Positions 1 through 64,000 of a stretch of DNA of 64,000 bases are shown here, piece by piece. Positions within the stretch are counted from its first letter, which is position 1. Each line of letters begins with the position of its first letter. Below the pieces are notes generated by a model. That model made no database searches. It saw nothing but the letters and a program-made list of their open reading frames with translations, and had not been told where the DNA came from. The stretch comes from Escherichia coli (lineage in GTDB: Bacteria > Pseudomonadota > Gammaproteobacteria > Enterobacterales > Enterobacteriaceae). The position numbers were made by a program, and so were the translations under genes. The DNA is taken from NCBI RefSeq assembly GCF_013122565.1, contig NZ_CP053258.1; one strand, written 5' to 3'.

Positions 1-39
1 GCGCACGATTGCTAATCTGTTAACGGCGTAAACTAATAT

Positions 40-140
<101 letters not shown>

Positions 141-164
141 TTCGCCCCGAACGTTGAATGAATT

Positions 165-950
165 GTGGTTCTTATGTCCGAAACAAAAAACGAACTTGAA
201 GACCTGCTGGAAAAAGCAGCAACCGAACCGGCTCACCGCCCGGCCTTTTTCCGTACTCTACTGGAATCCACCGTCTGGGTGCCGGGTACGGCGGCGCAGG
301 GCGAGGCAGTAGTTGAAGATAGCGCGCTTGATTTACAGCACTGGGAAAAAGAAGATGGCACCAGCGTCATTCCTTTTTTTACCTCGTTAGAAGCACTTCA
401 ACAGGCGGTTGAAGACGAACAGGCATTTGTCGTAATGCCCGTTCGCACATTGTTTGAGATGACCCTTGGTGAAACGCTCTTCCTTAATGCCAAACTGCCA
501 ACCGGTAAAGAGTTTATGCCGCGTGAAATCAGTTTGTTGATTGGTGAAGAAGGGAGTCCGCTGAGTAGTCAGGAAGTACTGGAAGGCGGTGAATCGCTGA
601 TATTATCGGAAGTCGCAGAGCCGCCAGCACAAATGATTGATTCACTCACCACCTTATTTAAAACCATTAAGCCAGTGAAGCGTGCTTTTATTTGTTCAAT
701 TAAAGAGAACGAAGAGGCACAGCCTAATTTACTTATTGGCATTGAAGCCGATGGTGATATCGAAGAAATTATTCAGGCGGCGGGAAGTGTAGCGACCGAT
801 ACATTACCTGGCGATGAACCAATCGATATTTGTCAGGTGAAAAAAGGGGAAAAAGGAATTAGCCACTTTATTACCGAACATATTGCGCCATTCTATGAAC
901 GTCGCTGGGGTGGTTTTTTGCGTGACTTTAAACAGAATCGGATAATCTAA
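165..950 (+). CDS. sseB: SseB (enhanced serine sensitivity protein)
   Basis: ORF track 261 aa; track start is GTG at 165, an in-frame ATG at 174 (MSETKNE..., 258 aa) is the more likely start; position next to sseA as in E. coli. Confidence 0.9.
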   Translation: MVLMSETKNELEDLLEKAATEPAHRPAFFRTLLESTVWVPGTAAQGEAVVEDSALDLQHWEKEDGTSVIPFFTSLEALQQAVEDEQAFVVMPVRTLFEMTLGETLFLNAKLPTGKEFMPREISLLIGEEGSPLSSQEVLEGGESLILSEVAEPPAQMIDSLTTLFKTIKPVKRAFICSIKENEEAQPNLLIGIEADGDIEEIIQAAGSVATDTLPGDEPIDICQVKKGEKGISHFITEHIAPFYERRWGGFLRDFKQNRII

Positions 951-990
951 AATATGCCGCCCTAAAGGGCGGCATTCTGGCTTACCTGCT
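951..990. terminator. Hairpin directly after sseB stop; T-run is on the - strand side, so likely terminator of ryfA copy 1 and weak terminator for sseB
   Basis: aaaatatgccgccctaaagggcggcat: GC stem with flanking A-run on + and T-run on -; repeated at about 1627-1660 and 2309-2340. Confidence 0.5.
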
Positions 991-1252
991 GTTCTGAAGG
1001 TTGTTAACCACCAGTAAATTGTCGCCGGAGAGACTCCGGTTATTATTTACCTCGGTTAACAGCGCACCAGAAACAATAAGTACGATACAGAAGCACCGTA
1101 TCTTCATTGTGCGGTCCATGCGAAGACCGCATCACGACAGCACCACTGGCGATATTGCCGCGATAGCAAGCGCTGAGACGCGCTTGCTCTAAAGGTCGCG
1201 GAACATCCTTTCCTTAAGCCAGCGCCCGCTTGCGAGACGGCGGAAAGGGCCG
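955..1252 (-). ncRNA. ryfA: ryfA-like transcript copy 1 (mRNA-like RNA carrying a small ORF)
   Basis: Conserved TATTAT -10 candidate on - strand at about 1259-1264; hairpin terminator at about 951-990; ~300 nt, matching the recalled ~304-nt ryfA between sseA and sseB in K-12. Confidence 0.5.
982..1119 (-). CDS. Small hydrophobic protein, 45 aa (MDRTMKIRCFCIVLIVSGALLTEVNNNRSLSGDNLLVVNNLQNSR); candidate TimP-like type I toxin
   Basis: Hand translation of - strand; hydrophobic N-terminal segment; ORF conserved in all three units with synonymous changes; too short for the ORF track. Confidence 0.45.
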   Translation of the reverse strand: MDRTMKIRCFCIVLIVSGALLTEVNNNRSLSGDNLLVVNNLQNSR

Positions 1253-1295
1253 CAGTGGATAATACACTAACAGAACAATAATAACTCTCTTTTGC

Positions 1296-1324
1296 TTGAC
1301 AAAAAGAGAGTTACTGGCGAGTAT
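1296..1324 (+). promoter_or_regulatory. Candidate sigma70 promoter for + strand small RNA, copy 1 (TTGACA-17-GAGTAT)
   Basis: Perfect -35 TTGACA, 17-nt spacer, GAGTAT; same architecture in all three units although the spacer sequence differs in unit 3. Confidence 0.4.
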
Positions 1325-1330
1325 TGTCTC

Positions 1331-1428
1331 CGCTGAGACGCGCTTGCATTACTACGGTAATACAACCTGCTGGAAAGGCCGCGAACCAAACCGGCAACAA
1401 ATAGCCGCCTGATTTTGGCGGTTTTTTG
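1331..1428 (+). ncRNA. Candidate ~100-nt antisense-type sRNA, copy 1 (TimR/RyfB-like antitoxin RNA)
   Basis: Predicted start just after the promoter; 5' 17 nt cgctgagacgcgcttgc identical to 1171-1187 in the ryfA leader; ends at hairpin plus T-run at about 1405-1428. Confidence 0.4.
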
Positions 1429-1430
1429 TT
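1405..1430 (+). terminator. Intrinsic terminator of candidate sRNA copy 1
   Basis: ccgcctgattttggcgg hairpin followed by TTTTTTG. Confidence 0.55.
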
Positions 1431-1550
1431 GTTTAAAGAAAGTGAAATTACACGTTTAAGTAATATCTTTTATTGGTTAGTATTTTTAATATTAAGCGAA
1501 AATTGTTTATATTTGTCTGAATTCGGACTAATAAGTCAGGTTATTTTAAT

Positions 1551-1628
1551 ATCGAACATATTGCGCCATTCTATGAATGTCGCTGGGGTGGGCTTTTGCG
1601 TGACTTTAAACAGAATCGGATAATCTAA
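1551..1628 (+). pseudogene. Duplicated 3'-terminal fragment of sseB (last ~23 codons plus stop)
   Basis: Near-identical to 873-950, encodes ...HIAPFYECRWGGLLRDFKQNRII*; no start or upstream coding sequence. Confidence 0.6.
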
Positions 1629-1629
1629 A

Positions 1630-1930
1630 ATATGCCGCCCCAAAGGGCGGCATTCGGGCTTACTTGCTGCTCTGACGGTTGTTAACCACCAGTAAATTGT
1701 CGCCGGAGAGACTCCGGTTATTATTTACCTCGGTTAACAGCGCACCAGAAACAATAAGTACGATACAGAAGCACCGTATCTTCATTGTGCGGTCCATGCG
1801 AAGACCGCATCACGACAGCACCACTGGCGATATTGCCGCGATAGCAAGCGCTGTGAAACACCTGCATTTACGGCCACGGAACATCCTTTCCTAAAGCCAG
1901 CGCCCGTTTGCGAGACGGCGGAAAGGGCCG
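1630..1930 (-). ncRNA. ryfA: ryfA-like transcript copy 2
   Basis: Same architecture as copy 1; TATTAT on - strand at about 1937-1942, hairpin terminator at about 1627-1660. Confidence 0.45.
1660..1797 (-). CDS. Small hydrophobic protein, 45 aa, copy 2 (C-terminus ...VVNNRQSSK)
   Basis: Same frame and start as copy 1; differences confined to the last residues. Confidence 0.45.
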   Translation of the reverse strand: MDRTMKIRCFCIVLIVSGALLTEVNNNRSLSGDNLLVVNNRQSSK

Positions 1931-1973
1931 GTGTCGATAATACGCTAAATAAACAATAATTACTCTCTTTTGC

Positions 1974-2002
1974 TTGACAAAAAGAGAGTTGCTGGCGAAT
2001 AT
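1974..2002 (+). promoter_or_regulatory. Candidate promoter for + strand sRNA, copy 2 (TTGACA-17-GAATAT)
   Basis: Same spacing as copy 1. Confidence 0.4.
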
Positions 2003-2008
2003 TGCTCT

Positions 2009-2110
2009 GCTGTGAAGCACCTGCGTTGCTCATGCAACACAAGTCAATCTGCTGGAGAGGCCGCGAACCAAACCGGCAACAAATAACCGCCTGATCTTGG
2101 CGGTTTTTTG
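2009..2110 (+). ncRNA. Candidate antisense-type sRNA, copy 2
   Basis: 5' region gctgtgaagcacctgcgtt matches 1849-1868 with two A-to-G differences that would give G-U pairs; hairpin plus T-run terminator at about 2085-2110. Confidence 0.4.
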
Positions 2111-2230
2111 TTGCTTAAAGAAAGTGAATTTACATGTTTAAGTAATATCTTTTACCGGTTAGTATTTTTAATATTGAGCGGGATTTGTTTATATTTGTCT
2201 GAATTCGGACTAATAAGCCAGGTCATTTTA

Positions 2231-2310
2231 ATATCGAACATATTGCGCCATTCTATGAACGTCGCTGGGGTGGTTTTTTGCGTGACTTTAAACAGAATCG
2301 GATAATCTAA
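2231..2310 (+). pseudogene. Second duplicated 3'-terminal fragment of sseB
   Basis: Identical in sequence class to 873-950 and 1551-1628. Confidence 0.6.
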
Positions 2311-2311
2311 A

Positions 2312-2612
2312 ATATGCCGCCCCAAAGGGCGGCATTCGGGCTTACCTGCTGTTCTGAAGGTTGTTAACCACCAATAAATTGTTGCCGGAGAGACTCCGGT
2401 TATTATTTACCTCAGTTAACAGCGCACCAGAAACAATAAGTACGATACAGAAGCACCGTATCTTCATTGTGCGGTCCATGCGAAGACCGCATCACGACAG
2501 CACCACTGGCGATATTGCCGCGATAGCAAGCACTGTGGGGTGCCTGTATTTACGGTCATGGAACATCCTTTCCTAAAGCCAGTGCCCGTTTGCGAGACGG
2601 CGAAAAGGGCCG
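2312..2612 (-). ncRNA. ryfA: ryfA-like transcript copy 3
   Basis: TATTAT on - strand at about 2619-2624; hairpin terminator at about 2309-2340. Confidence 0.45.
2342..2479 (-). CDS. Small hydrophobic protein, 45 aa, copy 3 (D33N plus two synonymous changes relative to copy 1)
   Basis: ACC to ACT and CTG to TTG silent substitutions preserve the reading frame. Confidence 0.45.
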   Translation of the reverse strand: MDRTMKIRCFCIVLIVSGALLTEVNNNRSLSGNNLLVVNNLQNSR

Positions 2613-2658
2613 TTAAGAATAATACTCTCATGTTTGAATAATTACTCTGTTTATTATC

Positions 2659-2687
2659 TTGACATGGCCAGGCATAAAAGAGAGTAT
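2659..2687 (+). promoter_or_regulatory. Candidate promoter for + strand sRNA, copy 3 (TTGACA-17-GAGTAT)
   Basis: Hexamers and 17-nt spacing kept although spacer and upstream palindrome have diverged. Confidence 0.4.
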
Positions 2688-2692
2688 TTCAA

Positions 2693-2795
2693 CACTGTGG
2701 GGTGCCTGCGTTGCTCCGGCAACACAAGCCAACCTGCTGGAAAGGCCGCGAACCAGACCAGCAATAAAAAACCGCCAAATTCGGCGGTTTTTTAT
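2693..2795 (+). ncRNA. Candidate antisense-type sRNA, copy 3
   Basis: 5' cactgtggggtgcctg identical to 2531-2546 in the ryfA-3 leader; ends at terminator 2768-2797. Confidence 0.4.
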
Positions 2796-2800
2796 TGCCT
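2766..2800. terminator. Bidirectional intrinsic terminator between sRNA copy 3 (+) and sseA (-)
   Basis: caataaaaaaccgccaaattcggcggttttttattg: GC stem flanked by A-run and T-run. Confidence 0.6.
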
Positions 2801-2809
2801 GTAAAAAGC

Positions 2810-3655
2810 TTATTTCACTGGCTCAACCGGTAAATCTGCCCGCGCGCCCCATTCACTCCATGCGCCGTCGTACAGTTTCACGTTTGGCACATCCAGCGTC
2901 GCGAGTGCCAACAAAACCACGGCTGCTGTTACACCAGAGCCGCAGCTGACGATAATCGGTTTGTCATAGCTGACGCCGCGACCAAAAAATATCGCATCCA
3001 GTTCATCGGTCGTTTTTAGTTCGCCTTCGCGCACCAGTTCCGTCCACGGAACGTTCAATGCACCGGGAATATGTCCGCGACGTAAACCTGGGCGAGGTTC
3101 ATCAACTTCTGCGTTAAAACGTGCAGCCGGGCGGGCATCAACAATTTGCGCCGTATTTTCATGGCTTGCCAATAATACATCGGTTACTTTCACCACGGCT
3201 TCAGGATTAAACGCGGCGTTAAACTCTCCTTCCGGCAGCTCTACTGCACCTTCTTCTAACAACAGATCATCGCGCTGCCAGCCTGCAAGTCCACCCCCCA
3301 GAATCGACACTTTCTCTACACCAAAGGTGCGCAGCATCCACCATGCTCGTGGGGCTGAGAAAAGATTACCTTCGTCATAGACAATCAGGTGCTTATCCTG
3401 GTTAACGCCTAATTCACGCATTGCCACGGCGAACGTTTCCGGGCGCGGCAGCATGTGCGGAAGCGGGGAAGTGTGATCAGAAAGCGCTTCGATATCAAAA
3501 AACACTGCGCCGGGAATATGTCCATTCAGATACTCCTGAGCAACGTTACGATCTTCCTGTCCAGGCGACGCCATGCGGGCATCGATAATCTGAATTTCCG
3601 GGTCATCAATATGTTCGGCGAGCCAGTCGGCTCCTACAAACCATGTCGTGGACAT
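2810..3655 (-). CDS. sseA: 3-mercaptopyruvate sulfurtransferase (rhodanese family)
   Basis: 281 aa from ATG at 3655 (MSTTWFVGADWLAEH...); track ORF extends further upstream; active-site CGSGVTA. Confidence 0.93.
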   Translation of the reverse strand: MSTTWFVGADWLAEHIDDPEIQIIDARMASPGQEDRNVAQEYLNGHIPGAVFFDIEALSDHTSPLPHMLPRPETFAVAMRELGVNQDKHLIVYDEGNLFSAPRAWWMLRTFGVEKVSILGGGLAGWQRDDLLLEEGAVELPEGEFNAAFNPEAVVKVTDVLLASHENTAQIVDARPAARFNAEVDEPRPGLRRGHIPGALNVPWTELVREGELKTTDELDAIFFGRGVSYDKPIIVSCGSGVTAAVVLLALATLDVPNVKLYDGAWSEWGARADLPVEPVK

Positions 3656-3861
3656 AGGCATCTCCATTTTTGCCGGGGTTAGGCTAAATTGTCGGATGTT
3701 TAGTGAAAAGCGACAAGCAAAAGAGGCTGATTTGGCTGTCTGAGCCACAATTCTCACTAAAATTCGGATTGTATGGGCGTGATACTGAATTACATAACGT
3801 AAATTCTCACGCATAATAATTATTCGACGTTGCTAACGGGCCATTGTGGCAGGGATGAAAA

Positions 3862-6800
3862 ATGAAAAAGTTACGCTTAGCCGCCTGCATGCTAATGCTG
3901 GCGCTGGCAGGGTGCGACAACAACGATAACGCGCCAACAGCGGTGAAAAAAGATGCGCCTTCTGAAGTTACTAAAGCGGCCTCTTCAGAAAACGCGAGTT
4001 CAGCAAAACTCTCCGCGCCAGAGCGACAAAAACTGGCACAACAGAGTGCCGGTAAGGCGCTGACATTGCTGGATCTCGCTGAAGTCCAACTTGATGGTGC
4101 AGCCACGCTGGTGCTGACGTTCTCCATCCCTCTCGACCCGGATCAGGATTTCTCACGCGTTATTCATGTCGTCGATAAAAAAAGCGGCAAAGTGGATGGT
4201 GCCTGGGAGCTGTCAGATAATCTTAAAGAGCTGCGTTTACGCCACCTCGAACCGAAACGTGATTTGATCGTTACTATTGGCAAGGAGGTCAAAGCACTCA
4301 ACAACGCAACCTTCAGTAAAGATTACGAAAAAACTATAACTACCCGCGACATCCAACCCAGCGTCGGTTTTGCCAGCCGTGGTTCGCTGCTGCCTGGTAA
4401 AGTCGTTGAAGGGCTGCCGGTAATGGCGCTCAACGTTAATAATGTCGATGTTAACTTCTTCCGCGTTAAGCCAGAATCTCTGCCAGCATTCATTAGCCAA
4501 TGGGAATACCGCAATTCGCTGGCGAACTGGCAGTCAGACAAACTGCTGCAGATGGCGGATCTGGTCTACACCGGACGGTTTGATCTCAATCCTGCGCGTA
4601 ACACCCGTGAAAAATTATTGCTGCCGCTGGGCGATATCAAACCGCTTCAGCAGGCGGGCGTGTATCTGGCTGTGATGAATCAGGCTGGACGTTACGATTA
4701 CAGTAATCCCGCGACGCTGTTTACGTTAAGTGATATCGGCGTTTCAGCTCACCGTTATCACAATCGTCTGGATATCTTTACCCAAAGTCTGGAAAACGGC
4801 GCGGCCCAGCAAGGAATTGAAGTCTCTTTATTAAATGAGAAAGGGCAGACTCTGACTCAGGCAACAAGTGACGCTCAGGGGCATGTGCAGCTGGAAAATG
4901 ATAAAAATGCGGCATTACTGCTGGCACGTAAAGACGGTCAGACAACGCTACTCGATTTAAAACTTCCGGCGCTGGACTTAGCAGAATTTAACATTGCTGG
5001 CGCGCCAGGCTATAGCAAACAGTTTTTCATGTTTGGCCCGCGCGATCTTTATCGCCCAGGTGAAACGGTCATCCTCAATGGTTTGCTGCGTGATGCAGAC
5101 GGTAAAGCGTTGCCCGATCAACCCATCAAGTTAGACGTGATTAAACCCGACGGGCAGGTACTCAGGAGCGTCGTTAGTCAGCCGGAGAATGGCCTCTACC
5201 ACTTAACCTGGCCACTCGATAGCAATGCGGCAACCGGTATGTGGCATATTCGCGCTAACACGGGCGATAACCAGTATCGGATGTGGGATTTCCACGTCGA
5301 AGATTTTATGCCAGAGCGCATGGCGCTGAATCTGACCGGTGAGAAAACCCCGCTTATGCCGAAAGATGAAGTGAAATTCTCCGTGGTGGGGTACTACCTG
5401 TACGGTGCACCTGCTAATGGTAATACTTTGCAAGGGCAACTTTTCCTGCGCCCACTGCGTGACGCTGTGTCAGCCTTACCTGGTTTTGAATTCGGCGATA
5501 TAGCTGCCGAAAACCTTTCCCGCACGCTGGATGAAGTTCAGTTGACGCTGGATGATAAAGGGCGCGGCGAAGTTTCTACAGAAAGCCAGTGGAAGGAAAC
5601 GCATTCCCCATTACAGGTTATTTTCCAGGGTAGTTTGCTGGAATCGGGCGGTCGCCCGGTGACGCGCCGCGCTGAGCAGGCTATCTGGCCTGCCGATGCA
5701 TTGCCGGGGATCCGTCCGCAGTTCGCCTCGAAATCGGTTTACGATTATCGCACTGACAGCACGGTGAAACAGCTCATTGTTGATGAAGGCAGTAACGCCG
5801 CTTTTGACATCGTTTATAGCGATGCGCAAGGCGTGAAAAAAGCTGTGTCGGGCTTGCAAGTGCGCCTGATTCGCGAACGCCGTGATTACTACTGGAACTG
5901 GTCAGAAGATGAAGGCTGGCAGTCACAGTTTGATCAAAAAGATCTGATCGAAAATGAACAAACTCTGGATCTTCAGGCGGATGAAACCGGTAAGGTCAGT
6001 TTCCCGGTAGAGTGGGGCGCTTATCGTCTGGAAGTCAAAGCGCCGAATGAAGCGGTCAGTAGCGTGCGTTTCTGGGCTGGCTATAGCTGGCAGGACAACA
6101 GCGACGGGAGCGGTACCGTGCGACCCGACCGTGTCACGCTGAAACTGGATAAAGCCAGTTATCGCCCTGGCGATACCATCAAGTTGCATATTGCCGCGCC
6201 AACGGCGGGTAAAGGTTATGCGATGGTCGAGTCCAGTGAAGGGCCGCTGTGGTGGCAAGAGATTGATGTTCCGGCTCAAGGGCTAGATCTGACGATTCCG
6301 GTCGATAAAACCTGGCATCGTCATGATCTGTATTTAAGTACACTGGTGGTACGTCCTGGCGATAAATCTCGCTCCGCGACGCCAAAACGCGCGGTTGGGG
6401 TGTTGCATCTTCCGCTTGGTGATGAAAACCGTCGCCTCGATCTGGCGCTGGAAACACCAGCAAAAATGCGTCCCAATCAGCCATTAACCGTGAAAATTAA
6501 AGCCAGCAATAAAAATGGTGAGATGCCAAAACAGGTGAATGTGCTGGTGTCTGCCGTTGATAGCGGTGTGCTGAATATTACTGACTACGTTACCCCCGAT
6601 CCGTGGCAGGCGTTCTTTGGTCAGAAACGCTATGGTGCAGACATTTACGATATTTACGGTCAGGTCATTGAAGGTCAGGGGCGTCTGGCAGCTCTGCGTT
6701 TTGGTGGCGATGGTGATGAGCTGAAACGTGGTGGTAAACCGCCGGTCAATCACGTCAATATTGTCGCGCAGCAGGCGCTGCCGGTAACGCTCAATGAACA

Positions 6801-8823
6801 GGGCGAAGGCTCGGTTACACTGCCAATTGGCGATTTTAACGGTGAATTACGCGTCATGGCGCAAGCCTGGACGGCAGATGACTTCGGTAGCAACGAAAGC
6901 AAAGTGATAGTTGCCGCACCGGTGATTGCTGAACTGAACATGCCGCGCTTTATGGCGAGTGGCGATACCTCGCGTCTGACGCTGGATATCACTAATCTTA
7001 CCGATAAACCGCAAAAACTGAACGTTGCCCTGACCGCCAGTGGTTTGCTTGAACTGGTCAGCGATTCACCCGCAGCCGTTGAATTAGCGCCAGGTGTGCG
7101 TACTACGCTGTTTATCCCGGTGCGAGCATTGCCGGGTTATGGCGATGGAGAAATTCAGGCCACCATTAGCGGGTTAGCGTTACCGGGTGAAACCGTTGCC
7201 GATCAGCATAAGCAGTGGAAAATCGGCGTCCGTCCGGCGTTCCCGGCACAAACGGTTAATGACGGTACGGCGTTGCAGCCTGGTGAGTCATGGGCGATTC
7301 CGGCGGATGGATTGCAAAACTTCTCGCCTGTTACGCTGGAAGGGCAATTGTTGTTGAGCGGCAAACCACCGCTGAACATCGCACGTTATATCAAAGAGTT
7401 AAAAGCGTATCCGTACGGCTGTCTCGAGCAAACCGCCAGCGGCCTGTTCCCGTCACTTTATACCAACGCAGCCCAACTGCAGGCGTTGGGCATCAAAGGC
7501 GACAGTGATGAGAAACGCCGTGCATCGGTCGATATCGGCATTTCCCGTTTGCTGCAAATGCAACGTGATAACGGCGGCTTTGCGCTGTGGGATAAAAACG
7601 GTGACGAAGAGTACTGGCTGACGGCTTACGTGATGGATTTCCTGGTCCGCGCAGGCGAACAGGGTTACAGCGTGCCGACAGACGCCATTAACCGGGGTAA
7701 TGAGCGTCTGCTGCGCTATTTACAAGATCCGGGCATGATGTCGATCCCGTACGCGGATAATCTCAAAGCCAGTAAATTCGCCGTACAGTCTTACGCTGCG
7801 CTGGTGTTGGCCCGTCAGCAAAAGGCTCCACTGGGTGCGCTGCGTGAAATCTGGGAGCATCGTGCAGATGCCGCTTCTGGTTTACCGCTGCTGCAACTTG
7901 GCGTTGCGCTGAAAACCATGGGTGATGCAACGCGTGGTGAAGAAGCGATTGTGCTGGCGCTGAAAACGCAGAGAAATAGTGATGAGCGGATATGGCTGGG
8001 TGATTACGGTAGTCCACTGCGCGACAACGCGTTAATGCTCTCCTTGCTGGAAGAAAATAAACTGCTACCCGATGAGCAGTACACTTTGCTGAACACACTT
8101 TCGCAGCAGGCGTTTGGTGAACGCTGGCTATCGACGCAGGAAAGTAACGCGTTGTTCCTGGCTGCCCGTACGATTCAGGATTTACCGGGTAAATGGCAGG
8201 CGCAAACCTCTTTCTCATCTGAGCCGCTGATAGGCGAGAAAGCGCAAAACAGCACTCTGAATAGCGATCAACTTGCCACCTTGCAGGTGACCAACAGTGG
8301 CGATCAGCCGTTATGGCTGCGTGTGGATGCCAGCGGTTATCCGCAATCCGCACCTTTACCGGCGAACAATGTGCTGCAAATCGAGCGTCATATTCTTGGT
8401 ACTGATGGTAAGAGCAAATCGCTGGACTCGTTACGTAGCGGCGATCTGGTGCTGGTCTGGTTGCAGGTAAAAGCCAGTAACAGCGTGCCAGATGCGTTAG
8501 TCGTGGATTTGCTGCCTGCGGGTCTGGAACTGGAAAACCAGAATCTGGCGAACGGTAGCGCCAGCCTGGAGCAAAGTGGTGGCGAAGTGCAAAACTTACT
8601 GAACCAGATGCAGCAGGCGAGTATTAAGCACATTGAGTTCCGTGACGATCGCTTTGTGGCGGCGGTTGCCGTTGATGAATACCAACCGGTAACGCTGGTG
8701 TATCTGGCGCGGGCGGTGACGCCGGGAACGTATCAGGTACCGCAACCGATGGTGGAATCAATGTATGTTCCCCAATGGCGGGCGACTGGCGCGGCTGAAG
8801 ATCTGCTGATTGTCAGACCGTAA
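3862..8823 (+). CDS. yfhM: Alpha-2-macroglobulin-family lipoprotein
   Basis: 1653 aa; lipoprotein signal LALAGC; thioester motif CLEQ (YGCLEQTAS); adjacent to pbpC. Confidence 0.95.
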   Translation: MKKLRLAACMLMLALAGCDNNDNAPTAVKKDAPSEVTKAASSENASSAKLSAPERQKLAQQSAGKALTLLDLAEVQLDGAATLVLTFSIPLDPDQDFSRVIHVVDKKSGKVDGAWELSDNLKELRLRHLEPKRDLIVTIGKEVKALNNATFSKDYEKTITTRDIQPSVGFASRGSLLPGKVVEGLPVMALNVNNVDVNFFRVKPESLPAFISQWEYRNSLANWQSDKLLQMADLVYTGRFDLNPARNTREKLLLPLGDIKPLQQAGVYLAVMNQAGRYDYSNPATLFTLSDIGVSAHRYHNRLDIFTQSLENGAAQQGIEVSLLNEKGQTLTQATSDAQGHVQLENDKNAALLLARKDGQTTLLDLKLPALDLAEFNIAGAPGYSKQFFMFGPRDLYRPGETVILNGLLRDADGKALPDQPIKLDVIKPDGQVLRSVVSQPENGLYHLTWPLDSNAATGMWHIRANTGDNQYRMWDFHVEDFMPERMALNLTGEKTPLMPKDEVKFSVVGYYLYGAPANGNTLQGQLFLRPLRDAVSALPGFEFGDIAAENLSRTLDEVQLTLDDKGRGEVSTESQWKETHSPLQVIFQGSLLESGGRPVTRRAEQAIWPADALPGIRPQFASKSVYDYRTDSTVKQLIVDEGSNAAFDIVYSDAQGVKKAVSGLQVRLIRERRDYYWNWSEDEGWQSQFDQKDLIENEQTLDLQADETGKVSFPVEWGAYRLEVKAPNEAVSSVRFWAGYSWQDNSDGSGTVRPDRVTLKLDKASYRPGDTIKLHIAAPTAGKGYAMVESSEGPLWWQEIDVPAQGLDLTIPVDKTWHRHDLYLSTLVVRPGDKSRSATPKRAVGVLHLPLGDENRRLDLALETPAKMRPNQPLTVKIKASNKNGEMPKQVNVLVSAVDSGVLNITDYVTPDPWQAFFGQKRYGADIYDIYGQVIEGQGRLAALRFGGDGDELKRGGKPPVNHVNIVAQQALPVTLNEQGEGSVTLPIGDFNGELRVMAQAWTADDFGSNESKVIVAAPVIAELNMPRFMASGDTSRLTLDITNLTDKPQKLNVALTASGLLELVSDSPAAVELAPGVRTTLFIPVRALPGYGDGEIQATISGLALPGETVADQHKQWKIGVRPAFPAQTVNDGTALQPGESWAIPADGLQNFSPVTLEGQLLLSGKPPLNIARYIKELKAYPYGCLEQTASGLFPSLYTNAAQLQALGIKGDSDEKRRASVDIGISRLLQMQRDNGGFALWDKNGDEEYWLTAYVMDFLVRAGEQGYSVPTDAINRGNERLLRYLQDPGMMSIPYADNLKASKFAVQSYAALVLARQQKAPLGALREIWEHRADAASGLPLLQLGVALKTMGDATRGEEAIVLALKTQRNSDERIWLGDYGSPLRDNALMLSLLEENKLLPDEQYTLLNTLSQQAFGERWLSTQESNALFLAARTIQDLPGKWQAQTSFSSEPLIGEKAQNSTLNSDQLATLQVTNSGDQPLWLRVDASGYPQSAPLPANNVLQIERHILGTDGKSKSLDSLRSGDLVLVWLQVKASNSVPDALVVDLLPAGLELENQNLANGSASLEQSGGEVQNLLNQMQQASIKHIEFRDDRFVAAVAVDEYQPVTLVYLARAVTPGTYQVPQPMVESMYVPQWRATGAAEDLLIVRP

Positions 8824-11136
8824 ATGCCTCGCCTGTTAACCAAACGCGGCTGCTGGATAACGCTGGCAGCTGCGCCCTTTCTCCTTTTTCTTGCAGCGTG
8901 GGGAGCAGATAAACTCTGGCCTCTACCGCTGCATGAAGTCAATCCCGCACGAGTGGTCGTGGCGCAGGATGGTACGCCGCTCTGGCGCTTCGCCGATGCT
9001 GACGGCATCTGGCGTTATCCGGTAACAATCGAAGATGTTTCTCCACGTTACCTTGAAGCGCTGATCAATTATGAAGATCGCTGGTTCTGGAAGCATCCGG
9101 GGGTGAATCCATTCTCGGTGGCGCGCGCAGCATGGCAAGATCTCACTTCGGGACGGGTTATTTCCGGTGGCAGCACGCTCACTATGCAGGTTGCTCGTCT
9201 GCTTGATCCTCACCCCAAAACATTTGGCGGCAAAATTCGCCAGCTCTGGCGCGCGTTGCAACTGGAGTGGCATTTGTCTAAGCGTGAAATTCTGACCTTG
9301 TATCTTAACCGCGCTCCGTTTGGCGGTACGTTGCAGGGGATCGGTGCGGCAAGTTGGGCTTATCTCGGAAAATCGTCTGCGAATTTAAGCTATTCCGAGG
9401 CGGCAATGCTGGCGGTGTTGCCGCAAGCGCCCAGCCGACTGCGCCCGGATCGCTGGCCGGAACGTGCCGAAGCCGCGCGTAATAAAGTGCTCGAACGGAT
9501 GGCTGCGCAAGGTGTGTGGTCCCGTGAGCAGGTAAAAGAGTCAAGGGAAGAACCCATCTGGCTGGCACCCCGACAAATGCCGCAACTGGCACCGCTGTTT
9601 TCGCGCATGATGCTCGGTAAAAGCAAAAGCGACAAAATTGTTACTACGCTGGATGCCGGTCTTCAACGACGTCTGGAAGAACTGGCGCAAAACTGGAAAG
9701 GACGATTACCACCGAGCAGCTCACTGGCGATGATCGTGGTTGATCATACCGATATGCGTGTTCGCGGCTGGGTGGGATCGGTTGATCTCAACGATGATTC
9801 ACGCTTTGGTCATGTCGATATGGTCAATGCGATCCGATCGCCAGGATCGGTGCTCAAACCGTTTGTTTATGGTCTGGCGCTGGATGAAGGCTTGATCCAC
9901 CCGGCATCACTGCTGCAAGACGTCCCCCGGCGCACCGGTGATTATCGACCAGGTAATTTTGATGGCGGTTTTCATGGCCCGATCAGCATGAGCGAGGCGC
10001 TGGTGCGCTCGCTGAATTTACCTGCTGTGCAGGTGCTGGAAGCCTATGGCCCGAAACGGTTTGCGGCAAAGTTACGCAATGTTGGATTGCCGTTATATTT
10101 GCCCAACGGTGCTGCGCCGAATCTTTCACTCATACTCGGCGGCGCTGGTGCAAAACTGGAAGATATGGCGGCAGCGTATACCGCGTTTGCTCGCCACGGC
10201 AAGGCAGGCAAATTGCGCTTACAGCCTGACGATCCGCTGCTTGAACGGCCTTTAATGTCGTCGGGGGCGGCGTGGATCATTCGCCGGATTATGGCTGATG
10301 AAGCGCAACCCTTGCCGGATAGTGCCTTGCCGCGCGTCGCCCCACTGGCATGGAAAACGGGCACCAGCTATGGCTATCGTGATGCCTGGGCGATTGGGGT
10401 TAACGCTCGCTATGTCATTGGGATCTGGACTGGCAGACCGGATGGCACGCCCGTTGTTGGTCAGTTTGGCTTTGCCAGCGCCGTACCGCTGTTGAATCAG
10501 GTTAATAATATCTTATTGTCGCGCAGTGCTAATCTGCCGGAAGACCCGCGCCCGAACTCAGTCACTCGTGGCGTTATCTGCTGGCCGGGCGGACAGTCTT
10601 TGCCGGAAGGTGACGGTAACTGTCGCCGCCGCCTGGCAACCTGGTTGCTGGACGGGAGCCAGCCGCCAACTCTATTACTGCCGGAGCAGGAAGGCATTAA
10701 TGGCATTCGTTTTCCCATCTGGCTGGATGAAAACGGCAAACGTGTTGCCGCTGATTGCCCTCAGGCGCGACAAGAAATGATAAATGTCTGGCCGCTACCG
10801 CTGGAACCCTGGTTGCCCGCATCAGAACGCCGCGCTGTGCGCTTACCACCGGCCTCGACAATTTGCCCGCCATACGGTCACGATGCACAACTCCCGCTGC
10901 AGCTGACAGGCGTTCGCGATGGCGCGATTATTAAACGTTTACCGGGCGCAGCAGAAGCGACTTTGCCGGTGCAATCAAGTGGAGGAGCAGGTGAACGCTG
11001 GTGGTTTCTGAATGGCGAACCGTTAACTGAACGCGGGCGCAACGTGACCCTGCATTTGATGGATAAAGGCGATTATCAATTGCTGGTGATGGATGAGGTG
11101 GGGCAAATCGCGACAGTGAAATTTGTCATGCAATAG
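8824..11136 (+). CDS. pbpC: Penicillin-binding protein 1C
   Basis: 770 aa; ATG immediately follows yfhM stop (TAAATG). Confidence 0.95.
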   Translation: MPRLLTKRGCWITLAAAPFLLFLAAWGADKLWPLPLHEVNPARVVVAQDGTPLWRFADADGIWRYPVTIEDVSPRYLEALINYEDRWFWKHPGVNPFSVARAAWQDLTSGRVISGGSTLTMQVARLLDPHPKTFGGKIRQLWRALQLEWHLSKREILTLYLNRAPFGGTLQGIGAASWAYLGKSSANLSYSEAAMLAVLPQAPSRLRPDRWPERAEAARNKVLERMAAQGVWSREQVKESREEPIWLAPRQMPQLAPLFSRMMLGKSKSDKIVTTLDAGLQRRLEELAQNWKGRLPPSSSLAMIVVDHTDMRVRGWVGSVDLNDDSRFGHVDMVNAIRSPGSVLKPFVYGLALDEGLIHPASLLQDVPRRTGDYRPGNFDGGFHGPISMSEALVRSLNLPAVQVLEAYGPKRFAAKLRNVGLPLYLPNGAAPNLSLILGGAGAKLEDMAAAYTAFARHGKAGKLRLQPDDPLLERPLMSSGAAWIIRRIMADEAQPLPDSALPRVAPLAWKTGTSYGYRDAWAIGVNARYVIGIWTGRPDGTPVVGQFGFASAVPLLNQVNNILLSRSANLPEDPRPNSVTRGVICWPGGQSLPEGDGNCRRRLATWLLDGSQPPTLLLPEQEGINGIRFPIWLDENGKRVAADCPQARQEMINVWPLPLEPWLPASERRAVRLPPASTICPPYGHDAQLPLQLTGVRDGAIIKRLPGAAEATLPVQSSGGAGERWWFLNGEPLTERGRNVTLHLMDKGDYQLLVMDEVGQIATVKFVMQ

Positions 11137-11284
11137 TCTGTTTTGTCCCTGATTGTTGCTTAAACTGGGTTTATTTTAAAAAAATGTTACCTTCAGCAAT
11201 AGTCAACGGCCCTGTTGCTCATTATAATCCGCGCCATCTCGTACGCTGGTACAGACAACAACAGAACAATTTACAGAGGTAAAC

Positions 11285-11716
11285 ATGGCTATTGAACGTA
11301 CTTTTTCCATCATCAAACCGAACGCGGTAGCAAAAAACGTCATTGGTAATATCTTTGCGCGCTTTGAAGCTGCAGGGTTCAAAATTGTCGGCACCAAAAT
11401 GCTGCACCTGACCGTTGAACAGGCTCGTGGCTTTTATGCTGAACACGATGGAAAACCGTTCTTTGATGGTCTGGTTGAATTCATGACCTCTGGCCCGATC
11501 GTGGTTTCCGTGCTGGAAGGTGAAAACGCCGTTCAGCGTCACCGCGATCTGCTGGGCGCGACCAATCCGGCAAACGCACTGGCCGGTACTCTGCGCGCTG
11601 ATTACGCTGACAGCCTGACCGAAAATGGTACCCACGGTTCTGATTCCGTCGAATCTGCCGCTCGCGAAATCGCTTATTTTTTCGGCGAAGGCGAAGTGTG
11701 CCCGCGCACCCGTTAA
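11285..11716 (+). CDS. ndk: Nucleoside diphosphate kinase
   Basis: 143 aa, [15 protein letters not shown]...; matches recalled E. coli Ndk. Confidence 0.97.
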
Positions 11717-11775
11717 TAATTTCGTAAATGCCGCGTGCAAACGTGGCATCCGTGCGCCAGAATTTGTACAATGAA

Positions 11776-11819
11776 GCGCCCCCGGACGAGCAGCCGCTCA
11801 CCGGGGCGTTTCTTTTTTC
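11776..11819 (+). terminator. Intrinsic terminator downstream of ndk
   Basis: gcgcccccgg...ccggggcg hairpin followed by TTTCTTTTTT. Confidence 0.6.
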
Positions 11820-11865
11820 AACCCTCCAGGGGCCATAACGTGTAATAACGAGGCCGGAATAGCAT

Positions 11866-13020
11866 ATGTCTGAACAATTAGTCACACCTGAAAACGTCAC
11901 CACGAAAGATGGAAAAATCAACCTGCTGGATCTCAACCGTCAGCAGATGCGGGAGTTTTTTAAAGATTTAGGTGAAAAACCCTTCCGCGCCGATCAGGTG
12001 ATGAAGTGGATGTATCACTATTGCTGCGACAACTTTGATGAGATGACCGACATCAACAAAGTGTTGCGCGGCAAACTGAAAGAGGTGGCGGAGATCCGCG
12101 CACCGGAAGTGGTTGAAGAACAGCGTTCATCTGACGGCACCATTAAATGGGCGATCGCCGTTGGCGATCAGCGCGTCGAAACGGTGTATATCCCGGAAGA
12201 CGACCGTGCCACGCTCTGCGTCTCTTCGCAGGTGGGGTGTGCGCTGGAGTGTAAATTCTGTTCCACCGCCCAGCAGGGCTTTAACCGCAACCTGCGGGTA
12301 TCGGAAATTATCGGTCAGGTGTGGCGTGCGGCGAAAATCGTCGGCGCAGCAAAAGTCACCGGTCAGCGCCCAATCACTAACGTAGTGATGATGGGCATGG
12401 GCGAGCCGCTGCTCAACCTGAACAACGTCGTTCCGGCGATGGAAATCATGCTTGATGATTTCGGTTTTGGCCTGTCTAAACGTCGCGTCACGCTTTCTAC
12501 TTCCGGTGTAGTTCCGGCGCTGGATAAACTGGGCGATATGATCGACGTTGCACTGGCAATTTCCCTGCACGCGCCGAACGACGAAATTCGTGACGAAATT
12601 GTGCCGATCAACAAAAAGTACAATATCGAAACGTTCCTTGCTGCGGTGCGCCGTTATCTGGAGAAATCCAACGCCAATCAGGGCCGAGTCACTATTGAAT
12701 ACGTGATGCTTGACCACGTTAACGACGGCACTGAACACGCGCACCAACTGGCGGAACTGCTGAAAGATACGCCGTGTAAGATCAACCTGATCCCGTGGAA
12801 CCCGTTCCCGGGTGCGCCGTATGGACGCAGCTCGAACAGCCGTATCGACCGTTTCTCAAAAGTGCTGATGAGCTACGGTTTCACCACTATTGTGCGTAAA
12901 ACTCGTGGTGATGATATCGATGCTGCCTGTGGTCAGTTGGCGGGCGATGTTATCGACCGTACAAAACGTACCCTGCGTAAACGGATGCAGGGTGAAGCCA
13001 TCGACATTAAAGCGGTCTGA
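11866..13020 (+). CDS. rlmN: 23S rRNA/tRNA m2A methyltransferase, radical SAM
   Basis: 384 aa; CALECKFC (CxxxCxxC) motif. Confidence 0.95.
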
Positions 13021-13024
13021 TAGC

Positions 13025-13066
13025 CATTACGCCACGGTTACTTTATGTACCGTGGCGTAATGTTTT
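13025..13066 (+). terminator. Hairpin terminator after rlmN
   Basis: 13-bp perfect stem cattacgccacggt/accgtggcgtaatg followed by GTTTTAT. Confidence 0.5.
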
Positions 13067-13304
13067 ATGAATGAAGTATTAAGTTGCAATTGTCTGGTCA
13101 ATATTAACGGTGCGTTTTTGCTGACTTTAAGGCAGTATGTAACGATGCAACAGTAAGTTAGCCTTAGTGAATGTGGGCTTTGTCACGAGCACACAGACGG
13201 TCTTATACTGTATGATAACGGTTAACTTAACGGATGTTTCGCGGTGTGGGTGAGCATGATGGTTCACCGGCATCTCAATTCTCATTTAAACGTACCTGCA
13301 GCGA

Positions 13305-14318
13305 ATGAATACTGAAGCCACGCACGACCAAAATGAAGCACTTACTACCGGCGCTCGCCTGCGTAATGCTCGCGAACAACTAGGACTTAGTCAGCAGGCC
13401 GTTGCCGAGCGACTTTGCCTGAAGGTTTCCACGGTACGCGACATTGAAGAAGATAAGGCACCCGCCGATCTTGCTTCAACATTCCTGCGCGGATATATCC
13501 GCTCTTATGCGCGTCTGGTACATATTCCAGAAGAAGAACTGCTGCCAGGGCTGGAAAAGCAGGCTCCACTACGGGCTGCAAAAGTTGCGCCGATGCAGAG
13601 TTTTTCCCTCGGTAAACGCCGCAAAAAACGTGACGGCTGGCTGATGACCTTCACCTGGCTGGTGTTGTTTGTGGTTATCGGCCTGAGCGGTGCCTGGTGG
13701 TGGCAAGACCACAAAGCTCAGCAGGAAGAGATCACCACTATGGCCGATCAATCTTCGGCGGAACTGAGCAGTAATAGCGAGCAGGGGCAGAGTGTTCCGT
13801 TAAATACGTCGACAACTACAGATCCGGCTACAACGTCCACGCCGCCAGCGTCTGTGGATACTACCGCAACCAACACGCAAACACCTGCCGTAACTGCGCC
13901 AGCACCAGCTGTTGATCCGCAACAGAATGCGGTTGTCTCGCCTTCGCAGGCAAATGTTGAGACCGCCGCGACCCCGGCACCAACGGCAACAACAACGCCA
14001 GATGGCGCTGCGCCGTTGCCAACCGATCAGGCTGGCGTGACCACGCCGGCGGCTGATCCGAATGCGCTGGTGATGAACTTTACTGCCGATTGCTGGCTGG
14101 AGGTCACTGATGCTACCGGTAAAAAATTGTTTAGCGGTATGCAGCGTAAAGACGGTAATTTGAACTTAACCGGCCAGGCACCGTACAAACTGAAAATTGG
14201 TGCGCCAGCCGCAGTACAGATCCAGTATCAAGGGAAACCTGTCGATCTGAGTCGTTTTATCAGAACTAACCAGGTTGCGCGTCTGACCCTCAATGCCGAA
14301 CAATCACCGGCGCAGTAA
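13305..14318 (+). CDS. rodZ: Cell-shape protein RodZ (HTH, single TM)
   Basis: 337 aa; N-terminal HTH, hydrophobic segment, Pro/Thr/Ala-rich linker. Confidence 0.93.
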
Positions 14319-14344
14319 CAGACGGGTAACGCGGGAGATTTTTC

Positions 14345-15463
14345 ATGCATAACCAGGCTCCAATTCAACGTAGAAAATCAACACGTATTTACGTTGGGAA
14401 TGTGCCGATTGGCGATGGTGCTCCCATCGCCGTACAGTCCATGACCAATACGCGTACGACAGACGTCGAAGCAACGGTCAATCAAATCAAGGCGCTGGAA
14501 CGCGTTGGCGCTGATATCGTCCGTGTATCCGTACCGACGATGGACGCGGCAGAAGCGTTCAAACTCATCAAACAGCAGGTTAACGTGCCGCTGGTGGCTG
14601 ACATCCACTTCGACTATCGCATTGCGCTGAAAGTAGCGGAATACGGCGTCGATTGTCTGCGTATTAACCCTGGCAATATCGGTAATGAAGAGCGTATTCG
14701 CATGGTGGTTGACTGTGCGCGCGATAAAAACATTCCAATCCGTATTGGCGTTAACGCCGGATCGCTGGAAAAAGATCTGCAAGAAAAGTATGGCGAACCG
14801 ACGCCGCAGGCGTTGCTGGAATCCGCCATGCGTCATGTTGATCATCTCGATCGCCTGAACTTCGATCAGTTCAAAGTTAGCGTGAAAGCGTCTGACGTCT
14901 TCCTCGCTGTTGAGTCTTATCGTTTGCTGGCAAAACAGATCGATCAGCCACTGCATCTGGGGATCACCGAAGCCGGTGGTGCGCGCAGTGGGGCAGTAAA
15001 ATCCGCCATTGGTTTAGGTCTGCTGCTGTCTGAAGGCATCGGCGACACGCTGCGCGTATCGCTGGCGGCCGATCCGGTCGAAGAGATCAAAGTCGGTTTC
15101 GATATTTTGAAATCGCTGCGTATCCGTTCGCGCGGGATCAACTTCATCGCCTGCCCAACCTGTTCGCGTCAGGAGTTTGATGTTATCGGTACGGTTAACG
15201 CGTTGGAGCAACGCCTGGAAGATATCATCACTCCGATGGACGTTTCGATAATCGGCTGCGTGGTGAATGGCCCAGGTGAGGCGCTGGTTTCTACACTCGG
15301 CGTCACCGGCGGCAACAAGAAAAGCGGCCTCTATGAAGATGGCGTGCGCAAAGACCGTCTGGACAACAACGATATGATCGACCAGCTGGAAGCACGCATT
15401 CGTGCGAAAGCCAGTCAGCTGGACGAAGCGCGTCGAATTGACGTTCAGCAGGTTGAAAAATAA
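14345..15463 (+). CDS. ispG: HMBPP synthase (MEP pathway)
   Basis: 372 aa. Confidence 0.95.
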
Positions 15464-15573
15464 TAACGTGATGGGAAGCGCCTCGCTTCCCGTGTATGAT
15501 TGAACCCGCATGGCTCCCGAAACATTGAGGGAAGCGTTGAGGGTTCATTTTTATATTCAGAAAGAGAATAAAC

Positions 15574-16863
15574 GTGTCGAAGAAAATTCAGTCTGTACGC
15601 GGTATGAATGATTATTTGCCAGTGGAAACCGCTGTATGGCAACGCGTTGAGCGCATAATTAAAAGCGTCGTTGAGTCTTACGGATACAGTGAGATTCGCA
15701 CACCTATTCTTGAGCAAACGCCACTGTTTAAGCGCGCTATCGGTGAAGTTACTGATGTTGTTGAAAAGGAGATGTACACCTTCAACGATCGTGAGCGTGA
15801 TGCGAAAGAGGTTGTTTCGTTAACTCTTCGCCCTGAAGGTACAGCAGGATGTGTACGCGCCGGCATCGAGCATGGCCTTCTGTACAATCAGGAACAGCGT
15901 TTGTGGTATATGGGACCGATGTTCCGCCACGAGCGCCCGCAAAAAGGGCGTTATCGTCAGTTCCACCAAATCGGTCTGGAAGTTTTCGGTCTGCAAGGTC
16001 CGGATATCGACGCTGAACTGATTATGCTCACCGCCCGCTGGTGGCGTGCGCTGGGTATCTCCGAACACGTAACTCTTGAGCTGAACTCTATCGGTTCGCT
16101 GGAAGCACGTGCCAATTACCGCGATGCGCTGGTGGCATTCCTCGAGCAGCATAAAGAAAAGCTGGACGAAGACTGCAAACGTCGCATGTACACTAACCCG
16201 CTGCGCGTGCTGGATTCAAAAAATCCGGAAGTGCAGGCGCTTCTCAACGACGCTCCGGCATTAGGTGATTATCTGGACGAGGAATCTCGTGAGCATTTTG
16301 CCGGTCTGTGCAAACTGCTTGAGAGCGCGGGGATCGCTTACACCGTAAACCAGCGTCTGGTGCGTGGTCTGGATTACTATAACCGTACCGTTTTCGAGTG
16401 GGTGACTAACAGTCTCGGCTCCCAGGGCACCGTGTGTGCAGGCGGTCGTTATGACGGTCTTGTGGAACAACTGGGCGGTCGTGCAACACCGGCTGTCGGT
16501 TTTGCGATGGGCCTCGAACGTCTTGTATTGTTAGTACAGGCCGTTAATCCGGAATTTAAAGCCGATCCTGTTGTCGATATCTATCTGGTGGCTTCAGGTG
16601 CTGATACACAATCTGCGGCTATGGCATTAGCTGAGCGTCTGCGTGATGAATTACCGGGCGTGAAACTGATGACCAACCACGGCGGCGGCAACTTTAAGAA
16701 ACAGTTTGCCCGTGCTGATAAATGGGGTGCCCGCGTTGCTGTGGTGCTGGGTGAGTCTGAAGTGGCTAACGGCACAGCTGTAGTGAAGGATTTGCGCTCT
16801 GGTGAGCAAACGGCAGTTGCGCAGGATAGCGTAGCCGCGCATTTGCGCACGTTACTGGGTTAA
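15574..16863 (+). CDS. hisS: Histidyl-tRNA synthetase
   Basis: 429-codon ORF from GTG with upstream aagaga SD-like sequence; class II aaRS; start codon choice uncertain. Confidence 0.9.
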
Positions 16864-16880
16864 GGAAGGAGAAGGACAGC

Positions 16881-17501
16881 GTGGAAATTTACGAGAACGA
16901 AAACGACCAGGTTGAAGCGGTTAAACGCTTTTTTGCTGAAAATGGCAAAGCACTGGCTGTTGGGGTGATTTTGGGCGTTGGCGCACTGATTGGCTGGCGC
17001 TACTGGAACAGCCATCAGGTTGATTCTGCACGCTCCGCTTCTCTTGCCTATCAAAATGCGATTACCGCAGTGAGCGAAGGCAAACCGGATAGTATCCCGG
17101 CGGCGGAAAAATTTGCTGCTGAAAATAAAAATACCTATGGTGCGCTGGCTTCTTTGGAACTTGCGCAGCAATTTGTTGACAAAAATGAACTAGAGAAAGC
17201 TGCCGCCCAGTTACAACAGGGGCTGGCAGACACGAGCGATGAAAATCTCAAAGCCGTGATAAATCTGCGTCTTGCTCGCGTTCAGATACAGCTCAAGCAG
17301 GCTGATGCCGCGCTGAAAACCCTTGATACCATCAAAGGTGAAGGGTGGGCTGCCATTGTTGCCGACCTGCGTGGTGAAGCATTGCTGAGCAAAGGTGATA
17401 AGCAAGGTGCGCGTAGTGCATGGGAAGCAGGCGTGAAAAGCGATGTTACTCCGGCACTGAGCGAAATGATGCAGATGAAAATTAATAATTTGTCCATCTG
17501 A
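16881..17501 (+). CDS. yfgM: TPR-like inner-membrane protein YfgM
   Basis: 206 aa, GTG start, MEIYENENDQ... Confidence 0.9.
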   Translation: MEIYENENDQVEAVKRFFAENGKALAVGVILGVGALIGWRYWNSHQVDSARSASLAYQNAITAVSEGKPDSIPAAEKFAAENKNTYGALASLELAQQFVDKNELEKAAAQLQQGLADTSDENLKAVINLRLARVQIQLKQADAALKTLDTIKGEGWAAIVADLRGEALLSKGDKQGARSAWEAGVKSDVTPALSEMMQMKINNLSI

Positions 17502-17511
17502 GAGGGACCCG

Positions 17512-18690
17512 ATGCAATTGCGTAAATTACTGCTGCCAGGACTGCTTTCCGTTACCCTTTTAAGCGGCTGTTCGCTGTTTAACAGCGAAGAAGATGTGGT
17601 AAAGATGTCCCCATTGCCGACCGTTGAAAACCAGTTTACGCCGACCACGGCGTGGAGCACTTCCGTTGGTAGCGGCATTGGCAACTTCTATTCCAATCTT
17701 CATCCGGCACTGGCGGACAACGTTGTCTATGCAGCGGACCGCGCTGGTTTAGTAAAAGCGCTGAATGCGGATGATGGCAAAGAAATCTGGTCTGTCAGCC
17801 TGGCCGAGAAAGATGGCTGGTTCTCTAAAGAGCCTGCATTACTTTCTGGCGGTGTGACCGTGTCTGGTGGGCATGTCTACATTGGCAGCGAAAAGGCGCA
17901 GGTTTACGCGCTGAATACCAGCGATGGTACTGTGGCATGGCAAACTAAAGTCGCGGGTGAAGCACTTTCGCGCCCGGTGGTCAGCGACGGTCTGGTGTTA
18001 ATCCACACCAGTAACGGTCAGTTACAGGCGCTGAACGAAGCTGACGGCGCTGTCAAATGGACAGTTAACCTCGATATGCCTTCGCTCTCTTTGCGTGGCG
18101 AGTCTGCGCCAGCAACGGCTTTTGGTGCGGCCGTCGTGGGTGGCGATAATGGTCGCGTCAGTGCAGTGCTGATGGAACAAGGCCAGATGATTTGGCAGCA
18201 GCGTATTTCCCAGGCGACCGGTTCTACCGAAATTGACCGTCTGAGTGATGTTGACACGACTCCCGTCGTTGTTAACGGCGTTGTTTTCGCGCTGGCCTAT
18301 AATGGTAACCTGACGGCGCTTGATCTGCGCAGTGGTCAGATTATGTGGAAACGCGAACTGGGTTCGGTGAATGATTTCATCGTCGACGGCAATCGCATCT
18401 ATCTGGTCGATCAAAATGACCGGGTGATGGCGTTGACCATTGATGGCGGCGTTACGCTGTGGACACAAAGTGATCTGCTACATCGCCTGCTGACTTCTCC
18501 GGTGCTGTATAATGGCAACCTGGTGGTAGGTGACAGTGAAGGTTATCTGCACTGGATTAACGTCGAAGATGGTCGTTTCGTTGCCCAGCAAAAAGTTGAT
18601 AGTTCCGGTTTCCAGACTGAACCGGTTGCCGCTGACGGCAAACTGCTGATCCAGGCAAAAGACGGAACCGTGTACTCTATTACACGTTAA
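17512..18690 (+). CDS. bamB: BAM complex lipoprotein BamB
   Basis: 392 aa; lipobox LLSGC; beta-propeller repeats. Confidence 0.95.
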   Translation: MQLRKLLLPGLLSVTLLSGCSLFNSEEDVVKMSPLPTVENQFTPTTAWSTSVGSGIGNFYSNLHPALADNVVYAADRAGLVKALNADDGKEIWSVSLAEKDGWFSKEPALLSGGVTVSGGHVYIGSEKAQVYALNTSDGTVAWQTKVAGEALSRPVVSDGLVLIHTSNGQLQALNEADGAVKWTVNLDMPSLSLRGESAPATAFGAAVVGGDNGRVSAVLMEQGQMIWQQRISQATGSTEIDRLSDVDTTPVVVNGVVFALAYNGNLTALDLRSGQIMWKRELGSVNDFIVDGNRIYLVDQNDRVMALTIDGGVTLWTQSDLLHRLLTSPVLYNGNLVVGDSEGYLHWINVEDGRFVAQQKVDSSGFQTEPVAADGKLLIQAKDGTVYSITR

Positions 18691-18710
18691 TCGTCTCTGT
18701 CGTTCACTTT

Positions 18711-18748
18711 GAAAACGGCTCCTGGACAGGGGCCGTTTTCCTGTTTTT
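18711..18748 (+). terminator. Intrinsic terminator after bamB
   Basis: aaaacggctcctggacaggggccgtttt hairpin then CCTGTTTTT. Confidence 0.55.
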
Positions 18749-18807
18749 AACAACGACGCGAATATAGCGTGCGTTGTCTGATGATTTATAAAAATGAGGC
18801 TTTAAAC

Positions 18808-20280
18808 ATGGTACCTGTGGTCGCGCTTGTCGGGCGCCCTAACGTAGGAAAATCCACGTTATTTAACCGTCTAACTCGCACCCGAGATGCGCTGGTTGCG
18901 GATTTCCCGGGTCTGACTCGTGACCGTAAGTACGGTCGTGCGGAAATTGAAGGCCGTGAGTTTATCTGTATTGATACCGGCGGGATTGATGGTACAGAAG
19001 ACGGTGTAGAAACCCGCATGGCGGAACAGTCGCTGCTGGCGATTGAAGAAGCGGACGTCGTACTGTTTATGGTGGATGCGCGCGCGGGCCTGATGCCGGC
19101 AGATGAAGCGATTGCCAAACATCTGCGCTCCCGTGAAAAACCGACCTTCCTGGTGGCAAACAAAACTGACGGTCTGGATCCCGATCAGGCAGTGGTTGAT
19201 TTCTACTCGCTTGGTTTAGGTGAAATCTACCCGATCGCCGCGTCTCACGGTCGTGGCGTATTAAGTCTGCTGGAGCATGTGCTACTGCCGTGGATGGAAG
19301 ATCTCGCACCGCAAGAGGAAGTCGACGAAGACGCTGAATACTGGGCGCAATTTGAAGCGGAAGAGAACGGCGAAGAAGAAGAGGAAGACGACTTCGACCC
19401 GCAAAGTCTGCCGATCAAACTGGCGATTGTGGGTCGTCCGAACGTAGGTAAGTCTACACTCACTAACCGTATTCTTGGTGAAGAGCGCGTTGTTGTTTAT
19501 GACATGCCTGGTACGACGCGTGACAGTATCTACATTCCAATGGAACGCGATGGACGTGAGTATGTGCTCATTGACACCGCTGGCGTACGTAAACGCGGTA
19601 AAATCACCGATGCTGTAGAGAAATTCTCCGTAATCAAAACGTTGCAGGCCATTGAAGATGCCAACGTGGTGATGTTGGTGATTGATGCGCGCGAAGGTAT
19701 TTCCGATCAGGATCTCTCCCTGCTGGGCTTTATTCTCAATAGTGGGCGCTCACTTGTCATTGTGGTGAATAAGTGGGATGGCCTGAGCCAGGAAGTGAAA
19801 GAGCAGGTGAAAGAAACGCTGGACTTCCGTCTGGGCTTTATCGATTTTGCTCGTGTGCACTTTATCTCTGCCTTGCACGGCAGTGGTGTTGGTAACTTGT
19901 TTGAATCAGTACGTGAAGCGTATGACAGCTCCACCCGTCGTGTGGGGACCTCTATGCTGACGCGCATCATGACGATGGCTGTTGAAGATCACCAACCGCC
20001 GCTGGTACGCGGTCGTCGTGTGAAGCTGAAATATGCACACGCCGGTGGTTATAATCCGCCGATTGTGGTGATTCACGGTAACCAGGTGAAAGACCTGCCT
20101 GATTCCTACAAGCGTTACTTGATGAACTACTTCCGCAAATCGCTGGACGTAATGGGATCGCCGATTCGTATTCAGTTCAAAGAAGGGGAAAACCCGTATG
20201 CGAACAAGCGTAACACCCTGACGCCAACCCAGATGCGTAAACGTAAGCGCCTGATGAAGCACATCAAGAAAAGTAAGTAA
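18808..20280 (+). CDS. der: Double-domain ribosome-assembly GTPase Der (EngA)
   Basis: 490 aa from ATG at 18808 with GAGG SD (track ORF starts earlier); two GRPNVGKS P-loops. Confidence 0.95.
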
Positions 20281-20342
20281 TTACTTATCTGGTTTCCCTT
20301 TTCTCATGGAGAGGGAAACCGAATAACACGCGAGGAGTATTG

Positions 20343-20558
20343 ATGGAATTCAATTGCCCAACCTGCCATAAACCTCTCGAACATCACGGCGAGACGGCTC
20401 ATTGCGTAACTTGCGACAAAGATTTCACCATCCAGGCACTTTGCCCTGACTGCCATCAGCCGCTACAGGTGTTAAAGGCTTGTGGCGCTGTGGACTATTT
20501 CTGCCAACATGGCCACGGATTAATTTCTAAAAAACGCGTTGAGTTTATTATTGCTTAA
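20343..20558 (+). CDS. yfgJ: Zinc-ribbon protein YfgJ
   Basis: 71 aa from ATG at 20343 with GAGGAG SD; CxxC...CxxC pairs. Confidence 0.85.
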   Translation: MEFNCPTCHKPLEHHGETAHCVTCDKDFTIQALCPDCHQPLQVLKACGAVDYFCQHGHGLISKKRVEFIIA

Positions 20559-20575
20559 TATCATCTGAATGTATG

Positions 20576-20610
20576 GTTTTATCATTTGTATTTAATATAT
20601 AAATGATAAA
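20576..20610. promoter_or_regulatory. Perfect 10-bp inverted repeat in AT-rich region upstream of sinH
   Basis: tttatcattt-N13-aaatgataaa. Confidence 0.3.
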
Positions 20611-20767
20611 GCCATCTCTTATTGGTTAAATCACTAGTACATGTGAGTGAAATCATTTTGATAAATTTTTAGGAATATATTTAGTTTTTCTGACGTGCCT
20701 TCCTGAATGTTCTGGCATAGAATATTAGAGCTTATTCATCAAATTATCATTGCCACAGGGAAAGTGC

Positions 20768-22942
20768 ATGCTGCGATGGAGTCGCTTTATAATGTTACTA
20801 TTTATCTCTGCTGCAACTCCTGCGGCAGAGATAAATAGTAAGCAAAATGAATCGTTACCTGATTTAGGCAGCCAGGCGGCTCAACAAGTAGAACAAACGG
20901 ATAAGGGTAAATCGTTAAAAGAGCGTGGAGCCGATTACGTCATCGATTCTGCTACGCAAGGGTTCGAAAACCTGACCCCCGAGGCGCTGGAATCTCAGGC
21001 CAGAAGCTATCTGCAAAGTCAAATCACCTCAACCGCGCAATCTTATATTGAAGAGACACTCTCTCCCTACGGTAAGGTCCGTTCGAATCTCTCTATTGGT
21101 CAAGGTGGCGATCTGGATGGTAGCTCCATCGATTATTTTGTTCCCTGGTATGATAATCAAACGACCGTTTATTTCAGTCAATTTTCTGCGCAACGAAAAG
21201 AGGACCGTACGATCGGGAATATCGGAATTGGAGCAAGACATAATTTCGATGAATGGCTTTTGGGTGGAAATATATTTTACGATTATGATTTCACCCGTGG
21301 GCATCGACGTTTAGGTTTGGGGACAGAGGCCTGGACCAATTATTTAAAATTTTCTGGCAACTATTATCATCCGCTCTCTGACTGGAAAGACTCTGAAGAT
21401 TTCGACTTTTATGAAGAGCGCCCTGCGCGCGGTTGGGATATTCGCGCTGAAGCCTGGTTACCTTCTTATCCGCAACTGGGGGGCAAAATTGTCTTCGAGC
21501 AATATTACGGTGATGAAGTCGCCCTTTTTGGTACGGATAATTTAGAGAAAGATCCCTATGCGGTGACGCTAGGACTGAATTATCAACCGGTACCGTTACT
21601 GACAGTTGGAACGGATTATAAAGCGGGGACAGGAGATAACAGCGATGTCAGCATTAATGCCACTCTTAATTATCAATTCGGCGTTCCGCTAAAAGATCAA
21701 CTCGACAGCAATAAAGTAAAAGCAGCCCACTCGTTGATGGGCAGTCGCCATGATTTTGTCGAGCGTAATAACTTTATCGTCCTGGAATATAAAGAGAAAG
21801 ACCCTCTGGATGTGACGTTGTGGCTGAAAGCGGATGCGACCAACGAGCACCCTGAGTGCGTCATTAAGGACACTCCAGAAGCGGCGATCGGGCTGGAAAA
21901 ATGTAAGTGGACCATTAACGCACTGATCAATCACCACTACAAAATTGTCGCTGCGTCATGGCAGGCGAAAAACAATGCCGCCCGCACGCTGGTGATGCCG
22001 GTCATCAAAGAAAATACCATCACTGAAGGCAACAACAACCACTGGAATCTGATACTGCCAGCCTGGCAGTACAGCTCTGACAAAGCCGAGCAGGAAAAAC
22101 TCAACACCTGGCGGGTACGGCTGGCGCTGGAAGATGAAAAGGGTAATCGGCAAAACTCCGGCCTGGTTGAGATCACCGTTCAGCAGGACCGTAAAATTGA
22201 GCTGACCGTCAATAACATTGCTGATGTGCCTGATGAGAATAACCACAGCCATGAAGCCAGCGCTCAGGCGGATGGCGTTGATGGTGTGGTCATGGACCTC
22301 GAGGTGACGGACAGTTTTGGCGATAACACGGACCGCAACGGTGATGCTCTGCCAGAAGATAATCTTGCACCGCAGCTCTACGACGCTCAGGACAAAAAAG
22401 TCACGCTAACCAATAAACCCTGCTCGACCGACAACCCCTGCGTGTTTATTGCCAAACAAGATAAAGAAAAGGGAACGGTAACCCTCTCCAGTACATTGCC
22501 AGGCGTTTTCCGCTGGAAAGCGAAAGCGGCTCCCTACGATGACAGTAACTATGTGGATGTCACGTTTATTGGATCTGATATCGGCGGGCTTAATGCTTTC
22601 ATTTACCGGCTTGGGGGAGCGAAGCCAGTCAATTTGATCGGCAATGATAAAGACCCCCTGCCGCTGGGCAACACGTACCGATTTGTGTTGTGGCGTGATG
22701 CCAACAAAGACGGCGTTTTTCAGCAGTCGGAAAAACTAACCGATGAAGAGATGACTCAGTACGACTACAAGTGGGAATTTACCGGCAAGAGCATCAATGG
22801 CGAAGTAGGTGCGCAGGCGAACACATCCAATGCAGACATTGTAATACCGGCGACCAACCGTGAAGCGGCGCAATCCTATGGTGCAAAAGTGGAAGATGGC
22901 TTGCAGGGTTACGGTTTACGCGTGCTGTACACCAAAAAATAA
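20768..22942 (+). CDS. sinH: Inverse autotransporter adhesin, intimin/invasin family (SinH-like)
   Basis: 724 aa from ATG at 20768 with AGGGA SD (track starts at 20750); signal peptide; N-terminal beta-barrel-like region; C-terminal passenger; gene absent at this site in K-12. Confidence 0.8.
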   Translation: MLRWSRFIMLLFISAATPAAEINSKQNESLPDLGSQAAQQVEQTDKGKSLKERGADYVIDSATQGFENLTPEALESQARSYLQSQITSTAQSYIEETLSPYGKVRSNLSIGQGGDLDGSSIDYFVPWYDNQTTVYFSQFSAQRKEDRTIGNIGIGARHNFDEWLLGGNIFYDYDFTRGHRRLGLGTEAWTNYLKFSGNYYHPLSDWKDSEDFDFYEERPARGWDIRAEAWLPSYPQLGGKIVFEQYYGDEVALFGTDNLEKDPYAVTLGLNYQPVPLLTVGTDYKAGTGDNSDVSINATLNYQFGVPLKDQLDSNKVKAAHSLMGSRHDFVERNNFIVLEYKEKDPLDVTLWLKADATNEHPECVIKDTPEAAIGLEKCKWTINALINHHYKIVAASWQAKNNAARTLVMPVIKENTITEGNNNHWNLILPAWQYSSDKAEQEKLNTWRVRLALEDEKGNRQNSGLVEITVQQDRKIELTVNNIADVPDENNHSHEASAQADGVDGVVMDLEVTDSFGDNTDRNGDALPEDNLAPQLYDAQDKKVTLTNKPCSTDNPCVFIAKQDKEKGTVTLSSTLPGVFRWKAKAAPYDDSNYVDVTFIGSDIGGLNAFIYRLGGAKPVNLIGNDKDPLPLGNTYRFVLWRDANKDGVFQQSEKLTDEEMTQYDYKWEFTGKSINGEVGAQANTSNADIVIPATNREAAQSYGAKVEDGLQGYGLRVLYTKK

Positions 22943-22996
22943 GATTGGCGTAAGGCCAGTCGGCCAGTCGCTGAAGATTCATTAAGGAGAGACTCA

Positions 22997-23974
22997 ATGA
23001 AGCAGGACAAAAGACGCGGTCTGACCCGGATCGCATTGGCGCTGGCACTGGCTGGTTACTGCGTGACGCCCCTGGCGCTGGCGGAAGACAGCGCGTGGAT
23101 CGACAGCGGCGAGACCAATATTTTCCAGGGGACTATTCCGTGGCTCTACCCCGTTGATGAAGATGAGGTAACTGGCGCGGGTCGGGTGACGTTAACCTCT
23201 GACTATAAAGGTACTCGTCCGTCGGGAAGTACATCCGACAAGCGTATGTACTCTGGCGACAAATTAACGCTCAGTTGGGTGATTGGCGATACTGAAGGCG
23301 ACGTCGATCTTGGTACGGCGGGTAAAGATGCAAAAACCATCGACACCATCCGCTGGATGAGCTACAAGGACGCCCAGGGTGGCGATCCGAAAGAGCTGGC
23401 AACAAAGGTGACCACTTACACCCTTACCGATGCCGACCGTGGTCGTTATATCGGTATTGAAATTACCCCAACCACCCAGACGGGTACGCCATACGTTGGG
23501 ACTGCGCTGCATCTTTATGATGTTTCGAATGCTAACGGCGGGGGAAGCGATAAAGATAACGTTGATCCAGGACCGGTAGTTAACCAGAACCTGAAAGTCG
23601 CCATCTTTGTTAAAGACACCTCGACTAACCTCATTAACGGTAGTACGCCAATCCAGTTGGGCAAAACGTACGTCGCCAAACTGTACTCGGATGAGAACAA
23701 AAACGGTCAGTATGACGCAGGTACTGACGTTGATGTTACCGCCAATTACGACTTCCGTTGGGTTCTTTCTGACACCAGCGATCAGCTCGGTACGGGGGGC
23801 GGCATTGTTAACTCAAGCTTCGATAATCAAAACCTGGTCATCCCTGCGACCAACGACGAAGCCAGAACCAACCTTAACGGCCCTGCTCGTGATGGCAAAG
23901 ATGCCCTTGCGATCCCGACCAACGGCGATGGGGTTCAGGGTTACAAACTGCAGATTATCTACAAACACAAATAA
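22997..23974 (+). CDS. sinI: Secreted protein homologous to the C-terminal domain of SinH (SinI-like)
   Basis: 325 aa; signal peptide; last ~80 aa align with the SinH C-terminus (...VIPATN.EA...GVQGY.L...Y.K). Confidence 0.75.
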   Translation: MKQDKRRGLTRIALALALAGYCVTPLALAEDSAWIDSGETNIFQGTIPWLYPVDEDEVTGAGRVTLTSDYKGTRPSGSTSDKRMYSGDKLTLSWVIGDTEGDVDLGTAGKDAKTIDTIRWMSYKDAQGGDPKELATKVTTYTLTDADRGRYIGIEITPTTQTGTPYVGTALHLYDVSNANGGGSDKDNVDPGPVVNQNLKVAIFVKDTSTNLINGSTPIQLGKTYVAKLYSDENKNGQYDAGTDVDVTANYDFRWVLSDTSDQLGTGGGIVNSSFDNQNLVIPATNDEARTNLNGPARDGKDALAIPTNGDGVQGYKLQIIYKHK

Positions 23975-24094
23975 CACTTGCTCAACAGCATTCCCGCAAG
24001 GGAATGCTGTTTCCGCATATTTTGCTTAATCCAGGATTAAGCAAAATATGTTGATGCGGTAACCGTTCGTTAAATAACTGGTGGAGTTCTTTTC

Positions 24095-27000
24095 ATGTCC
24101 CAGCCCCTGAAACCCGGCACTTTTTATGTTCTGCTTGTATTGCTGCTAACCGCAATGCTGCCGGGATGGTCATGGGCGGGCTCATCATGGCAAGACTCAT
24201 CCGATACGGCGGGTGAATTTAACGGTACCGTCCCCAATGCCGACAGCGCCAGTATGCCGGTTTATCAGGGCAGTATTTGGCTTGATCCTGCAAAGCCCCA
24301 TGATGTTTCGTTTTCCGCTAAACCCAATGAATTTAGCGTTAATCTGGATGTGTCGAAGCTGATTGTGACGAACCCGCAGGACCTGGAAGGCGATGTGTTT
24401 ACCAACCCGCGTTGGGAAAACCAAACGCCGCCAGTGGTCTCTTTAGTCTGGGCGGATGCGGCGACACCGGAAACCCCACTTAATCCTCAGCCAGTGGCTG
24501 GGCGTTCCTTTTGTGCGCAAGGGCTTGCCGGGCGTTCGCTGGTTGTCTGGCCGCAGCCAGACCCACAGCAGACCATGCCGCAGCTTTATCTACGCACCTC
24601 GACAGGTTATCCCTATGAAAGTCTTCTGACGCTTGTCGATAAGAAAGTGACGTTAAATATTGCACCGGCCCAGGGCGACTTAATTTCTGTCAGCGCGGCC
24701 GGTTATGACGACACCGTGGGCGGGGCGAAAACTACCGTTGGCGGCAATATCACGTTGACCGTTACCACCAAAGACTGCAGCGGTAACGTTGCCGGAAATA
24801 TTCCTTTTATTATCAAACGCAAAGATGCTGAAAACCGACAGGGCGCAGTCAACAATGCTTCGCCGGTTGTTCTGGACAAAACTGAACTGACCACTATCGC
24901 GACCGAATATCACAGCACCACGGATGCGAACGGCGTTGCGACGATCACGGTCACGCAACCCAACGGCCCTGGTGTAAAAACGCCGCTGGTAGCCAGTCTT
25001 TCAGGTATTGGTCAAACCAGTGAAACGGCAGTGATCTTTACCGTCCTTACCAGCCCGGATGTCCCTCAAGCCATGATGTGGGGCCATATGCCCGATACGC
25101 TAAAGGCCCATGATTATACGTTCAGTCGGCCAAAACTGGCGGCGGAGGTCGATAACGAAAATGGTACCGTTAACGATCACAATGAAACCTGGTCTACCTT
25201 CACCTGGAATGGTGCGGATAAACATTGCGACATTTTGCCTGGTATGCGCCAGTTTGGCGCGTTGGCAACGGTGGTGCCCACGACAGTTCAGGATCTCGTT
25301 GGTTGGCCGATACAGGGTAACTACTACTGGTCATCACTGGCGGGGATGACCGGACAGCACCATGCGGCGGATGTTTCCAACCGTAGCGAAGCGCAAAAAC
25401 CGGACGATACGACGTTTATTGTCAGTTGTGTCGATAAAGACGCTCCTGACGTTGAACCGAAACTGGTGCTAACACCGGGAAGCTATGATTCGACGTTAAA
25501 GGCGATGAAAGTAAAGGTGGGGGAAGAAGCGTCTCTGCGTGTAACCATCACCGATAATAAAAACAATAATCAACCGCTGGCGTATTACTACTTTTCGTTA
25601 CATCTGGATGACGGCATCAACCGTAAAAATCAATCGGATGCGGCATGGGAAGCGCATCCGGTGCAGATAGCGGGTGGCAGCAATGTCCATCAGGTTGACG
25701 CGCATACCTATGAAGGCATTACGGATGTGAACGGTCAGGCATCACTGACGCTAACGCAACCGGGCGGCGCGGGCGTGAAAACACACATTACTGCGAAAAT
25801 GCGCAGCGACTTCACCACGTCGGATGAGAAAGACGTGATTTTTACAGTCATTACCAGCCCCGATACTGACAAAGCCCGGATGTGGGGGCATATGCAGGGT
25901 ATTATTGATTCTAATAATATCTTTAAACGTCCACGGCTGGCAGATGAAACCGACCATGAACTCGATTCAGTGCGAGAGAACAACGAAGACTGGGCGCTGT
26001 TCGACCAAAATGGCAGCATGCAGGCTGAATGTGGTGTAGGTCATATTCCGAGCCAGAATCAATTACAGGGTCTGTTCACGGCGCATCCTGGCAATGCGAT
26101 TGGCACCGAATATGGCTGGCCGACGGCGCAAAAAGATTACCTTAGTGCGGTACAACAAGAGCCACACTCCTCCGTGAACCTGGGCACAGGTAACATCGAC
26201 ACCTATTCAGGCTTTAAGCAGAACTATCTCTCCTGTTCCGGTAATGAGATGGTTGCTCAGATTACCGCAACGACCGATCATGACGTTTCCGTGGGTAGCA
26301 GGGCGCAGGCTAAAGTTGGAGAAACCGTCACCATGACGGTGCATACCTTCAATGCACTGAATAATGCGCCCGTGCCGTTTACCGCCTTCAGCATCACAAA
26401 GGAGATGGGTAAAAACCGTCAGGGGCAGACTACCGGATATACCGATCCGACGAGTGGCGCAATTGAGATGAATGGCAAGCTCTACGGAACATCCCAGGCC
26501 TCGGTGGTTTATTCCGGGACTACGGATGCACAGGGCTACGCAACGGTGGAGATTGAACAACCGCAGGGCGTGGGCTTAGCGACGCCGCTAAATATTGCGC
26601 CTGTGAACTCCTACATTCCCAATACAGTAAATTACAACGTGATTTTCACCACGCCTACCAGCCCGGATGCGGTGGCGGCGCAGATGTGGGGGCATATGGA
26701 TGAGACTATTACAGTCGATTCTTTAACCTTCACCCGGCCTAAACTGGCAGCGGAAGTTTCCAGCCCGGATGCGACATTGACAGAAAATAATGAAGTCTGG
26801 GCGCGTGTGAGTCAGGCGAATACATCCAGTATAAGTAAAGGTGGCTGCGGAGCGAATATGCTGCCGCGTCGATCCCAGCTTAGCGCGCTCTATGATGCCA
26901 ATAACGGTAATGCTGTACAGACAGTACACGGCTGGCCAACTCTGCGTGAGCCTTACTGGAGTAGTTCCCCTGCGGATAAAGTTCCTCATTTTTACACCAT

Positions 27001-30000
27001 TGCTCTCAATGATGGCGCACAGGCTATTGGCGGTAGCAACGCGGTTTATGTCAGCTGCCTGACGACGGCAAATAATCCTGCAAACGCTATTACTTTAGAG
27101 GTGGTGGATCAGGCGCAATGGAACGCGACGGCGAAAGCGGCGAAGCTGAAAAAAGGCGAAACGCTCCAGGTTAAGGTAACGGTGAAGGATGCTCAGGGCA
27201 ATGCACTGTCGGATATGCCATTCACCCTGAAACGTGGCGATGGTTATACTCGCTCAAATGAAAAACATATTGCTGGCAGCGGGGATGCGCTGGTTGCGCC
27301 AGTCATCGTCAACGGTGGCCTGACGGATGAGACTTCACTGAATGACACCGCGACAGCATACGCTACCATGACCGGCAGCGACGGCACTAAAATACTTACC
27401 ATAACCCGCCCTGAGACGCATGGCACCAAAACGGCGCTGATCGCTGCGCTGTATTCTGATGCAACGAAAAACGCCAGCCTCGACACCATTTTTACCGTTG
27501 CGACCAGCCCGGACAGCGATAAGGCGAAAATGTGGGGGCACATGGCGGAAACGGTGACGGCTACTGACGGCACGGTATTTAAACGCCCGCGCTTACTGAA
27601 AGAGTGGTCAACTCAGTCCTCTCTTACTGAAGATAATGAGGTCTGGGGGTTGTATAACATCAGCGATGCAAAATCTACCAGCAATGGCTGTGGCGCTAAT
27701 TATGTTCCTGCGCAGGTTGGGCTGGAGTCACTGTTTGACAATAACCGCAGCAACGCGATGAAAACCGTACAAGGTTGGCCGGTAGATACCCATTATCTTT
27801 CAAATACCTCAAGTACCGACAGTTTATCGCAGCATAATTACAAAGCCGTGGATCTGGGCAATGGTACCAGTACCTCAATATCCGCTTCCGAGAGGAAGTT
27901 GTTAACCTGCCAGACGACCGCGGTGTTACAGGCAAGCCAGATTCTGCTGGACGCAGCGGATCCAACCACCTTCGACAGCACAAATAATGTTGTCAAAGTT
28001 AAAAAAGGCGAAGCGGCAGTGGTGCGTGTAACCACGAAGGATTCGCAGGGGAATCCTGTAGGAAATACCGCATTTACCCTCAAACGAAACCACAGCGTGA
28101 ACAGGGCTAATGCGTCGAATACCACGTCGATTGCTTCACTGGTGGTAACGGATGCATGGGGAAATACTCAGGACAGTTTTCTTTCAACGTCCCTGGTCAT
28201 ATATGGCGTAACGGGGGCCGATGGCACCACCACCTTTACACTGAAACAAGACCAGTCTACCGGCTTAAAAACGGAACTCACGGCAGCGCTGGACTCCTCC
28301 AGCAGCATTACATCGTCGCTTCCCGTCGTCTTTACGGTGCTTACCAGCCCGGATTCGCCAAAAGCCAAATTCTGGGGGCATATGGCTGAAACGGCGACAG
28401 GCGATGACGGTCTCATTTATAAAAGACCATTGCTGAGAGACGAGATTAGCGCCTCTAGCGGTATCAGCACCCTGACAGAAGAGGGGGAAAACTGGTCTGC
28501 ATTCTGGGCGAACAATGCTAATGATACTTCGATAAGTGGTTGTGGCGCAGAGTATGTTCCCTCTGCCGATGAACTTAAGGCCATTTATGCGCACCAGGGG
28601 GGGAGCGCATTGCATGGTGCTATTGGCTGGCCAGTTTCGAAGCCCTATATCTCGAATACCGTCGCAGATATGTTCACTCAACCCTTTAAGTTTGATGTCG
28701 TTTCGCTGAAGACAGGAGATGAAACACAGATTTCATCAGGTAGTGGTGTAGGGCCTCTGAGTTGCCGGACCACACCTGTCGCCGTTGCCAGTCAGATCAT
28801 TGTTGAGGCGAACGATGCGGCGCAATTTGTCAAAGTTGACGATACCTTGAGTGCACTGAAAGTGAAAAAAGGTGAAGACGCGGTGATTCGCGTGGTGACC
28901 AAGGATGCGCAGGGGAATACCGTGCCCAATGTTCCCTTTATTCTCAAGCGCGAGGGCTCGAGAAACCGTCAAAATGTCGAGATGATAAACAAATCGATTA
29001 CGGTGATTAACGCGGCAGGGACTTCTACGAATGTGCTTAGTTCGTCAACACTGCTTTATGGGGTAACGGGCGCGGACGGGACTACCACGTTTACAGTAAA
29101 ACAAGATGATTCTATGGGTCTGATGACCAATATGTACGCTCAGTTGTATCAGTCGACGATAGAATCCAACAAATTACCGGTGATGTTTACCGTTATAACC
29201 AGCCCGGATACGCCTCTGGCAAACTACTGGGGGCATATGTCTGAAACCTTCACGACAAGGTCGGGGGTTGTCTTCAAGCGGCCAATGCTTAGTGCCGAGC
29301 ATCCAGCGGGGCAGTCAACCGTGGATAATAATGAAACCTGGCTTTCCTTGAATACAGCAGCAAAAAATGATGTCAGCAAATCAGGCTGTGACGAACCTTA
29401 TCAACCGTTATTAAGCGAACTTCAGGAGTTGTACAGTGAACATCCTAATGGTGCGATAGGAACCGATTTAGGCCTGCCGCTGACGAAAACCTGGTGGGCT
29501 TACGATAAAGTGGCCAACTCGAATGCCTGGTACGATCAGTCTGTTAATTTGTCGAATGGGTCAAGCGCCAGGGCGTCGTCAACCACCGTGGCGTTTGTGC
29601 CCTGTCTGGTAAACCCTCATCCAGTGGCTGCTTCTATTGAGATAACCTCCACGGCACTGGATGCGGAGAAAACGGCCAGTAACGATGGTCGCCCCAGCGC
29701 AACCGCACCGAAAGGTACGGCGATCCGGATGACGGTGATTGTGCGGGATAGCGCAGGAAATCCATTGCCCGGCGCCAACTTTAACCTCGTACGCGGGACG
29801 GCATTGGATCGTGCAAAATACAGTGTCGATAGTTCAGCTGATGATCTTACTCTCGTGCCTGTCACGCCTGCTGGCGTAAATATGACTCTCACGAGTAATA
29901 CATCAAAAGCACTGTTGACGACAGGCAGTGATGGTAAAGTGACCTTTGATGTGACGCAAAACGGGACTTATGGGCTGGCAACCCCGCTCACTGCAACATT

Positions 30001-32149
30001 GCTACGCGACACTTCAATAAGCGCCACGATGGATGTCATTTTCACGGTGATAACCAGTCCCGACTCACCGAAAGCAAAATACTGGGGTCATATGCCCGAC
30101 ACGTTTACCAGCAGTGCGGGGGTGACCTTTAAACGGCCGCTACTGGCAGCCGAAGCGACCTCCGGGTCCTCGGTTGGCAGTAATAATGAGTCGTGGTCAT
30201 ACATTGGTATTAACGAAAGAGCTACGTCGGATTGCTCACTGGAGTATCAGCCGCGTCTTAATGAGTTACAGGGGTTATATAACGATCATCCTGGCGGGGC
30301 CATACAGACGGATCTGGGGTTACCTGTAGCTGCCGGAAGTGGAAACTGGTGGGCTTATGAAATGAGTATGCCTAACCCCAGCGGGTCGGTGTGGTTTTAC
30401 GGCATCATTAATTTGAAAACGGGACAATCGTCGACCACGTCGAGTGGATTCGCTTTAATGCTCTGCCTGACGCAGCCGCATACGGTACCGGCAAGCCTTA
30501 CACTGTCATCAACCGCCTACGATGAAGGCAGAACCGCCAGCAATGGTGGCACACCTACGTCATCTGTGAAAAAAGGTGAGACGCTTCCCTTAGTGGTGAC
30601 GATCAAAGATGCCAATGGTAACCCCGTTGGCGGCGAAGGCGTTACGCTCAAGCGCGCGCAGGCGAAAAGCCGTTCAGGTATCTCTGTCTCCCCCACTACC
30701 GCCGATGATCTTATTTTAAATGAAGTCACACCGGAATCAGCCAGCTTTTCCTTCGCCGCGGATTTGGCATCATGGAGCGGCATCACCGGCAGTGACGGCA
30801 CTGTAACGTTCAATATTACACAAAAAAATACAATCGGCCTGGTAACGCCGTTTACAGCCTCATTGGGGCGAAATCCGCAGGTCACCGCCAACCAGGACCT
30901 GATGTTCACGGTGGTAACCAGCCCGGATTCGCCGAAGGCAAACTACTGGGGGCATATGCCAGCAACCTTGACGGCAGTGAATGGTGCGGTATTTGAACGC
31001 CCGAAATTGTGGAGTGAACTGCCATCGACCTCCGGCGTCGGCAAGATCAATAACAATAATGAGGACTGGCCGTACTATTCACCGACAAAAAAATCTGATG
31101 AGAGTGTGACCCCTTGCGAAGTGGCAAGACAGCCTCTGCTTAGTGATTTAAATTCGCTGTCTGCGCGTTATCCGAATAACTCCTTCGCTGCTGAAACGGG
31201 CTGGTCTGTGTATTACACCTGGTGGGCAGAGGATAAATCCGCCGCGGGTAAAGATCAGTCGGTGGATTTGAGAGATGGCACGCTGTATACGTATGCATCA
31301 GGAGCATTTCAACCTTGCCTGGTTAACGCGCGTTCAACTGTTTCTAGCGTCACACTTACCTCAACGGCGTTTGACGCTACCACTCAGGCGGCGAAAGTGA
31401 AAAAAGGCGAAGCCATGCCGGTGACGGTCACGGTGAAAGACAGCGCCGGGAAAACGGTGCCGAATGTGGCTTTTACCCTGAAACGCGGTGATGCTGCGCC
31501 AAGAAACCCTGGTATGGCCTTGTACGGTGATGTGGATGCGATGGATGACCTGACCGTTCAACCGACATCGGGAGCGGCGGTGACGTGGTCTGAAAGTGGC
31601 AACTTGCTACAGGGGACCACTGGCTCTGACGGCACCGCGACGTTTATGATTAAACAGGATCATTCGCCGGGCTATAAAACCCCTTTGACGGTCACGTTGG
31701 ACAATAACACCAGCATCACTGCGACAATGGACGCTATTTTCACCGTCGTGACCAGCCCGAATGTCTCAAGCGCCTATTACTGGGGGCACATGGCAGATAC
31801 GACCACGGTGAACGGTAAAACACTGCATCGCCCGTTGTTGGCATCGGAGCTACCTGCGAATGCTTCTTCCCCAGCCACGCCTGACGTAAACAATGAAGCC
31901 TGGGCTATGGGGCATATGGTGGATTCAAGGAATTGGGATATCGAGGCGCAGTGTGGCAGCTTGACCAACGCGCCAAACGATGACGACTTAATGGGTCTGT
32001 ATACTAACTTTAGTTCGCTGGGTTGGCCTGCATCCCCGAGTTTTCCTTACTTATCTTCTCAGAGATGCGGCGTGTTTGAGAACAGTGGACAACAGGACTG
32101 CGCTATTGCGCCAGGCAACACAAAAGGTTTTGTGACTTGTACCCAATAA
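24095..32149 (+). CDS. ratA: Giant repetitive surface/secreted protein (RatA-like)
   Basis: 2684 aa; signal peptide; nine ~275-aa repeats each with F-T-V-x-T-S-P-D...W-G-H-M and two conserved cysteines. Confidence 0.85.
24990..31830 (+). repeat. Nine imperfect tandem coding repeats of ~810-860 bp inside ratA
   Basis: ccagcccggat...tgggggcatatg recurs near 25045, 25855, 26660, 27505, 28345, 29205, 30055, 30915, 31755. Confidence 0.85.
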
Positions 32150-32157
32150 GATGACCA

Positions 32158-33636
<1,479 letters not shown>

Positions 33637-33695
33637 TTATTCAGTCGATAGTAACCCGCCCTCCGGGGATAGCAAGCATTTTTTGCAAAAAGGGG

Positions 33696-33724
33696 TAGAT
33701 GCAATCGGTTACGCTCTGTATAAT
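33696..33724 (+). promoter_or_regulatory. Candidate guaBA promoter (-10 TATAAT at about 33719-33724, GC-rich discriminator)
   Basis: ctctgTATAATgccgcgg about 45 bp upstream of guaB ATG. Confidence 0.4.
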
Positions 33725-33767
33725 GCCGCGGCAATATTTATTAACCACTCTGGTCGAGATATTGCCC

Positions 33768-35234
33768 ATGCTACGTATCGCTAAAGATGCTCTGACGTTT
33801 GACGACGTTCTCCTCGTTCCTGCTCATTCTACCGTTCTGCCGAATACTGCTGACCTCAGCACCCAGCTGACGAAAACTATTCGTCTGAATATCCCTATGC
33901 TTTCCGCAGCAATGGATACCGTAACGGAAGCGCGCCTGGCTATTGCTCTGGCTCAGGAAGGCGGTATCGGCTTTATCCACAAAAACATGTCCATTGAACG
34001 CCAGGCAGAAGAAGTTCGCCGTGTGAAAAAACACGAATCTGGTGTGGTGACTGACCCGCAGACTGTTCTGCCAACCACGACGCTGCGCGAAGTGAAAGAA
34101 CTGACCGAGCGTAACGGCTTTGCGGGCTACCCGGTCGTTACCGAAGAAAACGAACTGGTGGGTATTATCACCGGTCGTGACGTACGTTTTGTGACCGACC
34201 TGAACCAGCCGGTTAGCGTTTACATGACGCCGAAAGAGCGTCTGGTCACCGTGCGTGAAGGTGAAGCCCGTGAAGTGGTGCTGGCAAAAATGCACGAAAA
34301 ACGCGTTGAAAAAGCGCTGGTGGTTGATGACGAATTCCACCTGATCGGCATGATCACAGTGAAAGATTTCCAGAAAGCGGAACGTAAACCGAACGCCTGT
34401 AAAGACGAGCAAGGCCGTCTGCGTGTTGGTGCAGCGGTTGGCGCAGGTGCGGGTAACGAAGAGCGTGTTGATGCGCTGGTTGCCGCAGGTGTTGACGTTC
34501 TGCTGATCGACTCCTCTCACGGTCACTCTGAAGGCGTTCTGCAGCGTATCCGTGAAACCCGTGCTAAATATCCTGATCTGCAAATCATCGGCGGCAACGT
34601 GGCAACAGCTGCAGGTGCACGCGCTCTGGCAGAAGCTGGTTGCAGCGCGGTTAAAGTCGGTATCGGCCCTGGCTCTATCTGTACGACTCGTATCGTGACT
34701 GGCGTAGGTGTTCCGCAGATCACTGCCGTTGCTGACGCAGTTGAAGCGCTGGAAGGCACAGGTATTCCGGTTATCGCAGATGGTGGTATTCGCTTCTCCG
34801 GCGACATCGCCAAAGCTATCGCCGCTGGCGCAAGCGCGGTAATGGTGGGTTCCATGCTGGCGGGTACTGAAGAATCTCCGGGTGAAATTGAACTCTACCA
34901 GGGCCGTTCTTACAAATCTTACCGTGGTATGGGCTCTCTGGGTGCGATGTCCAAAGGTTCTTCTGACCGTTACTTCCAGAGTGACAACGCTGCCGACAAA
35001 CTGGTGCCGGAAGGTATCGAAGGTCGCGTAGCCTATAAAGGTCGCCTGAAAGAGATCATTCACCAGCAGATGGGCGGCCTGCGCTCCTGTATGGGCCTGA
35101 CCGGCTGTGGTACTATCGACGAACTGCGTACTAAAGCGGAGTTTGTACGTATCAGCGGTGCGGGCATTCAGGAAAGCCACGTTCACGACGTGACCATTAC
35201 TAAAGAGTCCCCGAACTACCGTCTGGGCTCCTGA
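33768..35234 (+). CDS. guaB: IMP dehydrogenase
   Basis: 488 aa from ATG at 33768 ([13 protein letters not shown]...); track ORF begins upstream; catalytic loop GPGSICTTR. Confidence 0.96.
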
Positions 35235-35241
35235 TTCTCTT

Positions 35242-35275
35242 CGCCCGACTTCATGTCGGGCGATTTATATTATCT
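35242..35275 (+). terminator. Hairpin between guaB and guaA (partial terminator/attenuator candidate)
   Basis: cgcccgacttcatgtcgggcg followed by AT-rich T-containing tract. Confidence 0.35.
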
Positions 35276-35302
35276 GTTTCACTTGCCTCGGAATAAGCGT
35301 CA

Positions 35303-36880
35303 ATGACGGAAAACATTCATAAGCATCGCATCCTCATTCTGGACTTCGGTTCCCAGTATACTCAACTGGTTGCGCGCCGCGTGCGTGAGCTGGGCGTTTA
35401 CTGCGAACTGTGGGCGTGGGATGTGACAGAAGCACAAATTCGTGACTTCAATCCAAGCGGCATTATTCTTTCCGGCGGCCCGGAAAGCACCACCGAAGAA
35501 AACAGCCCGCGTGCGCCGCAGTATGTCTTTGAAGCAGGCGTACCGGTATTCGGCGTTTGCTATGGCATGCAGACCATGGCAATGCAGTTGGGCGGTCACG
35601 TTGAAGCCTCTAACGAACGTGAATTTGGCTACGCGCAGGTTGAAGTCGTAAACGACAGCGCACTGGTTCGCGGTATCGAAGATGCGCTGACCGCAGACGG
35701 TAAACCGCTGCTCGATGTCTGGATGAGCCACGGCGATAAAGTTACCGCTATCCCGTCCGACTTCGTCACCGTAGCCAGCACCGAAAGCTGCCCGTTTGCC
35801 ATTATGGCTAACGAAGAAAAACGCTTCTATGGCGTACAGTTCCACCCGGAAGTGACTCACACCCGCCAGGGTATGCGCATGCTGGAGCGTTTTGTGCGTG
35901 ATATCTGCCAGTGTGAAGCCCTGTGGACGCCAGCGAAAATTATCGACGATGCTGTAGCTCGCATCCGCGAGCAGGTAGGCGACGATAAAGTCATCCTCGG
36001 CCTCTCTGGTGGCGTGGATTCCTCCGTAACCGCAATGCTGCTGCACCGCGCTATCGGTAAAAATCTGACTTGCGTATTCGTCGACAACGGCCTGCTGCGT
36101 CTCAACGAAGCAGAGCAGGTTCTGGATATGTTTGGCGATCACTTTGGTCTGAACATTGTTCACGTTCCGGCAGAAGATCGCTTCCTGTCAGCGCTGGCTG
36201 GCGAAAACGATCCGGAAGCAAAACGTAAAATCATCGGTCGCGTTTTCGTTGAAGTATTCGATGAAGAAGCGCTGAAACTGGAAGACGTGAAGTGGCTGGC
36301 ACAGGGCACCATCTACCCTGACGTTATCGAATCTGCGGCGTCTGCAACCGGTAAAGCACACGTCATCAAATCTCACCACAACGTGGGCGGCCTGCCGAAA
36401 GAGATGAAGATGGGCCTGGTTGAACCGCTGAAAGAGCTGTTCAAAGACGAAGTGCGTAAGATTGGTCTGGAGCTGGGCCTGCCGTACGACATGCTGTACC
36501 GTCATCCGTTCCCGGGACCAGGCCTTGGCGTTCGTGTTCTGGGTGAAGTGAAGAAAGAGTACTGTGACCTGCTGCGCCGTGCTGACGCCATCTTCATTGA
36601 AGAACTGCGTAAAGCGGACCTGTACGACAAAGTCAGCCAGGCGTTCACCGTCTTCCTGCCAGTACGTTCCGTTGGCGTAATGGGCGATGGTCGTAAGTAT
36701 GACTGGGTTGTCTCTCTGCGTGCTGTCGAAACCATCGACTTTATGACCGCACACTGGGCGCATCTGCCGTACGATTTCCTCGGTCGCGTTTCCAACCGCA
36801 TTATCAATGAAGTGAACGGTATTTCTCGCGTGGTGTATGACATCAGCGGCAAGCCGCCAGCTACCATTGAGTGGGAATGA
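35303..36880 (+). CDS. guaA: GMP synthase (glutamine-hydrolysing)
   Basis: 525 aa. Confidence 0.97.
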
Positions 36881-36903
36881 TTTGACCCTGCACTATGAAT
36901 GAA

Positions 36904-36933
36904 CAAAACCCTCTGTTACTACAGAGGGTTTTT
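36904..36933. terminator. Bidirectional terminator between guaA (+) and yfgI (-)
   Basis: aaaaccctctgttactacagagggtttttt. Confidence 0.65.
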
Positions 36934-36972
36934 TATCTTCAAGAATTATAGGCTTGAAGTTACTAACATCGA

Positions 36973-37512
36973 TTAATTAAACCAGCTGTCCGATTTGTTC
37001 TCTTCTGCTTTGCCCACGCTTTTCATCAGATCGCGACCGCCTTCAGTCATATTTCTGTTGGCGTCAGCTTCAGATTGCACCACATCGGTTTGCGCAGCTT
37101 TGTGCTTCAGTTCCTGATCGATAAATTCGTTTTCGCGCTTAACGCGGGCTTCTTCTTTCGCCAGCGCCAGTTTTTGTTTCTGAATCTCTAAGCTGCGTAG
37201 CTCATCTTCATAACTTTGATCGCGTTTTTTGTCCGCAGTGGCTTCGGCGTCCAGTTTATCCTGACGAGCTTTCTTATTTGCCGCTGCCGTTGCCGCTCTT
37301 TTGTTAGCGGCGGCCTGGGCATTTGCGCGACGTTGCTTCTCTTGCTGGATTTCCCTGTTGCGCTCCGCGACCCATTCGTCATGCTGCCTTTGCTCTTCAT
37401 TTTTACCTTGCTGTTCCGCTTCTGCGACAGCAGAGAGTTGATCCTGCAATGATGAGGCGATAGCCGGATAGCTTAAGGAGGCTAAGATGGCGCAAAGAAA
37501 AACTTTCTTCAT
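36973..37512 (-). CDS. yfgI: Periplasmic coiled-coil protein YfgI
   Basis: 179 aa; signal peptide; Lys/Glu/Ala/Gln-rich. Confidence 0.85.
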   Translation of the reverse strand: MKKVFLCAILASLSYPAIASSLQDQLSAVAEAEQQGKNEEQRQHDEWVAERNREIQQEKQRRANAQAAANKRAATAAANKKARQDKLDAEATADKKRDQSYEDELRSLEIQKQKLALAKEEARVKRENEFIDQELKHKAAQTDVVQSEADANRNMTEGGRDLMKSVGKAEENKSDSWFN

Positions 37513-37527
37513 GACTCCTCCTGATTA

Positions 37528-38046
37528 TTAGCTCTTTTCAGGACATTTGGTATTTGGCTGAATACGCGTTTCGTTATACGTCGTGGTAATAACAACGGCT
37601 AAACCTGTCGTAAACTGGCACTCTTTACCCACCTGGGTGGAGGTATACACTTTGGTGCCTTCCTTATACGTTAAAGAAACACCTTCCACTAAGGTTTTAT
37701 CATTCACCATAGAACCCGCTGCCGCGCCTACAGCTCCGCCGCCAACTGCACCTGCCGTCGTTCCGGAATTGCTGCCAGACCCGACGTTGTGGCCGATAAC
37801 ACCGCCAGCGACTGCGCCAATAAGCGCGCCGAAGGCTTGTGCGTTCCGTTTATTTTGGGAGTTGTCTACGGCAACTTTTGCGGGAAGAATGGAAATAATA
37901 TTAACGGTTTTAGTTTCTTGTTTGGTATTCAGTTGATCGGTTTGATAAACATCGGCGGCATGATCGTCAGCATTTGACTGGCATCCTGCCAGAGTGAATG
38001 ACGCTAACATTGCCACAGGCAGAAGACATTTTTTAAATTTCATCAC
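37528..38046 (-). CDS. yfgH: Outer-membrane lipoprotein with glycine-zipper region
   Basis: 172 aa; lipobox LAGC; GxxxG-rich segment. Confidence 0.85.
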   Translation of the reverse strand: MMKFKKCLLPVAMLASFTLAGCQSNADDHAADVYQTDQLNTKQETKTVNIISILPAKVAVDNSQNKRNAQAFGALIGAVAGGVIGHNVGSGSNSGTTAGAVGGGAVGAAAGSMVNDKTLVEGVSLTYKEGTKVYTSTQVGKECQFTTGLAVVITTTYNETRIQPNTKCPEKS

Positions 38047-38356
38047 TATTCCTTGTTATACACATTACGAAAAATAAGACATTTAAGATCATCAAAAGAG
38101 GAAAGTAAATGTATTGCGTATAAAGGGATAGATTAAATTTATTAAAATTCACTCGGGGAATAATTTATAAAAATACATCATTACAACATATATATTAATT
38201 TTATATTTATTTCGCAGCCAAACAGGATAAACATCAGTCAGGACAAAGACGTAAAACTTAAGATGGAAGAATATCTGCCGCTTTGATAATCCCAAAGAGC
38301 AAAAGCATCCGACAGCGAAGTGCCGTTATGTTCTGTGAAAGTGGAGAAGGTAACCG

Positions 38357-38548
38357 CTAACGTTGTACCGGTGATTCGACGGAGAGTGTGGATTGCTGAG
38401 CTTCTTTTTTGCTCTGATGGTGCTGCCAGGCACCGACGGACGAGTAGATAAAACGGCCAAAGAAGAAGATAAAGCTGATGAGCAGTACGATACGGGTCAT
38501 GCGACTGTTAAATCGGTGTCGTTTTCGCATACTGGTTGCCTGACTCAC
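38357..38548 (-). CDS. yfgG: Small membrane protein YfgG
   Basis: 63 aa; one hydrophobic helix. Confidence 0.7.
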   Translation of the reverse strand: MSQATSMRKRHRFNSRMTRIVLLISFIFFFGRFIYSSVGAWQHHQSKKEAQQSTLSVESPVQR

Positions 38549-38899
38549 AAAAGGTTCCTTGAAGTATGTCCCACGCTGTGGACGGTACTTACATTAAGGC
38601 ACAACAGGACAAAATGGTCAATTCTTCGTTATGTAAAAAAGCGTCAGCGGATACATATTTTAATGTTATGGAAGTTAATTTAATTATTTACAATGATGAT
38701 GTAATAATGATGAATTAACATGATAAACGTAATAATTCATTAATCAGGGTTATTTTGTTTGATATATATCAATTGGAACTTTCATATGACACTTAGAATC
38801 AATGCTCTCTATAGTGATGAATAATCATCATTCGAAGTCAGGTGGGATGCCTGTCTGAATACACCTCCTTCAGGATGTGGGGGATTCTGCTGAGCATCT

Positions 38900-41143
38900 A
38901 TGAAACTGAATGCAACTTATATAAAAATACGTGATAAATGGTGGGGGCTTCCGCTGTTCCTGCCTTCTTTAATCTTGCCCATTTTCGCCCACATTAATAC
39001 TTTCGCGCATATTTCTTCCGGTGAGGTTTTTCTCTTTTATCTGCCTCTGGCACTGATGATCAGCATGATGATGTTTTTCAGCTGGGCGGCATTGCCAGGG
39101 ATCGCCTTAGGGATTTTTGTCCGCAAATATGCAGAGCTTGGTTTTTACGAAACGCTCTCATTAACGGCTAATTTTATTATCATTATCATTCTCTGTTGGG
39201 GTGGTTACAGGGTCTTTACTCCCCGGCGTAACAACGTTTCACATGGTGATACCCGTTTAATTTCCCAGCGTATATTCTGGCAGATTGTGTTTCCTGCAAC
39301 GCTGTTTCTGATACTTTTTCAGTTTGCTGCGTTTGTAGGATTACTGGCGAGCAGAGAAAATCTGGTCGGTGTCATGCCTTTTAACCTCGGGACTTTAATC
39401 AATTATCAGGCCTTACTGGTGGGTAATCTGATCGGTGTCCCGCTGTGTTACTTCATCATTCGGGTAGTGCGAAATCCATTTTATTTACGTAGCTATTATT
39501 CGCAATTAAAACAGCAGGTTGATGTCAAAGTCACCAAAAAAGAGTTCGCACTCTGGCTACTGGCATTAGGTGCTTTATTGTTGCTGTTATGCATGCCGTT
39601 AAATGAAAAAAGCACAATTTTTAGCACCAATTATACCTTGTCATTATTGCTGCCCCTGATGATGTGGGGAGCGATGCGCTATGGTTATAAGCTGATTTCA
39701 CTGCTCTGGGCGGTCGTGTTGATGATCAGCATCCACAGCTATCAAAATTACATTCCCATTTATCCTGGCTATACCACGCAGCTGACCATAACCTCCTCCA
39801 GTTATCTGGTATTCTCTTTTATTGTCAATTATATGGCTGTATTGGCAACCCGTCAGAGAGCGGTAGTCAGACGCATTCAGCGGCTTGCGTATGTGGACCC
39901 GGTGGTTCATCTGCCAAATGTTCGCGCACTGAATCGCGCGTTGCGTGATGCCCCCTGGTCTGCGCTTTGTTATTTACGCATCCCTGGCATGGAAATGCTG
40001 GTTAAGAACTATGGCATCATGCTGCGGATTCAATACAAGCAAAAACTTTCTCACTGGCTGTCACCCTTACTGGAACCGGGTGAAGATGTTTATCAGCTTT
40101 CGGGTAACGATCTCGCGCTGCGACTGAATACAGAATCGCACCAGGAGCGCATTACCGCACTGGATAGCCATCTCAAGCAATTTCGTTTCTTTTGGGATGG
40201 CATGCCGATGCAACCGCAGATTGGCGTCAGTTACTGCTATGTGCGCTCGCCAGTGAATCATATCTACCTGCTGCTGGGAGAGCTAAATACGGTCGCCGAA
40301 CTTTCCATCGTGACCAACGCCCCGGAAAATATGCAGCGTCGCGGGGCAATGTATTTGCAACGCGAATTGAAAGATAAAGTCGCGATGATGAATCGACTAC
40401 AGCAGGCGCTGGAACACAACCATTTTTTCCTGATGGCCCAGCCGATTACCGGTATGCGTGGTGATGTTTACCATGAAATTCTTCTGCGCATGAAAGGTGA
40501 GAATGATGAACTGATCAGCCCCGATAGCTTCTTGCCGGTCGCGCACGAATTTGGTTTATCGTCGAGTATCGACATGTGGGTCATTGAGCATACGCTGCAA
40601 TTTATGGCTGAAAACAGAGCGAAGATGCCCGCTCACCGTTTTGCTATTAATCTGTCTCCAACCTCGGTATGTCAGGCTCGTTTTCCTGTTGAAGTCAGTC
40701 AGTTGCTGGCTAAATATCAGATTGAAGCGTGGCAACTTATTTTTGAAGTCACCGAAAGTAATGCTCTGACCAATGTTAAGCAGGCGCAAATCACCTTGCA
40801 GCATCTTCAGGAATTAGGCTGCCAGATTGCGATTGATGATTTCGGCACCGGCTACGCCAGCTATGCGCGGCTTAAAAATGTGAATGCCGATCTGCTTAAA
40901 ATTGACGGCAGTTTTATCCGCAATATTGTGTCAAATAGTCTGGATTATCAGATAGTGGCATCGATTTGCCACCTGGCGCGAATGAAGAAAATGCTGGTAG
41001 TGGCAGAGTACGTTGAAAACGAAGAGATCCGCGAGGCGGTGCTCTCTTTGGGGATCGATTATATGCAGGGTTATCTTATTGGTAAGCCGCAACCGTTAAT
41101 TGATACGCTGAATGAAATCGAACCCATTCGCGAAAGTGCCTGA
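38900..41143 (+). CDS. pdeF: Cyclic-di-GMP phosphodiesterase PdeF (MASE1, degenerate GGDEF, EAL)
   Basis: 747 aa; multi-TM N-terminus; EAL-domain C-terminus. Confidence 0.9.
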   Translation: MKLNATYIKIRDKWWGLPLFLPSLILPIFAHINTFAHISSGEVFLFYLPLALMISMMMFFSWAALPGIALGIFVRKYAELGFYETLSLTANFIIIIILCWGGYRVFTPRRNNVSHGDTRLISQRIFWQIVFPATLFLILFQFAAFVGLLASRENLVGVMPFNLGTLINYQALLVGNLIGVPLCYFIIRVVRNPFYLRSYYSQLKQQVDVKVTKKEFALWLLALGALLLLLCMPLNEKSTIFSTNYTLSLLLPLMMWGAMRYGYKLISLLWAVVLMISIHSYQNYIPIYPGYTTQLTITSSSYLVFSFIVNYMAVLATRQRAVVRRIQRLAYVDPVVHLPNVRALNRALRDAPWSALCYLRIPGMEMLVKNYGIMLRIQYKQKLSHWLSPLLEPGEDVYQLSGNDLALRLNTESHQERITALDSHLKQFRFFWDGMPMQPQIGVSYCYVRSPVNHIYLLLGELNTVAELSIVTNAPENMQRRGAMYLQRELKDKVAMMNRLQQALEHNHFFLMAQPITGMRGDVYHEILLRMKGENDELISPDSFLPVAHEFGLSSSIDMWVIEHTLQFMAENRAKMPAHRFAINLSPTSVCQARFPVEVSQLLAKYQIEAWQLIFEVTESNALTNVKQAQITLQHLQELGCQIAIDDFGTGYASYARLKNVNADLLKIDGSFIRNIVSNSLDYQIVASICHLARMKKMLVVAEYVENEEIREAVLSLGIDYMQGYLIGKPQPLIDTLNEIEPIRESA

Positions 41144-41148
41144 ATAAT

Positions 41149-41175
41149 GCGGGCCGACATTTCTCGTCGGCCCGC
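41149..41175. terminator. Bidirectional hairpin between pdeF (+) and ppx (-)
   Basis: gcgggccgacatttctcgtcggcccgc, 10-bp perfect stem. Confidence 0.5.
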
Positions 41176-41181
41176 AAAGCA

Positions 41182-44794
<3,613 letters not shown>

Positions 44795-44919
44795 TACCAC
44801 TTTTACTCCGTTTTATTCACGGGACACTGCCTGGATATTATGGCGAGCAATATTGGCAGATGTCCAACTATGCCAGAAAAGGGGGAAAAAAACTGCTGGA
44901 GCTTGCGATTTACAGGTGA

Positions 44920-44950
44920 ATTGAAAAACGCCAGCGGCAGAGCTGGCGCT
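44920..44950 (-). terminator. Intrinsic terminator downstream of purN
   Basis: On - strand: agcgccagctctgccgctggcg followed by TTTTTC. Confidence 0.5.
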
Positions 44951-44965
44951 TTAACTACGGGGGCA

Positions 44966-45603
44966 TTACTCGTCGGCAGCGTAGCCCTGCGGCGGCAGAC
45001 ATTGACCATCCAGCCACGCGGCGTTTTCGTGCATTTTCAGACGACCATCGGCAAACCAGCTAATCACCAGCGGATAAATAGCGTGTTCCTGGGTTTGCAC
45101 GCGGGCGGTGATGTCATCTTCCGTATCACCAGCAAATACCGGGACTTTCGCCTGTAAAATAACCGGGCCACCGTCCAGTTCATCGGTGACGAAATGCACC
45201 GATGTACCGTGCTCTTCATCGCCATTTTCCAGCGCCTGACGATGGGTGTGTAATCCGGGATATTTCGGCAGCAGAGAAGGGTGAATGTTCAGTAAACGCC
45301 CGGCATAGTGGGAGACAAACGCCGGGCTGAGAATGCGCATAAAACCAGCCAGCACGACCACATCGGGTGCGTACATGTCGATTTCATGAATCAACTCCCG
45401 GTCATAGGCTTCACGACTGTCAAACGCGCTGGCGATGAGCGTATGCGTTGCAATACCCGCCTGGCGGGCGCGTTCAAGGCCGAACGCGTCGGCCTTATTG
45501 CTGAAAACTGCCCGTACGGTGCCTTTAATTTTGTTGGTTTTACAGGCGTCAATAATTGCCTGTAAATTACTTCCGTTGCCGGAAATAAGCACCACAATAT
45601 TCA

Positions 45604-45604
<1 letters not shown>
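44966..45604 (-). CDS. purN: Phosphoribosylglycinamide formyltransferase
   Basis: 212 aa. Confidence 0.96.
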
Positions 45605-46659
<1,055 letters not shown>

Positions 46660-46704
46660 TTACTTGCGGTAGAAAAATAAAATTCGGCGCAATTCTAACA
46701 GGGA

Positions 46705-46720
46705 AAGCAAACGTTTGCGA
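46705..46720. promoter_or_regulatory. PurR operator (PUR box) upstream of purMN
   Basis: cgcaaacgtttgct on the - strand, matching the palindromic PurR box consensus. Confidence 0.7.
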
Positions 46721-46915
46721 GACTGCTTTACACAACCTTTTTGCACGTCTTTTCCCCAGGCGCGCGGCGAAAGAAGACTTGTGCCAGGGCAAAGGTTAGT
46801 TTTCGGATGGAATAATCTTCTTTCATAACCATTTGAATATAAAATAACTTTATCTCAAACCGTTATCATTTTGACTAAAGTCAACGAAAATAATATTGCC
46901 GCCTTGAAGAAAGGA

Positions 46916-46940
46916 GGTATAATCCGTCGATTTTTTTTGT
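46916..46940 (+). promoter_or_regulatory. upp promoter -10 (TATAAT) and initially transcribed T8 tract
   Basis: ggTATAATccgtcGATTTTTTTTGtgg; matches the recalled UTP-sensitive reiterative-transcription arrangement of upp. Confidence 0.6.
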
Positions 46941-46965
46941 GGCTGCCCCTCAAAGGAGAAAGAGT

Positions 46966-47592
46966 ATGAAGATCGTGGAAGTCAAACACCCACTCGTCAA
47001 ACACAAGCTGGGACTGATGCGTGAGCAAGATATCAGCACCAAGCGCTTTCGCGAACTCGCTTCCGAAGTGGGTAGCCTGCTGACTTACGAAGCGACCGCC
47101 GACCTCGAAACGGAAAAAGTAACTATCGAAGGCTGGAACGGCCCGGTAGAAATCGACCAGATCAAAGGTAAGAAAATTACCGTTGTGCCAATTCTGCGTG
47201 CGGGTCTTGGTATGATGGACGGTGTGCTGGAAAACGTTCCGAGCGCGCGCATCAGCGTTGTCGGTATGTACCGTAATGAAGAAACGCTGGAGCCGGTACC
47301 GTACTTCCAGAAACTGGTTTCTAACATCGATGAGCGTATGGCGCTGATCGTTGACCCAATGCTGGCAACCGGTGGTTCCGTTATCGCGACCATCGACCTG
47401 CTGAAAAAAGCGGGCTGCAGCAGCATCAAAGTTCTGGTGCTGGTAGCTGCGCCAGAAGGTATCGCTGCGCTGGAAAAAGCGCACCCGGACGTCGAACTGT
47501 ATACCGCATCGATTGATCAGGGACTGAACGAGCACGGATACATTATTCCGGGCCTCGGCGATGCCGGTGACAAAATCTTTGGTACGAAATAA
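46966..47592 (+). CDS. upp: Uracil phosphoribosyltransferase
   Basis: 208 aa from ATG at 46966 with AAGGAG SD. Confidence 0.96.
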
Positions 47593-47608
47593 AGAATAAA
47601 AATAATTA

Positions 47609-47638
47609 AAGCCGACTTTAAGAGTCGGCTTTTTTTTG
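47609..47638 (+). terminator. Hairpin plus T-run between upp and uraA (terminator/attenuator)
   Basis: aagccgactttaagagtcggctttttttt. Confidence 0.6.
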
Positions 47639-47677
47639 AGTAAAGCGCCTATAACACATAATACAGAGGATAATACT

Positions 47678-48967
47678 ATGACGCGCCGTGCTATCGGGGT
47701 GAGTGAAAGACCGCCACTTTTACAGACAATCCCGCTTAGTTTGCAACATTTGTTCGCCATGTTTGGTGCAACCGTCCTGGTGCCCGTCTTATTTCATATT
47801 AACCCGGCGACTGTACTGTTATTTAACGGTATTGGAACGCTGCTGTATCTCTTCATCTGTAAAGGGAAAATTCCGGCTTATCTTGGTTCCAGCTTTGCCT
47901 TTATTTCACCGGTATTGTTACTGTTGCCGTTAGGGTATGAAGTCGCGCTGGGCGGCTTTATTATGTGCGGCGTGCTGTTCTGCCTGGTTTCTTTTATCGT
48001 GAAGAAAGCGGGGACCGGCTGGCTGGACGTGCTGTTTCCACCTGCGGCAATGGGCGCAATCGTTGCCGTCATCGGTCTGGAGCTGGCGGGCGTAGCTGCC
48101 GGTATGGCGGGTTTACTCCCGGCTGAAGGGCAAACGCCAGACTCCAAAACCATCATCATCTCTATTACCACCCTGGCGGTCACGGTTTTAGGTTCCGTGC
48201 TGTTTCGTGGTTTCCTGGCAATTATCCCGATTTTAATTGGCGTGCTGGTGGGGTACGCGCTCTCTTTCGCAATGGGAATTGTCGATACCACGCCGATTAT
48301 TAATGCTCACTGGTTTGCGCTGCCAACCCTCTATACGCCGCGCTTCGAGTGGTTTGCCATTCTGACTATTCTGCCAGCGGCGTTAGTGGTTATTGCCGAA
48401 CACGTAGGGCACCTGGTAGTAACGGCTAATATCGTCAAAAAAGATCTGCTGCGCGATCCAGGTCTGCACCGTTCGATGTTTGCTAACGGCCTGTCGACCG
48501 TGATCTCCGGCTTCTTTGGCTCTACGCCAAATACCACTTACGGAGAAAACATTGGCGTGATGGCGATCACCCGTGTTTACAGTACCTGGGTTATCGGCGG
48601 GGCGGCGATTTTCGCTATCCTGCTTTCCTGCGTCGGTAAACTGGCTGCTGCTATCCAGATGATCCCATTGCCGGTGATGGGTGGTGTTTCGCTGCTGCTT
48701 TACGGTGTCATCGGTGCTTCTGGTATTCGTGTGTTGATCGAATCGAAAGTGGATTACAACAAAGCACAGAACCTGATCCTGACTTCCGTGATTTTGATCA
48801 TCGGCGTCAGTGGCGCGAAGGTAAACATCGGCGCGGCGGAGTTGAAAGGTATGGCGCTGGCGACCATCGTCGGTATCGGCTTAAGTTTGATCTTCAAACT
48901 GATCAGTGTGCTGCGCCCTGAAGAAGTGGTGCTGGACGCAGAAGACGCGGATATAACAGACAAATAA
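47678..48967 (+). CDS. uraA: Uracil:proton symporter
   Basis: 429 aa from ATG at 47678 with AGAGGA SD. Confidence 0.95.
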
Positions 48968-49061
48968 TGTACCGACCGGGCAGTGTTGCTGCCCGGTTCA
49001 AACATCATGGGATTCTGTGGTAAACTTCTCGCGATTTTGTGAAATCCTGGTTGAGGTATCT

Positions 49062-49763
49062 CTGAACACACCGGCACAGCTCTCTTTGCCACTTTATCTT
49101 CCTGACGACGAAACCTTTGCAAGTTTCTGGCCGGGGGATAACTCCTCTTTACTGGCCGCGCTGCAAAACGTGCTGCGTCAGGAACATAGCGGTTACATCT
49201 ATCTCTGGGCACGCGAAGGCGCGGGGCGCAGCCATCTGCTGCACGCGGCTTGCGCGGAATTGTCGCAGCGTGGCGATGCGGTGGGCTATGTCCCGCTGGA
49301 TAAACGCACCTGGTTTGTTCCGGAAGTGCTCGACGGTATGGAGCATTTGTCGCTGGTCTGTATCGACAACATTGAGTGTATTGCAGGCGATGAGTTGTGG
49401 GAGATGGCGATTTTCGATCTCTACAATCGAATTCTGGAATCGGGCAAAACACGGTTGTTGATCACCGGCGATCGTCCACCGCGGCAGTTGAATCTGGGAT
49501 TACCGGATCTCGCGTCGCGACTCGACTGGGGGCAGATCTACAAATTGCAGCCACTTTCTGATGAAGATAAGTTGCAGGCGCTACAGTTACGCGCGCGTTT
49601 GCGTGGTTTTGAACTGCCGGAAGATGTGGGGCGTTTCTTGCTGAAGCGGCTCGACAGAGAGATGCGCACGCTATTTATGACGCTGGATCAGTTGGATCGT
49701 GCGTCGATTACCGCGCAACGTAAGCTGACCATTCCGTTTGTGAAAGAAATTCTGAAGTTGTAG
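49062..49763 (+). CDS. hda: DnaA-inactivating protein Hda
   Basis: 233 aa if started at CTG 49062 ([16 protein letters not shown]...); track ORF begins at GTG 49017 (248 aa). Confidence 0.85.
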
Positions 49764-49776
49764 ATAAGGTGTTTAT

Positions 49777-49873
49777 TGTCGGATGCGGCGCGAACGCCTT
49801 ATCCGAACTACGCGAAGTTAATCCATAGTATTCGTAGGCCGGATAAGACGTGGCAAGCGTCGCATCCGGCAAT
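49777..49873. repeat. BIME: two inverted REP elements between hda and yfgD
   Basis: gtcggatgcggcgcgaacgccttatccgaactac and gtaggccggataagacgtggcaagcgtcgcatccggc. Confidence 0.7.
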
Positions 49874-49900
49874 GTGCTTCAACTAGCGATGGAGCACATC

Positions 49901-50260
49901 TTAACCTACGATTTCCAGTACCTGCTCCGGTGGACGACCAATCCGCGCTTTGCCATTCGCGACCACAATCGGGCGCTCCATCAGCTTCGGATTATCCACC
50001 ATTGCCTGAATTAGCGCCTCTTCGCTAAGCGAACTGTCAGCCAGGTTCAGTTCTTTATAAAGATCCTCTTTCTGGCGCATCAATTCACGGGCGCTATTCA
50101 TCCCCAGCATTTTCAGCAAATCGCTCAGCGTTGCCGCATCGGCGGGTGTCTCAAGGTAGAGCACCACTTCTGGCTCCACGCCGTTTTCTTTCAGCAGGTT
50201 CAGCGTTTCCCGGCTCTTTGAACAGCGTGGGTTATGGTAGATTTTTACCTGTTTGGTCAT
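49901..50260 (-). CDS. yfgD: ArsC-family reductase YfgD
   Basis: 119 aa; N-terminal Cys (YHNPRCSKSR). Confidence 0.85.
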   Translation of the reverse strand: MTKQVKIYHNPRCSKSRETLNLLKENGVEPEVVLYLETPADAATLSDLLKMLGMNSARELMRQKEDLYKELNLADSSLSEEALIQAMVDNPKLMERPIVVANGKARIGRPPEQVLEIVG

Positions 50261-50280
50261 TGTTCTTCCTTTAATGCGAA

Positions 50281-51744
50281 TTACATCTTGGTATAAGGCT
50301 TAAAGCGTTCCTGCAGCTGGCGCAACTGGTCGATGCGAGCATCGTAACGTGCTTGTTGCAGGCTGCCTAATTTCACCTGCGAACTGGCGCTACTCAACAA
50401 GGAAATAGCCTGATCGAGTCGCCCGGCGAGCGCATAACCTTCTGCTCGCGCAGCCAGTTCCTGATCGCGGTTATTTAGCGCGGCTTCCGCCTGTGCCAGT
50501 AAATCCCAGCCGTTGCTGTCATCTTTATTGTTAAAAGTGTAGCGATTGAGAATATTGGCCGCTTCTTGTGGTTGACCGCCTTGTAGATAAGCGTTCGCCA
50601 GGTTGAGCTGCAACACAGGATTGGTGCGCAAATCACGGGCATTTTTCAGGCGATTGATTGCCTCATTGGCTTTGTTTTGCCCAAGATCGATATCGGTAGC
50701 CAGATCGAGATACCATGCGTTGCCAGGTTCTGCCGCCAGTAACGGTTGCAGCGTTTTACGCGCCTCGTCGTATTTATTGGCTTCCATCGCCTGTAAAGCA
50801 CGACCATATTGCGCCGCTCGTTGCTGACGAACGTTTCCTTTCGCCCATTCATCCAGCAAATCACTGGTGAGCTGGTTACGTCCGGAATTATACATCCCCA
50901 GTGTGCGCGCTTTCGCCAGATAGAAATCTTCCGACGACTGCACCACCATCGGGCGCATCTGATTAGCACGGTTGCGGGCATCTGCCAGACGACTTTCCGG
51001 CAAAGGGTGAGTCAATAAAATTTCCGGCGGGCGCGAGGAGTAACGCGCCTGATCGAGTAATTTTTCGAGGAAGGTTGGCATCGCCTGCGGATCGAATCCT
51101 GAGCGTTGCAGCACCTGAATACCAATGCGGTCCGCTTCCTGTTCATTTTGCTGGGTGAAACTGATCATCCCCTGGCGCGTTCCCGCCAGTGTACCGGTCA
51201 GCGCCGCCATCCCTGCCTGCGGACTGGCCATCGCCAGTAAAATAGAACCTAACGCGCCGACCCAGGTCAGCGGCGCGCTGCGCTGCTGATCTTCCATCGC
51301 TCGCGCCAGGTGACGTTGGGTGACGTGGGAGATTTCGTGCGCCATAACTGAAGCCAGTTGACTTTCGTTATCGGAATAACGGAACAGGGCAGAGTGCAGC
51401 ACCACGTTGCCGCCAAAGAAAGCAAAGGCGTTAATTTCGTCGTTGTTGATCAGAAAGAAATGAAACGGTGTCTTAACCGAATTGGCATGCGAAACCAGAC
51501 GCATCCCCAGCGAATTAATATATTGCGTTAACAGCGGGTCATTAATTAACGGCGCGCTGCCGCGTAGCTGGCGGACATAATAGTCGCCCATCTGCATTTC
51601 CTGACCAATGGAAAGCGTGCTTCCTGCGGAGGTTCCCATATCCGGCAAGGTGTCTGCGCTGTCGGCAAACGCCGGGGCTACCTGACCAATGGTCATAGCA
51701 GCAATGAGGGTTGCAACCAGGTTTTTTTTCAACTGCCTGAACAT
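50281..51744 (-). CDS. bepA: Periplasmic M48 metalloprotease/chaperone BepA (TPR)
   Basis: 487 aa; signal peptide; [10 protein letters not shown] zinc motif. Confidence 0.93.
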
Positions 51745-51956
51745 AACCTCTATCCTGTATTTCTGGAGATAGTCATTTGACCGATACTGTGAAATATCGT
51801 TCCCACCGCGCCGCCTTTGAGTGTAACGGCGAAGATTAGCCCACTCAAATGACTTTTCAGTTTCCTGAATCCGTCATAAAAAGCGAAGTCTTTTTTGTGA
51901 CATTTCGATACAATTGCGGATCGCAATCCCGCTCTTGAGGTTCAGGGAAGGTCTTT

Positions 51957-53018
51957 ATGCTCGAAATGTTGATGCAATGGTATCGCCGCCGTTTTAGCGA
52001 CCCGGAAGCGATTGCCTTGCTGGTTATTTTAGTTGCCGGATTTGGCATTATCTTTTTCTTTAGTGGCCTGCTTGCTCCGTTGCTGGTGGCTATTGTGCTG
52101 GCCTATTTGCTGGAATGGCCAACCGTGCGCCTGCAATCTATTGGCTGCTCCCGCCGCTGGGCGACGTCGATTGTATTGGTGGTTTTCGTCGGTATATTGC
52201 TACTGATGGCGTTCGTGGTACTGCCTATCGCCTGGCAGCAGGGCATCTACTTAATCCGCGATATGCCGGGGATGCTCAATAAGCTTTCTGACTTTGCCGC
52301 CACGTTGCCGCGCCGCTATCCGGCGTTAATGGATGCGGGCATTATTGATGCAATGGCCGAAAATATGCGCAGTCGGATGCTGACCATGGGCGATTCGGTG
52401 GTGAAAATTTCCCTCGCCTCGCTGGTCGGTTTGCTGACCATAGCCGTCTATCTGGTGCTGGTGCCATTGATGGTCTTCTTCCTGCTGAAAGACAAAGAGC
52501 AGATGCTGAACGCCGTTCGTCGGGTGCTGCCGCGTAACCGCGGACTGGCAGGACAGGTGTGGAAGGAGATGAATCAACAAATCACCAACTATATTCGCGG
52601 CAAAGTGCTGGAGATGATCGTGGTGGGGATCGCCACCTGGCTGGGGTTCTTACTCTTCGGGCTGAACTATTCGCTGCTGCTGGCGGTGCTGGTCGGCTTC
52701 TCGGTACTTATTCCGTACATTGGCGCATTTGTGGTAACCATTCCGGTGGTTGGCGTGGCGCTATTCCAGTTTGGTGCAGGCACGGAATTCTGGAGCTGCT
52801 TCGCGGTGTATCTGATTATTCAGGCGCTGGACGGCAACCTGTTAGTACCGGTGTTGTTCTCCGAAGCGGTTAACCTGCATCCGCTGGTGATTATTTTATC
52901 GGTGGTGATCTTCGGTGGTTTGTGGGGATTCTGGGGCGTATTCTTCGCCATTCCGTTGGCAACGCTGATCAAAGCCGTGATTCACGCCTGGCCTGATGGG
53001 CAAATAGCGCAAGAATAA
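51957..53018 (+). CDS. perM: AI-2E-family permease PerM
   Basis: 353 aa; multi-TM. Confidence 0.9.
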   Translation: MLEMLMQWYRRRFSDPEAIALLVILVAGFGIIFFFSGLLAPLLVAIVLAYLLEWPTVRLQSIGCSRRWATSIVLVVFVGILLLMAFVVLPIAWQQGIYLIRDMPGMLNKLSDFAATLPRRYPALMDAGIIDAMAENMRSRMLTMGDSVVKISLASLVGLLTIAVYLVLVPLMVFFLLKDKEQMLNAVRRVLPRNRGLAGQVWKEMNQQITNYIRGKVLEMIVVGIATWLGFLLFGLNYSLLLAVLVGFSVLIPYIGAFVVTIPVVGVALFQFGAGTEFWSCFAVYLIIQALDGNLLVPVLFSEAVNLHPLVIILSVVIFGGLWGFWGVFFAIPLATLIKAVIHAWPDGQIAQE

Positions 53019-53022
53019 TCTT

Positions 53023-53057
53023 CAGCCCGACGAACTGTTTCGCCGGGCTGATTTTTT
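53023..53057 (+). terminator. Intrinsic terminator after perM, overlapping focB stop
   Basis: cagcccgacgaactgtttcgccgggctg followed by ATTTTTT. Confidence 0.6.
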
Positions 53058-53904
53058 AGGGTTCCTGACGTAAATAAATAGCCCGATAACAAATACTCAC
53101 CAGCACTGCACCGCCGATAATATTACCCAGCATCACCGGGAGCAGATTGGCGGTAATAAAATGGCTGACCGTCAGTGCCGGAAAATTGTCTGCGCTACTG
53201 TGCGCCAGTTGCCAGAAGGGGGGAGGGGCGAAATGGCGAATGGCAATGGCGAACGGAATCACAAACAAATTGGCGATACAGTGCTCAAAGCCACTGGCGA
53301 CAAACAGGGTGATGGGCAAAATCATGGCGACGATTTTGTCGCATAACGAACGCCCGCAATAACTCATCCACAGCGCCAGGCAAACCATCAGATTGCACAT
53401 AATGCCGAGGCTGACAGATTCAGTAAATGTATGATGCATTTTGCCCTCGGCGCAGTGTAAAACCGCGACTCCCCACATCGCGTTTTCACTCATCACCAGC
53501 CCGGAAAACCAGATTAACAAACTGAAACAGGCAATACCTGCCAGATTACCGCAGGCCACCAGAAGTGCGTTAATCAGCCATGTTCGCCAACTAATAACGC
53601 CCCGACTTTTTGCCATCACCGTCATTACCGACGAGGTGAACAGGCTGGTGCCGCAAACCGCCAGCAAAATAAAGCCGAGTGTAAAGCAAAGGCCGCCCAC
53701 CAGATGGGTTAATGCCTGTGAAGACGGGGCATCGGCGATAACGGAAAGGTAAAAAGTAAATCCGATCGCCATAAACACGCCAGCGGACATCGCCATTAAA
53801 AAGACCGACACTTTACTGCGGGCAATTTTATGGGCGGCAATCCGTTCAGCGATTGCCGCTTTTCTGGCGCTCAACTGCAAGTCGAAAGAGAGTTTGTTTC
53901 TCAT
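53056..53904 (-). CDS. focB: Formate channel FocB (FNT family)
   Basis: 282 aa; polytopic membrane protein downstream of the hyf genes. Confidence 0.93.
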   Translation of the reverse strand: MRNKLSFDLQLSARKAAIAERIAAHKIARSKVSVFLMAMSAGVFMAIGFTFYLSVIADAPSSQALTHLVGGLCFTLGFILLAVCGTSLFTSSVMTVMAKSRGVISWRTWLINALLVACGNLAGIACFSLLIWFSGLVMSENAMWGVAVLHCAEGKMHHTFTESVSLGIMCNLMVCLALWMSYCGRSLCDKIVAMILPITLFVASGFEHCIANLFVIPFAIAIRHFAPPPFWQLAHSSADNFPALTVSHFITANLLPVMLGNIIGGAVLVSICYRAIYLRQEP

Positions 53905-53925
53905 GCATACTCCTGCAAAAGCAGA

Positions 53926-55938
53926 TTACAACACCTCGCGAACCGAGATCCCCAGACGCTGCATTCGTGACAGCAGCGTGGTGCGCTTCATCCCTAATCG
54001 TGTCGCCGCGCCACGGGGCCCGGCAACAATGCCATTGGTTTCTCGCAATACCTGAACAATGCGCTGAGGTTCTTCTTCGTCATTCTCTGGCGTCGTCGGG
54101 TGCAGCAACTGCGCCATTGAACTGCGAAGCGCTGAATCTTCATTTAGCGTCGGCAGTAAACGGCTTTGTCGGACATTAAGATGTAAATTCAGACTGTTAC
54201 CGCGAGTCAGCAGTACCGCTCGCTCAATCACGTTTTCCAGCTCGCGCACGTTGCCCGGCCAGTCCCACGACATCAACTGGCGTAGCGCCTCGGTCGGGAT
54301 GGCGTCAATTGCGCGATTCATATGGCGCGCCATTTTTTGCGTGAAATGTTTTGCTAAAAGAGGGATATCTTCCGGACGGTCGCGCAGCGGCGGCAATTCC
54401 AGTGGGAAGACATTCAGGCGATAAAAGAGATCGCTGCGAAACTGGCGATCTTCAACCATTTGCCACAAATCACGGTTGGTGGCGGCAATGACTCTGACAT
54501 TCACCGGGATCGTTCTACTCCCGCCGAGACGCTCAATTTCCCGCTCCTGCAATACGCGCAGCAGTTTAGGCTGAAGTTCTAACGGCAGATCGCCAATTTC
54601 ATCGAGAAACAACGTGCCGCCATCGGCAATTTCAAAACGACCACGATGGGTATTAATCGCACCAGTAAACGCCCCTTTGTCATGACCGAATAACTCACTT
54701 TCCAGAAGACTGGCGGGGATGGCAGCGCAGTTGATTTTGACCAGCGGCTTGTCGCGTCGCGGGCTAAGTTGATGGATCGCTCTGGCGATCACCTCTTTGC
54801 CGGTTCCGGTTTCACCACAAATCAACACCGTACTGTCGCTCTTCGCCACAATATCTACCTGCTGGAGCAGGTCTTCCATTGCCTGGCTTTGATAGATAAT
54901 GTCACCGACGCCCAGATTCGAAAGGAGCTGCTCGCTAAGCTGGTGGTTTTCTTGCTGCAAACTTTCCTGCAAATCGGTCATGCTACGCCAGGCATCGGCA
55001 TTGCCAACGGCAATAGCGATGCGATCGGCTATGTGTTGTAGTAGCTGGCAGTTTTCCTCACTAAAGAGAGTGGAAGAGGTATGCGCCAGCAACAATGCAC
55101 CCGGTGTATGGTTGCCAAAGGTAAGCGGTATAAGGAGCGCAGATTCGCAGCCGTTAGATGCAAGTAAGTGTAATAACGGGTCGCGTTGCCAGAGAAACAG
55201 ATCGTCTGCACGGTGCGTCAAGGTCGGTTGTCGGGTTTGTAGCGTTTGTGTCAGCAATACACTGTCGCCAGGCATATTGCGTGGCAGACACGCACAATGT
55301 GAGGCAGAAAGATCGCTGCACCACAGGCTGAACTTCTCGTTCTTTCGATGATCGCCCAGTACCATACTGACTGAAGCCAGACCGAAAAAATGATGGATCT
55401 CACGAGCGACGTCAGCGATCAGATCGTCGAGATCAAGATGTGACAGCACTGCATTAGTGATATCCACCAGTACCCGATGATGATCGCGATCTTTCTCCAG
55501 CAAACGCAGCGCCACCTGTTGTTCTTCATCATTGAGCCATGATTGCAGAACCGGGGTGATAATGCGTGCCAGCCAGTTAAACAGTGTGCAATCCTGGGGA
55601 GTAAAACGGCTGCCGTGGGTACGTATAAAGCGTAGCTCCGCCATTCCACTACTGCCGAGAAGGACGGCGTGACGCGAATAATCGACCATCTCGCCCTGAT
55701 ACTCTGTTGTTGCCGTCACATCGCTGCCATCATCATGGTAGCGGTAATAGAAGTTGCTTTTGAGAACATGCAGTTCAATAAGTTGTACCGGGCTGAACGG
55801 CGGCGGCAGCGGGATGAAGGCGCGTAATAAAGACGCCTTGCCGTGTTTCTGTGCTAACCGCTCCGCGAGCATTCCGTTTACCGCTTCAATTGTTATTCCT
55901 TGTGGCGGGGCAAACATCGCCTCGTCTGACATAGCCAT
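53926..55938 (-). CDS. hyfR: Sigma54-dependent transcriptional activator HyfR
   Basis: 670 aa from MAMSDEAMF...; GAFTGA motif; C-terminal HTH. Confidence 0.93.
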
Positions 55939-55967
55939 CAACAGTCCTTATTAATGAGAAATCCTTC

Positions 55968-56381
55968 TCACGCAATTTTTCTGGCCATCAGATAGATGGC
56001 CGGTTCCTGCACAATTTCATCCAACAGATGAATGAATTGAATGCTACGCGCTTGCCACACAGACGTCGCGTCATCCGCCAGTGGCGCGAATGCCCGGGTC
56101 AACAGGGCGGTGTGGCTGGTGTCAATAACAATCTCACCAAAAGTCATCACCCCCAGCATCTTACGTCGGGCTTGCTCCTCTTCGACCAGTGCAAGCCAAT
56201 CTTCGTATTCCGTCAGTGGGCAGCGGAAGGCGACATTCAGACAATCAATCACGCCAACGTGATGACCGATAGCCAGTGAGTAATACATTACCTGAGAGCT
56301 GTGTTCCGGCATCTCGTCGCTACTGGCGACAAACTTTTTTCGCAGCGTCCAGAAAACAATTTCCCCGCACTCTTCAGTCAT
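55968..56381 (-). CDS. hyfJ: Hydrogenase-4 maturation/assembly protein HyfJ (HycH-like)
   Basis: 137 aa from ATG at 56381 ([10 protein letters not shown]...), overlapping hyfI stop by 8 nt. Confidence 0.85.
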
Positions 56382-57132
56382 GTAACCCCCGGAGTACGCG
56401 AAAGAGTTGCTGAACGATACTATTGAGACGCGGATCGTCGGCTTCGCGCAACCAGGTGTTAACCTGATTTCCTGTAGGATCATCGCTTAAATGGCGCAGG
56501 AGCCGATCGCAAATTTCTCGCCCCTGACGATAGCCTGCCAGCCGCCGCGCTTCTCGCTCAACGGCGATACGCTGTGATGGCGGGATCTGCGGCCACAGCG
56601 GTTGCATAGTCACCCCGGTGGGATCGCGATAATCCACCGCGTGAATCTTCTGTTGCAGCAAACCGAGCGCCACGGCGAAACCGTGAATGGTGGCGGCCGG
56701 TGTTGGCGGGCAGCCGGGGATCCAAACATCAATGGGGACAATGGTGTCGCTGCCGCCCCAGACGCTGTAGAGATCGTGGAAAATACCGCCGCCGACACCG
56801 CACGCGCCGTAGGAAACACAGATTTTATGATCGGGGGCAGACTCATACGCCCGAAGTGCAGGCATACGCATCGCCCGGGTGACTGCGCCAGTAAATAACA
56901 AAATATCGGCGTGACGCGGTGATGAAACAACCTTAATGCCAAAACGTTCTGCGTCGAATACTGGTGTGATGGCGGCAAAAATTTCGATTTCACAGGCGTT
57001 GCAGCCGCCGCAATCGACGCGATAAACGTAGGCTGAGCGACGGATATCCTGTAGCAAATGCCGCTTCATCTTTTGCGTTTGCTCGTCTAGCATGATGGGC
57101 TGGCTGACATGTTGTGTAAGCACTGGACTCAT
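56374..57132 (-). CDS. hyfI: Hydrogenase-4 small subunit HyfI
   Basis: 252 aa; NuoB-like Cys motifs. Confidence 0.93.
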
Positions 57133-57674
57133 AGCTGCTCCTTAGCCACCAGCGGTACATCTGTATCGTCGTTGATCAGCGTCGCGCGTTGTTTGCACTC
57201 CGGGCAGACGCTCGCTTGCGCCCGCAACATTTCGCGGTTTTGTGGCGCATTTTGTTGCTGTGCCAACAATTCAGCAGCCAGTGCGACGGTTTTTTGCGGG
57301 GCAAACGGGCGTTCGCAACGGCTGCAACGTTGTAGATGGAACGTCGCGCGGGTATAGAGATCGGCTTTATTGGTGACGGTCAGTTCAAAGTTATTGGTAA
57401 GCTGAATGGCTCTGGTCGGGCACACTTCTTCACAACGTCCGCAGTAAATACAACGCCCCAGATAGAGCTGCCAGGTGCGCGAATTTTGCTGGTTGTCGGT
57501 CTGGATAGTCAGCGCATTTGCCGGACAAGCACAGGCGCAGGCACCGCAGGCAATACATTGGCTGGGCATCAGGTCCGGTTTCCCGCGAAAGCCTGGGCTG
57601 ACCTCCAGTGGCGCGAAGGGATATTTCACCGTCGCGGTTCCGGCGCGCATAATAGTTTTCAGTAACTTCAGCAT
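57129..57674 (-). CDS. hyfH: Hydrogenase-4 Fe-S subunit HyfH
   Basis: 181 aa; CxxCxxCxxxCP ferredoxin motifs. Confidence 0.93.
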
Positions 57675-57683
57675 CTTCTGTCC

Positions 57684-59399
57684 TTACTTCAGCGGCGAAC
57701 GGTTACGATCAATGCCGTAGCGTTCGATCTCTTTATACGGCACGGTTTTTGACTGGCGCTTGCGCACATCAACCAGCGTCACACGGTCGGTACAGGAGTA
57801 GCAGGGATCAAGGCTACCGATAATCAGCGGTGCGTCAGAAACGGTATTGCCGCGTAGCATGTAACGCAGCACCGGCCAGTTGGCGTAGGTGGCGGCACGA
57901 CAGCGCCAGCGGAACAATTTTTGGTTATCACCGAGCATGCTCCAGTGCACGTCTTCACCGCGTGGCGCTTCAACAAAGCCGAGCGCGAATGCGTGAGGTT
58001 TATAGCTAAAGCCTTCGGTCAGCAGCGGGGTATCCGGCATGTTGTCGAGGGCAAATTCCAGCATTGCCAGCGAATCAAACGTCTCTTTGACACGGACCAT
58101 CACGCGGGAGAAGACATCGCCGCCGGTAAAGGTAAACAATGTTTTTGGAATATTGCCGTAGTCGGCGTAGGGGTGATCAAAGCGCAAATCACGGGCAAAA
58201 CCACTGCCGCGGATCAGCGGTCCTACGGGGCTATAATCACGGGCGATTTGTCGGTCGAGAATGCCAATGCCCTGAGTGCGTTGTTCCATATTCGGCGTGG
58301 CAAGCAGCATTTCTACCAGCTCGGACACGTCGGCGCGCATCTCGCGCACCAGTTTCAGCGTTTGCAGACGTTGCTCTTTGAGAATATCGCGGCGAACACC
58401 ACCAATCAGATTCAGACCGTAGGTTTTACGCGACCCGGTCAGCAATTCCGCCATCGTCATCGACTTTTCCCGCACGCGGAAAAATTGCATAAAGCCGGTA
58501 TCAAATCCAACAAAATGGCAGGAGAGGCCAAGGTTGAGCAAATGACTGTGCAGACGTTCGACTTCCAGCAGAATCGAGCGAATAGTATGCGCTCGTTGCG
58601 GCACCTCAATACCCAGTGCATTTTCAACCGAGTTGGTATAGGCCACACTGTGGGCAAAACCGCAAATCCCACACACGCGGTCCGATAAGAAGGTCACTTC
58701 GTTGTAGCCCATCCGCGTTTCTGCCAGTTTCTCCATGCCGCGATGGACATAAAACAGGCGGTAATCAGCATCGACAATTTGCTCGCCATCCACAAACAAG
58801 CGGAAGTGACCCGGTTCATCGGAGGTGATATGCAGCGGGCCGACAGGGATCACCCGCGCATCGCTGTTGCCCTCATTGATAAACGGATACGTTTCGGTAT
58901 CAGTCGTCGGTTCAGGGCGCAGTCGATAATCCATCGCATCTTTGCGCAGCGGATGCATATCTTCCGGCCAGTCATCGGGCAACACCAGGCGACGCTGATC
59001 AGGCAGGCCAACCGGAATCAGCCCGTACATATCGCGAATTTCTCGCTCGCCCCAGACCGCGGCAGGGACGCGCGGTGTGACTGACGGAAACTCCCGACTG
59101 TCGGCATCGACCAGTGCCTTCACCACGATCCAGCATTTTTCGGCCCCTTCCATTGAAAGGGCATAATAAACCGCGTAATGACCGTTAAGTGTCCGCTCGT
59201 CGTTGCCAAACAGAACCGGAAGCCAGCCATCATGTTGATAATAAAGATAATGTACAACGTCAGGCAGCAGATTGATTTTCACCGTAATGGTAACCTGTTC
59301 AGGCGTTTGTCGCTCTTCATCCAGCACCGCGCCGGGGAACTGCGTTTTCAGGGCGGCGAGAATCGCTTCGCCACGATTTGACGATGAATTAACGTTCAC
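57684..59399 (-). CDS. hyfG: Hydrogenase-4 [NiFe] large subunit HyfG
   Basis: Start taken at GTG 59399 with GGAG SD ([11 protein letters not shown]..., 571 aa); RVCGIC and DPCYSCTDR Ni-binding motifs; track ORF starts at ATG 59444 inside hyfF. Confidence 0.9.
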
Positions 59400-60969
59400 T
59401 GTGTTTCTCCGAAACAGATGCGGTGCCTGAAGGCAAAAAATCATGCCAGGTGCTACGTTGTGCAGGCAGGTCGTGCGTCCCTGAGAGGACTATAGTGGAA
59501 GCGCCCGCCAGGATCCTGATGACAGGTTGTGGAATATGCGTTCCCATCGCCAGCATCATGACCAGCAGAATCACCATTGGCGAGGTGGTCAACCAGCCAA
59601 GTTCACCCCGGTTAACGGCCTGCGGCGGTTTCGCCATTAACACCCGCGCAGCCATCCGTACCAGGCCCGCCAGCACCAGCGTTAACAGCAATAACAGCAG
59701 GACGATAATCAGCAGGTGATTACGTGCCAGTCCGGCGGTAACGGTCATAAATTCGCTAAGAAAAATGTTGAAGGGCGGCATCCCTGCCAGCGCCAGCGCA
59801 CCGCCGCCAAACAGCACGGCGGTAAATGGCATGATTTTGAGCATCCCGCAGACGACGTTGAGATCGCGCGTGCCGTACTTGAGCAGTACATTGCCGGAAC
59901 CGCAGAACAGCAGCGTTTTTGCCAGACTGTGGTTTAAGGTGTGCAGCAGCGCGGCAAAAATTCCCAGCGGCCCGCCAATGCCTAACGCCACCGCGACCAG
60001 TCCCATGTTCTCCACGCTGGAGTACGCCAGCAGACGCTTAATGTCCCGCTGCACCAGAATGAAAAATGCCGCCACGGCAACCGACAACATGCCGAAGATG
60101 AGCAACAACCGGTTGGGGAAATCGCTGCCGATGGCCTGGCAAATAATGATGTAATAGCGAATCAGCACCAACAGTGCGCAGTTCAGCAATACGGCGGAGA
60201 GCAGGGCGCTGACCGGACTCGGCGCTTCACTATGAGCATCCGGCAGCCAGGCGTGCATGGGAAATAGCCCGGTTTTGGTGCCAAAGCCAATTAGCACAAA
60301 CACAAAGGCCAACAGCATTAATGTTGGGTCAAGCAAGGACGATTGCTTAAGAACCTCACTCCAGAATATCGCCATTTCTGCCTGCGGCATAACGCTGGCG
60401 GCGTTGGCGTATACCAGCACGGTACCGAACAGACCAAAAGCGACACCAACAGTACAAATAATGATGTACTTCCATGCTGCTTCCAGCGATGAACGCTGAC
60501 CGTAAATGCCTACCAGAAACGCCGAGCTTAAGGTGGTGGCTTCGATCGCCGCCCACATCACAATCAGGTTATTGCTGGTAACAACCAGCAGCATGGTGAA
60601 CAAAAACAGATGAAAGAAACCGTAGTAATCGCACAGCGTAACAGGTGAAAGCTCGCCGTGTGCCACTTCATGACGCATGTAGCCAATCGAGTAAACACCG
60701 GTGAGAAAGCCAATCACACCAAGAATGGCGAGGAACAAACCGCCCAGACCATCAATATGAAGCCACAGTCCCGCAGCGAATATTTCTCCCGCATCAGCGG
60801 CAGTTTGGACCACCCAGAGTGCCAGAATCAGCAGCAGTGTGATCCCTAAGCTATGTAATACTGTCACGGCGCGAGTCGCAGAGTGCCCCCGTTTCCGGCA
60901 GGCAAAACAGAGCAGCGAAAAAAGCAGCGGCGTGAGCAGGAGTAAAGCGAACATCACAGAATAACTCAT
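59389..60969 (-). CDS. hyfF: Hydrogenase-4 membrane subunit HyfF (NuoL/M/N-like)
   Basis: 526 aa. Confidence 0.93.
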
Positions 60970-60973
60970 CTCA

Positions 60974-61624
60974 TTATCCCTTCAGCGCGGTCAAGTTGTT
61001 CACGTCCAGCGTGCCGTGGGTACGCCATATTTTTCTTGCCAGTAACACCATCACAATGACGGCGAAGATGGCGTCGGTAGCGATACCAATTTCCACCAGT
61101 TCCGGTGCACGCCAGGCTAGAAGCGCCAGCACCAGATGGGAGCCGTTTTCCATCAGGCAGTAACCAAAAATTTGCCGCAGGATATTGCGCTGGCTAACAA
61201 TGCACAGCAGGCCAAGCAGAAAATGACCTAACGCCACCGCCAGCGCCGGTTTCAACCCGGTAGCCATCGGTAGCTTCACGGGCTGAACGACAAATGCGCA
61301 AAGCAGGACAATTAACGCCGCGAGCAGTGCCATCATTGCCGGACCGAATAACGCTTTTTCAGGGATGTTCTGGGGAATATTTCGTGCAGCGTAAGTCATG
61401 ATTAACGGTACCAGCAGCACTTTGGTGATAAAGGCGCTGGCGGACCAGATCAGCAGTTGCTCTGTGGCGAACAGGCACGAGAGAGTGGCGAAAATAGACA
61501 CCAGCACCAGCGACTGGCAGGCGTAAAATCCGCATGACAGGCGATAGCTTTTGACGCTAATCACAAACAGCGATGTCAGCATCATCAGTCCCGCCAGATT
61601 ATTTACGATCATAGAACCGGTCAT
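60974..61624 (-). CDS. hyfE: Hydrogenase-4 membrane subunit HyfE
   Basis: 216 aa. Confidence 0.9.
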
Positions 61625-61635
61625 TCATCATCTCC

Positions 61636-63075
61636 TTACTGCAACCAGGTCGCGGCGATTACGCTGGAAATCAGCGACATCACAATCAGTACAATCAACA
61701 CCAGGCGCATTGACCCTGGCAGCGGTGCGGCATTGGCGACGGCCTCGCTCGGTTTGCCCGGCACGACGCGACCAAACCAGCGAATAAACCAGGCGAAACT
61801 GGCGACCGATTCAATCATCAGCAGAATCATGGCGGGCAGCAGGATCCAGTACTCCACTGACAACGCAAAACCGGCGGCAAACAGCGGGAATTTACTGAAG
61901 AAGCCGTTGAACGGCGGTACGCCGGTAATCGCCAGCGCTGCCACGCAGAAACCCACGCCAGGCAACGGCAGGGTGTGCAATACGCCACGCAGACGCGGCA
62001 ACAAGCGCGTGCCGCAGCTGTAACTCAGCGCACCTGCTACAAGGAAAAACAGGCTTTTAGCGAACGCGTGGTTGACGATGTAGGCGATGCTGCCCTCCAG
62101 CGCCAGCCGCGAGCCGAAGATGGAGAGAGACAAACCGAAGAACATCCAGCCAAGTTGAGTGATGGTCGACCAGGCCAGCAACCGCTTCATATCCTGCTGT
62201 GGCAAATACATCAGAAAGCCATAAAGAATGGTGACCAGGGCCATGACCATGCCAACGCCGCCAATCACATGCGGGATATTGCCGCCGTCGATAATGGCGC
62301 GGGCAAAAATGTAAACGCCCACTTTCACCATCGATGCGGCGTGGAGATAGGCGCTGATCGGTGTTGGCGCTTCCATTGCATCCGGTAGCCACGCTTGCAT
62401 CGGTAGCTGGGCCGATTTCCCCCACGCGGCAAACAGGATGCCGCCATAAACCAGATAACGTGCGTCGCCGTGTAACTCGCTCATCGCGCTAAGCGCAAAC
62501 GTTCCGGTCTGCAAAAACAGCGTGGCGGCGGCAAGATACAACCCCAACGAGCCGATATGAGTGATAAGTAACGCTTTTAGTGCTGAACGCTGCGCTTTAT
62601 CGCTCTGGTAATAACTGATCAACGCCCAGGAGCAGCCGCCCGTAATTTCAAAAAACAACAACTGACCGAGCAGCGTCGAAGAGAGTACCAGTCCCGCCAT
62701 CGCGCCGATAAACAGCAGCAAAAATGCGTAATAACGATTTGTGCCGTTATGCGGGTGTTCGCGATTTTTATCCGTCAGATAACCCGTGGAGTAGATCGTG
62801 ACCAGCAAACCGAGAAACACCACCACAAACAGAATCAGCGTACTCACGCGATCAATGACCAGGCCTAACAACGCCACATCCCCCACGTTGACCAACGTCA
62901 ACGTGACGGCAACTTTATCGGCCTGATAAAACGCGGAGATCAGTGACAACATGCACAGCGTGGTCAGCGCGGCGAACAAAACCCCCCATTCGGCGGCCCG
63001 ACGTTGTGGCGAAAACGAAACGACCAGTGCGCCGATAAAAGGCAGCAATAACGTCGTCAGAGCAAGATTTTCCAT
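61636..63075 (-). CDS. hyfD: Hydrogenase-4 membrane subunit HyfD
   Basis: 479 aa. Confidence 0.93.
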   Translation of the reverse strand: MENLALTTLLLPFIGALVVSFSPQRRAAEWGVLFAALTTLCMLSLISAFYQADKVAVTLTLVNVGDVALLGLVIDRVSTLILFVVVFLGLLVTIYSTGYLTDKNREHPHNGTNRYYAFLLLFIGAMAGLVLSSTLLGQLLFFEITGGCSWALISYYQSDKAQRSALKALLITHIGSLGLYLAAATLFLQTGTFALSAMSELHGDARYLVYGGILFAAWGKSAQLPMQAWLPDAMEAPTPISAYLHAASMVKVGVYIFARAIIDGGNIPHVIGGVGMVMALVTILYGFLMYLPQQDMKRLLAWSTITQLGWMFFGLSLSIFGSRLALEGSIAYIVNHAFAKSLFFLVAGALSYSCGTRLLPRLRGVLHTLPLPGVGFCVAALAITGVPPFNGFFSKFPLFAAGFALSVEYWILLPAMILLMIESVASFAWFIRWFGRVVPGKPSEAVANAAPLPGSMRLVLIVLIVMSLISSVIAATWLQ

Positions 63076-63091
63076 ATTCCGTCAGTGCTCC

Positions 63092-64000
63092 TTACAGACC
63101 GGTTAACCAGAAGACCCATGCAAGCGCAGCAAGGCTGAAGCCAAGCCAGGTCACATGGTGAATGAGTAAAAATCGCCCGCGTGCCAGCGTGTTTTCTGCG
63201 ATAGAGGCCAGAACAAAAATCAGCAAAACCTTGAACAGCGTAACGACAAGTGAAATCAGCAGGCAGGCGAGAGAAAGCTCTTGCGCGCGCCCAAAGGGCA
63301 GAAACAGGGCCACAAACAGTGCTGCCATCACGACCTGTTTCAGCCCCAGCCCCCATTTCGCCAACGCCAGCCCGGCACCGGAATATTCGGTCAGCGGGCC
63401 TTCCTGTAATTCCTGTTCTGCTTCAGCAACATCAAAGGGAATTTTTCCCATCTCAATGAAGCAGGCAAAACCACAGGCCAGTAACGCCAGGACGGTGGTT
63501 AGCGGCGAGTTCCAGCCCGTTGCCAGCGTATTGCTGATCATCTCGATATGCGTGGAACCTGCTATCAGCGCCAATACCAGCAGTGAGAGAATGAGCATGG
63601 GTTCGACCAGAATGCCGAGCGTCAACTCGCGACTGGCACCGACTCCCGCAAACGGGCTTCCGGTATCCAGCCCGGAAAGAGCAAAGAAAAAACGAAACAG
63701 GGCAAGAAGATAGATAAGGGTGATCAGATCGCCGCCGCCCGCAAAAGGGGAAACGGTAATAAATAGTGGTAGGGCCATCGCCAGCACCAGCATGCTGCTG
63801 ATTAATACCCACGGCATCAGGCGGAACATCAGACCTGAAGTTGTCGGCGCAACTTCCTGGCGTTTAAACAGTTTGTGGATATCGCGATAATCCTGCCAGA
63901 TCCCCGGTCCGCGGCGGGAGTGCATTCGCGCGCGTATCTGCCGGGAAATACCCGTAAAAAGCGGGGTTAGCATCAGCAGAATCACGGCCTGTGCTAACGC
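63092..64000 (-). CDS. hyfC: Hydrogenase-4 membrane subunit HyfC (NuoH-like), 5' end beyond window
   Basis: Reading frame stays open to the window edge (...ALAQAVILLMLTPLF...). Confidence 0.9.
   Translation of the reverse strand, partial: ALAQAVILLMLTPLFTGISRQIRARMHSRRGPGIWQDYRDIHKLFKRQEVAPTTSGLMFRLMPWVLISSMLVLAMALPLFITVSPFAGGGDLITLIYLLALFRFFFALSGLDTGSPFAGVGASRELTLGILVEPMLILSLLVLALIAGSTHIEMISNTLATGWNSPLTTVLALLACGFACFIEMGKIPFDVAEAEQELQEGPLTEYSGAGLALAKWGLGLKQVVMAALFVALFLPFGRAQELSLACLLISLVVTLFKVLLIFVLASIAENTLARGRFLLIHHVTWLGFSLAALAWVFWLTGL

Follow-up and report, generated by a model that had tools for sequence, protein, structure and literature searches.

The abutting yfhM–pbpC junction of Escherichia coli and a conserved predicted hairpin beyond the yfhM stop

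The yfhM–pbpC locus

The window, a stretch of 64,000 nucleotides of Escherichia coli DNA, carries on its + strand yfhM (ECAM; 3862..8823), which opens with ATG and encodes a bacterial alpha-2-macroglobulin (A2M) lipoprotein of 1653 aa ending at a TAA stop, followed on the same strand by pbpC (8824..11136), which opens with ATG and encodes the peptidoglycan glycosyltransferase PBP1c (770 aa plus stop). YfhM matched 11 Pfam domains above cutoffs (bMG1, A2M_bMG2, bMG3, MG2, bMG5, bMG6, A2M_BRD, A2M, TED, CUB and bMG10) in the order expected of the class 1 architecture, with bait-region, thioester, CUB and C-terminal MG domains, and it matched the 'lipoprotein YfhM' of PDB 4rtd/4ziq/5a42 over its full length at ~3600 bits. 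The N-terminus, MKKLRLAACMLMLALAGC, has the form of a lipoprotein signal peptide, and a motif search on the translation placed the lipobox LAGC at residues 15–18 (3904..3915, + strand), with Cys18 as the lipidated residue. Cys occurs at only three positions of the protein (9, 18 and 1187). The last of these opens the thioester motif CLEQ (Cys1187–Gln1190; 7420..7431, + strand), which the same search found inside YPYGCLEQTASG and which falls within the TED-domain match (residues 1176–1281); the motif is intact, as the earlier note had claimed. Judged by these features, YfhM is a class 1 bacterial alpha-2-macroglobulin, the thioester-containing periplasmic protease trap ECAM.

Class 2 macroglobulins, encoded in six-gene operons (for example, Pseudomonas aeruginosa MagD and E. 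coli YfaS), share the MG-domain fold family with YfhM but lack the lipobox Cys, usually lack CxEQ and are not encoded beside pbpC (PMC3735191). YfhM differs from them in having all three class 1 features: the lipobox Cys, CxEQ and a pbpC neighbour. The Salmonella enterica alpha-2-macroglobulin (PDB 4U48/4U4J) and other class 1 A2Ms are likewise lipoproteins with CxEQ encoded directly upstream of pbpC, but the geometry of the junction varies among these loci, whereas here it is a TAAATG abutment.

PbpC scored 1560 bits against the NCBIfam PbpC equivalog NF008414 (cutoff 1121) and 915.8 bits against TIGR02073 PBP_1c (cutoff 494.2), and has the Pfam domains Transgly, Transpeptidase and C-terminal BiPBP_C. 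Motif searches on the translation located, all on the + strand, the glycosyltransferase motif EDRWFWKHPG (residues 84–93; 9073..9102), the transpeptidase-type SxxK motif SVLK (residues 342–345; 9847..9858) and KTG (residues 511–513; 10354..10362); the GT51 motif GGSTLTMQ lies at residue 115 and SLN at residue 396. Across a 40-sequence PbpC alignment, E84, D85 and G93 were invariant or almost so, and the residues of SVLK, SLN and KTG were almost invariant. On these matches the product is the class A penicillin-binding protein PBP1c. Codon 14 is CTG in the window and TTG in K-12, so the alternative start used by some gene callers is absent here, and ATG 8824 is the sole in-frame pbpC start in the window ahead of the membrane anchor.

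The locus resembles that of E. coli K-12 (b2520-b2519; PDB 4RTD, 4ZIQ, 5A42) in protein lengths (1653 and 770 aa), TAAATG, lipobox, CLEQ, PBP motifs and neighbours, with sseA divergent upstream and ndk and rlmN downstream. Divergence from K-12 is ~2% at the nucleotide level: yfhM is 98.07% identical, with 28 amino acid differences and equal length, and pbpC 97.62% identical, with 10. The best identity of any complete E. coli genome over this 7.8 kb did not exceed 98.3%; the locus itself occurs in 5425 of 5426 such genomes, and one E. coli strain has lost pbpC while keeping yfhM. RefSeq annotation shows this abutment also in E. coli GF3-3 (yfhM 1763..6724 and pbpC 6725..9037 of L001), in K-12 MG1655 (pbpC 2645013..2647325, yfhM 2647326..2652287) and in three further E. 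coli strains. The window thus holds the standard E. coli yfhM–pbpC two-gene unit. Reference annotation and the structural literature already contain the pair, its gene order, the abutting coordinates and the thioester motif; the pair has been described since 2004 (Budd et al. 2004, cited by PMC3328433 and PMC4498604).

Junction geometry and expression signals

The ORF list and the sequence place the TAAATG junction at 8821..8826 on the + strand. In its context, gtcagaccgTAAATGcctcgc, the yfhM TAA (8821–8823) is followed by the pbpC ATG (8824–8826) with a gap of 0, just as the earlier note described, and the join, ccgTAAATGcct, lies in one reading frame. K-12, E. albertii and two species of Citrobacter share exactly this junction. 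TAAATG as a hexamer is not enriched (29 occurrences in the window versus 37 +/- 6 in shuffles); its significance comes only from its exact position between two long, identified genes.

We compared this arrangement across pbpC loci from gamma-, beta-, alpha- and delta-proteobacteria. An A2M gene lies upstream on the same strand in 72 of 80, which upholds the view that the pair is conserved. The tight abutment is a different matter: in only 23 of 59 adjacent A2M–pbpC pairs does pbpC start between -4 and +3 nt from the stop. The earlier reading stands for the gene identities, CLEQ and pair conservation but does not extend to an abutment held family-wide. Within the sample, TAAATG itself occurs only in Escherichia and Citrobacter. 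Gaps of 0 to +3 nt are found in these two genera and in Enterobacter-like species, and ATGA overlaps in 10 alpha- and beta-proteobacterial species; other pairs have spacers of 50–250 nt with hairpins, or gaps of 400–5000 nt in Pseudomonas and some Xanthomonas. This distribution indicates that tight A2M–pbpC junctions arose repeatedly and independently.

No Shine–Dalgarno sequence precedes pbpC. Its predicted anti-SD duplex has a dG of +0.4 kcal/mol, compared with -6.0 for yfhM, -7.1 for ndk, -5.9 for rlmN, -6.4 for sseA and a mean of -2.7 for random 22-mers, and its complementarity is below that of 88% of random positions. In the divergent sseA–yfhM spacer, a consensus scan found a sigma-70-like promoter candidate, ATTACA-17-CATAAT (3789..3817, + strand; 9/12 matches), ~45 nt ahead of the start codon of yfhM; sigma-70-like sites in the region are no more numerous than in shuffles, which makes this site a candidate only. 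On the + strand from 3817 to 10903 nothing sigma-70-like reached the scan threshold, the scans found neither a consensus promoter nor a strict terminator between yfhM and pbpC, and the sigmaE-like motif AACTT-N14-19-TCNNA does not occur in yfhM. Genomic SELEX recovered in vitro a fragment inside yfhM bound by RpoE holoenzyme, at K-12 position 2649866 (PMC5493296), or about 6283 in the window, and an internal promoter is therefore conceivable. In the accessible parts of supplements to studies that mapped 3' ends, operons and start sites, neither yfhM nor pbpC has a row, and the papers searched yielded neither transcript nor translation data on the junction; expression of the operon under laboratory conditions is probably weak.

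Predicted RNA structure at the junction

Of 380 folding windows covering the whole operon, the three with the most extreme z (-5.1, -4.7 and -4.5; background -0.25 +/- 1.13) all fall on the junction, which folding thus predicts to be the most structured part of the yfhM–pbpC operon, at z about -5. One predicted mRNA helix, hairpin A (8776..8838, + strand; -31.6 kcal/mol), encloses the stop and start codons, its 5' arm lying in yfhM codons about 1639–1642 and its 3' arm in pbpC codons 1–5, and forms part of a 120-nt fold with z -4.9. E. coli strains keep hairpin A, as does E. albertii, where G-C pairs have become G-U; it was not recovered in the compared sequences outside Escherichia.

A second predicted helix, hairpin B (8845..8874, + strand; -20.1 kcal/mol), has a 12-bp stem and a 6-nt loop and spans pbpC codons 8–17, 22–51 nt beyond the yfhM stop. 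RNAalifold gave this helix as the consensus for 10 Enterobacteriaceae sequences. Its paired cells reach 91.5% versus 78.4 +/- 2.6 in shuffles (0/500), with 19 double-change cells versus 6.3 (0/500), in a set that represents about five lineages and is the same alignment from which the helix was derived; slid-register controls on that alignment are 26–61% paired. Between E. coli and E. albertii both arms change and amino acids are altered, and in one E. coli strain (L083) a substitution breaks one pair. Rfam covariance models gave 0 matches at E <= 1 over 3400–12000. Hairpin B, which by its covariation appears conserved across Enterobacteriaceae, is new and is the sole addition to the known locus.

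Hairpin B is followed directly by a pyrimidine/U-rich tract read from the sequence, CCCTTTCTCCTTTTTCTT (8875..8892, + strand), which codes PFLLFL of the membrane anchor. The hairpin has the GC-rich stem-loop of an intrinsic terminator but lacks the U-tract demanded by the strict rule, at least 5 U in the 8 nt adjoining the stem: the stem is followed by CCCUUUCU, with 4 U of 8, and both terminator scans are silent. In the window and in K-12, CCC separates the stem from the U-run. At the same position, at least 5 U in 8 nt do adjoin the stem in E. albertii, in L006 and L007 (Enterobacter-like species) and in L008 (Mangrovibacter), and two Citrobacter species have the stem without the U-tract. 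Terminator shapes occur at this position relative to the A2M stop in L006, L007 and L008, in Photorhabdus (L020, L055) and in an uncultured member of the Enterobacterales (L010).

Across 57 species, mean z was -1.83 at stop+60 versus about -0.2 elsewhere. At the 28 loci where the two positions are separable, it was -2.09 (p 6e-7) after the A2M stop versus -0.07 in the pbpC N-terminal coding region, and structure therefore goes with the stop of the A2M gene and not with the start of pbpC coding. Terminator-like motifs follow the A2M stop at 11 of 57 loci versus 4.9% of control windows (p 1.3e-4). Under synonymous-codon resampling, the junction z was -2.4 for the window sequence and -1.65 for K-12, two Citrobacter species came out at about 0, and the protein-preserving resamples folded at -42.8 kcal/mol versus -37.3 for dinucleotide shuffles; a z of only -2.4 or weaker means that much of the structure follows from the protein sequence.

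Possible modes of pbpC expression

Termination–reinitiation coupling is found at abutting or overlapping stop and start codons, such as those at junctions of the E. coli trp operon. The window likewise has a near stop and start on the same strand, with a gap of 0, and a downstream gene predicted to lack an effective ribosome-binding site and to have its start buried in structure (+0.4 kcal/mol; hairpin A). Translational coupling from yfhM to pbpC is thus plausible. The reading we prefer, and regard as reasonably probable, is a co-transcribed unit in which pbpC is translated by restart after the yfhM UAA and hairpin B curbs PBP1c output. Both genes would be carried on one transcript from a promoter in the sseA–yfhM spacer, and ribosomes that have just terminated at the UAA would restart at the adjoining AUG, providing the main pbpC translation. 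The terminating ribosome would melt hairpin A, which would otherwise bury the pbpC AUG. Hairpin B would then most likely hold PBP1c output well under that of YfhM, possibly through partial termination, protection of the yfhM mRNA 3' end or hindered early elongation.

That pbpC is instead expressed independently of yfhM, either transcribed from a promoter within that gene or translated by ribosomes that initiate de novo at its AUG without need of an SD, with the abutment only a matter of genome compaction, we consider improbable. The RpoE-bound fragment would fit such a promoter, but the peak reflects in vitro binding, which does not give its orientation, and lies 2.5 kb from pbpC, in a gene with neither the sigmaE-like motif nor a + strand sigma-70-like site reaching the scan threshold; the weak anti-SD pairing and an AUG inside a predicted -31.6 kcal/mol helix also disfavour free 30S binding. 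Independence would suit the many relatives with a 50–250 nt spacer or other DNA between the genes, where the pair can work without a tight junction, and the strain that keeps yfhM after losing pbpC. It is fairly unlikely, in our estimate, that the junction structure has no function and is a by-product of the GC-rich Arg, Trp, Leu and Ala codons for the PbpC cytoplasmic tail and membrane anchor. These codons have inherent CUGG/CCAG-type self-complementarity, synonymous resamples already fold more stably than dinucleotide shuffles, the native sequence lies only 1–2.5 sd below the resamples with no excess in Citrobacter, and L083 has a broken hairpin B pair. Yet the excess appears after the A2M stop and is absent from the anchor-coding region where the two are apart, stem sequences differ among lineages while pairing is kept, and slid registers pair far less well than the proposed one.

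Somewhat doubtful is the proposal that hairpin B and its U-rich tail form a leaky intrinsic terminator or a yfhM 3'-end stabiliser within the first 25 pbpC codons, so that the majority of transcripts would stop at this point or be trimmed back to it and no more than a minority would include pbpC. The canonical terminator shapes in relatives, the enrichment of such motifs, the tracking of the A2M stop and the covariation of hairpin B, including the amino-acid-altering changes on both arms, all speak for it; the three C between stem and U-run, the silence of both scans and the Citrobacter stems without a U-tract speak against it, as does the accessible text of E. coli Term-seq supplements, in which no 3' end falls in yfhM or pbpC.

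Intra-operon hairpins can set gene ratios through partial termination or differential mRNA decay (PMC5927463, PMC7815308), and the accessible parts of the supplements to these studies do not have yfhM–pbpC among their entries. Here too a conserved stem-loop marks the 3' end of yfhM, the first cistron of the pair, but hairpin B lies inside the downstream coding sequence and is known here as a prediction. Hairpin B may lower pbpC expression relative to yfhM. Relatives carry terminator-like hairpins at the site of this conserved stem-loop, so the two genes may be not simply linked but, at the level of RNA, partly uncoupled in their expression. More speculatively, and in our view unlikely, hairpin B could be a regulatory element derived from an A2M-gene terminator that was absorbed into pbpC as the genes fused end to start in Enterobacteriaceae, and that now acts as a translation-sensitive attenuator or mRNA-end stabiliser. 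If so, ribosomes restarting at the AUG close behind RNA polymerase would prevent hairpin B from forming, and the YfhM:PBP1c ratio would be set by the tightness of transcription–translation coupling at the junction.

Almost no phenotype is known for PBP1c, and a link between it and the protease trap is still hypothetical; knowing how YfhM and PBP1c are co-expressed would guide experiments on their partnership. The two proteins are likely needed in unequal amounts. Two points bear on that partnership: the putative restart of translation at an AUG lacking an SD, and the conserved hairpin past the stop, which may hold the enzyme at far lower levels than the stoichiometric inhibitor. On a small scale, the hairpin also illustrates an RNA element that apparently persists in spacer or coding sequence alike.

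The yfhM–pbpC pair in Escherichia coli

We located yfhM, which encodes the bacterial alpha-2-macroglobulin (A2M) lipoprotein ECAM, at 3862–8823 on the plus strand (1653 aa), and pbpC, which encodes the class A penicillin-binding protein PBP1c, at 8824–11136 on the same strand (770 aa) in the ORF listing. The yfhM stop codon TAA (8821–8823) directly precedes the pbpC ATG (8824–8826; gtcagaccgTAAATGcctcgc), leaving two ORFs with zero spacer, a common reading frame and a single TAA between them. The earlier note had described this spacer-free TAAATG and an intact YfhM thioester motif, CLEQ. Its observation is confirmed in full, the abutment by the ORF coordinates and boundary sequence and the motif at residues 1187–1190 (nt 7420–7431, inside YPYGCLEQTASG). 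As a hexamer TAAATG is not statistically unusual (29 copies in the window versus 37 ± 6 in shuffles), and the junction is therefore of interest only through the hexamer's position.

Both proteins are readily identified. YfhM carries 11 Pfam A2M domains in canonical order (bMG1, bMG2, bMG3, MG2, bMG5, bMG6, bait-region domain, A2M, TED, CUB and bMG10) and matches the solved E. coli YfhM/ECAM structures 4RTD, 4ZIQ and 5A42 over its full length (about 3600 bits), as it does the Salmonella protein 4U48 (about 3040 bits). Its lipoprotein signal contains the lipobox LAGC, in which Cys18 is the lipidated residue; the protein's other two cysteines are Cys9 and the thioester Cys1187. PbpC exceeds the NCBIfam PbpC equivalog cutoff of 1121 with 1560 bits, matches TIGR02073 PBP_1c at 916 bits and has Transgly, Transpeptidase and BiPBP_C domains (Pfam). 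Its motifs EDRWFWKHPG, GGSTLTMQ, SVLK, SLN and KTG are all present, at positions invariant or nearly so in an alignment of 40 PbpC sequences. A PDB sequence search with PbpC (8824–11133) found no solved PBP1c structure; the best matches were PBP1a proteins, over the glycosyltransferase domain only (191 bits).

With a common frame, readthrough past the single TAA (8821–8826) would yield a 2424-residue fusion, of which we found no sign. A 903-aa PbpC relative (P0035, from a metagenome contig) is extended C-terminally, not N-terminally, and so lends a fusion no support; over its final ~200 residues the sequence is unrelated and of low complexity, probably through a frameshift or an assembly error around codon 700.

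Of 5426 complete E. coli genomes, 5425 gave a match to a 7.8-kb query over the locus, which is chromosomal in every case and has uniform neighbours, sseA divergent upstream and ndk and rlmN downstream. Top identity among these 5426 genomes was 98.3% over 3600–11400 (7.8 kb), and 96.6% for the sseA–ryfA region among complete E. coli genomes. The source strain is therefore not one of them, and it appears to belong to an Escherichia/Shigella lineage that this set lacks. RefSeq annotates the identical abutment in GF3-3, K-12 MG1655 and three more strains (in K-12 MG1655, pbpC 2645013..2647325 and yfhM 2647326..2652287). Gene lengths equal those of K-12, from which yfhM differs by 96 nt and 28 aa and pbpC by 55 nt and 10 aa. 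The pair is treated as established in PMC3328433 and PMC3735191, both citing Budd et al. 2004, so the finding as originally written is already known, already annotated and ordinary. PMC6131605 reports, by its own account, the first phenotype for PBP1c. A natural A2M gene without its partner occurs in E. coli NCTC9100 (NZ_LR134239.1 1238490–1238778), where yfhM is kept and a deletion that begins near pbpC codon 7 and reaches the ndk–rlmN spacer has removed pbpC and ndk.

Elsewhere in the window, the ryfA/timP toxin-sRNA is present as three tandem minus-strand units (949–1253, 1627–1931 and 2309–2613) interleaved with two IS128 RNAs (1385–1595 and 2067–2277). K-12 has one unit beside sseA, and the annotation of some E. 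coli genomes lists timP three or two times, which indicates an array of variable copy number. The small RNA sroE lies at 15463–15554 on the plus strand (Rfam RF00371, 116.6 bits), and no tRNA gene turned up in the 64-kb window.

Junction types across the proteobacteria

We fetched 79 pbpC loci from one-genome-per-species collections spanning Enterobacterales, Pseudomonas, Xanthomonadales and beta-, alpha- and delta-proteobacteria, and located both genes by tblastn with the window's two proteins; with the window included, counts are out of 80. A same-strand A2M gene lies upstream of pbpC in 72 of the 80 loci. In 59 of them its stop lies no more than 300 nt from where the PbpC alignment begins, and 13 have it at greater distance (400–800 nt in Pseudomonas, kilobase-scale in some). 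The remaining 8 had no A2M match, several of them being loci without upstream DNA.

In 23 of the 59 adjacent pairs, an in-frame start codon lies at −4 to +3 nt from the A2M stop. TAAATG with gap 0 was found in the window, E. albertii and two Citrobacter species; TAAnATG, TAAnGTG or TGAttaATG, with gaps of +1 to +3, in Enterobacter-like species, Superficieibacter and Mangrovibacter; and a 4-nt overlap in Bradyrhizobium, Afipia and other alpha- and beta-proteobacteria (ATGA at 10 loci, GTGA at 1). That 10 of the 11 overlaps use ATG indicates genuine starts rather than chance. Spacers of 50–250 nt occur in Yersinia, Photorhabdus and many others. The A2M–pbpC gene order is thus strongly conserved. 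Several lineages have acquired a junction of the coupling type, which is nevertheless not a defining trait of the pair; TAAATG itself belongs, in this sample, to the Escherichia–Citrobacter clade. In the earlier note's wording, coupling of a conserved pair, the conservation holds for the gene order, and the coupling is overstated for the pair as a whole, given a tight junction in only 23 of 59.

Initiation and expression of pbpC

In the 22 nt before the pbpC ATG, complementarity to the 16S 3' end is essentially lacking: the predicted anti-Shine–Dalgarno duplex is +0.4 kcal/mol, against −6.0 for yfhM, −7.1 for ndk, −5.9 for rlmN and −6.4 for sseA, and complementarity is lower than at 88% of random positions. 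The ATG might be a mis-called start, and some gene callers do use a TTG at codon 14 in K-12-like strains; a 758-aa representative of a cluster of ~10,800 E. coli PbpC proteins begins at a TTG 12–13 codons downstream (8860–8862 region). Automated callers evidently avoid the ATG that lacks a Shine–Dalgarno sequence. We rejected mis-calling, as codon 14 is CTG in the window, where the ATG is the sole in-frame ATG, GTG or TTG from the yfhM stop to the membrane-anchor codons, and the ATG is kept in Escherichia and Citrobacter.

Consensus scans, which are weak evidence, found neither a plus-strand sigma-70-like site across 3817–10903 nor, at the junction, a strict terminator. Genomic SELEX in vitro placed an RpoE-holoenzyme peak within yfhM (K-12 position 2649866, about 6283 in the window; PMC5493296), and a motif search of yfhM, including the surroundings of this peak, found no sigmaE-type motif. 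The 'penicillin-binding protein 1C' that one paper places in the sigmaE regulon is a mislabelled yfgM. For neither gene did searchable supplements yield mapped 3' ends, TSSs, operons or start sites; rows for yfhM or pbpC were not found in those of Adams 2021 (Term-seq), Dar and Sorek 2018, SMRT-Cappable-seq 2018 and TetRP 2016, whose text is possibly incomplete, so the lack of rows does not show that such data are absent.

The evidence best supports the conventional account of a bicistronic unit, in which pbpC, having no ribosome-binding site, would be translated by ribosomes restarting after yfhM. The coupling proposed in the earlier note is thus a reasonable but unproven interpretation.

A predicted stem-loop following the A2M stop

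The junction is predicted to fold unusually strongly. Its 120 nt reach −53.6 kcal/mol (z-score −4.9 versus dinucleotide shuffles), and the three lowest z-scores of 380 windows across 3700–11300 (−5.1, −4.7 and −4.5; background −0.25 ± 1.13) all lie on it. Two predicted stem-loops would account for this extreme. Hairpin A (8776–8838, −31.6 kcal/mol) pairs yfhM codons ~1639–1642 with pbpC codons 1–5 and encloses the yfhM stop and pbpC start codons; a ribosome that stops at the UAA would occupy its 3' arm and melt it, consistent with coupling. Hairpin B (8845–8874, −20.1 kcal/mol) is a 12-bp stem over pbpC codons 8–17, followed by CCCUUUCUCCUUUUUCUU. Rfam gave zero matches in 3400–12000 at E ≤ 1.

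Such structure could be a by-product of the encoded peptides. When the junction was resampled synonymously with both proteins kept, resamples averaged −42.8 ± 4.5 kcal/mol, with the native sequence 2.4 s.d. lower and 4 of 300 resamples reaching it. The corresponding z-scores were −1.65 in K-12, −1.9 in E. albertii, ~0 in two Citrobacter species, −0.9 to −1.8 in four further relatives and −2.6 in one. This excess is modest, so much of the structure follows from the peptides. An origin in the membrane-anchor codons alone is disfavoured by 28 loci in which the region after the A2M stop is separable from the pbpC N-terminal coding region: the post-stop region had a mean z of −2.09, with 32% below −3 (Mann–Whitney p = 6e-7 versus 224 control windows), and the anchor-coding region was unremarkable (mean z −0.07). 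Excess structure therefore tracks the A2M stop. Across 57 species with adjacent genes, mean z was −1.21 at the stop, −1.83 at +60 nt and ~−0.2 elsewhere, with 25% of loci below −3 at +60 nt versus ~2% elsewhere. Several Pseudomonas loci with 400–800 nt between the A2M stop and pbpC also have strong structure directly after the stop (z down to −5.7).

RNAalifold on a MAFFT alignment of 10 Enterobacteriaceae junctions, made without fitting to structure, returned hairpin B as the consensus helix and did not recover hairpin A outside Escherichia. Standard pairs fill 91.5% of hairpin B cells (shuffled 78.4 ± 2.6%), 19 cells are changed on both sides (6.3 ± 2.2) and the covariation score is 0.471 (0.227), values reached by 0 of 500 shuffles in each case; slid-register controls were 26–61% paired. 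We consider this moderate evidence for covariation, because the sequences are few, from about five lineages, and the alignment used for the test also supplied the helix.

Terminator-like motifs, defined as a stem with at least 5 U in 8 nt ending 5–130 nt past the A2M stop, occur at 11 of 57 loci versus 4.9% of control coding windows (p = 1.3e-4), most clearly in Photorhabdus, an uncultured Enterobacterales genome, Mangrovibacter, Enterobacter-like species and E. albertii; the window's own junction fails the U-tract rule. Lineages with a spacer carry the post-stop stem-loop between the genes; where there is no spacer, it falls within the pbpC reading frame.

To the conventional account this adds, as a modest new detail, a conserved stem-loop set at a constant distance past the A2M stop. 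It may reasonably be read as reducing PBP1c output in relation to YfhM, a stoichiometric, single-use inhibitor, possibly through partial termination, protection of the yfhM mRNA end or slower early elongation.

Follow-up and report, generated by a model that had tools for sequence, protein, structure and literature searches.

The DNA which we have analysed is a window of 64,000 nt from Escherichia coli (contig NZ_CP053258.1), and the question which it raises concerns a small palindrome in the spacer between two genes, yfgJ and sinH. Is it a site in the DNA which takes part in the control of sinH, or does it work in an RNA, and in that case in which transcript? The original prediction considered the spacer as an AT-rich leader of sinH with a promoter silenced by H-NS, and the palindrome as a possible site for a dimeric regulator. 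The genes found in this region are bamB (17512-18690), der (18769-20280), yfgJ (20343-20558), sinH (20768-22942), a sinI-family gene, an adhesin gene, xseA, guaB and guaA, in this order. The window is colinear with strain PT62, with 96-98% identity. Both yfgJ and sinH are read on the + strand. The former is the last gene of the der-yfgJ unit and codes for a zinc-ribbon protein of 71 aa (in PT62 it is annotated as a "zinc ribbon domain-containing protein"); its stop codon is at 20556-20558. The latter codes for an intimin-like inverse autotransporter of 724 aa and is followed on its 3' side by the sinI-family gene and by the giant adhesin gene (~2700 aa), up to xseA. A mechanical list of open reading frames starts sinH at a TTG in position 20750 (730 aa). 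We favour the ATG at 20768, since it is the start annotated in RefSeq for the gene of PT62, a strain with 96-97% identity, and it is preceded by a conserved AGGGA at 20757-20761. The boundaries of both genes had been correctly given in the original prediction.

In strain K-12 the sinH cluster is absent: the 3' ends of yfgJ and xseA share 4 nt, tail to tail, and there is no spacer. The yfgM-bamB-der region of the window is 96.6% identical to that of K-12, and precisely where der stops (20279) the identity falls from ~97% to ~55%. The variable segment therefore starts before yfgJ and includes a divergent allele of this gene, with 66% aa identity to K-12 YfgJ. We considered the palindrome as an island junction or a recombination site and rejected both, since the identity breaks at the der stop and not at the palindrome. 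In the sinH-positive strains it is the N-terminal half of YfgJ which differs most from K-12, and from one genus to another yfgJ accompanies sinH. The spacer of 62 nt between der and yfgJ is also only ~55% identical to K-12; it has a different hairpin, GGTTTCCCT...AGGGAAACC at 20285-20326, with no T tract after it. At the other end of the cluster the final ~60 nt of xseA differ from K-12, where this gene overlaps yfgJ, and GC-rich palindromes similar to REP/BIME elements are found at 32150-32240, between the ends of the giant adhesin gene and of xseA. Further on, just 3' of guaA, there is a perfect copy of the high-affinity H-NS motif TCGATAAATT (PMC2094087) at 37118 and a 9/10 match at 36969. 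The most AT-rich tract of the window is found at ~38000-38650, where GC content goes down to 24%, and PT62 has a prophage integrase at the position which matches 36969-38650 of the window: another horizontally acquired segment probably starts there.

The spacer between yfgJ and sinH (20559-20767, 209 bp) is strongly AT-rich, as it had been described: it has 29.2% GC, versus 51.6% for the window, and only 0.5% of the 209-nt stretches of the window are as AT-rich. It contains a perfect inverted repeat, TTTATCATTT at 20578-20587 and AAATGATAAA at 20601-20610, with a spacer of 13 nt. The original prediction located it at about 20576-20610, so that its right end was exact and its left end is displaced by 2 nt. 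The symmetry is in fact somewhat stronger than had been claimed. The arms extend to 19 nt, 20573-20591 and 20597-20615, with 89% complementarity around a 5-nt loop, TTAAT, at 20592-20596. When the + strand is read as RNA, there is a pair at each of the 19 positions: G-U accounts for two of them and G-C for three, and nearly all the others are A-U. This structure with its 10-nt perfect core, which we call stem-loop 1 (20573-20615), begins 15 nt 3' of the yfgJ stop, on the sense strand, and alone it has a folding energy of ~-20.7 kcal/mol. A T-rich but interrupted tail comes after it (CTCTTATTGGTT, 20616-20627, 7 T in 12, + strand), and a small stem-loop 2 is found at 20620-20639 on the same strand, with 7 pairs (TATTGGT / ACTAGTA) and a loop of 6 nt. 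The fold of the 85 nt from 20556 to 20640 has -24.7 kcal/mol and z = -5.7; none of 200 shuffles was as good.

It is possible for such a repeat to have no function of its own. It would then be part of an AT-rich silencing tract bound by H-NS, and its symmetry would be incidental or kept by processes which act on the DNA. The extreme composition of the spacer is in favour of this explanation, and so is a comparison with shuffled sequences. When the dinucleotides of the spacer were shuffled 2000 times, 1.2% of the shuffles had a perfect inverted repeat with arms of 10 nt or more and 3-20 nt between them, so that about 1% of shuffles of such AT-rich DNA have one. One 9/10 match to the H-NS motif, TTGATAAATT, is also found at 20658-20667 on the + strand, with a shuffle P of ~0.06 and no conservation in other alleles. 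The behaviour of the gene itself points in the same direction. In strain SMS-3-5 the expression of iatB, which is sinH, was not detectable in laboratory culture, its protein escaped detection in all the laboratory conditions tried, and its transcription is raised by transposon insertions which drive leuO and by a leuO plasmid (PMC6714894). Two other inverse autotransporters of E. coli, fdeC and yeeJ, have promoters silenced by H-NS (PMC6714894, PMC5595812); sinH resembles them in its AT-rich upstream region, in its silence in laboratory culture and in its activation by an H-NS antagonist, and differs in that its link to H-NS comes through LeuO only. H-NS silencing of sinH is plausible, with indirect support: the tract is AT-rich, of the kind found in H-NS-silenced regions, and the dependence of a silent gene on LeuO fits silencing. 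In the literature on the regulation of sinH/iatB, on H-NS, on transcription start sites and on the CS54 island, the LeuO effect is the only result which we have found; our search gave no hns-mutant, ChIP or footprint results for sinH/iatB.

A different picture appears when the alleles of the spacer within the species are compared. We have studied nine distinct E. coli alleles, which are ~80-96% identical to the window. In the structure with two hairpins 97.4% of the stem cells pair across the nine alleles, versus 34-55% when the partners are slid by 1-3 columns, and RNAalifold independently predicts both hairpins. There are compensatory changes in two pairs: at 20-58 six alleles have U-A and three have G-C, and at 33-45 there are six alleles with A-U, two with G-C and one with G-U. 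In stem-loop 2 all the cells are paired (100%) in the nine alleles, with four one-sided changes between G-U and A-U. Variation of the G-U type is found at 12 pair positions, versus two for A-C. The level of pairing falls from 97.4% for the + strand to 86.6% for the - strand (binomial p = 0.0065, a value obtained from nine related sequences). What we find are therefore compensatory and wobble-compatible changes on one strand, as it is the case for conserved RNA structures, in a sample of only nine related sequences; shuffle statistics are inflated, since these sequences are related by descent. The asymmetry between G-U and A-C is explained neither by a DNA operator nor by a cruciform, and it indicates an RNA made in the direction from der to sinH. 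It is also unexpected for neutral DNA, and an incidental symmetry would hardly keep its pairing with compensatory changes through a sequence divergence of ~18%. As a separate observation, two strains have an IS1 between yfgJ and sinH: SC516 (L005, 1789-2486) and 200164 (L035, 359-640). In 200164 the end of IS1 abuts the 3' arm and destroys the hairpin.

Of 5426 complete E. coli genomes, 1610 have the stretch of 82 nt which includes the palindrome, always at this locus, with a median of one place per genome and two at most. A search for the motif elsewhere in the genome had been suggested; as a rule the palindrome is a single-copy locus. This rules out a dispersed repeat of the REP, ERIC or MITE type. 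The element is found between genes in a 3' position, like the REP/BIME extragenic palindromes, which in such places stabilise the upstream mRNA; unlike them it is single copy and AT-rich and it lacks the REP consensus. The hairpin has only chance-level matches in Rfam 15, to microRNA models, with 20.9 bits versus a gathering score of 95. By inspection we also discarded a Fur box, since the core AATGATAA coincides with GATAATGATAATCATTATC in only 8 of 19 positions.

The same arrangement of yfgJ and sinH is found in E. whittamii, E. albertii, Escherichia clade strains, Citrobacter, Pseudocitrobacter, Superficieibacter, Salmonella and one further genus. The spacer has ~205-250 nt in most genera and ~345 nt in Salmonella. 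Hairpins with different sequences appear 8-31 nt 3' of the yfgJ stop in E. whittamii, Escherichia clade strains, Citrobacter, three Pseudocitrobacter and the further genus. In the E. whittamii group, for example, the arms read GGGAATATAT...ATATATTCC; those of Citrobacter read GTCCCGAAATATTCAT...ATGAATATTTCGGGAC, and P. vendiensis has GCTCTGG...CCAGAGC. The + strand has a more negative z-score than the - strand in 13 of 18 orthologues (mean z -3.5 versus -2.2); the orthologous hairpins have many G-U pairs on the + strand and few or almost none on the - strand. The distance of the hairpin to the yfgJ stop has an s.d. of 8.7 nt and that to the sinH promoter block, described below, of 11.1 nt, a difference which does not discriminate between the two genes as its partner. 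No significant hairpin is present in E. albertii or in either of the two Superficieibacter, which indicates that the element is dispensable. In Salmonella Inverness a GC-rich, REP-like imperfect palindrome directly follows yfgJ (L040, 1156-1215) in place of the AT-rich hairpin; its fold is more stable on the - strand (-39.4 versus -31.0 kcal/mol).

For a palindrome without a function of its own, the lineages which lack the hairpin are a favourable point; its recurrence with different sequences in several genera is the opposite. Together with the pattern of changes within E. coli, this makes us regard such an explanation as rather improbable. It is only the incidental character of the symmetry which is disfavoured: binding of H-NS to the tract could be compatible with an RNA hairpin.

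The reading which we prefer, with a confidence only somewhat above even, is that the palindrome is the 3' stem-loop of the der-yfgJ transcript, and that it may act as a weak, non-canonical terminator or as an exonuclease barrier which insulates sinH. An A-U-rich stem-loop of 19 bp would form in the 3' untranslated end of der-yfgJ, followed by the small second hairpin. Transcripts from der and yfgJ, two genes needed constitutively, would end at the stem or would be trimmed back to it. The stem could be an intrinsic terminator of a weak, non-canonical kind, a barrier to 3' exonucleases, or both, and it would shield the normally silent sinH from read-through. The latter gene is probably driven by its own activator-dependent promoter ~100-125 nt further downstream, in AT-rich DNA of the kind bound by H-NS. 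Both the end of the transcript at stem-loop 1 and the insulation of sinH are what we infer.

Like Rho-independent terminators and the protective 3' stem-loops of enterobacterial mRNAs, the element is a stable hairpin located in the sense strand, a few nt past the last stop codon of an operon. It also resembles them in the conservation of structure rather than of sequence and, in the window allele, in a tail which contains T. In a lenient terminator scan the window allele passes, with 19 pairs, three of them G-C, and the tail CTCTTATTGG (5 T in 8). There are also differences with a Rho-independent terminator: the stem is almost all A-U instead of rich in G+C, the T tract, which is interrupted, is not conserved from one genus to another, and the E. 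coli allele p4A, with a homologous tail, fails in the same scan. The tails of 18 orthologues have no enrichment in T, 44% versus a background of ~40%. For these reasons (the A-U stem, the failure of p4A and the orthologous tails) we call it a non-canonical 3' stem-loop and not a textbook intrinsic terminator. We searched the literature for transcript 3' ends in a sinH-positive strain and found none.

Downstream of the hairpin there are features which probably belong to sinH itself. The best-conserved non-coding block of the spacer is TTTTTAGGAATATATTTAG at 20666-20684 (+ strand), a candidate activator site or UP-like site. The window has a single copy of it. Salmonella (L040) has the identical sequence and six other genera nearly so; the block is conserved as far as Citrobacter, Pseudocitrobacter and Superficieibacter. 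A TAnnnT hexamer (TACAAT, TATAAT, TAAAAT) follows it at 33-34 nt in 16 of 19 orthologues; two lineages have a distance of 22 nt, one helical turn less. In the window this hexamer is TAGAAT, at 20718-20723 on the + strand: a putative -10 with no recognisable -35. The absence of a -35 is typical of promoters which depend on an activator. A simple sigma-70 scan is blank at this place, because the -35 is poor. The start of sinH transcription is predicted at ~20730, which gives a 5' UTR of ~38 nt and places the conserved block at about -64 to -46. The AGGGA at 20757-20761 (+ strand), similar to a Shine-Dalgarno sequence, is found 6 nt before the ATG, and CAGGGA is conserved across genera. Taken together, the block and the -10-like hexamer probably form the true promoter of sinH, with an activator site on its upstream side.

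The position of this promoter bears on the term "leader" applied to the spacer. With a probable start at ~20730, the centre of the palindrome is ~136 nt upstream of it, and the hairpin starts 15 nt after the yfgJ stop: for most of the spacer, leader is a misnomer. A true long leader of sinH could still exist if RNA polymerase reached the gene from der-yfgJ by read-through, or started from a promoter located where yfgJ ends; in either case the hairpin would be an attenuator or a processing site. This would agree with a structure found on the sense strand of sinH and with the conservation of both tandem hairpins in E. coli. However, our scan gives no promoter-like site upstream of the hairpin, and the conserved block and the -10 are found downstream of it at a fixed spacing. 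In Salmonella an inserted REP-like element separates yfgJ from what remains of the spacer. Neither an alternative pairing nor a leader peptide is apparent: the sole short open reading frame, MVLSFVFNI (ATG at 20573), loses its start in allele A10, which has ATT. We consider a regulatory hairpin in a sinH leader as very unlikely.

The conserved block also contains TAGGAATA, the reverse complement of tatTCctA, a half-site of RcsB; the whole RcsAB box is TaAGaa followed by tatTCctA (PMC3950696). In alleles of B2 type the sequence is TAAGAATATATTTA, which by inspection has 11/14 positions in common with the box. The similarity to RcsAB or BglJ-RcsB boxes concerns the block at 20666-20684 and not the palindrome, and the second half-site is mismatched. 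We know of no experimental link between Rcs and sinH, and we treat the half-site as a lead rather than as a finding. Other readings of the block, as a site for PhoP, CpxR, SlyA or Lrp, were rejected by eye, due to a misfit in spacing or symmetry. A sequence similar to a CRP site, TGTGA-N6-TCATT, is found at 20642-20657; it has an 8/10 match by eye and it is poorly conserved.

An operator in the DNA is the explanation which the original prediction had put forward for the palindrome. The best candidate among dimeric regulators is LeuO, a LysR-type antagonist of H-NS, which from a site far upstream of the sinH promoter would relieve silencing. The effect of LeuO overexpression on the iatB transcript of SMS-3-5, mentioned above, is in its favour. 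The core LeuO site at cas and leuO is a 19-bp palindrome with two half-sites of 7 bp and a spacer of 5 bp (PMC6698644). We derived an operator ATATTCA-N5-TGAATAT, which includes T-N11-A and fits this description, from the K-12 sites of cas, ATATTCATACTGTGAATAT, and leuO, ATATTGATTTGGTGAATAT. In Citrobacter MGH106 the apex of the palindrome has this operator in full (14/14). It is approached (12/14) in four lineages besides Citrobacter: matches of this quality are found in a Pseudocitrobacter MAG, in Escherichia clade strains, in the E. whittamii group and in Superficieibacter 1612. Each of these matches, as well as that of Citrobacter, has a shuffle P of ~0.01 or less. In Salmonella and three other lineages the match is not significant.

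The palindrome of the window shares with the LeuO sites of cas and leuO that it is AT-rich and is located upstream of a silent gene of the H-NS type with a LeuO-responsive orthologue. However its arms are far longer, its geometry is 10-13-10 and not 7-5-7, and its LeuO match is 9/14, at 20588-20606, 3 nt off the centre of the dyad. In SMS-3-5, the strain in which the effect of LeuO was measured, the match at the palindrome is only 10/14. The best match in the spacer of the window is in another place, the -10 region: a 7-5-7 palindrome, ATGTTCT-GGCAT-AGAATAT, at 20707-20725 on the + strand, which overlaps the putative -10. It reaches only 11/14, a score found in 8% of shuffles (P = 0.08). Alleles A10 and SMS35 (11/14) and p4A (10/14) have this palindrome in the corresponding place.

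The arms themselves are also against an operator. They have 16-19 bp, more than one DNA-binding dimer contacts, and G-U pairs are kept on one strand, a pattern which DNA recognition would not select. The substitutions, together with the unrelated sequences of the hairpins across genera, indicate the evolution of an RNA structure and not of a sequence-specific operator. The dimeric regulator site is a poor fit to a palindrome with compensatory changes, with G-U pairs preserved and with pairing maintained on the + strand only; it is the less likely use of the window palindrome, and a LeuO operator at this place appears unlikely. Still, the match to the LeuO core at the apex in some orthologues means that a role in the DNA may coexist with the role in RNA. 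For some relatives we find it credible that the palindrome contains a LeuO site, while the sequence of the window suggests it only faintly.

Such coexistence may be imagined as an element of dual use, in which the 3' stem-loop of der-yfgJ would carry at its apex an ancestral LeuO operator, degraded in this allele. It would anchor a LeuO/H-NS switch, and the block at 20666-20684 would be an activator site, possibly for an RcsB heteromer. We give little credence to this combination as a whole. If it were true, the palindrome would be the upstream anchor of the switch which controls sinH, the gene of an adhesin considered as a vaccine candidate.

As the 3' stem-loop of der-yfgJ, which is the reading we prefer, the palindrome would be an ordinary 3' hairpin, a new instance of a familiar type of element which should not surprise a specialist. 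The spacer would have two parts: the stem-loop would belong to the upstream operon, and it is the conserved block and the -10 hexamer which likely control sinH, a map which can be used to dissect the promoter. There are efforts to develop vaccines against extraintestinal E. coli with SinH as the antigen, and for studies of its expression the conserved promoter block would be a more useful lead than the palindrome.

What the first reader, a model, noticed from the sequence alone, without database searches (positions are those of the whole stretch)
22997..23974. SinI-like protein is a free-standing paralogue of the SinH C-terminal domain
The last ~80 residues of the 325-aa protein align with the SinH C-terminus (SinH ...YDYKWEFTGKS...NADIVIPATNREAAQ...GLQGYGLRVLYTKK versus SinI ...YDFRWVLSDTS...NQNLVIPATNDEARTN...GVQGYKLQIIYKHK). 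The same terminal module therefore exists both tethered to an inverse-autotransporter barrel and as a separate secreted protein; it could be a soluble competitor, a partner or a decoy.
Basis: seen in the sequence. Interest (0 to 1): 0.5.

Follow-up and report, generated by a model that had tools for sequence, protein, structure and literature searches.

The report
SinI shares SinH's tip domain
The small exported protein SinI really does carry a diverged copy of the outermost domain of the neighbouring adhesin SinH, but this resemblance is already published and the gene family already has a name.

Summary
The 325-aa ORF at 22997-23974 is SinI (NCBIfam NF040711). Its C-terminal ~125 residues are homologous to the last ~120 residues of SinH (BLASTP E=9e-12; profile-profile E=1.3e-21).

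The shared unit is one domain, SinH Ig-like domain 3, which is the published 'SinH-3' vaccine antigen. SinI is not a bare copy of it. It also has a Sec-type signal peptide, a conserved N-terminal motif and an unrelated first beta-sandwich domain.

The duplication is ancient. Identity between the two modules is 37% whether they come from the same genome or from different genomes, so there is no gene conversion. sinH-sinI-ratA order held in every locus with enough flank. sinI is under purifying selection (dN/dS 0.12-0.17) but diverges faster than sinH.

The SinH/SinI similarity and the ZirT/ZirS-like 'co-encoded substrate' idea were published by Kingsley 2003 (as cited) and Heinz 2016. The finding is therefore already known.

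One side observation was not found in the papers I read. The mature N-termini of SinI and the RatA-like protein share a motif, W..(S/T)T..(I/F)xGTxP, which co-varies within genomes and could be a shared export or docking signal. 'Partner or substrate of SinH' is the best reading. 'Decoy' is weakly supported.

The parts
20768..22942 (+). sinH (iatB), an intimin-like inverse autotransporter. The open frame starts at TTG 20750 (730 aa); the RefSeq-style ATG start at 20768 gives 724 aa.
   Evidence: NCBIfam NF033423 scores 1465 bits against a cut-off of 999. Pfam IAT_beta covers residues 68-341, E=3.8e-107. The PDB invasin and intimin barrels match at 5e-72 and 2e-63. The RefSeq annotation of the 97.7%-identical E. 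coli MB53 locus agrees.
22583..22939 (+). SinH C-terminal module, residues 612-730 of the TTG ORF. This is Ig-like domain 3, the published 'SinH-3' putative receptor-binding domain.
   Evidence: BLASTP and hhalign against SinI. Xing 2023 defines SinH-3 as residues 602-724 (PMC9937491). pLDDT is 71-83 in the fusion model.
22984..22989 (+). Shine-Dalgarno sequence AAGGAG, 7 nt upstream of the sinI ATG. The 54-bp sinH-sinI spacer has no terminator-like site.
   Evidence: Sequence read directly. The terminator scan lists nothing between 22943 and 22996.
22997..23974 (+). sinI, encoding a SinI family autotransporter-associated protein of 325 aa.
   Evidence: NCBIfam NF040711 scores 321.9 bits against a cut-off of 165. 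140 homologues were found across Enterobacteriaceae. dN/dS is 0.12-0.17.
22997..23083 (+). Predicted Sec signal peptide, residues 1-29: basic n-region KQDKRRGLTR, hydrophobic core, and A-L-A before the predicted cleavage site.
   Evidence: Sequence inspection and family alignment, including conserved LALxxAGYC. No signal-peptide predictor was available.
23093..23149 (+). Mature N-terminal motif of SinI, residues 33-51: AWIDSGETNIFQGTIPWLY.
   Evidence: It is conserved across the SinI family. An HMM of it finds the N-terminus of every RatA-like protein and nothing else. pLDDT is about 40 in the SinI-only model and 84 for residues 34-43 in the SinH-SinI fusion model.
23183..23521 (+). SinI domain 1, a beta-sandwich spanning about residues 63-175. 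It has no detectable homology to SinH.
   Evidence: AlphaFold strands E64-173. Weak hits to ZirU_fam (residues 76-208, E=1.5e-4, 22 bits, below cut-off) and Pfam IG_AIR9 (E=0.022). hhalign finds no SinH match.
23585..23971 (+). SinI C-terminal module, residues 197-325, the paralogue of SinH domain 3.
   Evidence: pLDDT is 76-95.
23984..24051 (+). Two conserved hairpins between sinI and ratA. The first is a GC-rich stem followed by Ts (23984-24011). The second is a 17-bp-arm palindrome, TTTGCTTAA..TTAAGCAAA (24015-24051).
   Evidence: RNA fold gives MFE -47.6 kcal/mol, z=-7.0. Both hairpins are present in nearly all 18 related loci; Leminorella L019 lacks the hairpin-2 palindrome. Hairpin 1 shows compensatory changes. 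No Rfam match.
24095..32149 (+). RatA-like giant repeat adhesin (2684 aa), the third gene of the cluster.
   Evidence: NCBIfam NF011844 'RatA-like protein' matches both ends. It sits downstream of sinI in every related locus that extends far enough.
24185..24235 (+). Mature N-terminal motif of the RatA-like protein, residues 31-47: [17 protein letters not shown]. It matches the SinI motif.
   Evidence: The SinI N-motif HMM hits at residues 31-47.

Best explanation
Shown here:
- sinI encodes a conserved, selected, exported-type protein of three parts: a mature N-terminal motif, a first beta-sandwich domain, and a C-terminal domain.
- The C-terminal domain is an ancient paralogue of the distal domain 3 of the inverse autotransporter SinH, encoded immediately upstream.
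- sinH, sinI and a RatA-like giant adhesin form an invariant three-gene cluster, known as the E. coli 'ila' locus and the Salmonella CS54 core.

Inferred:
- SinI is an accessory partner of SinH, not a competitor.
- After Sec export it probably reaches the cell surface or medium in a SinH-dependent way, as ZirS does with the inverse autotransporter ZirT.
- It probably associates with SinH and/or RatA through beta-sandwich contacts.
- The N-terminal motif it shares with RatA could serve as the common recognition or docking element.
- The shared domain-3 fold, including a DxNxDG calcium-loop-like segment in both copies, suggests both bind the same class of ligand or bind each other.
For: - Homology of the module.
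- The module is rare and always terminal. Only 60 representatives out of 1.84 billion match. Full-length matches lie at the extreme C-terminus of either ~300-400-aa SinI-like or ~730-750-aa SinH-like proteins.
- Synteny sinH-sinI-ratA holds in all 17 loci that carried all three genes, with spacers of 36-78 and 71-155 bp. It also holds in a distant metagenomic locus, L022: an inverse autotransporter ending in the module, then a 290-aa SinI-like protein, then an invasin-like protein.
- sinI has a strong SD and no terminator before it. Co-transcription of sinH and sinI, and attenuation of ila-gene mutants, are reported in reviews citing Shea 2022 (PMC12525524; PMC12928451).
- Selection: dN/dS is 0.12-0.17 for sinI and 0.05-0.07 for sinH. 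SinI is 39-73% identical where SinH is 60-94% identical, as expected for an exposed protein.
- Precedent: ZirS secretion depends on ZirT (PMC2270342). Heinz 2016 proposes the same for SinI and Rat proteins (PMC4943183).
- N-terminal motif: it is shared by SinI and all RatA-like proteins. It co-varies within genomes at the protein level but not the DNA level (permutation p=0.0007). It is present in 14 of 15 distant SinI-like representatives against 23 of 269 background ORFs.
- pLDDT of SinI 34-43 rises from about 40 to 84 when the SinH passenger is fused on.
Against: - No localisation or binding data for SinI exist in anything I could read.
- SinI scores only 22 bits on the ZirU model against a cut-off of 100, so the Zir analogy rests on architecture, not membership.
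- Goh 2019 found that IatB (SinH) makes biofilm without the downstream protein (PMC6714894).
- No SinH alignment column separates the two SinI/RatA motif types, so there is no covariation evidence that SinH reads the motif.
- The fusion model has low overall confidence (pLDDT 63.9, pTM 0.40, 16 sequences). The tool returns no contacts or PAE, so the pLDDT rise could come from the different alignment.
- How a folded or large substrate would pass an inverse-autotransporter barrel is unresolved even for ZirT (PMC4943183).
Confidence: 0.5

Rival explanations
1. Soluble competitor or decoy. Released SinI uses its domain-3 copy to occupy the host ligand of SinH, or to absorb antibodies raised against SinH domain 3, and so tunes adhesion or immune recognition.
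For: The two proteins share the fold and conserved patches: DLVIPATNxEA, DGVQGYGL and the DxNxDG loop. SinH domain 3 is immunogenic and protective as a vaccine antigen (PMC9937491; PMC12525524). SinI evolves fast, as immune-exposed proteins do. ZirTS was described as an antivirulence modulator (PMC2270342).
Against: The modules are only 33-42% identical within a genome and form two separate old lineages, which makes epitope mimicry unlikely. The conserved positions are mostly core-type residues: aromatic, Gly and Pro. No SinH ligand is known. SinI carries an extra domain and an N-terminal motif shared with RatA, which a simple decoy would not need.
Confidence: 0.15
2. Periplasmic Ig-like chaperone or assembly factor. 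SinI stays in the periplasm and holds the SinH and/or RatA passengers in a secretion-competent state, as two-domain Ig-like chaperones do for pilus subunits.
For: SinI has two beta-sandwich domains, about 30 kDa in total, and a Sec signal. Heinz 2016 notes that IgSF proteins often act as periplasmic chaperones (PMC4943183). The linkage to sinH and ratA is strict.
Against: There is no Pfam PapD-type domain; only a weak IG_AIR9 hit. SinI diverges two to three times faster than SinH in dN and shows allele replacement next to a 93%-identical SinH passenger. That is atypical for a housekeeping chaperone and typical for surface proteins. RatA carries the same N-terminal motif as SinI, which fits two co-substrates better than a chaperone and its client.
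Confidence: 0.12
3. There is no functional coupling through the shared module. SinI is an independent small adhesin or surface protein, and its C-terminal domain is simply a reused stable fold left by an old duplication.
For: Within-genome and between-genome identity are equal, so there is no co-evolution signal between the two modules. IatB acts without the downstream gene in biofilm assays (PMC6714894).
Against: SinI has no barrel, no lipobox (LAGYC has Tyr at -1) and no other anchor or exit route of its own. The module has been kept at the extreme C-terminus of both proteins, and the gene pair has been kept, across distant taxa.
Confidence: 0.15

Closest known systems
SinH/SinI of the Salmonella CS54 island (Kingsley 2003, as cited) and the E. 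coli ila locus sinH-sinI-ratA / IatB (Goh 2019; Shea 2022, as cited)
   Same: These are the same genes. NCBIfam equivalog and subfamily models are passed. Gene order and flanks match (der upstream, xseA-guaBA downstream). The literature already states that SinI lacks a barrel and resembles the IgSF part of SinH (PMC4943183; PMC6714894).
   Different: This window carries a rare SinI allele. It is 100% or 96% identical only to small clusters, 65% identical to the next E. coli type, and 42-44% identical to the common E. coli and Salmonella types. Salmonella has two rat genes plus shdA; this locus has one RatA-like gene.
ZirT/ZirS/ZirU of Salmonella: an inverse-autotransporter-like translocator with co-encoded Ig-like exoproteins
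   Same: An inverse-autotransporter gene is followed by genes for small Sec-signal proteins that lack a barrel. ZirS export requires ZirT (PMC2270342). The downstream proteins resemble the translocator's IgSF domains (PMC4943183).
   Different: SinI reaches only 22 bits on the ZirU family model against a cut-off of 100, and only over its first domain. No Zir protein was retrieved here for direct comparison. The AFDB hits to 252-297-aa Salmonella 'lipoproteins' (E about 1e-6) could be Zir proteins, but this was not verified. The SinH system also includes a giant Rat adhesin.
Classical two-partner secretion (FhaC/FHA, type Vb)
   Same: The concept is the same: a separate outer-membrane transporter and Sec-exported substrates carrying a conserved N-proximal recognition element.
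   Different: The transporter here is an IAT_beta barrel, not Omp85/POTRA. SinI has no TPS (haemagglutination activity) domain in Pfam. The motif is about 20 residues, not a ~250-residue domain.
Intimin and invasin (type Ve adhesins)
   Same: The SinH barrel is homologous. The passenger consists of Ig-like domains with a distal binding domain (PMC9937491).
   Different: Intimin and invasin have no co-encoded paralogue of their tip domain. SinH domain 3 is not the C-type-lectin-like tip of intimin or invasin. Structure searches with the SinI model, which contains the paralogous module, found only generic Ig/FnIII folds.

Membership tests
SinI family autotransporter-associated protein (NCBIfam NF040711) | Full-length match to the family HMM above the curated cut-off | tested here: met
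   321.9 bits against a cut-off of 165, covering residues 7-322 of 325 and the whole 299-position model.
SinI family autotransporter-associated protein (NCBIfam NF040711) | Encoded immediately downstream of a SinH-type inverse autotransporter | tested here: met
   54-bp spacer in the window. The same arrangement holds in all 18 related loci that carried sinH.
Inverse autotransporter, type Ve (for SinH) | N-terminal IAT_beta barrel followed by a C-terminal passenger | tested here: met
   Pfam PF11924 at residues 68-341, E=3.8e-107. PDB 4e1t and 4e1s barrels match.
ZirS/ZirU-type exoproteins of inverse-autotransporter systems | Sequence membership in the ZirU family model (NF040485) | tested here: not met
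   22 bits against a cut-off of 100, E=1.5e-4, covering SinI residues 76-208 only.
ZirS/ZirU-type exoproteins of inverse-autotransporter systems | Small barrel-less protein with a Sec signal, co-encoded after the translocator gene | tested here: met
   No IAT_beta or any barrel domain. The signal-peptide features were read from the sequence and alignment. Synteny is shown. No signal-peptide predictor was available.
ZirS/ZirU-type exoproteins of inverse-autotransporter systems | Secretion depends on the cognate inverse autotransporter | not testable with these tools
   This needs fractionation of tagged SinI in wild type against a sinH deletion. It has been shown only for ZirS/ZirT (PMC2270342).
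Two-partner secretion substrate (TpsA) | N-terminal TPS domain and an Omp85-type TpsB partner | tested here: not met
   The Pfam scan of SinI shows no TPS domain. The neighbouring transporter is IAT_beta, not Omp85.
PapD-like periplasmic chaperone | PapD N- and C-terminal Pfam domains | tested here: not met
Bacterial lipoprotein | Lipobox [LVI][ASTVI][GAS]C at the end of the signal peptide | tested here: not met
   The conserved sequence is L-A-G-Y-C with Tyr at position -1, followed by an AxA-type site 7 residues later.

The most novel reading that the evidence does not exclude
The ~20-residue motif at the mature N-terminus of SinI and of the RatA-like adhesin is a dedicated targeting or docking signal for inverse-autotransporter 'two-partner' systems. 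The motif is W-x5-7-(S/T)T-x2-(I/F)-x-G-T-x-P. It recurs as T-x-x-I-x-G-x-x-P in distant SinI-like proteins and in third-gene invasin-like proteins. On this reading it either directs the co-encoded proteins to the SinH barrel or passenger for export, or it acts as a donor strand that tethers them to SinH on the surface. The SinH-like domain 3 of SinI would then extend or duplicate the adhesive tip. This would define a recognisable substrate class for type Ve transporters.
Probability: 0.3. Interest if true: 0.6.

Novelty: already known. Interest (0 to 1): 0.27.

Why it matters
SinH domain 3 is being developed as an ExPEC vaccine antigen (SinH-3). The vaccine paper never mentions that the adjacent, co-transcribed gene encodes a second protein with a paralogous domain (PMC9937491). 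If SinI is surface-associated or released, it could affect antibody targeting, adhesion assays with sinH mutants (polar effects on sinI) and the interpretation of ila-locus phenotypes.

More generally, how inverse autotransporters such as ZirT and SinH could export separate proteins is an open question. A shared N-terminal motif on the putative substrates would give a concrete handle for mutagenesis. The paralogy itself adds nothing new beyond sharper boundaries and an estimate of its age.

Tried and rejected
- **PDB sequence searches.** SinI alone and the 38-sequence SinI profile gave no hits, even at E<=10.
- **Further homology between SinI and SinH.** hhalign shows none beyond the terminal module; the second-best alignment has E=0.27. 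The literature phrase 'IgSF domains' (plural) is therefore too generous.
- **Homology between SinI and the body of RatA.** BLASTP gave only the short N-terminal matches at E 0.3-1.3. The profile later showed these to be real.
- **Gene conversion between the two modules.** Rejected: identity is 36.9% within genomes and 36.8% between genomes.
- **Gene conversion between the sinI and ratA motif-coding DNA.** Rejected: identity is 47.4% within genomes and 47.3% between genomes.
- **SinH columns that track the motif type.** None found.
- **Rfam search of 20200-24300.** No match.
- **SinH passenger homologue search.** It returned mostly fragments, so SinH orthologues were taken from the genome loci instead.
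- **Fusion AlphaFold run.** It was meant to test docking, but the tool returns no contacts or PAE, so only a pLDDT change could be read.
- **Shea 2022 (PMC8853676).** Not held. Its results are cited second-hand.
- **Retrieving ZirS/ZirU sequences.** No route was available for a direct comparison.

Full report
**Context**

The window is an Escherichia-type chromosome segment. The order is bamB, der, then three same-strand genes, then xseA (opposite strand) and guaBA. The 20700-24100 stretch is 97.7% identical to E. coli MB53, where RefSeq annotates 'intimin-like inverse autotransporter SinH', 'SinI family autotransporter-associated protein' and an 'adhesion domain-containing protein'. Only 10 E. 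coli genomes match at 95-99% identity. A further 1734 match at 80-90%, so this is a minority allele of a common locus. Reviews call the locus 'ila' (sinH, sinI, ratA) and derive it from the Salmonella CS54 island (PMC12928451).

**Checking the observation**

- The 325-aa ORF at 22997-23974 and all the quoted peptides are present.
- BLASTP aligns SinH 627-730 with SinI 210-325: 36% identity over 120 columns, E=9e-12. Every other segment is noise.
- Using orthologues from 19 further loci, hhalign aligns SinI 197-325 with SinH 606-724 (ATG numbering) at 99.4% probability and E=1.3e-21.
- NCBIfam models show the same reciprocal hit.
- The similarity is therefore real. It spans a whole domain of about 120-130 residues, not the last 80.
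- It is the only region of homology. SinI's first domain matches nothing in SinH.

**Anatomy of SinI**

- The family alignment and the AlphaFold model (pLDDT 74.7) give four parts:
  - a Sec-type signal peptide, residues 1-29;
  - a low-confidence mature N-terminus, residues 30-62, containing a strongly conserved motif;
  - beta-sandwich domain 1, about residues 63-175;
  - beta-sandwich domain 2, residues 194-325, which is the shared module.
- The signal peptide has a basic n-region, the conserved core LALxxAGYC, and an AxA site. It has no lipobox because Tyr precedes the Cys.
- Pfam finds nothing significant.
- Domain 1 gives weak hits to the ZirU family model (22 bits, cut-off 100) and to IG_AIR9.
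- AFDB50 returns SinI orthologues (including E. coli 'Aec3'), mis-named relatives in Hafnia, Yersinia and Fukatsuia, SinH proteins through domain 3, and 252-297-aa Salmonella 'lipoproteins' that I could not identify.

**What the shared module is**

- In SinH it is the distal Ig-like domain 3. Xing et al. call it the receptor-binding domain and use it as the SinH-3 vaccine antigen, residues 602-724. That paper never mentions SinI (PMC9937491).
- The two predicted modules have the same order of secondary-structure elements.
- Both contain a loop matching the EF-hand/DxNxDG pattern: SinH D650-A-N-K-D-G-V-F-Q-Q-S-E661, and SinI-family D-K-N-G-N-G-T-Y-D-T-G-E. I infer possible Ca2+ binding; this was not tested.
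- A profile of the module searched against 1.84 billion representative proteins finds only 60 hits at E<=1e-3.
- All full-length matches sit at the extreme C-terminus of either ~300-400-aa SinI-like proteins or ~730-750-aa SinH-like proteins. The multi-stretch hits in long proteins cover only the loop region.

**Evolution**

- Across 19 genomes carrying both modules, within-genome SinH-versus-SinI module identity (36.9%) equals between-genome identity (36.8%). SinH modules are 57-100% identical to each other and SinI modules 40-100%.
- The duplication therefore predates the split of Escherichia, Citrobacter, Pseudocitrobacter, Superficieibacter and Leminorella, and there is no concerted evolution.
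- sinI is a real, selected gene with dN/dS 0.12-0.17. Selection on it is looser than on sinH, which has dN/dS 0.05-0.07.
- Loci L007 and L008 have a SinH passenger 93% identical to the window's but a SinI only 43-46% identical, which indicates allele replacement.

**Linkage and expression**

- All 18 related loci that carried sinH have it directly upstream of sinI, and 17 of those also have a Rat-like gene directly after sinI.
- A distant metagenomic locus has the same plan.
- sinI has an AAGGAG 7 nt before its ATG, and no terminator-like site lies in the 54-bp spacer.
- A review citing Shea 2022 states that sinH and sinI are co-transcribed (PMC12525524). Another reports attenuation of ila mutants in murine UTI (PMC12928451). 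I could not read the primary paper.

**What is already known**

Heinz et al. 2016 state that SinI lacks a barrel but resembles the IgSF part of SinH. They attribute this to Kingsley 2003. They propose SinI and the Rat proteins as substrates of SinH by analogy with ZirT/ZirS/ZirU (PMC4943183). Goh et al. 2019 repeat this for E. coli IatB (PMC6714894). ZirT-dependent secretion of ZirS is experimental (PMC2270342). What I add is:
- exact module boundaries;
- proof that the homology is confined to one domain;
- evidence that the duplication is ancient;
- the identity of the module with SinH-3.

**Side finding**

- The mature N-termini of SinI and the RatA-like protein share a motif. In the window these are AWIDSGETNIFQGTIPW and [17 protein letters not shown].
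- An HMM built from SinI N-termini hits every RatA-like protein at its mature N-terminus (E 2e-7 to 0.13, except 4.4 for L015) and no other ORF in a set of about 330 (next best E=1.6).
- The variable positions co-vary within genomes. Six loci have F before xGT and lack 'LKxG' in both proteins. Thirteen loci have I or V in both proteins; twelve of these have LKxG in both, and L015 has LESG in RatA. Leminorella lacks the adjacent LKxG in both.
- Within-genome amino-acid identity exceeds that of shuffled pairings (p=0.0007, not corrected for phylogeny). DNA identity does not (47.4% against 47.3%), which argues against gene conversion.
- A looser form of the motif follows the signal peptide in 14 of 15 distant SinI-like representatives, against 23 of 269 background ORFs. 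It also occurs in the third-gene proteins of distant loci.
- Heinz et al. described Rat N-termini as 'highly divergent', and I found no description of the motif.
- In a linker-fused AlphaFold model of the SinH passenger plus mature SinI, residues 34-43 of SinI rise to pLDDT 84, from about 40 alone. The model is weak overall, and no contact information is available.
- No SinH column tracks the motif type.

**Verdict**

'Partner or substrate' is the better-supported role, and it remains untested.

Noticed in passing
window 23093-23149 (SinI residues 33-51) and 24185-24235 (RatA-like residues 31-47); also L003-L020, L022, L024: SinI and the RatA-like adhesin share a motif directly after their signal peptides: W-x5-7-(S/T)T-x2-(I/F)-x-G-T-x-P. 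It co-varies between the two proteins within each genome without DNA-level conversion. It recurs in distant SinI-like and third-gene proteins. It is a candidate common export or docking signal.
   Followed up: yes
window 23984-24051 (sinI-ratA spacer): There are two adjacent hairpins. The first is a GC-rich stem followed by TTTT(T)CC. It is conserved in structure, with compensatory changes across genera. The second is a palindrome conserved in sequence, TTTGCTTA(A/G)-N5-9-TTAAGCAAA, followed by GTTGA. Folding gives z=-7.0 and there is no Rfam match. The pair may act as an attenuator or operator controlling read-through into ratA.
   Followed up: partly
window 22697-22732 (SinH D650-E661) and 23690-23728 (SinI D232-D244): Both copies of the module carry an EF-hand-like DxNxDGx(F/Y)xxxE loop between two strands. 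The module profile also picked up repeated DxDxDG-type loops in unrelated long proteins. This may be a Ca2+ site; it was not tested.
   Followed up: partly
database proteins P0152, P0155, P0157 (SinH::SinI) and P0161, P0162, P0164 (SinH::Rat): These are natural in-frame deletion fusions that join the SinH barrel and proximal passenger to SinI or Rat sequence. The junctions lie at non-homologous points or at microhomology, for example RVRLAL|AGYC. Clusters are small (1-4 sequences). They may be pseudogene-like accidents or viable hybrid autotransporters.
   Followed up: partly
L007, L008 compared with the window (sinH-sinI boundary): The locus is a mosaic. The SinH passenger is 93% identical to the window's, but SinH domain 3 drops to 72-73% and SinI to 43-46%. 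This suggests recombinational allele replacement starting within the end of sinH.
   Followed up: partly
window 20281-20767 (der-sinH spacer), especially 20500-21000: The region upstream of and overlapping the sinH start is AT-rich (38% GC) and contains a 19-bp-stem AT-rich hairpin at 20573-20615. E. coli MB53 annotates a small zinc-ribbon protein gene here. This may be an H-NS-type silenced promoter region.
   Followed up: no
L020 (E. coli E69), L001 (E. coli MB53), L003: Locus decay is visible in some strains. In E69, sinH is split into 230-aa and 488-aa ORFs with an inserted 167-aa ORF between them. The ratA-like gene carries an internal stop in MB53 and is split (254 + 1881 aa) in L003.
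   Followed up: no
AFDB50 hits A0A4Q9ECA7, A0AA90YBE5, A0A2U8I7C8, A0A6G9I9Y7: SinI-like proteins in Hafnia, Yersinia, Candidatus Fukatsuia and Zophobihabitans are labelled 'Ornithine carbamoyltransferase' in UniProt. This appears to be a propagated mis-annotation.
   Followed up: no

Follow-up and report, generated by a model that had tools for sequence, protein, structure and literature searches.

The window analysed here, a stretch of 64,000 nucleotides of Escherichia coli DNA given as one strand, harbours the gene order der–zinc-ribbon gene–sinH–sinI–ratA–xseA found in Escherichia. In publications the sinH–sinI–ratA cluster goes by the names CS54 and “ila”. SinH (IatB) belongs to the inverse autotransporters, while the SinI and Rat proteins may be secreted partners (PMC4943183, PMC12928451, PMC6714894). 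The iatB (sinH) promoter is activated by LeuO and is subject to LeuO/H-NS-type control (PMC6714894). The cluster plays a role in gut colonisation by Salmonella and in urinary-tract virulence of E. coli (PMC12928451, PMC4943183), and SinH is under development as a vaccine antigen (PMC9937491).

The annotated counterpart used here is the locus of E. coli MB53, which is 99.7% identical to the window across locus and spacer and shows the order ispG–hisS–yfgM–bamB–der–zinc-ribbon gene–sinH–SinI-family gene–“adhesion domain-containing protein”–xseA. The MB53 RefSeq annotation places no feature within the 120-nt spacer between sinI and ratA (23975–24094), which is the subject of this analysis. The locus occurs in 1688 of 5426 complete E. 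coli genomes, where it falls into three sequence classes. The gene context given in a preliminary description of this DNA is borne out by the open reading frames, RefSeq and Pfam: a SinI-family gene lies upstream of the spacer and a RatA-like adhesin of 2684 amino acids downstream. The Salmonella RatA orthologue carries Pfam BIg21/InvE_AD repeats, and the ratA-like reading frame directly 3’ of the spacer measures 5.6–8 kb in the window and Salmonella. The features referred to below are the following.

22997–23974, plus strand: sinI, SinI-family autotransporter-associated protein of 325 amino acids, stop codon TAA at 23972–23974 (open reading frame list, RefSeq annotation of the E. coli MB53 locus, SinI-family homologues).
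23984–24011, plus strand: hairpin 1, GC-rich and terminator-like, 12-bp stem AACAGCAUUCCC-GCAA-GGGAAUGCUGUU (inverted-repeat search, minimum free energy (MFE) fold, covariation).
24010–24016, plus strand: linker UUUCCGC, a short U-tract followed by a conserved CCGC (nearly invariant alignment columns, U counts, basal pairs).
24012–24054, plus strand: hairpin 2, extended helix (about 19 pairs) in which a single C·U mismatch is conserved, with an apical loop at 24032–24034 (inverted-repeat search, MFE fold, RNAalifold).
24021–24028, plus strand: 5’ arm of the hairpin 2 core, UUUGCUUA, near-invariant among 28 distinct sequences.
24038–24045, plus strand: 3’ arm of the hairpin 2 core, UAAGCAAA, near-invariant among 28 distinct sequences.
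24050–24054, plus strand: conserved GUUGA on the 3’ side of the hairpin 2 base, including the conserved G·U and C·U positions (alignment).
24080–24097, plus strand: ratA ribosome-binding region, GGUGGAG followed by the ATG at 24095 (sequence; unpaired in RNAalifold and outside any conserved structure).
24095–32149, plus strand: ratA-like giant adhesin gene, 2684 amino acids (open reading frame list; RefSeq annotation of E. coli MB53).

Some further features of the locus were recorded. The ratA-like reading frame is intact in the window (24095–32149), and the MB53 copy (extracted locus 9196–17247) is annotated as a pseudogene with an internal stop. SinI residues 32–48 (23090–23140) and RatA residues 30–47 (24182–24235) have in common a motif W-x-DS..T..F-x-GT-x-P, which follows both signal peptides; the BLASTP E-value of this similarity is just 0.04–0.24. 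The motif also occurs at the N-termini of SinI and RatA relatives from other genera and may represent a shared targeting segment. A 19-pair AT-rich palindrome, ATGGTTTTATCATTTGTATTTAATATATAAATGATAAAGCCAT, lies at 20573–20615 upstream of sinH, in the spacer that separates this gene from the zinc-ribbon gene and that is likely its promoter region. Finally, GC-rich palindromic units resembling REP/BIME elements were seen by eye at 32150–32235, after the ratA stop codon and before the convergent xseA.

Two hairpins between sinI and ratA

The spacer contains two palindromes, located where the preliminary description had placed them, as judged from the sequence and an inverted-repeat search. Hairpin 1 begins 9 nt (about 10) past the sinI stop codon. 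Its DNA arms AACAGCATTCCC and GGGAATGCTGTT (23984–23995 and 24000–24011) are perfectly complementary and enclose the 4-nt loop GCAA, so that the stem originally read as 9 bp is in fact 12 bp long; a core of 10 bp (23986–23995 and 24000–24009) is conserved. Hairpin 2 forms a perfect palindrome at 24016–24050, with 17-nt arms (24016–24032 and 24034–24050) around one central base. Formally the arms thus comprise 17 nt, and in practice the earlier reading of 16 bp with a 3-nt loop holds. The MFE and the comparative fold extend this helix downwards through the pairs U24012–A24054 and C24013–G24053, the mismatch C24014·U24052 and the pair G24015·U24051; accordingly, the 3’ part of the linker constitutes the 5’ side of the hairpin 2 base. 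A flanking CCGCAT/ATGCGG repeat had also been proposed. The repeat is present (24009–24018 and 24054–24063, 90%), but it overlaps the palindrome and is used by neither the MFE nor the comparative fold. Together, the two hairpins make up a module of approximately 71 nt (23984–24054), or 84 positions in the model that includes flanks.

The region folds with unusual stability. For positions 23970–24100 (131 nt) the plus-strand MFE is -47.6 kcal/mol, compared to -25.9 ± 3.2 kcal/mol for 200 dinucleotide shuffles, none of which folded as well (z = -6.8); the minus strand yields z = -5.9. Neither palindrome recurs in the 64-kb window, where 0.00 chance matches are expected. RNAalifold, applied to the longer sequences, predicts both helices independently and extends hairpin 2 down via the G·U pair, the C·U mismatch, a C–G and a U–A pair, such that the last residues of the U-tract are paired. 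Two additional pairings, a third closing helix UCAAC…GUUGA and base pairs between the core and the region of the ratA start, can be drawn in some lineages; they are not conserved and are absent from the RNAalifold prediction. A locus-wide search showed neither core arm to have another conserved copy that might serve as a long-range partner or a second operator.

Conservation and strand of the structure

Loci were gathered by DNA similarity within E. coli, by a SinI profile run against one genome per species, by exact-protein look-ups in Salmonella and by a motif scan of metagenomes. The module follows sinI in Escherichia, Salmonella enterica, S. bongori, Citrobacter, Pseudocitrobacter, Superficieibacter and other Enterobacteriaceae, and it is kept even where the identity of SinI to the protein of the window falls to 37–45%. 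After the sinI stop codon the parts appear in the order GC-rich hairpin with a variable stem, TTT(T)CCGC, 4–5 variable paired bases, TTTGCTTA, about 9 variable bases, TAAGCAAA, 4–5 paired bases and GTTGA. All 69 motif matches with recognisable flanks lie 3’ of a sinI homologue, 5’ of a ratA-like gene, or both; for matches at a contig end one flank only could be checked. The other 26 matches are AT-rich, lack hairpin 1 and the linker, and are chance background of the gapped pattern. The motif scan detected no copies in viral contigs, phages or genuine plasmids. The sole “plasmid” matches to the spacer, PLSDB entries NZ_CP141089.1 and NZ_CP134663.1, are 4.9-Mb chromosomes filed as plasmids. The 3.1-kb contig JAIJJM010000381.1, labelled “MAG: Collinsella sp.”, carries sinI, spacer and ratA of the E. 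coli B2 type and is probably mis-binned.

With a covariance model derived from 28 distinct sequences, each examined locus yields exactly one strong match, always at the sinI–ratA junction. The Salmonella ratA–ratB spacer (165 nt, extracted locus 16678–16842) differs in composition and contains no copy of the element according to the same model. Among 13 diverse loci, column identity amounts to 0.77–0.84 within the element versus 0.46 and 0.33 in the adjoining spacer; the element is as conserved as the best-conserved nearby coding stretches. The core is exact in 14 of 16 distinct spacer types and one base off in the remaining 2, and the choice of these types had been based on SinI protein or flanking DNA, not on the core motif itself.

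Altered forms of the two-hairpin module follow sinI in E. albertii and Leminorella. The E. albertii core arms, UUUACUUA…UAAGUAAA, feature a compensatory G–C to A–U change together with a 20-nt apical insertion; a search of E. coli genomes for variants of this type gave no match. Leminorella retains hairpin 1, a U5 tract and a long second hairpin, yet the 5’ arm of its core reads UUUGAAAA and the other arm has changed to match, with CUU/AAG replaced by AAA/UUU. In Citrobacter sp. R56 most of hairpin 2 is gone and GUUGA is retained, and this strain as well as relatives in Lelliottia and Buttiauxella possess the first hairpin only.

Covariation was assessed on a plain MAFFT alignment of the 28 distinct sequences, without structure fitting. 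Under the two-helix model 96.4% of the cells pair, whereas sliding the partners by 1–3 columns lowers this value to 38–48% (about 41%). Changes on both sides are seen in 14 pairs, 7 per helix, and none of 500 shuffles reached the observed values. Hairpin 1 contributes both-side changes in 7 of its 10 core pairs, and 99.3% of its cells pair. The strand on which the structure acts can be read from helix 2, where 94.7% of the cells pair on the plus strand versus 77.9% if read as minus, and where 82 G·U/U·G cells but only 2 A·C cells are found on the plus strand. The basal G·U pair of hairpin 2 (columns 43–81) occurs in 27 of the 28 sequences, and covariance model scores are 65–89 bits on the plus strand versus 18–39 bits on the minus strand. 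Such an asymmetry cannot come from recognition of duplex DNA; it indicates a structure of the sense-strand RNA, or at least of the single strand. The apical insertion and the compensatory core change of E. albertii likewise argue for RNA rather than a DNA operator. Hence, the structure is a conserved sense-strand RNA of the sinI→ratA transcript.

No description of the module was found in Rfam or the searched literature. Searches of Rfam 15 with the E. coli and Salmonella spacers returned E-values of at least 1 and scores far below the gathering thresholds, and the best matches were miRNA and CRISPR-repeat models fitting generic hairpins. The spacer goes unmentioned in the publications on the cluster (PMC4943183, PMC12928451, PMC6714894), and searches of literature and supplements for RNA-seq, term-seq or transcription start site data at the sinI/ratA junction found nothing.

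Candidate roles in ratA expression

Hairpin 1 shows the GC-rich stem, the loop within the range of 3–8 nt and the position just past a stop codon that characterise intrinsic terminators, and in 28 relatives its stem has energies between -15 and -19 kcal/mol. The 8 nt after the hairpin contain 3–5 U residues (3 in the window, 4–5 in most relatives), followed by CC. As the terminator scan required at least 5 T in 8 nt, hairpin 1 of the window was not called, and in Salmonella the scan called only an alternative pairing. The earlier wording, a terminator without a clean T-run, is nevertheless fair, given that the stem covaries and a tract of U3–5 is present in nearly every relative. Judged by these features, hairpin 1 looks like a leaky intrinsic terminator. 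Owing to the short U-tract, which falls below the scan threshold, partial rather than efficient termination is expected, and termination could even be weak or absent. A sigma-70 promoter scan of the spacer in the window and Salmonella identified no promoter-like site. Lacking a promoter in the spacer, ratA would depend on read-through from upstream, or else a promoter internal to sinI may supply its message.

The reading we prefer, to which we give about an even chance, is that the spacer encodes a cis-acting module of sense-strand RNA, composed of a leaky terminator and a second hairpin that is made upon read-through only and acts on the ratA message. Hairpin 1 would combine leaky termination with stabilisation of the 3’ end of the sinH–sinI message, and only a fraction of the polymerases would pass it into the 8-kb ratA gene. 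Because hairpin 2 is transcribed only after hairpin 1 has been passed, it cannot be a classical antiterminator and would have to act on the read-through RNA. Its effect on the ratA message would thus be post-transcriptional, most likely as a determinant of double-strand-specific processing or stability. The length of 18–22 bp and the base reaching into the U-tract suggest a processing site or a protective stem: hairpin 2 could offer a helix of the size cleaved by RNase III, or become a protective stem at the 5’ terminus after cleavage in the linker. In all 28 sequences its 18–22 pairs, interrupted by one 1x1 mismatch, correspond to the roughly 20–22 bp of mostly uninterrupted double-stranded RNA expected of an RNase III site. 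Docking of a specific factor is also conceivable. Moreover, the two hairpins would leave almost no single-stranded RNA between the cistrons on which Rho or RNase E could load. From the sequence comparison we infer a role of hairpin 2 in processing, stability or factor binding; the module as a whole probably determines the amount of ratA message that is produced or that persists, and may in this manner control read-through or ratA expression. Some observations fit this proposal less well. An RNase III site or stabiliser does not call for an 8-bp core of invariant sequence flanked by pairs that are free to covary, and Citrobacter sp. R56 and the relatives in Lelliottia and Buttiauxella manage without hairpin 2.

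The invariant core, the G·U pair and the C·U base are left unexplained by a purely structural role and thereby leave room for a specific factor. A specific factor acting in trans might recognise hairpin 2, be it an RNA-binding protein or a polymerase-modifying RNA element akin to phage put/nut sites, although we regard this as distinctly less probable than the preferred reading. Such a factor would gate the long ratA gene, for instance by making elongation resistant to termination linked to Rho or H-NS, or through control over the translation or decay of ratA, a scheme we hold with little confidence. Put more specifically, and just as tentatively, hairpin 2 with its UUUGCUUA/UAAGCAAA core could be an undescribed cis-regulatory motif of Enterobacterales, by which a dedicated factor or RNA polymerase itself licenses RatA production; that licensing would proceed through, e.g., processive antitermination or gated processing rather than passive stability is similarly doubtful. 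The conservation in sequence of the 8-bp core, of the G·U pair (27/28) and of the C·U mismatch next to covarying pairs exceeds the needs of a structural role and is in line with a factor, as are the survival of GUUGA where the rest of hairpin 2 is lost, the position immediately ahead of a 5.6–8-kb reading frame and the two-hairpin layout of about 84 nt. Yet the MB53 annotation reveals no candidate factor encoded at the locus, sequence-specific recognition of a fully Watson–Crick helix would be unusual, hairpin 1 has the look of a common terminator and not of an antiterminator component, and no homology to any Rfam family is apparent. In addition, the compensated cores of E. albertii and Leminorella show that pairing is no less important than identity. 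The preliminary description had suggested an operator or an RNA attenuator for hairpin 2, and the choice between these falls on the side of RNA. An operator for a dimeric transcription factor, TTTGCTTA-N9-TAAGCAAA, that acts as a roadblock to ratA or regulates a ratA promoter would account for the perfectly conserved inverted half-sites, the N9 spacing of most members and the variable middle 9 nt, and it would suit a locus under LeuO/H-NS-type control at the sinH (iatB) promoter (PMC6714894). This explanation is nonetheless quite improbable: duplex DNA recognition cannot produce the 82 G·U versus 2 A·C cells, positions outside the half-sites covary, and the spacing varies from N8 in E. coli E69-type loci to about 16 nt longer between the arms in E. 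albertii, where the compensatory G–C to A–U change falls inside a “half-site”. Nor are there promoter-like hexamers nearby, and neither the sinH promoter nor the rest of the locus has a conserved second half-site copy. A palindromic DNA operator thus fails on fixed spacing and strand symmetry as well as on promoter adjacency. A classical attenuator is unsupported, since the terminator-like hairpin precedes hairpin 2, and both MFE and RNAalifold predict two separate hairpins without any conserved alternative pairing.

The palindromes might also be functionless, as remnants of REP/BIME, ERIC, MITE or IS ends or as products of hairpin-templated mutation only. Intergenic palindromes of enterobacteria are often of the REP or ERIC type, and REP-like units do follow ratA at about 32150–32235. 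The module, however, is present in one copy in the 64-kb window and once per locus, and phages and genuine plasmids lack it. Its syntenic junction does not change between genera, it evolves under purifying selection with compensatory changes, and it matches no Rfam repeat family. Being single-copy, it is not a REP, ERIC or MITE element; the many dispersed copies typical of such repeats are not seen, and this origin is largely refuted and barely credible. By-eye comparison with sigma-54, RfaH ops, boxA, IHF, SlyA-like and integron attC-like motifs produced partial or single-lineage matches, none of which is conserved, and the CsrA motif GGA in the loop of the window is not conserved either.

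The cis-acting RNA module remains our preferred reading, and its significance lies in the following points. It is among the most conserved non-coding parts of the surveyed locus, and it would provide a concrete, mutable handle on the balance between the small SinH and SinI and the RatA proteins of 2,000–2,700 residues. Covariation and strand evidence make it a well-supported candidate for the catalogue of enterobacterial structured RNAs.

Comparison with known systems

Canonical Rho-independent terminators resemble hairpin 1 in the 10–12-bp GC-rich stem, the stable tetraloop (GCAA, UUCG and others), the U-run immediately 3’ of the stem and the location near a stop codon. They differ from hairpin 1 in that the latter has just 3–5 U residues followed by a conserved CC, and in that its U-tract is drawn into the base of hairpin 2.

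In kind, the module can be grouped with those terminator and processing hairpins between cistrons by which operons adjust the ratios of their genes. Intercistronic hairpins set gene ratios in chaperone-usher fimbrial operons, where a stem-loop follows papA or fimA, and REP hairpins do so between malE and malF. These arrangements share with the sinI–ratA module a stable hairpin after the upstream cistron and a subsequent short U-run, a co-oriented adhesin cluster, and a large and costly downstream gene without a visible promoter. In contrast to them, the sinI–ratA module always adds a longer second hairpin with an invariant core and is single-copy and locus-specific instead of a generic repeat.

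Several polycistronic mRNAs contain hairpins that RNase III processes, among them the T7 early R1.1 site and the leaders of rpsO-pnp and rnc. Hairpin 2 resembles them in its long helix, here of 18–22 bp (about two turns), in the small internal mismatch and in the intercistronic place. RNase III substrates are normally less conserved in sequence than hairpin 2, which differs from them in this respect.

The putL and putR sites of phage HK022 are two-hairpin, cis-acting antiterminator RNAs without a terminator-like U-run. They match the module in a size of approximately 70–85 nt, in two adjacent stem-loops and in the position ahead of a long transcription unit. This resemblance concerns the layout: unlike the put RNAs, the module has a terminator-like U-run after hairpin 1 and stands outside any phage context.

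Follow-up and report, generated by a model that had tools for sequence, protein, structure and literature searches.

The open reading frame at positions 24095–32149 of the plus strand of the window (the whole analysed stretch, 64,000 nucleotides of Escherichia coli DNA, contig NZ_CP053258.1) is the gene of the already catalogued E. coli RatA-like protein; its earlier description is correct and the object is an ordinary one. It is the third gene of the conserved sinH–sinI–ratA module ("ila", CS54-type) in the der–xseA interval. The identity and the domain architecture of the protein are practically certain. The explanation as a whole, comprising the RatA-like identity, this architecture, a staple disulfide, display aided by SinH and SinI and an occasional loss of modules, is considered probable, while the display of RatA in dependence on SinH, which is argued from analogy, has about even chances of being right. 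As to what RatA is, little new is added here, curated models already naming the protein. The points that could be sharpened are the cysteine-pair domain, which is predicted to have a C-type-lectin fold like that of InvE, intimin and invasin and which lacks a sugar-binding signature; the variation, which falls mainly on the distal lectin-fold domains and is accompanied by rare in-frame module losses; and an N-terminal motif common to SinI and RatA, which is a candidate export handle.

The NCBIfam equivalog NF011844 ("RatA-like protein") matches with 5225.5 bits against a cutoff of 3870 and from end to end, residues 5–2684 of the protein lying on positions 3–2683 of a model of 2683. The nearest database cluster, 98% identical, is named RatA-like protein (Escherichia coli). 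Both matches bear out the name given in the initial annotation. The gene is a single intact frame with an ATG start (2,684 aa plus stop), and it is the sole long open reading frame at 24095–32149. Among 5,426 complete E. coli genomes, 948 carry the gene, and in 925 of these carriers one aligned place spans at least 80% of it. At the DNA level the present allele differs by about 2.5% from its nearest counterpart among complete E. coli genomes.

By direct reading of the sequence, the protein begins with a Sec-type signal peptide (aa 1–28, 24095–24178; this and all following features are on the plus strand) with a putative cleavage site before G and with no lipobox cysteine. It is followed by a family-specific N-terminal domain of about 167 aa (aa 29–195, 24179–24679). 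The first Ig-like BIg21 domain occupies aa 196–319 (24680–25051; Pfam BIg21 at aa 217–318, E = 1.2e-26), its FTVLT end standing ahead of the first SPD...WGHM landmark. Nine modules of about 275 aa marked by this landmark had been claimed initially, and the pattern SP[DN]x5-8WGHM does match nine times, starting at aa 320, 588, 856, 1138, 1418, 1703, 1988, 2276 and 2554, with 268–288 aa between successive starts. The proposed alternation of Big-type and lectin-like segments is likewise found by HMM domain search, in which nine BIg21 domains (PF05688, E values 1e-19 to 1e-27) take turns with nine InvE_AD domains (PF05689, E values 1e-21 to 1e-33, counting domains not split by a query boundary).

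According to motif, cysteines and Pfam, each of modules 1–8 consists of a C-type-lectin-like InvE_AD domain (AD) and a subsequent BIg21 domain. Module 1 covers aa 320–587 (25052–25855; Cys378/Cys445), module 2 aa 588–855 (25856–26659; Cys646/Cys714), module 3 aa 856–1137 (26660–27505; Cys918/Cys988) and module 4, used for the structure model, aa 1138–1417 (27506–28345; Cys1199/Cys1272). Module 5 extends over aa 1418–1702 (28346–29200; Cys1483/Cys1557), module 6 over aa 1703–1987 (29201–30055; Cys1765/Cys1837), module 7 over aa 1988–2275 (30056–30919; Cys2047/Cys2124) and module 8 over aa 2276–2553 (30920–31753; Cys2341/Cys2408). The protein ends with a shorter AD (aa 2554–2684, 31754–32146), which matches positions 1–105 of the 136 of the Pfam InvE_AD model with E = 1e-21.

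The repeats are genuine at the protein level, but they are old. Modules are 25–48% identical to each other in protein and 40–52% in codon-aligned DNA. Tandem Repeats Finder detected no repeats between 23 and 33 kb with a longest period of 500, which is below the unit of about 830 bp, and self-BLASTN of ratA gave only patches of 60–120 nt with 67–83% identity. The longest exact word common to modules is the 22-nt GGCAAACTACTGGGGGCATATG, found in frame at 29218–29239 (ORF position 5124), where it encodes a portion of the SPD...WGHM boundary that belongs to module 6, and again at the corresponding offset of module 8 (30937–30958, ORF position 6843). An ordinary long-homology DNA repeat was rejected, the units being too diverged and the self-BLASTN patches too short.

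The imperfect DNA repeats of about 830 bp had been seen in the initial annotation as a substrate for recombinational length variation. The variation itself is real: relatives have 7, 8, 9 or 11 modules, the nine-module form strongly predominating, and some of the variants stem from records whose contigs measure 4.8–5.1 Mb. The substrate does not hold, since modules with 40–52% identity in DNA are far too diverged for ordinary homologous recombination. About 30 distinct in-register junctions were mapped among the module-number variants, and every natural deletion in ratA preserves both frame and register. Several junctions are found no more than a residue or two away from in-frame exact repeats of 14–20 nt in the two allele groups studied. 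The longest repeats of this kind (14–22 nt) stand at the same module offsets, for the only reason that the SPD...WGHM and KKGE motifs are conserved. Module number changes by occasional in-frame loss, and one lineage has gained two modules.

Each of modules 1–8 contains exactly two cysteines, 67–77 residues apart, in agreement with the conserved pair at about 70–80 residues noted earlier; the short ninth unit at the C-terminus has four. Among internal modules of homologues, 803 of 833 have exactly two cysteines. In an alignment of 40 ADs from five genera both cysteine columns are invariant, with a spacing of 67–84 residues, as are W10, G11, R27, P28, E33, E45 and W47. From this invariance the two cysteines are inferred to form a disulfide. 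It would be a staple made in the periplasm; intimin and invasin possess such a disulfide. Structure predictions for one repeat module and for the AD alone both reached a pLDDT of about 90, and the AD model alone resembles intimin, invasin, TvpA, Mtd, FGE-like proteins and many animal C-type lectins. As modelled, the AD adopts the CTLD fold of the InvE/intimin/invasin type.

The term "lectin-like" is apt for the predicted fold only. If the nine domains were true carbohydrate-binding lectins, RatA would be a multivalent glycan-binding array, a reading which is improbable. The signature EPN/QPD/WND is missing among the invariant AD residues; EPN and WND occur nowhere in the protein, and the sole QPD, at aa 154, lies in the N-terminal domain outside any AD. 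The canonical-lectin reading of the ADs was rejected on these grounds. Moreover, the nearest structural relatives, InvE, intimin and invasin, have protein-binding CTLDs, which bind their partners without Ca2+. The distal lectin-fold domains of RatA would contact host ligands, and these are probably proteins rather than sugars.

Divergence between allele groups is distributed unevenly along the protein. The part from the N-terminal domain to BIg3 is 70–91% identical, the part from AD4 to AD9 only 44–85%. AD5, AD6, AD8 and AD9 are the most variable domains, and the terminal AD9 has 56–61% identity. The architecture, cysteine pairs and motifs are kept across alleles that are only 60–80% identical and across genera. 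The distal variation and the module losses are relevant to antigen design and to typing based on short-read assemblies.

The N-terminal domain was found only in Rat-like proteins. Pfam gave no match for it, either with the single sequence or with 10 members of its alignment, and a PDB profile search returned nothing below E = 1. Among 1.84 billion proteins it was represented by only 40 clusters; the ten named ones among those looked up all belong to Enterobacterales, and full-length matches have the domain at the N-terminus. Directly after the signal peptide RatA and SinI have a motif in common, of the form sWQ-x5-TGxIxGTxP, which lies at aa 31–47 of RatA (24185–24235) and was located by hhalign and a pattern scan. 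The hhalign comparison of the RatA N-domain profile with that of SinI, weak on its own, aligned only 23 columns (E = 0.001, probability 21%). Scanned against six-frame translations totalling 529k residues, the strict pattern turned up at SinI-like and RatA-like N-termini and nowhere else. In the present RatA allele the motif is one residue longer, a form that the strict pattern overlooks and a relaxed one detects. A Buttiauxella cargo protein without BIg21 or AD keeps the N-domain and the motif.

Upstream of ratA lie sinH (iatB; 20750–22942), which encodes an intimin-like inverse autotransporter (NF033423 inverse_SinH, 1465 bits against a cutoff of 999), and sinI (22997–23974), which encodes a barrel-less partner of 325 aa (NF040711 partner_SinI, 321.9 bits against a cutoff of 165). 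The listed sinH frame begins with TTG, its first Met being codon 7, and E. coli relatives annotate this neighbour as sinH. The C-terminal ~100 aa of SinI resemble the C-terminus of SinH (positions 625–730 of the SinH model match). SinI shows a weak match to the ZirU family (E = 1.5e-4), and among the 120 matches listed in its profile search only SinI-family proteins appear. The order der–sinH–sinI–ratA–xseA, also flanked by guaBA, recurs in four annotated E. coli genomes and in Salmonella. A barrel gene, a SinI-like gene and a gene with the Rat N-domain occur together in E. coli, Salmonella, Citrobacter, Atlantibacter and Buttiauxella, at three chromosomal sites. Of the products of the ila island, RatA is the largest by a wide margin. 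Extraintestinal pathogenic E. coli are enriched for this island, and its SinH is being studied as a vaccine antigen (PMC9937491, PMC12525524).

This gene context bears on type 1 secretion. As an enterobacterial giant with tandem Ig-like repeats, RatA recalls the adhesins SiiE, BapA and LapA; however, it carries an N-terminal Sec signal peptide, its C-terminus is a Cys-rich lectin-fold domain rather than a T1SS signal, and its neighbours are sinH, sinI and xseA, with no adjacent genes for an ABC transporter, a membrane-fusion protein or a TolC-like protein. The signal peptide and the context effectively refute such a route, which is left with almost no probability.

Very improbable, too, is the reading of ratA as a silent or decaying remnant of a horizontally acquired island, with no functional protein made from it in E. 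coli. Pseudogenised cases exist: strain LHM10-1 has an internal stop in sinH with sinI and ratA intact, and in strain MFDS1019527 ratA is frameshifted. The GC content of sinH is low, and scans for promoters and terminators gave counts close to shuffle expectation (10 against 12.9 and 17 against 12.2), with no convincing promoter upstream and no support for an operon. However, the 8-kb frame is intact here and covered to at least 80% in nearly all carriers, the natural deletions keep frame and register, and the architecture, cysteine pairs and motifs have outlasted the divergence between alleles and genera. For the ila cluster, PMC12928451 cites deletion phenotypes in mouse urinary tract infection.

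In the preferred reading, RatA behaves as an inverse-autotransporter passenger would, except that its barrel is encoded by a separate gene. Its composition, Ig-like domains with a C-terminal CTLD, fits such a passenger, and a barrel-less Ig-domain protein encoded directly downstream of a barrel gene, as in the ZirT/ZirS layout, is present in five genera. The co-encoded barrel protein SinH and SinI would help to export RatA or to retain it at the surface, by analogy with ZirT/ZirS. By analogy with invasin it would form a rod of about 19 domains, roughly 60–70 nm long, the N-terminus being cell-proximal and the C-terminal lectin-fold domains distal. Rat-like proteins have been proposed as substrates of the co-encoded inverse autotransporter (Heinz 2016, PMC4943183), and the same ZirTSU analogy has been drawn for IatB/SinH (Goh 2019, PMC6714894). 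The passage of a folded, disulfide-bonded chain of 2,684 aa through an inverse-autotransporter barrel is mechanistically awkward, the lumen of such barrels being blocked by even one helix (Heinz 2016, PMC4943183). The intact sinI and ratA beside the sinH pseudogene of LHM10-1 suggest that RatA may not strictly need SinH. Against the reading also stands that Salmonella ratA itself is reported to have given no colonisation phenotype. No secretion experiment on RatA was found.

A more specific version, put forward tentatively and rated as doubtful, is a type Ve two-partner-like system in which SinH recognises two substrates, RatA and SinI, by a common N-terminal signal. The signal would be sWQ-x5-TGxIxGTxP after the signal peptide, to which RatA would add its N-domain; the TGxIxGTxP motif could then be the handle for SinH-dependent export. 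The Buttiauxella system, in which motif and N-domain are retained with an exchanged cargo, speaks for this version; the N-domain would then be a portable handle for export or docking. A small inverse-autotransporter barrel would thereby display in trans a disulfide-containing passenger of 2,684 aa and 19 domains.

Release of RatA as a soluble protein, as ZirS is released by ZirT, is unlikely. RatA would in that case exert its effect away from the cell rather than as an adhesin anchored to it, for instance as a decoy, a component of the matrix or biofilm, or an antivirulence factor. The zirTSU-type gene order and the ZirU-family match of SinI speak for release, as do the precedent of ZirT/ZirS (PMC4943183) and the lack of a membrane anchor, a lipobox and a barrel in RatA. 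On the other side, the conserved N-domain and the motif common with SinI suggest a docking handle, and the concentration of allelic divergence at the C-terminal end is more in keeping with a rod anchored at one end than with a free protein; neither argument is decisive.

The closest known system is the E. coli RatA-like protein of NF011844/PRK15316, with its end-to-end match above cutoff. The Salmonella CS54-island models fall below cutoff, RatA (NF011843) with 2067 against 3700 and RatB (NF011842) with 2256 against 4079, while the Salmonella Rat proteins and E. coli RatA have in common the N-terminal domain and the BIg21/InvE_AD alternation. A Salmonella protein from this locus contains 6 modules (1,893 aa), compared with 9 here. 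In ZirT/ZirS/ZirU of Salmonella the barrel gene likewise comes first and is followed by barrel-less proteins of a secreted type, and SinI adds its weak likeness to ZirU; RatA, however, exceeds ZirS and ZirU about tenfold in size.

The Pfam InvE_AD domain derives from InvE of Yersinia pseudotuberculosis (PDB 5n40), which ends in a BIg21 and InvE_AD pair. InvE is a true inverse autotransporter carrying its own barrel, and in its solved fragment the AD is a single C-terminal domain, whereas RatA repeats the pair nine times and has no barrel: IAT_beta (PF11924) is absent from it, with no Pfam match in aa 1–216, and the barrel is on the separate SinH. Unlike intimin and invasin (type Ve), the RatA polypeptide thus bears neither IAT_beta nor LysM, its Ig domains are of the BIg21 rather than the Big_1 type, and its lectin-fold domains are internal and repeated instead of terminal only.

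The ratA gene (window 24095-32149, plus strand) is an uninterrupted ORF that starts with ATG and encodes 2,684 aa. Its product, labelled RatA-like in the initial annotation, is matched end to end and above cutoff by the NCBIfam equivalog NF011844 "RatA-like protein" (5225.5 bits against 3870; model length 2,683), and it falls short of the cutoff of either Salmonella model, RatA or RatB. The nearest database cluster, 98% identical and with 243 members, bears the name RatA-like protein [Escherichia coli]. Since Pfam models exist for its domains, a homologous domain pair has been solved and literature is available, RatA belongs to an already known, curated and named protein family, and the earlier reading, both observation and interpretation, holds with qualifications. 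The gene is carried by 948 of 5,426 complete E. coli genomes, chromosomally in every case, and the best identity of the present allele to any complete genome is 97.5%. The core genes xseA-guaB-guaA (window 32230-36880) reach no more than 97.7% identity with any of the 5,426 genomes, so the window comes from a somewhat divergent Escherichia lineage.

A pattern search for SP[DN]x5-8WGHM located nine landmarks in RatA, at aa 320, 588, 856, 1138, 1418, 1703, 1988, 2276 and 2554, with a spacing of 268-288 aa. This repetition far exceeds chance, and nine landmarks in one intact ORF bear out the description of a giant protein of nine modules. The modules can be aligned end to end, yet their pairwise residue identity is only 25-48%. 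Exactly two Cys, 67-77 residues apart, are present in each of modules 1-8, in agreement with the conserved pair reported at about 70-80 residues. Pfam searches revealed nine BIg21 domains (PF05688, formerly DUF824) strictly alternating with nine InvE_AD "adhesion domains" (AD; PF05689, formerly DUF823), with E-values of 1e-19 to 1e-33 for domains unsplit by the query boundary. The protein is thus laid out as a signal peptide, an N-terminal domain (aa 29-195) and nine BIg21-AD units, the final AD being shortened and containing four Cys. The N-terminal domain had no Pfam match, and a search of 1.84 billion proteins found it in just 40 cluster representatives. Of these, the 10 named ones looked up all belong to Enterobacterales, and the domain is N-terminal in the full-length ones.

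The sole solved relative found by sequence is 5n40, a C-terminal fragment of Yersinia pseudotuberculosis InvE, which spans both RatA domain types (AD match E 4e-15). The AD has a C-type-lectin fold, as judged by its matches to InvE (18.4 in the fold comparison), intimin (8.1), invasin, TvpA and an FGE paralogue (7.6 each), mannose-receptor CRD4 (6.9) and Mtd (6.3). The proposed alternation of Big-type and lectin-like modules was recovered in this way, the term "lectin-like" being appropriate for the fold and not for a sugar-binding signature: EPN and WND are absent throughout the RatA sequence, and the sole QPD lies outside the ADs. Like intimin and invasin, the ADs are lectin-like by fold and are not demonstrably lectins.

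Both AD Cys are invariant in 40/40 aligned ADs, and 803 of the 833 internal homologue modules contain exactly this pair; its obvious reading is a putative staple disulfide. A natural exception is AD2 of strain 2012C-4221 (7718-8116 of its locus), where Tyr replaces the first Cys (QAEYGLGH) and an unpaired Cys is left. Outside the repeats, Cys140 of the N-terminal domain and Cys228 of the first BIg21 are kept in all Escherichia alleles inspected, and Cys140 also in most distant N-terminal domains; a disulfide between the two domains is possible.

The initial annotation regarded the DNA repeats of about 830 bp as a substrate for recombination. This was not confirmed: the modules are 40-52% identical in DNA, TRF reported no tandem repeats over them, self-BLASTN of ratA gave only patches of 60-120 nt with 67-83% identity, and the longest exact word common to modules is 22 nt. 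The module DNA is no classical recombination substrate. Module number does differ among strains, as had been anticipated: the 120 nearest homologues, which come from E. coli or E. albertii in every case with a named source, include forms with 7, 8, 9 and 11 modules. Nine modules are the modal form, found in all large clusters (4,065, 2,091, 2,071 and 1,510 members); the full-length variants comprise 8-module and 7-module forms and one 11-module form.

When each variant was aligned to its closest nine-module allele, about 30 distinct deletions were mapped, nearly all exactly in register, from a given offset in one module to the same offset in another. Their junctions concentrate at the FTV.TSPD...WGHM boundary, and the rest lie at GWP, ALMLCL and KKGE. 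When the window allele was examined together with representatives from two further allele groups, all intragenic exact repeats of at least 14 nt were in frame, and nearly all occupied equal offsets of two modules. Several lie within 1-2 residues of junctions seen in variants of the same allele group: a 20-nt repeat (module 4, offset 9, and module 6, offset 9) corresponds to the deletion in homologues P0075/P0076, a 17-nt repeat (module 4, offset 280, and module 6, offset 281) to that in P0085/P0086, and a 15-nt repeat (module 4, offset 168, and module 5, offset 171) to that in P0045. Collapse of repeats during assembly could also yield shortened forms. This is unlikely, since such repeats would be shorter than customary assembly k-mers and several of the variants come from records with 4.8-5.1 Mb contigs or from many contigs. 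The conclusion drawn is that module number changes by in-frame, short-homology events, the DNA identities involved existing solely through conserved protein motifs. The 11-module form has an extra pair that shares just 51-54% identity with modules 5 and 6 of the same protein and is therefore an old or imported duplication. Length variation of RatA is genuine but uncommon.

Between allele groups, the region from the N-terminal domain through the third BIg21 is 70-91% identical and AD4-AD9 are 44-85% identical, the lectin-fold domains being least conserved. Identity in the three most distant groups and in nearer ones is 44-55% and 77% for AD5, 50-61% and 84-86% for AD6, and 50-65% and 83-95% for AD8; for AD9 it is 56-61%. 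The P0002 allele is an evident mosaic. This polarity of divergence suggests a rod with its N-terminus near the cell and the C-terminal lectin-fold domains toward the host.

The genes sinH (NF033423, inverse autotransporter) and sinI (NF040711) lie 5' of ratA, and the island, flanked by der and xseA-guaBA, has the same gene order in annotated E. coli genomes and Salmonella. It is known in the literature as CS54-like or "ila"; sinH and sinI are described there as co-transcribed, and mouse UTI phenotypes are cited for cluster deletions (PMC12928451). In every neighbourhood visible, ratA is preceded by an IAT_beta barrel gene (730-760 aa) and a SinI-like gene (about 295-333 aa), and the trio occurs at three chromosomal sites in E. 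coli, Salmonella, Citrobacter, Atlantibacter and Buttiauxella. The third protein of Buttiauxella differs in retaining the RatA N-terminal domain without BIg21/AD repeats. Island decay was seen in LHM10-1, where sinH has an internal stop (2674-4848 of the locus) and sinI and ratA are intact, and in MFDS1019527, where ratA is frameshifted (8909-17006). LHM10-1 also has a tyrosine recombinase after guaA. Leminorella (locus 1-10232) contains two tandem Rat-like genes, of 3,008 aa (extending past the locus end) and 743 aa, the latter with two modules only and, judged by locus tags, with a SinI homologue two genes upstream. An AT-rich intergenic hairpin of 19 pairs (window 20573-20615, plus strand) lies 5' of sinH, whose 5' region (20000-22000) has a GC content of 44-46% versus about 52% in the flanks and ratA.

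Elsewhere in the window, three full-length ryfA sRNA copies (949-2613, minus strand; 314-324 bits, Rfam) are interleaved in tandem with two IS128 RNA copies. A 1,653-aa ORF (3862-8823, plus strand) matched no NCBIfam family at E<=1e-10 and is directly followed by a 770-aa ORF. Within 37000-41143, a low-GC stretch after guaA (37% at 38-39 kb) contains no ORF of at least 200 aa; beyond it lies a 747-aa EAL-type c-di-GMP phosphodiesterase-like ORF scoring far under every NCBIfam cutoff.

The remaining interest of RatA lies in its putative export route and in an N-terminal motif common with SinI. RatA has a Sec-type signal peptide and neither a lipobox nor a barrel. Immediately after the signal peptide, SinI and RatA have a common short motif, sWQ...TGxIxGTxP, noted in the window (sinI 23114-23140; ratA 24185-24235) and at four further loci; the Salmonella versions are WQSVSESTGTIQGTVP (SinI) and WQEVATATGAINGTPP (RatA). 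In hhalign the motif stretch alone was aligned between the two proteins, weakly (E 0.001, probability 21%). The strict motif was absent elsewhere when the window and ten loci were translated in six frames (529k residues). A relaxed form was found in 106/117 SinI-family N-termini and 110/173 RatA-family proteins, the misses being mostly one-residue variants and a few N-terminally incomplete sequences, and the motif is retained in the distant Buttiauxella pair. It is possibly a common export or docking signal. Published work (PMC4943183, PMC6714894) draws an analogy with ZirT/ZirS and proposes that the co-encoded inverse autotransporter takes Rat-like proteins as substrates. Together with these proposals, the best-supported mechanism would make RatA a passenger-like adhesin that lacks a barrel and is exported or docked via SinH and SinI; LHM10-1, with its sinH pseudogene and intact ratA, argues for caution as to SinH dependence.

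Follow-up and report, generated by a model that had tools for sequence, protein, structure and literature searches.

The two AT-rich tracts that flank yfgG in the Escherichia coli genome are very probably ordinary bacterial control DNA, made up of promoters, leaders and a terminator, in which nearly every conserved base can be assigned and in which control through a leader RNA may have its place. Most of these elements are already known from published work; the one modest lead is the fold of the pdeF leader RNA, which is new, undescribed and conserved. The original prediction for this DNA had offered two possibilities, unannotated small RNAs or an extended regulatory region for pdeF, and of these the second is upheld and the first is not.

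Throughout, the window is the whole 64-kb stretch of DNA that was analysed. Gene order around the tracts is guaA (+), yfgI (-), yfgH (-, 37528-38046), yfgG (-, 38357-38548), pdeF (+, 38900-41143) and ppx (-), and both tracts have exactly the lengths first given for them (Table 1). They are also as AT-rich as had been claimed, with the GC contents of Table 1 set against a window mean of 0.516 (sd 0.05, 200-bp windows) and with cores of lowest GC at 38047-38270 (0.263, yfgH-yfgG) and 38650-38835 (0.237, yfgG-pdeF). A GC content of 0.30 or less was found in 0.55% of 200-bp windows, at four places in the 64 kb, and the tracts flanking yfgG are two of these. The other two low-GC places lie where colinearity between the window and K-12 breaks down. 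A repeat search turned up nothing beyond short chance repeats rich in AT, and in particular no REP, IS or tandem structure. The yfgG-pdeF tract was aligned from 15 genomes found through protein and from 31 non-redundant lineages; across genera it measures 341-354 bp and holds a dozen blocks conserved in at least five genera. Conservation falls exactly on the FNR box, the hexamers of the promoters and the blocks in the leader; the spacers and the AT core vary. The yfgH-yfgG tract, for its part, lies where the conserved yfgG-pdeF pair meets a genus-variable cassette, which in Escherichia is yfgHI; S. Typhimurium, Kluyvera, Enterobacter and Phytobacter lack yfgHI and carry other genes at the same place.

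Table 1. Features of the two tracts flanking yfgG, in window coordinates
Feature	Positions	Strand	Details
yfgH-yfgG intergenic tract	38047..38356		310 bp, GC 0.319
yfgH 5' UTR (putative)	38044..38075	-	SD AAGGAA at 38054..38049
yfgH promoter (putative)	38081..38109	-	-35 TTTACT (38109..38104), 17-nt spacer, -10 TTAAAT (38086..38081)
Rho read-through-stop stretch	38149..38264	-	poorly conserved, AT-rich; PMC7815308 supplement 2
yfgG 3' UTR	38265..38356	-	92 nt; Term-seq 3' end, PMC7815308 supplement 1
yfgG terminator hairpin	38274..38303	-	12-bp stem, one bulge, then tail UAUUCUUCC ending 38265
yfgG-pdeF divergent intergenic tract	38549..38899		351 bp, GC 0.345
yfgG 5' UTR	38549..38585	-	~37 nt, SD AAGGA; TSS 2627275 (U00096.2), PMC4447067
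50-codon ORF	38566..38718	+	PGAP hypothetical protein WP_000017552.1; antisense across yfgG promoter and TSS
yfgG promoter	38593..38621	-	-35 TTGACC (38621..38616), 17-nt spacer, extended -10 TGcCTTAAT (38601..38593)
Conserved block upstream of yfgG -35	38631..38669		ATGTAAAA..CGTCAG...AATGTTAT
AT-rich core	38670..38755		~24% GC; sequence unconserved across genera, length conserved
FNR box	38759..38772	+	TTGATATATATCAA; perfect consensus match TTGAT-N4-ATCAA, centred at -41.5
pdeF -10	38794..38799	+	TAGAAT (PMC3718329); TSS ~38807
pdeF 5' leader	38807..38899	+	~93 nt
Hairpin SL1	38813..38832	+	5'-proximal, 8-bp stem
Invariant leader block	38839..38856	+	CAGGUKGGAUGCCUGYCU, 18 nt
Hairpin SL3	38864..38884	+	CCUCC/GGGGG stem, loop UUCAGGAUGU
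Weak SD and start-proximal block	38892..38899	+	GAG and nearly invariant GCAUCU directly 5' of AUG; 3' strand of predicted P1

The regulatory region suggested for pdeF proved to consist of an FNR promoter and a conserved leader, and the suggestion had overlooked the divergent yfgG promoter in the same tract. The perfect FNR box occurs once in the window against 0.07 matches expected, and it is conserved in all lineages aligned, as is the pdeF -10 in the form TA.AAT. Box and -10 are together retained from Escherichia to Salmonella-like, Kluyvera, Enterobacter and Phytobacter sequences, and they are arranged as in class II FNR promoters, with the box near -41.5, the -10 correctly spaced and no -35 needed. 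Indeed, pdeF (yfgF) is the published case itself (Lacey et al. 2010, as cited in PMC3718329): its FNR dependence, the box position and the -10 have all been published (PMC3718329), and its FNR- and anaerobiosis-dependent expression has been reported (PMC3718329, PMC4207228). Our promoter does not differ from the published one, and what we add are window coordinates and conservation. The start site of pdeF would lie at ~38807, a position derived from the published -41.5 value, promoter geometry and conservation. From this promoter, pdeF would be turned on without oxygen.

The tract can accordingly be pictured as back-to-back yfgG and pdeF promoters, with start sites that would be ~220 bp apart. 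The hexamers of the yfgG promoter are nearly invariant in the 31 lineages and its spacer is variable; identical hexamers are given in PMC3946193, which also reports RpoD holoenzyme promoters facing both ways in the yfgF/yfgG spacer, and ChIP has placed a peak of sigma-S RNA polymerase at the yfgG promoter (PMC4447067). With its extended -10, this promoter would be bound by both sigma-70 and sigma-S RNA polymerase. The yfgG start site was placed in the window with a v2-to-v3 coordinate offset that we take to be 1978. Upstream of its -35 lies a further conserved block, presumably a candidate factor-binding site. Consensus scans for Fur, ArcA, H-NS, RcsB, CRP, NarL, sigma-E and IHF returned weak matches of the kind typical of AT-rich DNA, the best being ArcA-like (12/16, 38705-38720), and none was assigned; sites for NikR, RcnR, CpxR and PhoP were rejected on inspection by eye, both in this block and at the yfgH promoter.

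Between the two promoters lies the AT-rich core. The GC content of the cores in the two tracts, 0.24-0.26 against the window mean of 0.516, fits what is expected of an H-NS-bound spacer; matches to the 10-bp high-affinity H-NS motif are weak (8/10). In a genomic SELEX table the yfgF/yfgG spacer carries an 'HNS' flag, a single one (PMC3946193). In the arrangement we propose, a core reportedly bound by H-NS would separate the yfgG and pdeF promoters, its length kept and its sequence free. The same flag also fits a rival account, in which the tracts are AT-rich chiefly as a leftover of horizontally acquired DNA that H-NS silences, with function limited to minimal promoters. This account is favoured too by the variable yfgHI cassette, missing from the taxa named above, and by the cores at 38147-38270 and 38670-38755, which lack sequence conservation. 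However, the yfgG-pdeF tract is shared between lineages, and its constant length and conserved blocks in at least five genera argue for selection on layout rather than for a neutral leftover. We therefore regard the leftover explanation as unlikely.

The yfgH-yfgG tract can be read along the minus strand as the yfgG 3' UTR, an intrinsic terminator ending at 38265, a Rho stop at ~38149 and finally the yfgH promoter. A published Term-seq 3' end at MG1655 2629573(+) corresponds to window position 38265 (window = 38548 - (v3 - 2629290)) and was recorded in all three growth conditions (PMC7815308). It is preceded by the elements of an intrinsic terminator, a stem-loop and a U-rich tail within which the RNA ends, the hairpin standing 9 nt upstream of the mapped end; among Escherichia species the hairpin arms are conserved and the loop is variable. 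Beyond it, a Rho-termination position at 2629689(+), window 38149, has a Rho score of 8.5 (p = 1e-48; PMC7815308). The arrangement resembles the class in that study in which an intrinsic terminator is backed up by Rho in a long 3' UTR, here with a BCM-sensitive region ~116 nt past the mapped end. The yfgG terminator itself is weak, because just 5 of the 9 nt in its tail are U and its stem is A/U-rich and bulged. The 3' UTR, the terminator, the Rho zone and the yfgH promoter in this tract had all gone unmentioned in the original prediction.

With these elements in place, neither tract would need a separate small-RNA gene as an explanation. It is true that both tracts are long and carry no annotated genes, that the 3' end 92 nt past yfgG is robust in all three conditions and of the 'orphan' class, and that 3' UTRs give rise to many small RNAs; one or both tracts might thus encode a free-standing small RNA, or the yfgG 3' UTR might be processed into a trans-acting one. 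Against this, an E-value search of Rfam 15 over 36800-39400 (E <= 10) gave only chance matches to eukaryotic families (DLEU2_3, snoRNAs, a plastid leader), all with E >= 0.83. Promoter-like and terminator-like sites were at or below shuffle expectation in our scan, whose strict -10 rule missed both minus-strand promoters, and we found no orphan promoter-terminator pair, the only mapped 3' end being yfgG's own. Three aerobic Term-seq data sets have no 3' end in the pdeF-yfgG gap (2628939-2629289; PMC7815308), and a Cappable-seq TSS supplement has no entry for these genes. Moreover, promoters and leaders account for all conserved blocks, the yfgG 3' UTR is unconserved beyond Escherichia and has no strong Hfq-type U-tail, and no RNA gene is entered for the tracts in the curated MG1655 record. 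A small RNA in either form is, in our judgement, very unlikely.

For yfgH, all 10 sequences compared share the same putative -35 and -10 hexamers, even those from orthologues whose YfgH identity is down to 82-85%, and the spacer between them is unconserved. Geometry and conservation would set the start of transcription at ~38075. The annotated GTG start codon (38046) is GTA in other genera, which makes the ATG at 38043 the likelier start, and the annotation probably needs correction from GTG 38046 to ATG 38043. As placed here, the promoter (TTTACT-17-TTAAAT) would be a weak, stress-inducible one with a short leader; yfgH has been described as nearly silent in LB and strongly induced under outer-membrane stress (bioRxiv 10.64898/2025.12.22.696046). 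A FlhDC genomic-SELEX peak has been assigned to the yfgG>yfgH spacer, with a motif coordinate that is unlike MG1655 numbering and is probably that of W3110.

The tracts had further been described as holding no convincing ORF. This is right in substance, as no coding signature was found, with the one qualification that PGAP annotates a 50-aa ORF in the yfgG-pdeF tract. Were this ORF a real small-protein gene, the tract would be partly coding. It has an ATG start, is open in all Escherichia alleles examined, and its product, WP_000017552.1, is annotated in many E. coli genomes, thousands of them in RefSeq; the curated MG1655 record, by contrast, has nothing there. Among 10 Escherichia alleles the variable sites number 11/9/11 at codon positions 1/2/3, with no third-position excess, and in Kluyvera, Enterobacter and Phytobacter the ATG is lost (e.g. 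to ATA), while weak tblastn matches in the same genera coincide with conserved yfgG promoter DNA, to which, and to the yfgG start site, the ORF is antisense. These observations make a real gene extremely unlikely, and the hypothetical protein is probably spurious.

The pdeF leader matches no known RNA family in Rfam, and our covariance model of it, R1, has a sole match in the window, at 38831-38902. Its parts differ in how they are conserved. At the place of SL1, 22 of the 31 lineages have a hairpin, the sequences of which are unrelated. The 18-nt block, by contrast, is invariant in at least five genera, a count made on the 15 protein-found genomes only, since the metagenome sequences had been fetched using this block as key. 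It can fold on itself into a hairpin, SL2, with a CAGG/CCUG stem and the loop UGGGAUG, in which GGAUG is exposed; or else the GGAUGC within the block (38845-38850) can form a predicted helix, P1, with positions 38894-38899. RNAalifold on a MAFFT alignment recovered SL2 alone, with SL3 out of register, and SL3 emerged on re-alignment with R1.

Covariation supports SL3: its score is 0.154 against 0.067 +/- 0.011 for shuffles, none of 500 of which reached 0.154, and one pair covaries across genera as AU15/UA14/UG10. Within the SL3 loop, GGA is present in 42 of 42 distinct sequences; as GGA in a short loop is common by chance (38% of dinucleotide shuffles), it counts as evidence only through being conserved. 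P1 can form in 41 of the 42 sequences, all four one-sided changes being wobble pairs; its mean pair probability over the 31 lineages is 0.68, and it is predicted to dominate in most of them. SL2 and P1 are both invariant, so that covariation supports neither, and P1 stands as a prediction. The folding energy of the E. coli leader is unremarkable (z = -0.45).

Taken at face value, the two pairings would give the leader two states. In one, the GCAUCU before the AUG would pair with GGAUGC ~45 nt upstream and so close the pdeF ribosome binding site in a long helix capped by SL3; in the other, the upstream block would close on itself as SL2 and show GGAUG in its loop. The closed state recalls helices that sequester a ribosome binding site, as in RNA thermometers and in the CsrA-activated ymdA leader (PMC7492729), where a distal segment pairs with 6-8 nt 5' of the start. 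From this layout we infer that pdeF would be under translational control, possibly by CsrA.

The most likely mechanism for such control would be CsrA or another loop-reading factor, because both hairpin loops (SL2 UGGGAUG, SL3 UUCAGGAUGU) show GGA in the form that CsrA recognises. SL2 and SL3 would present these GGAs ~25-28 nt apart, and the sites, at 38845-38847 and 38873-38875, are within dimer-bridging distance. One CsrA dimer can bridge sites about 10-63 nt apart. Citrobacter-like sequences read CUACAGGAUGUG where E. coli reads UUCAGGAUGU, and are near the CsrA consensus from SELEX, reportedly RUACARGGAUGU. Two loop GGAs ahead of a gene for a c-di-GMP enzyme also liken the leader to the GGDEF leaders of ycdT/dgcT and ydeH/dgcZ, which are CsrA-controlled according to Jonas et al. 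2008, as cited in PMC5635695. Unlike in most CsrA-repressed leaders, neither site overlaps the SD: no GGA overlaps the pdeF SD or start codon, the SD-like GAG/GGG is at -8..-6, and the closest GGA in a loop lies 25 nt ahead of the AUG. The predicted geometry would fit activation by helix opening just as well as repression.

Our tentative model is that the ~70 nt at the 3' side of the leader (38831-38902) are a so far undescribed, two-state cis-regulatory RNA that spans genera of Enterobacteriaceae, closed by P1 or refolded into SL2/SL3, which CsrA would open and so activate pdeF; we put it forward as a possibility, with the balance against it. CsrA, or another factor reading the loops, would set PdeF translation once FNR has activated transcription. 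Full-text searches found no PdeF-CsrA link in the literature, and the supplements of CsrA CLIP-seq papers on E. coli and Salmonella mention neither yfgF nor pdeF. This absence speaks only weakly against CsrA, as pdeF is silent in the aerobic cultures used. A leader that works independently of CsrA is likewise possible and likewise short of probable. It could be an RBS-sequestering switch such as a thermosensor, and P1, with no protein involved, is the prevailing predicted fold in most lineages; yet a plain anti-SD helix leaves unexplained why the GGA of the SL3 loop persists when both the stem and the other loop bases change. A base-pairing small RNA could instead target the leader, for 18 strictly invariant nucleotides point more to a site of pairing or recognition than to a simple hairpin, but no partner small RNA is known. 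Or the block could hold a mini-ORF, AUG-CCU-GUC-UGA (38847-38858), preceded by SD-like AGGUGG/AGGUUGG; this has three codons in Escherichia, Kluyvera and Citrobacter-like sequences but is not conserved as such, since in Enterobacter-like and other lineages it extends over 13-17 codons or continues in frame into pdeF.

Together, these results amount first of all to an annotation clean-up, in that two conspicuous AT-rich 'empty' tracts of a well-studied genome need no hidden gene. Loosely known elements, among them the yfgG terminator and the conserved promoter of yfgH, gain base-level positions, and the start codon of yfgH gains a probable correction; the promoter position is useful now, with YfgH under study as an outer-membrane stress protein. 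The deep conservation of the pdeF leader suggests that PdeF output is gated post-transcriptionally in addition to its control by FNR. If CsrA reads this leader, a phosphodiesterase would be added to the c-di-GMP enzymes under Csr control, and, should the two-state model be true, the Csr system, FNR oxygen sensing and c-di-GMP breakdown would be joined in one leader.

The two gaps flanking yfgG have exactly the sizes claimed for them in the original prediction, and their GC contents (0.319 for the yfgH-yfgG gap, tract 1; 0.345 for the yfgG-pdeF gap, tract 2) compare with a window mean of 0.516 (sd 0.05). GC this low is more extreme than expected by chance; a 200-bp GC of <=0.30 is reached at four places in 64 kb, two of which are the tracts. 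The other two (1431-1630 and 20481-20770) lie where long ORFs are lacking (951-1781 and 20281-20749), and colinearity of the window with MG1655 breaks down at both. Across the 1.1 kb queried, the locus is 99.1% identical to K-12 (top match strain PT62, 99.6%). The curated MG1655 record annotates no feature in either tract, a repeat search found no repeat families in them, and their promoter-like and terminator-like patterns do not exceed the counts in shuffles.

Genes and sequence features of the locus, in window coordinates
Feature	Position	Strand	Remarks
guaA		+	
yfgI		-	
yfgH	37528-38046	-	
Tract 1	38047-38356		310 bp; core GC 0.263
Putative yfgH -10 TTAAAT	38086..38081	-	invariant, including orthologues at 82-85% YfgH identity
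Putative yfgH -35 TTTACT	38109..38104	-	invariant, including the same orthologues
yfgG terminator hairpin	38303..38274	-	12-bp, bulged; tail UAUUCUUCC; mapped end 9 nt later
yfgG	38357-38548	-	
Tract 2	38549-38899		351 bp; core GC 0.237
yfgG extended -10 TGcCTTAAT	38601..38593	-	conserved block, 31 lineages
yfgG -35 TTGACC	38621..38616	-	conserved block, 31 lineages
FNR box TTGATATATATCAA	38759-38772	+	perfect consensus match
pdeF -10 TAGAAT	38794-38799	+	
SL1 (predicted hairpin)	38813-38832	+	5'-proximal; 22/31 lineages, sequences unrelated
SL2 (predicted hairpin, CAGG/CCUG)	38839-38856	+	fold of invariant block; GGAUG in loop
SL3 (predicted hairpin)	38864-38884	+	stem with compensatory changes between lineages
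pdeF (yfgF)	38900-41143	+	
ppx		-	

Much of tract 2 has been described before. RpoD-holoenzyme genomic SELEX placed divergent promoters in this spacer, with hexamers TTGACC-17-CTTAAT for yfgG, and flagged it as H-NS-bound (PMC3946193); sigma-S RNA polymerase ChIP-seq found a peak here, and the same study cites a yfgG start site at window ~38585, 37 nt ahead of the start codon (PMC4447067). A PgrR SELEX listing also includes the spacer. The class II FNR-dependent pdeF promoter, with its FNR box centred at -41.5, is likewise published (PMC3718329); its box is the one perfect FNR box in 64 kb, as compared to 0.07 expected, and the position of the -10 hexamer puts the pdeF start site at ~38807, giving a leader of about 93 nt.

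Orthologous loci came from two sources: a search with the PdeF protein, which gave Escherichia spp., Enterobacter asburiae, Phytobacter and Kluyvera, and a DNA key in metagenomes, which added others, Salmonella-like and Citrobacter-like ones among them. The divergent layout and a spacer length of 341-354 bp are kept across the compared loci, and conservation within tract 2 is limited to discrete blocks (31 lineages, <90% mutual identity): on the yfgG side the promoter hexamers, with an unconserved 17-nt spacer between them, and the SD; on the pdeF side the FNR box, the -10 and portions of the leader. The AT-rich core (38670-38755) is kept in length, not in sequence. The proposal of an extended pdeF regulatory region was thus right as to the FNR promoter and the conserved leader, and incomplete in that the same spacer holds the yfgG promoter. 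Upstream of the yfgG -35, a further cross-genus block (38631-38669) reads ATGTAAAA..CGTCAG....AATGTTAT; no known regulator consensus we compared fits it, and its Kluyvera version holds a perfect palindrome, ACATTAATTAATGT. Because nickel and cobalt tolerance requires yfgG, a metal-responsive factor is a candidate partner worth testing.

Within the leader, the 18-nt block CAGGUKGGAUGCCUGYCU (38839-38856) is identical in 15/15 protein-found genomes. PdeF identity among these falls as low as 57%, a divergence that saturates neutral positions. Farther downstream, the SL3 stem varies in compensated form (CCCUU/AAGGG, CCCAC/GUGGG, CCCU/AGGG, CCCA/UGGG; CCUACA/UGUGGG vs CCUGCA/UGCGGG), and one of its base pairs occurs as AU15/UA14/UG10. 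After re-alignment with R1, a covariance model of the leader that we built, SL3 covariation was 0.154 as compared to 0.067 +/- 0.011 in shuffles (0/500 attained this value) and 0.101 in the best slid control. Its loop carries GGA in all 42 distinct sequences, any such hairpin arising in 38% of dinucleotide shuffles. Folding of the whole E. coli leader is not unusual (z = -0.45).

The invariant block may pair in two ways. Besides folding as SL2, its GGAUGC (38845-38850) is complementary to a nearly invariant GCAUCU (38894-38899) abutting the AUG, a predicted helix, P1, that would close the ribosome binding site. P1 is intact in 41/42 sequences, its one-sided changes are wobble pairs in 4/4 cases, and its mean predicted pair probability over the 31 lineages is 0.68, as compared to 0.08 for SL2; since both strands are invariant, covariation neither proves nor disproves it. 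We infer that pdeF translation may be gated through opening and closing of the ribosome binding site, and the likeliest reader of both GGA loops would be CsrA. The CsrA SELEX consensus is RUACARGGAUGU, and Citrobacter-like leaders come near it, reading CUACAGGAUGUG. A literature search found no PdeF-CsrA link, and pdeF is missing from the published CsrA CLIP-seq supplements of E. coli and Salmonella, an absence to be expected because PdeF is below detection under aerobic growth (PMC5635695). The CsrA reading is tentative, and somewhat doubtful.

Several smaller features accompany the pdeF promoter and leader. The invariant block contains a mini-ORF, AUG-CCU-GUC-UGA (38847-38858, +), preceded by an SD-like AGGUGG; Escherichia, most Kluyvera and Citrobacter-like sequences keep it at three codons, and Enterobacter-like ones have a longer version or one that is in frame with pdeF. 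Two copies of a 21-nt direct repeat on the + strand, ATAATGATGAATTAACATGAT (38704-38724) and ATAGTGATGAATAATCATCAT (38811-38831), 81% identical and weakly Fur-box-like (12/19), flank the promoter at about -93 and +15 and were found in Escherichia only. A perfect sigma-E -35 motif, GGAACTT (38775-38781, +), with TCAAT 17 nt later, overlaps the FNR-dependent promoter and is not kept beyond Escherichia. The PdeF tblastn match is broken into different-frame pieces in several assemblies, Kluyvera genomosp. 3 and some metagenome contigs among them (L018, ~4300; L125, L129, L180), reflecting either frameshifted pseudogenes or assembly errors.

Could the tracts encode other products? PGAP calls WP_000017552.1, a hypothetical protein of 50 aa, at 38566-38718(+) in E. 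coli genomes. We reject it as a gene: variable sites among 10 Escherichia alleles fall 11/9/11 on codon positions 1/2/3, its ATG is absent in other genera, and the weak tblastn similarity found there falls on conserved yfgG promoter DNA. Lying antisense over that promoter and carrying no coding signature, it is probably a propagated false call. The suggestion of unannotated small RNAs found no support, a permissive Rfam search of 36800-39400 returning only chance matches to eukaryotic families. In tract 1, an 'orphan' 3' end at MG1655 2629573(+), seen under 3/3 growth conditions, and a Rho-termination region at 2629689(+) (Rho score 8.5, p = 1e-48) are published (PMC7815308); converted from MG1655 coordinates, the two lie on the minus strand of the window at 38265 and 38149, respectively. 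The mapped end lies 92 nt past the yfgG stop codon, behind a hairpin and tail that form a weak intrinsic terminator, with arms conserved and loop variable among Escherichia species. Beyond Escherichia this 3' UTR is unconserved, and Kluyvera and Citrobacter-like loci have a different hairpin there, which speaks against a small RNA conserved in the 3' UTR. That 18-bp hairpin, AAGATTCCTTACCGGATGG...CCATCCGGTAAGGGATTT, found at seven loci 20-90 nt downstream of yfgG and absent in Escherichia, is probably a strong terminator, possibly bidirectional. Term-seq also maps a 3' end within the yfgG coding sequence (MG1655 2629424, 38414(-)), which could reflect premature termination or processing.

The guaA-yfgG interval (36881-38356) is a variable cassette, as seen at five loci: Escherichia and a few relatives have yfgHI here, Enterobacter asburiae an MFS transporter and a LysR regulator, and Kluyvera a membrane protein of 292 aa. 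S. Typhimurium is reported to have no yfgHI orthologues (PMC11619404), and in strain PT62 yfgI adjoins a DUF262 gene instead of guaA. Conserved and accessory DNA thus meet in tract 1, consistent with its low GC and poor mid-tract conservation. The 100 bp adjoining yfgH are ~90% conserved within Escherichia; TTTACT-17-TTAAAT, with an unconserved spacer and followed by a short conserved leader with SD AAGGAA, we take from its conservation as the putative yfgH promoter, starting at ~38075. This assignment fits the few copies of YfgH per cell in LB and its strong induction under outer-membrane stress (bioRxiv 10.64898/2025.12.22.696046). FlhDC SELEX assigned one peak to the yfgG-yfgH spacer. The GTG annotated as the yfgH start (38046) reads GTA in other-genus orthologues, while the ATG one codon on (38043) never varies and is probably the true start.

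Most of what the two tracts contain had been published: the FNR promoter, the yfgG promoter with its sigma-S RNA polymerase peak, the H-NS flag, the 3' end of yfgG and the Rho-termination region. New here are the yfgH promoter assignment, the rejection of the PGAP ORF and, as the only undescribed part of tract 2, a structured pdeF leader, deeply conserved and missing from Rfam. As RBS-sequestering leaders and CsrA control of c-di-GMP enzymes are already well known, this leader is a modest lead and no surprise.
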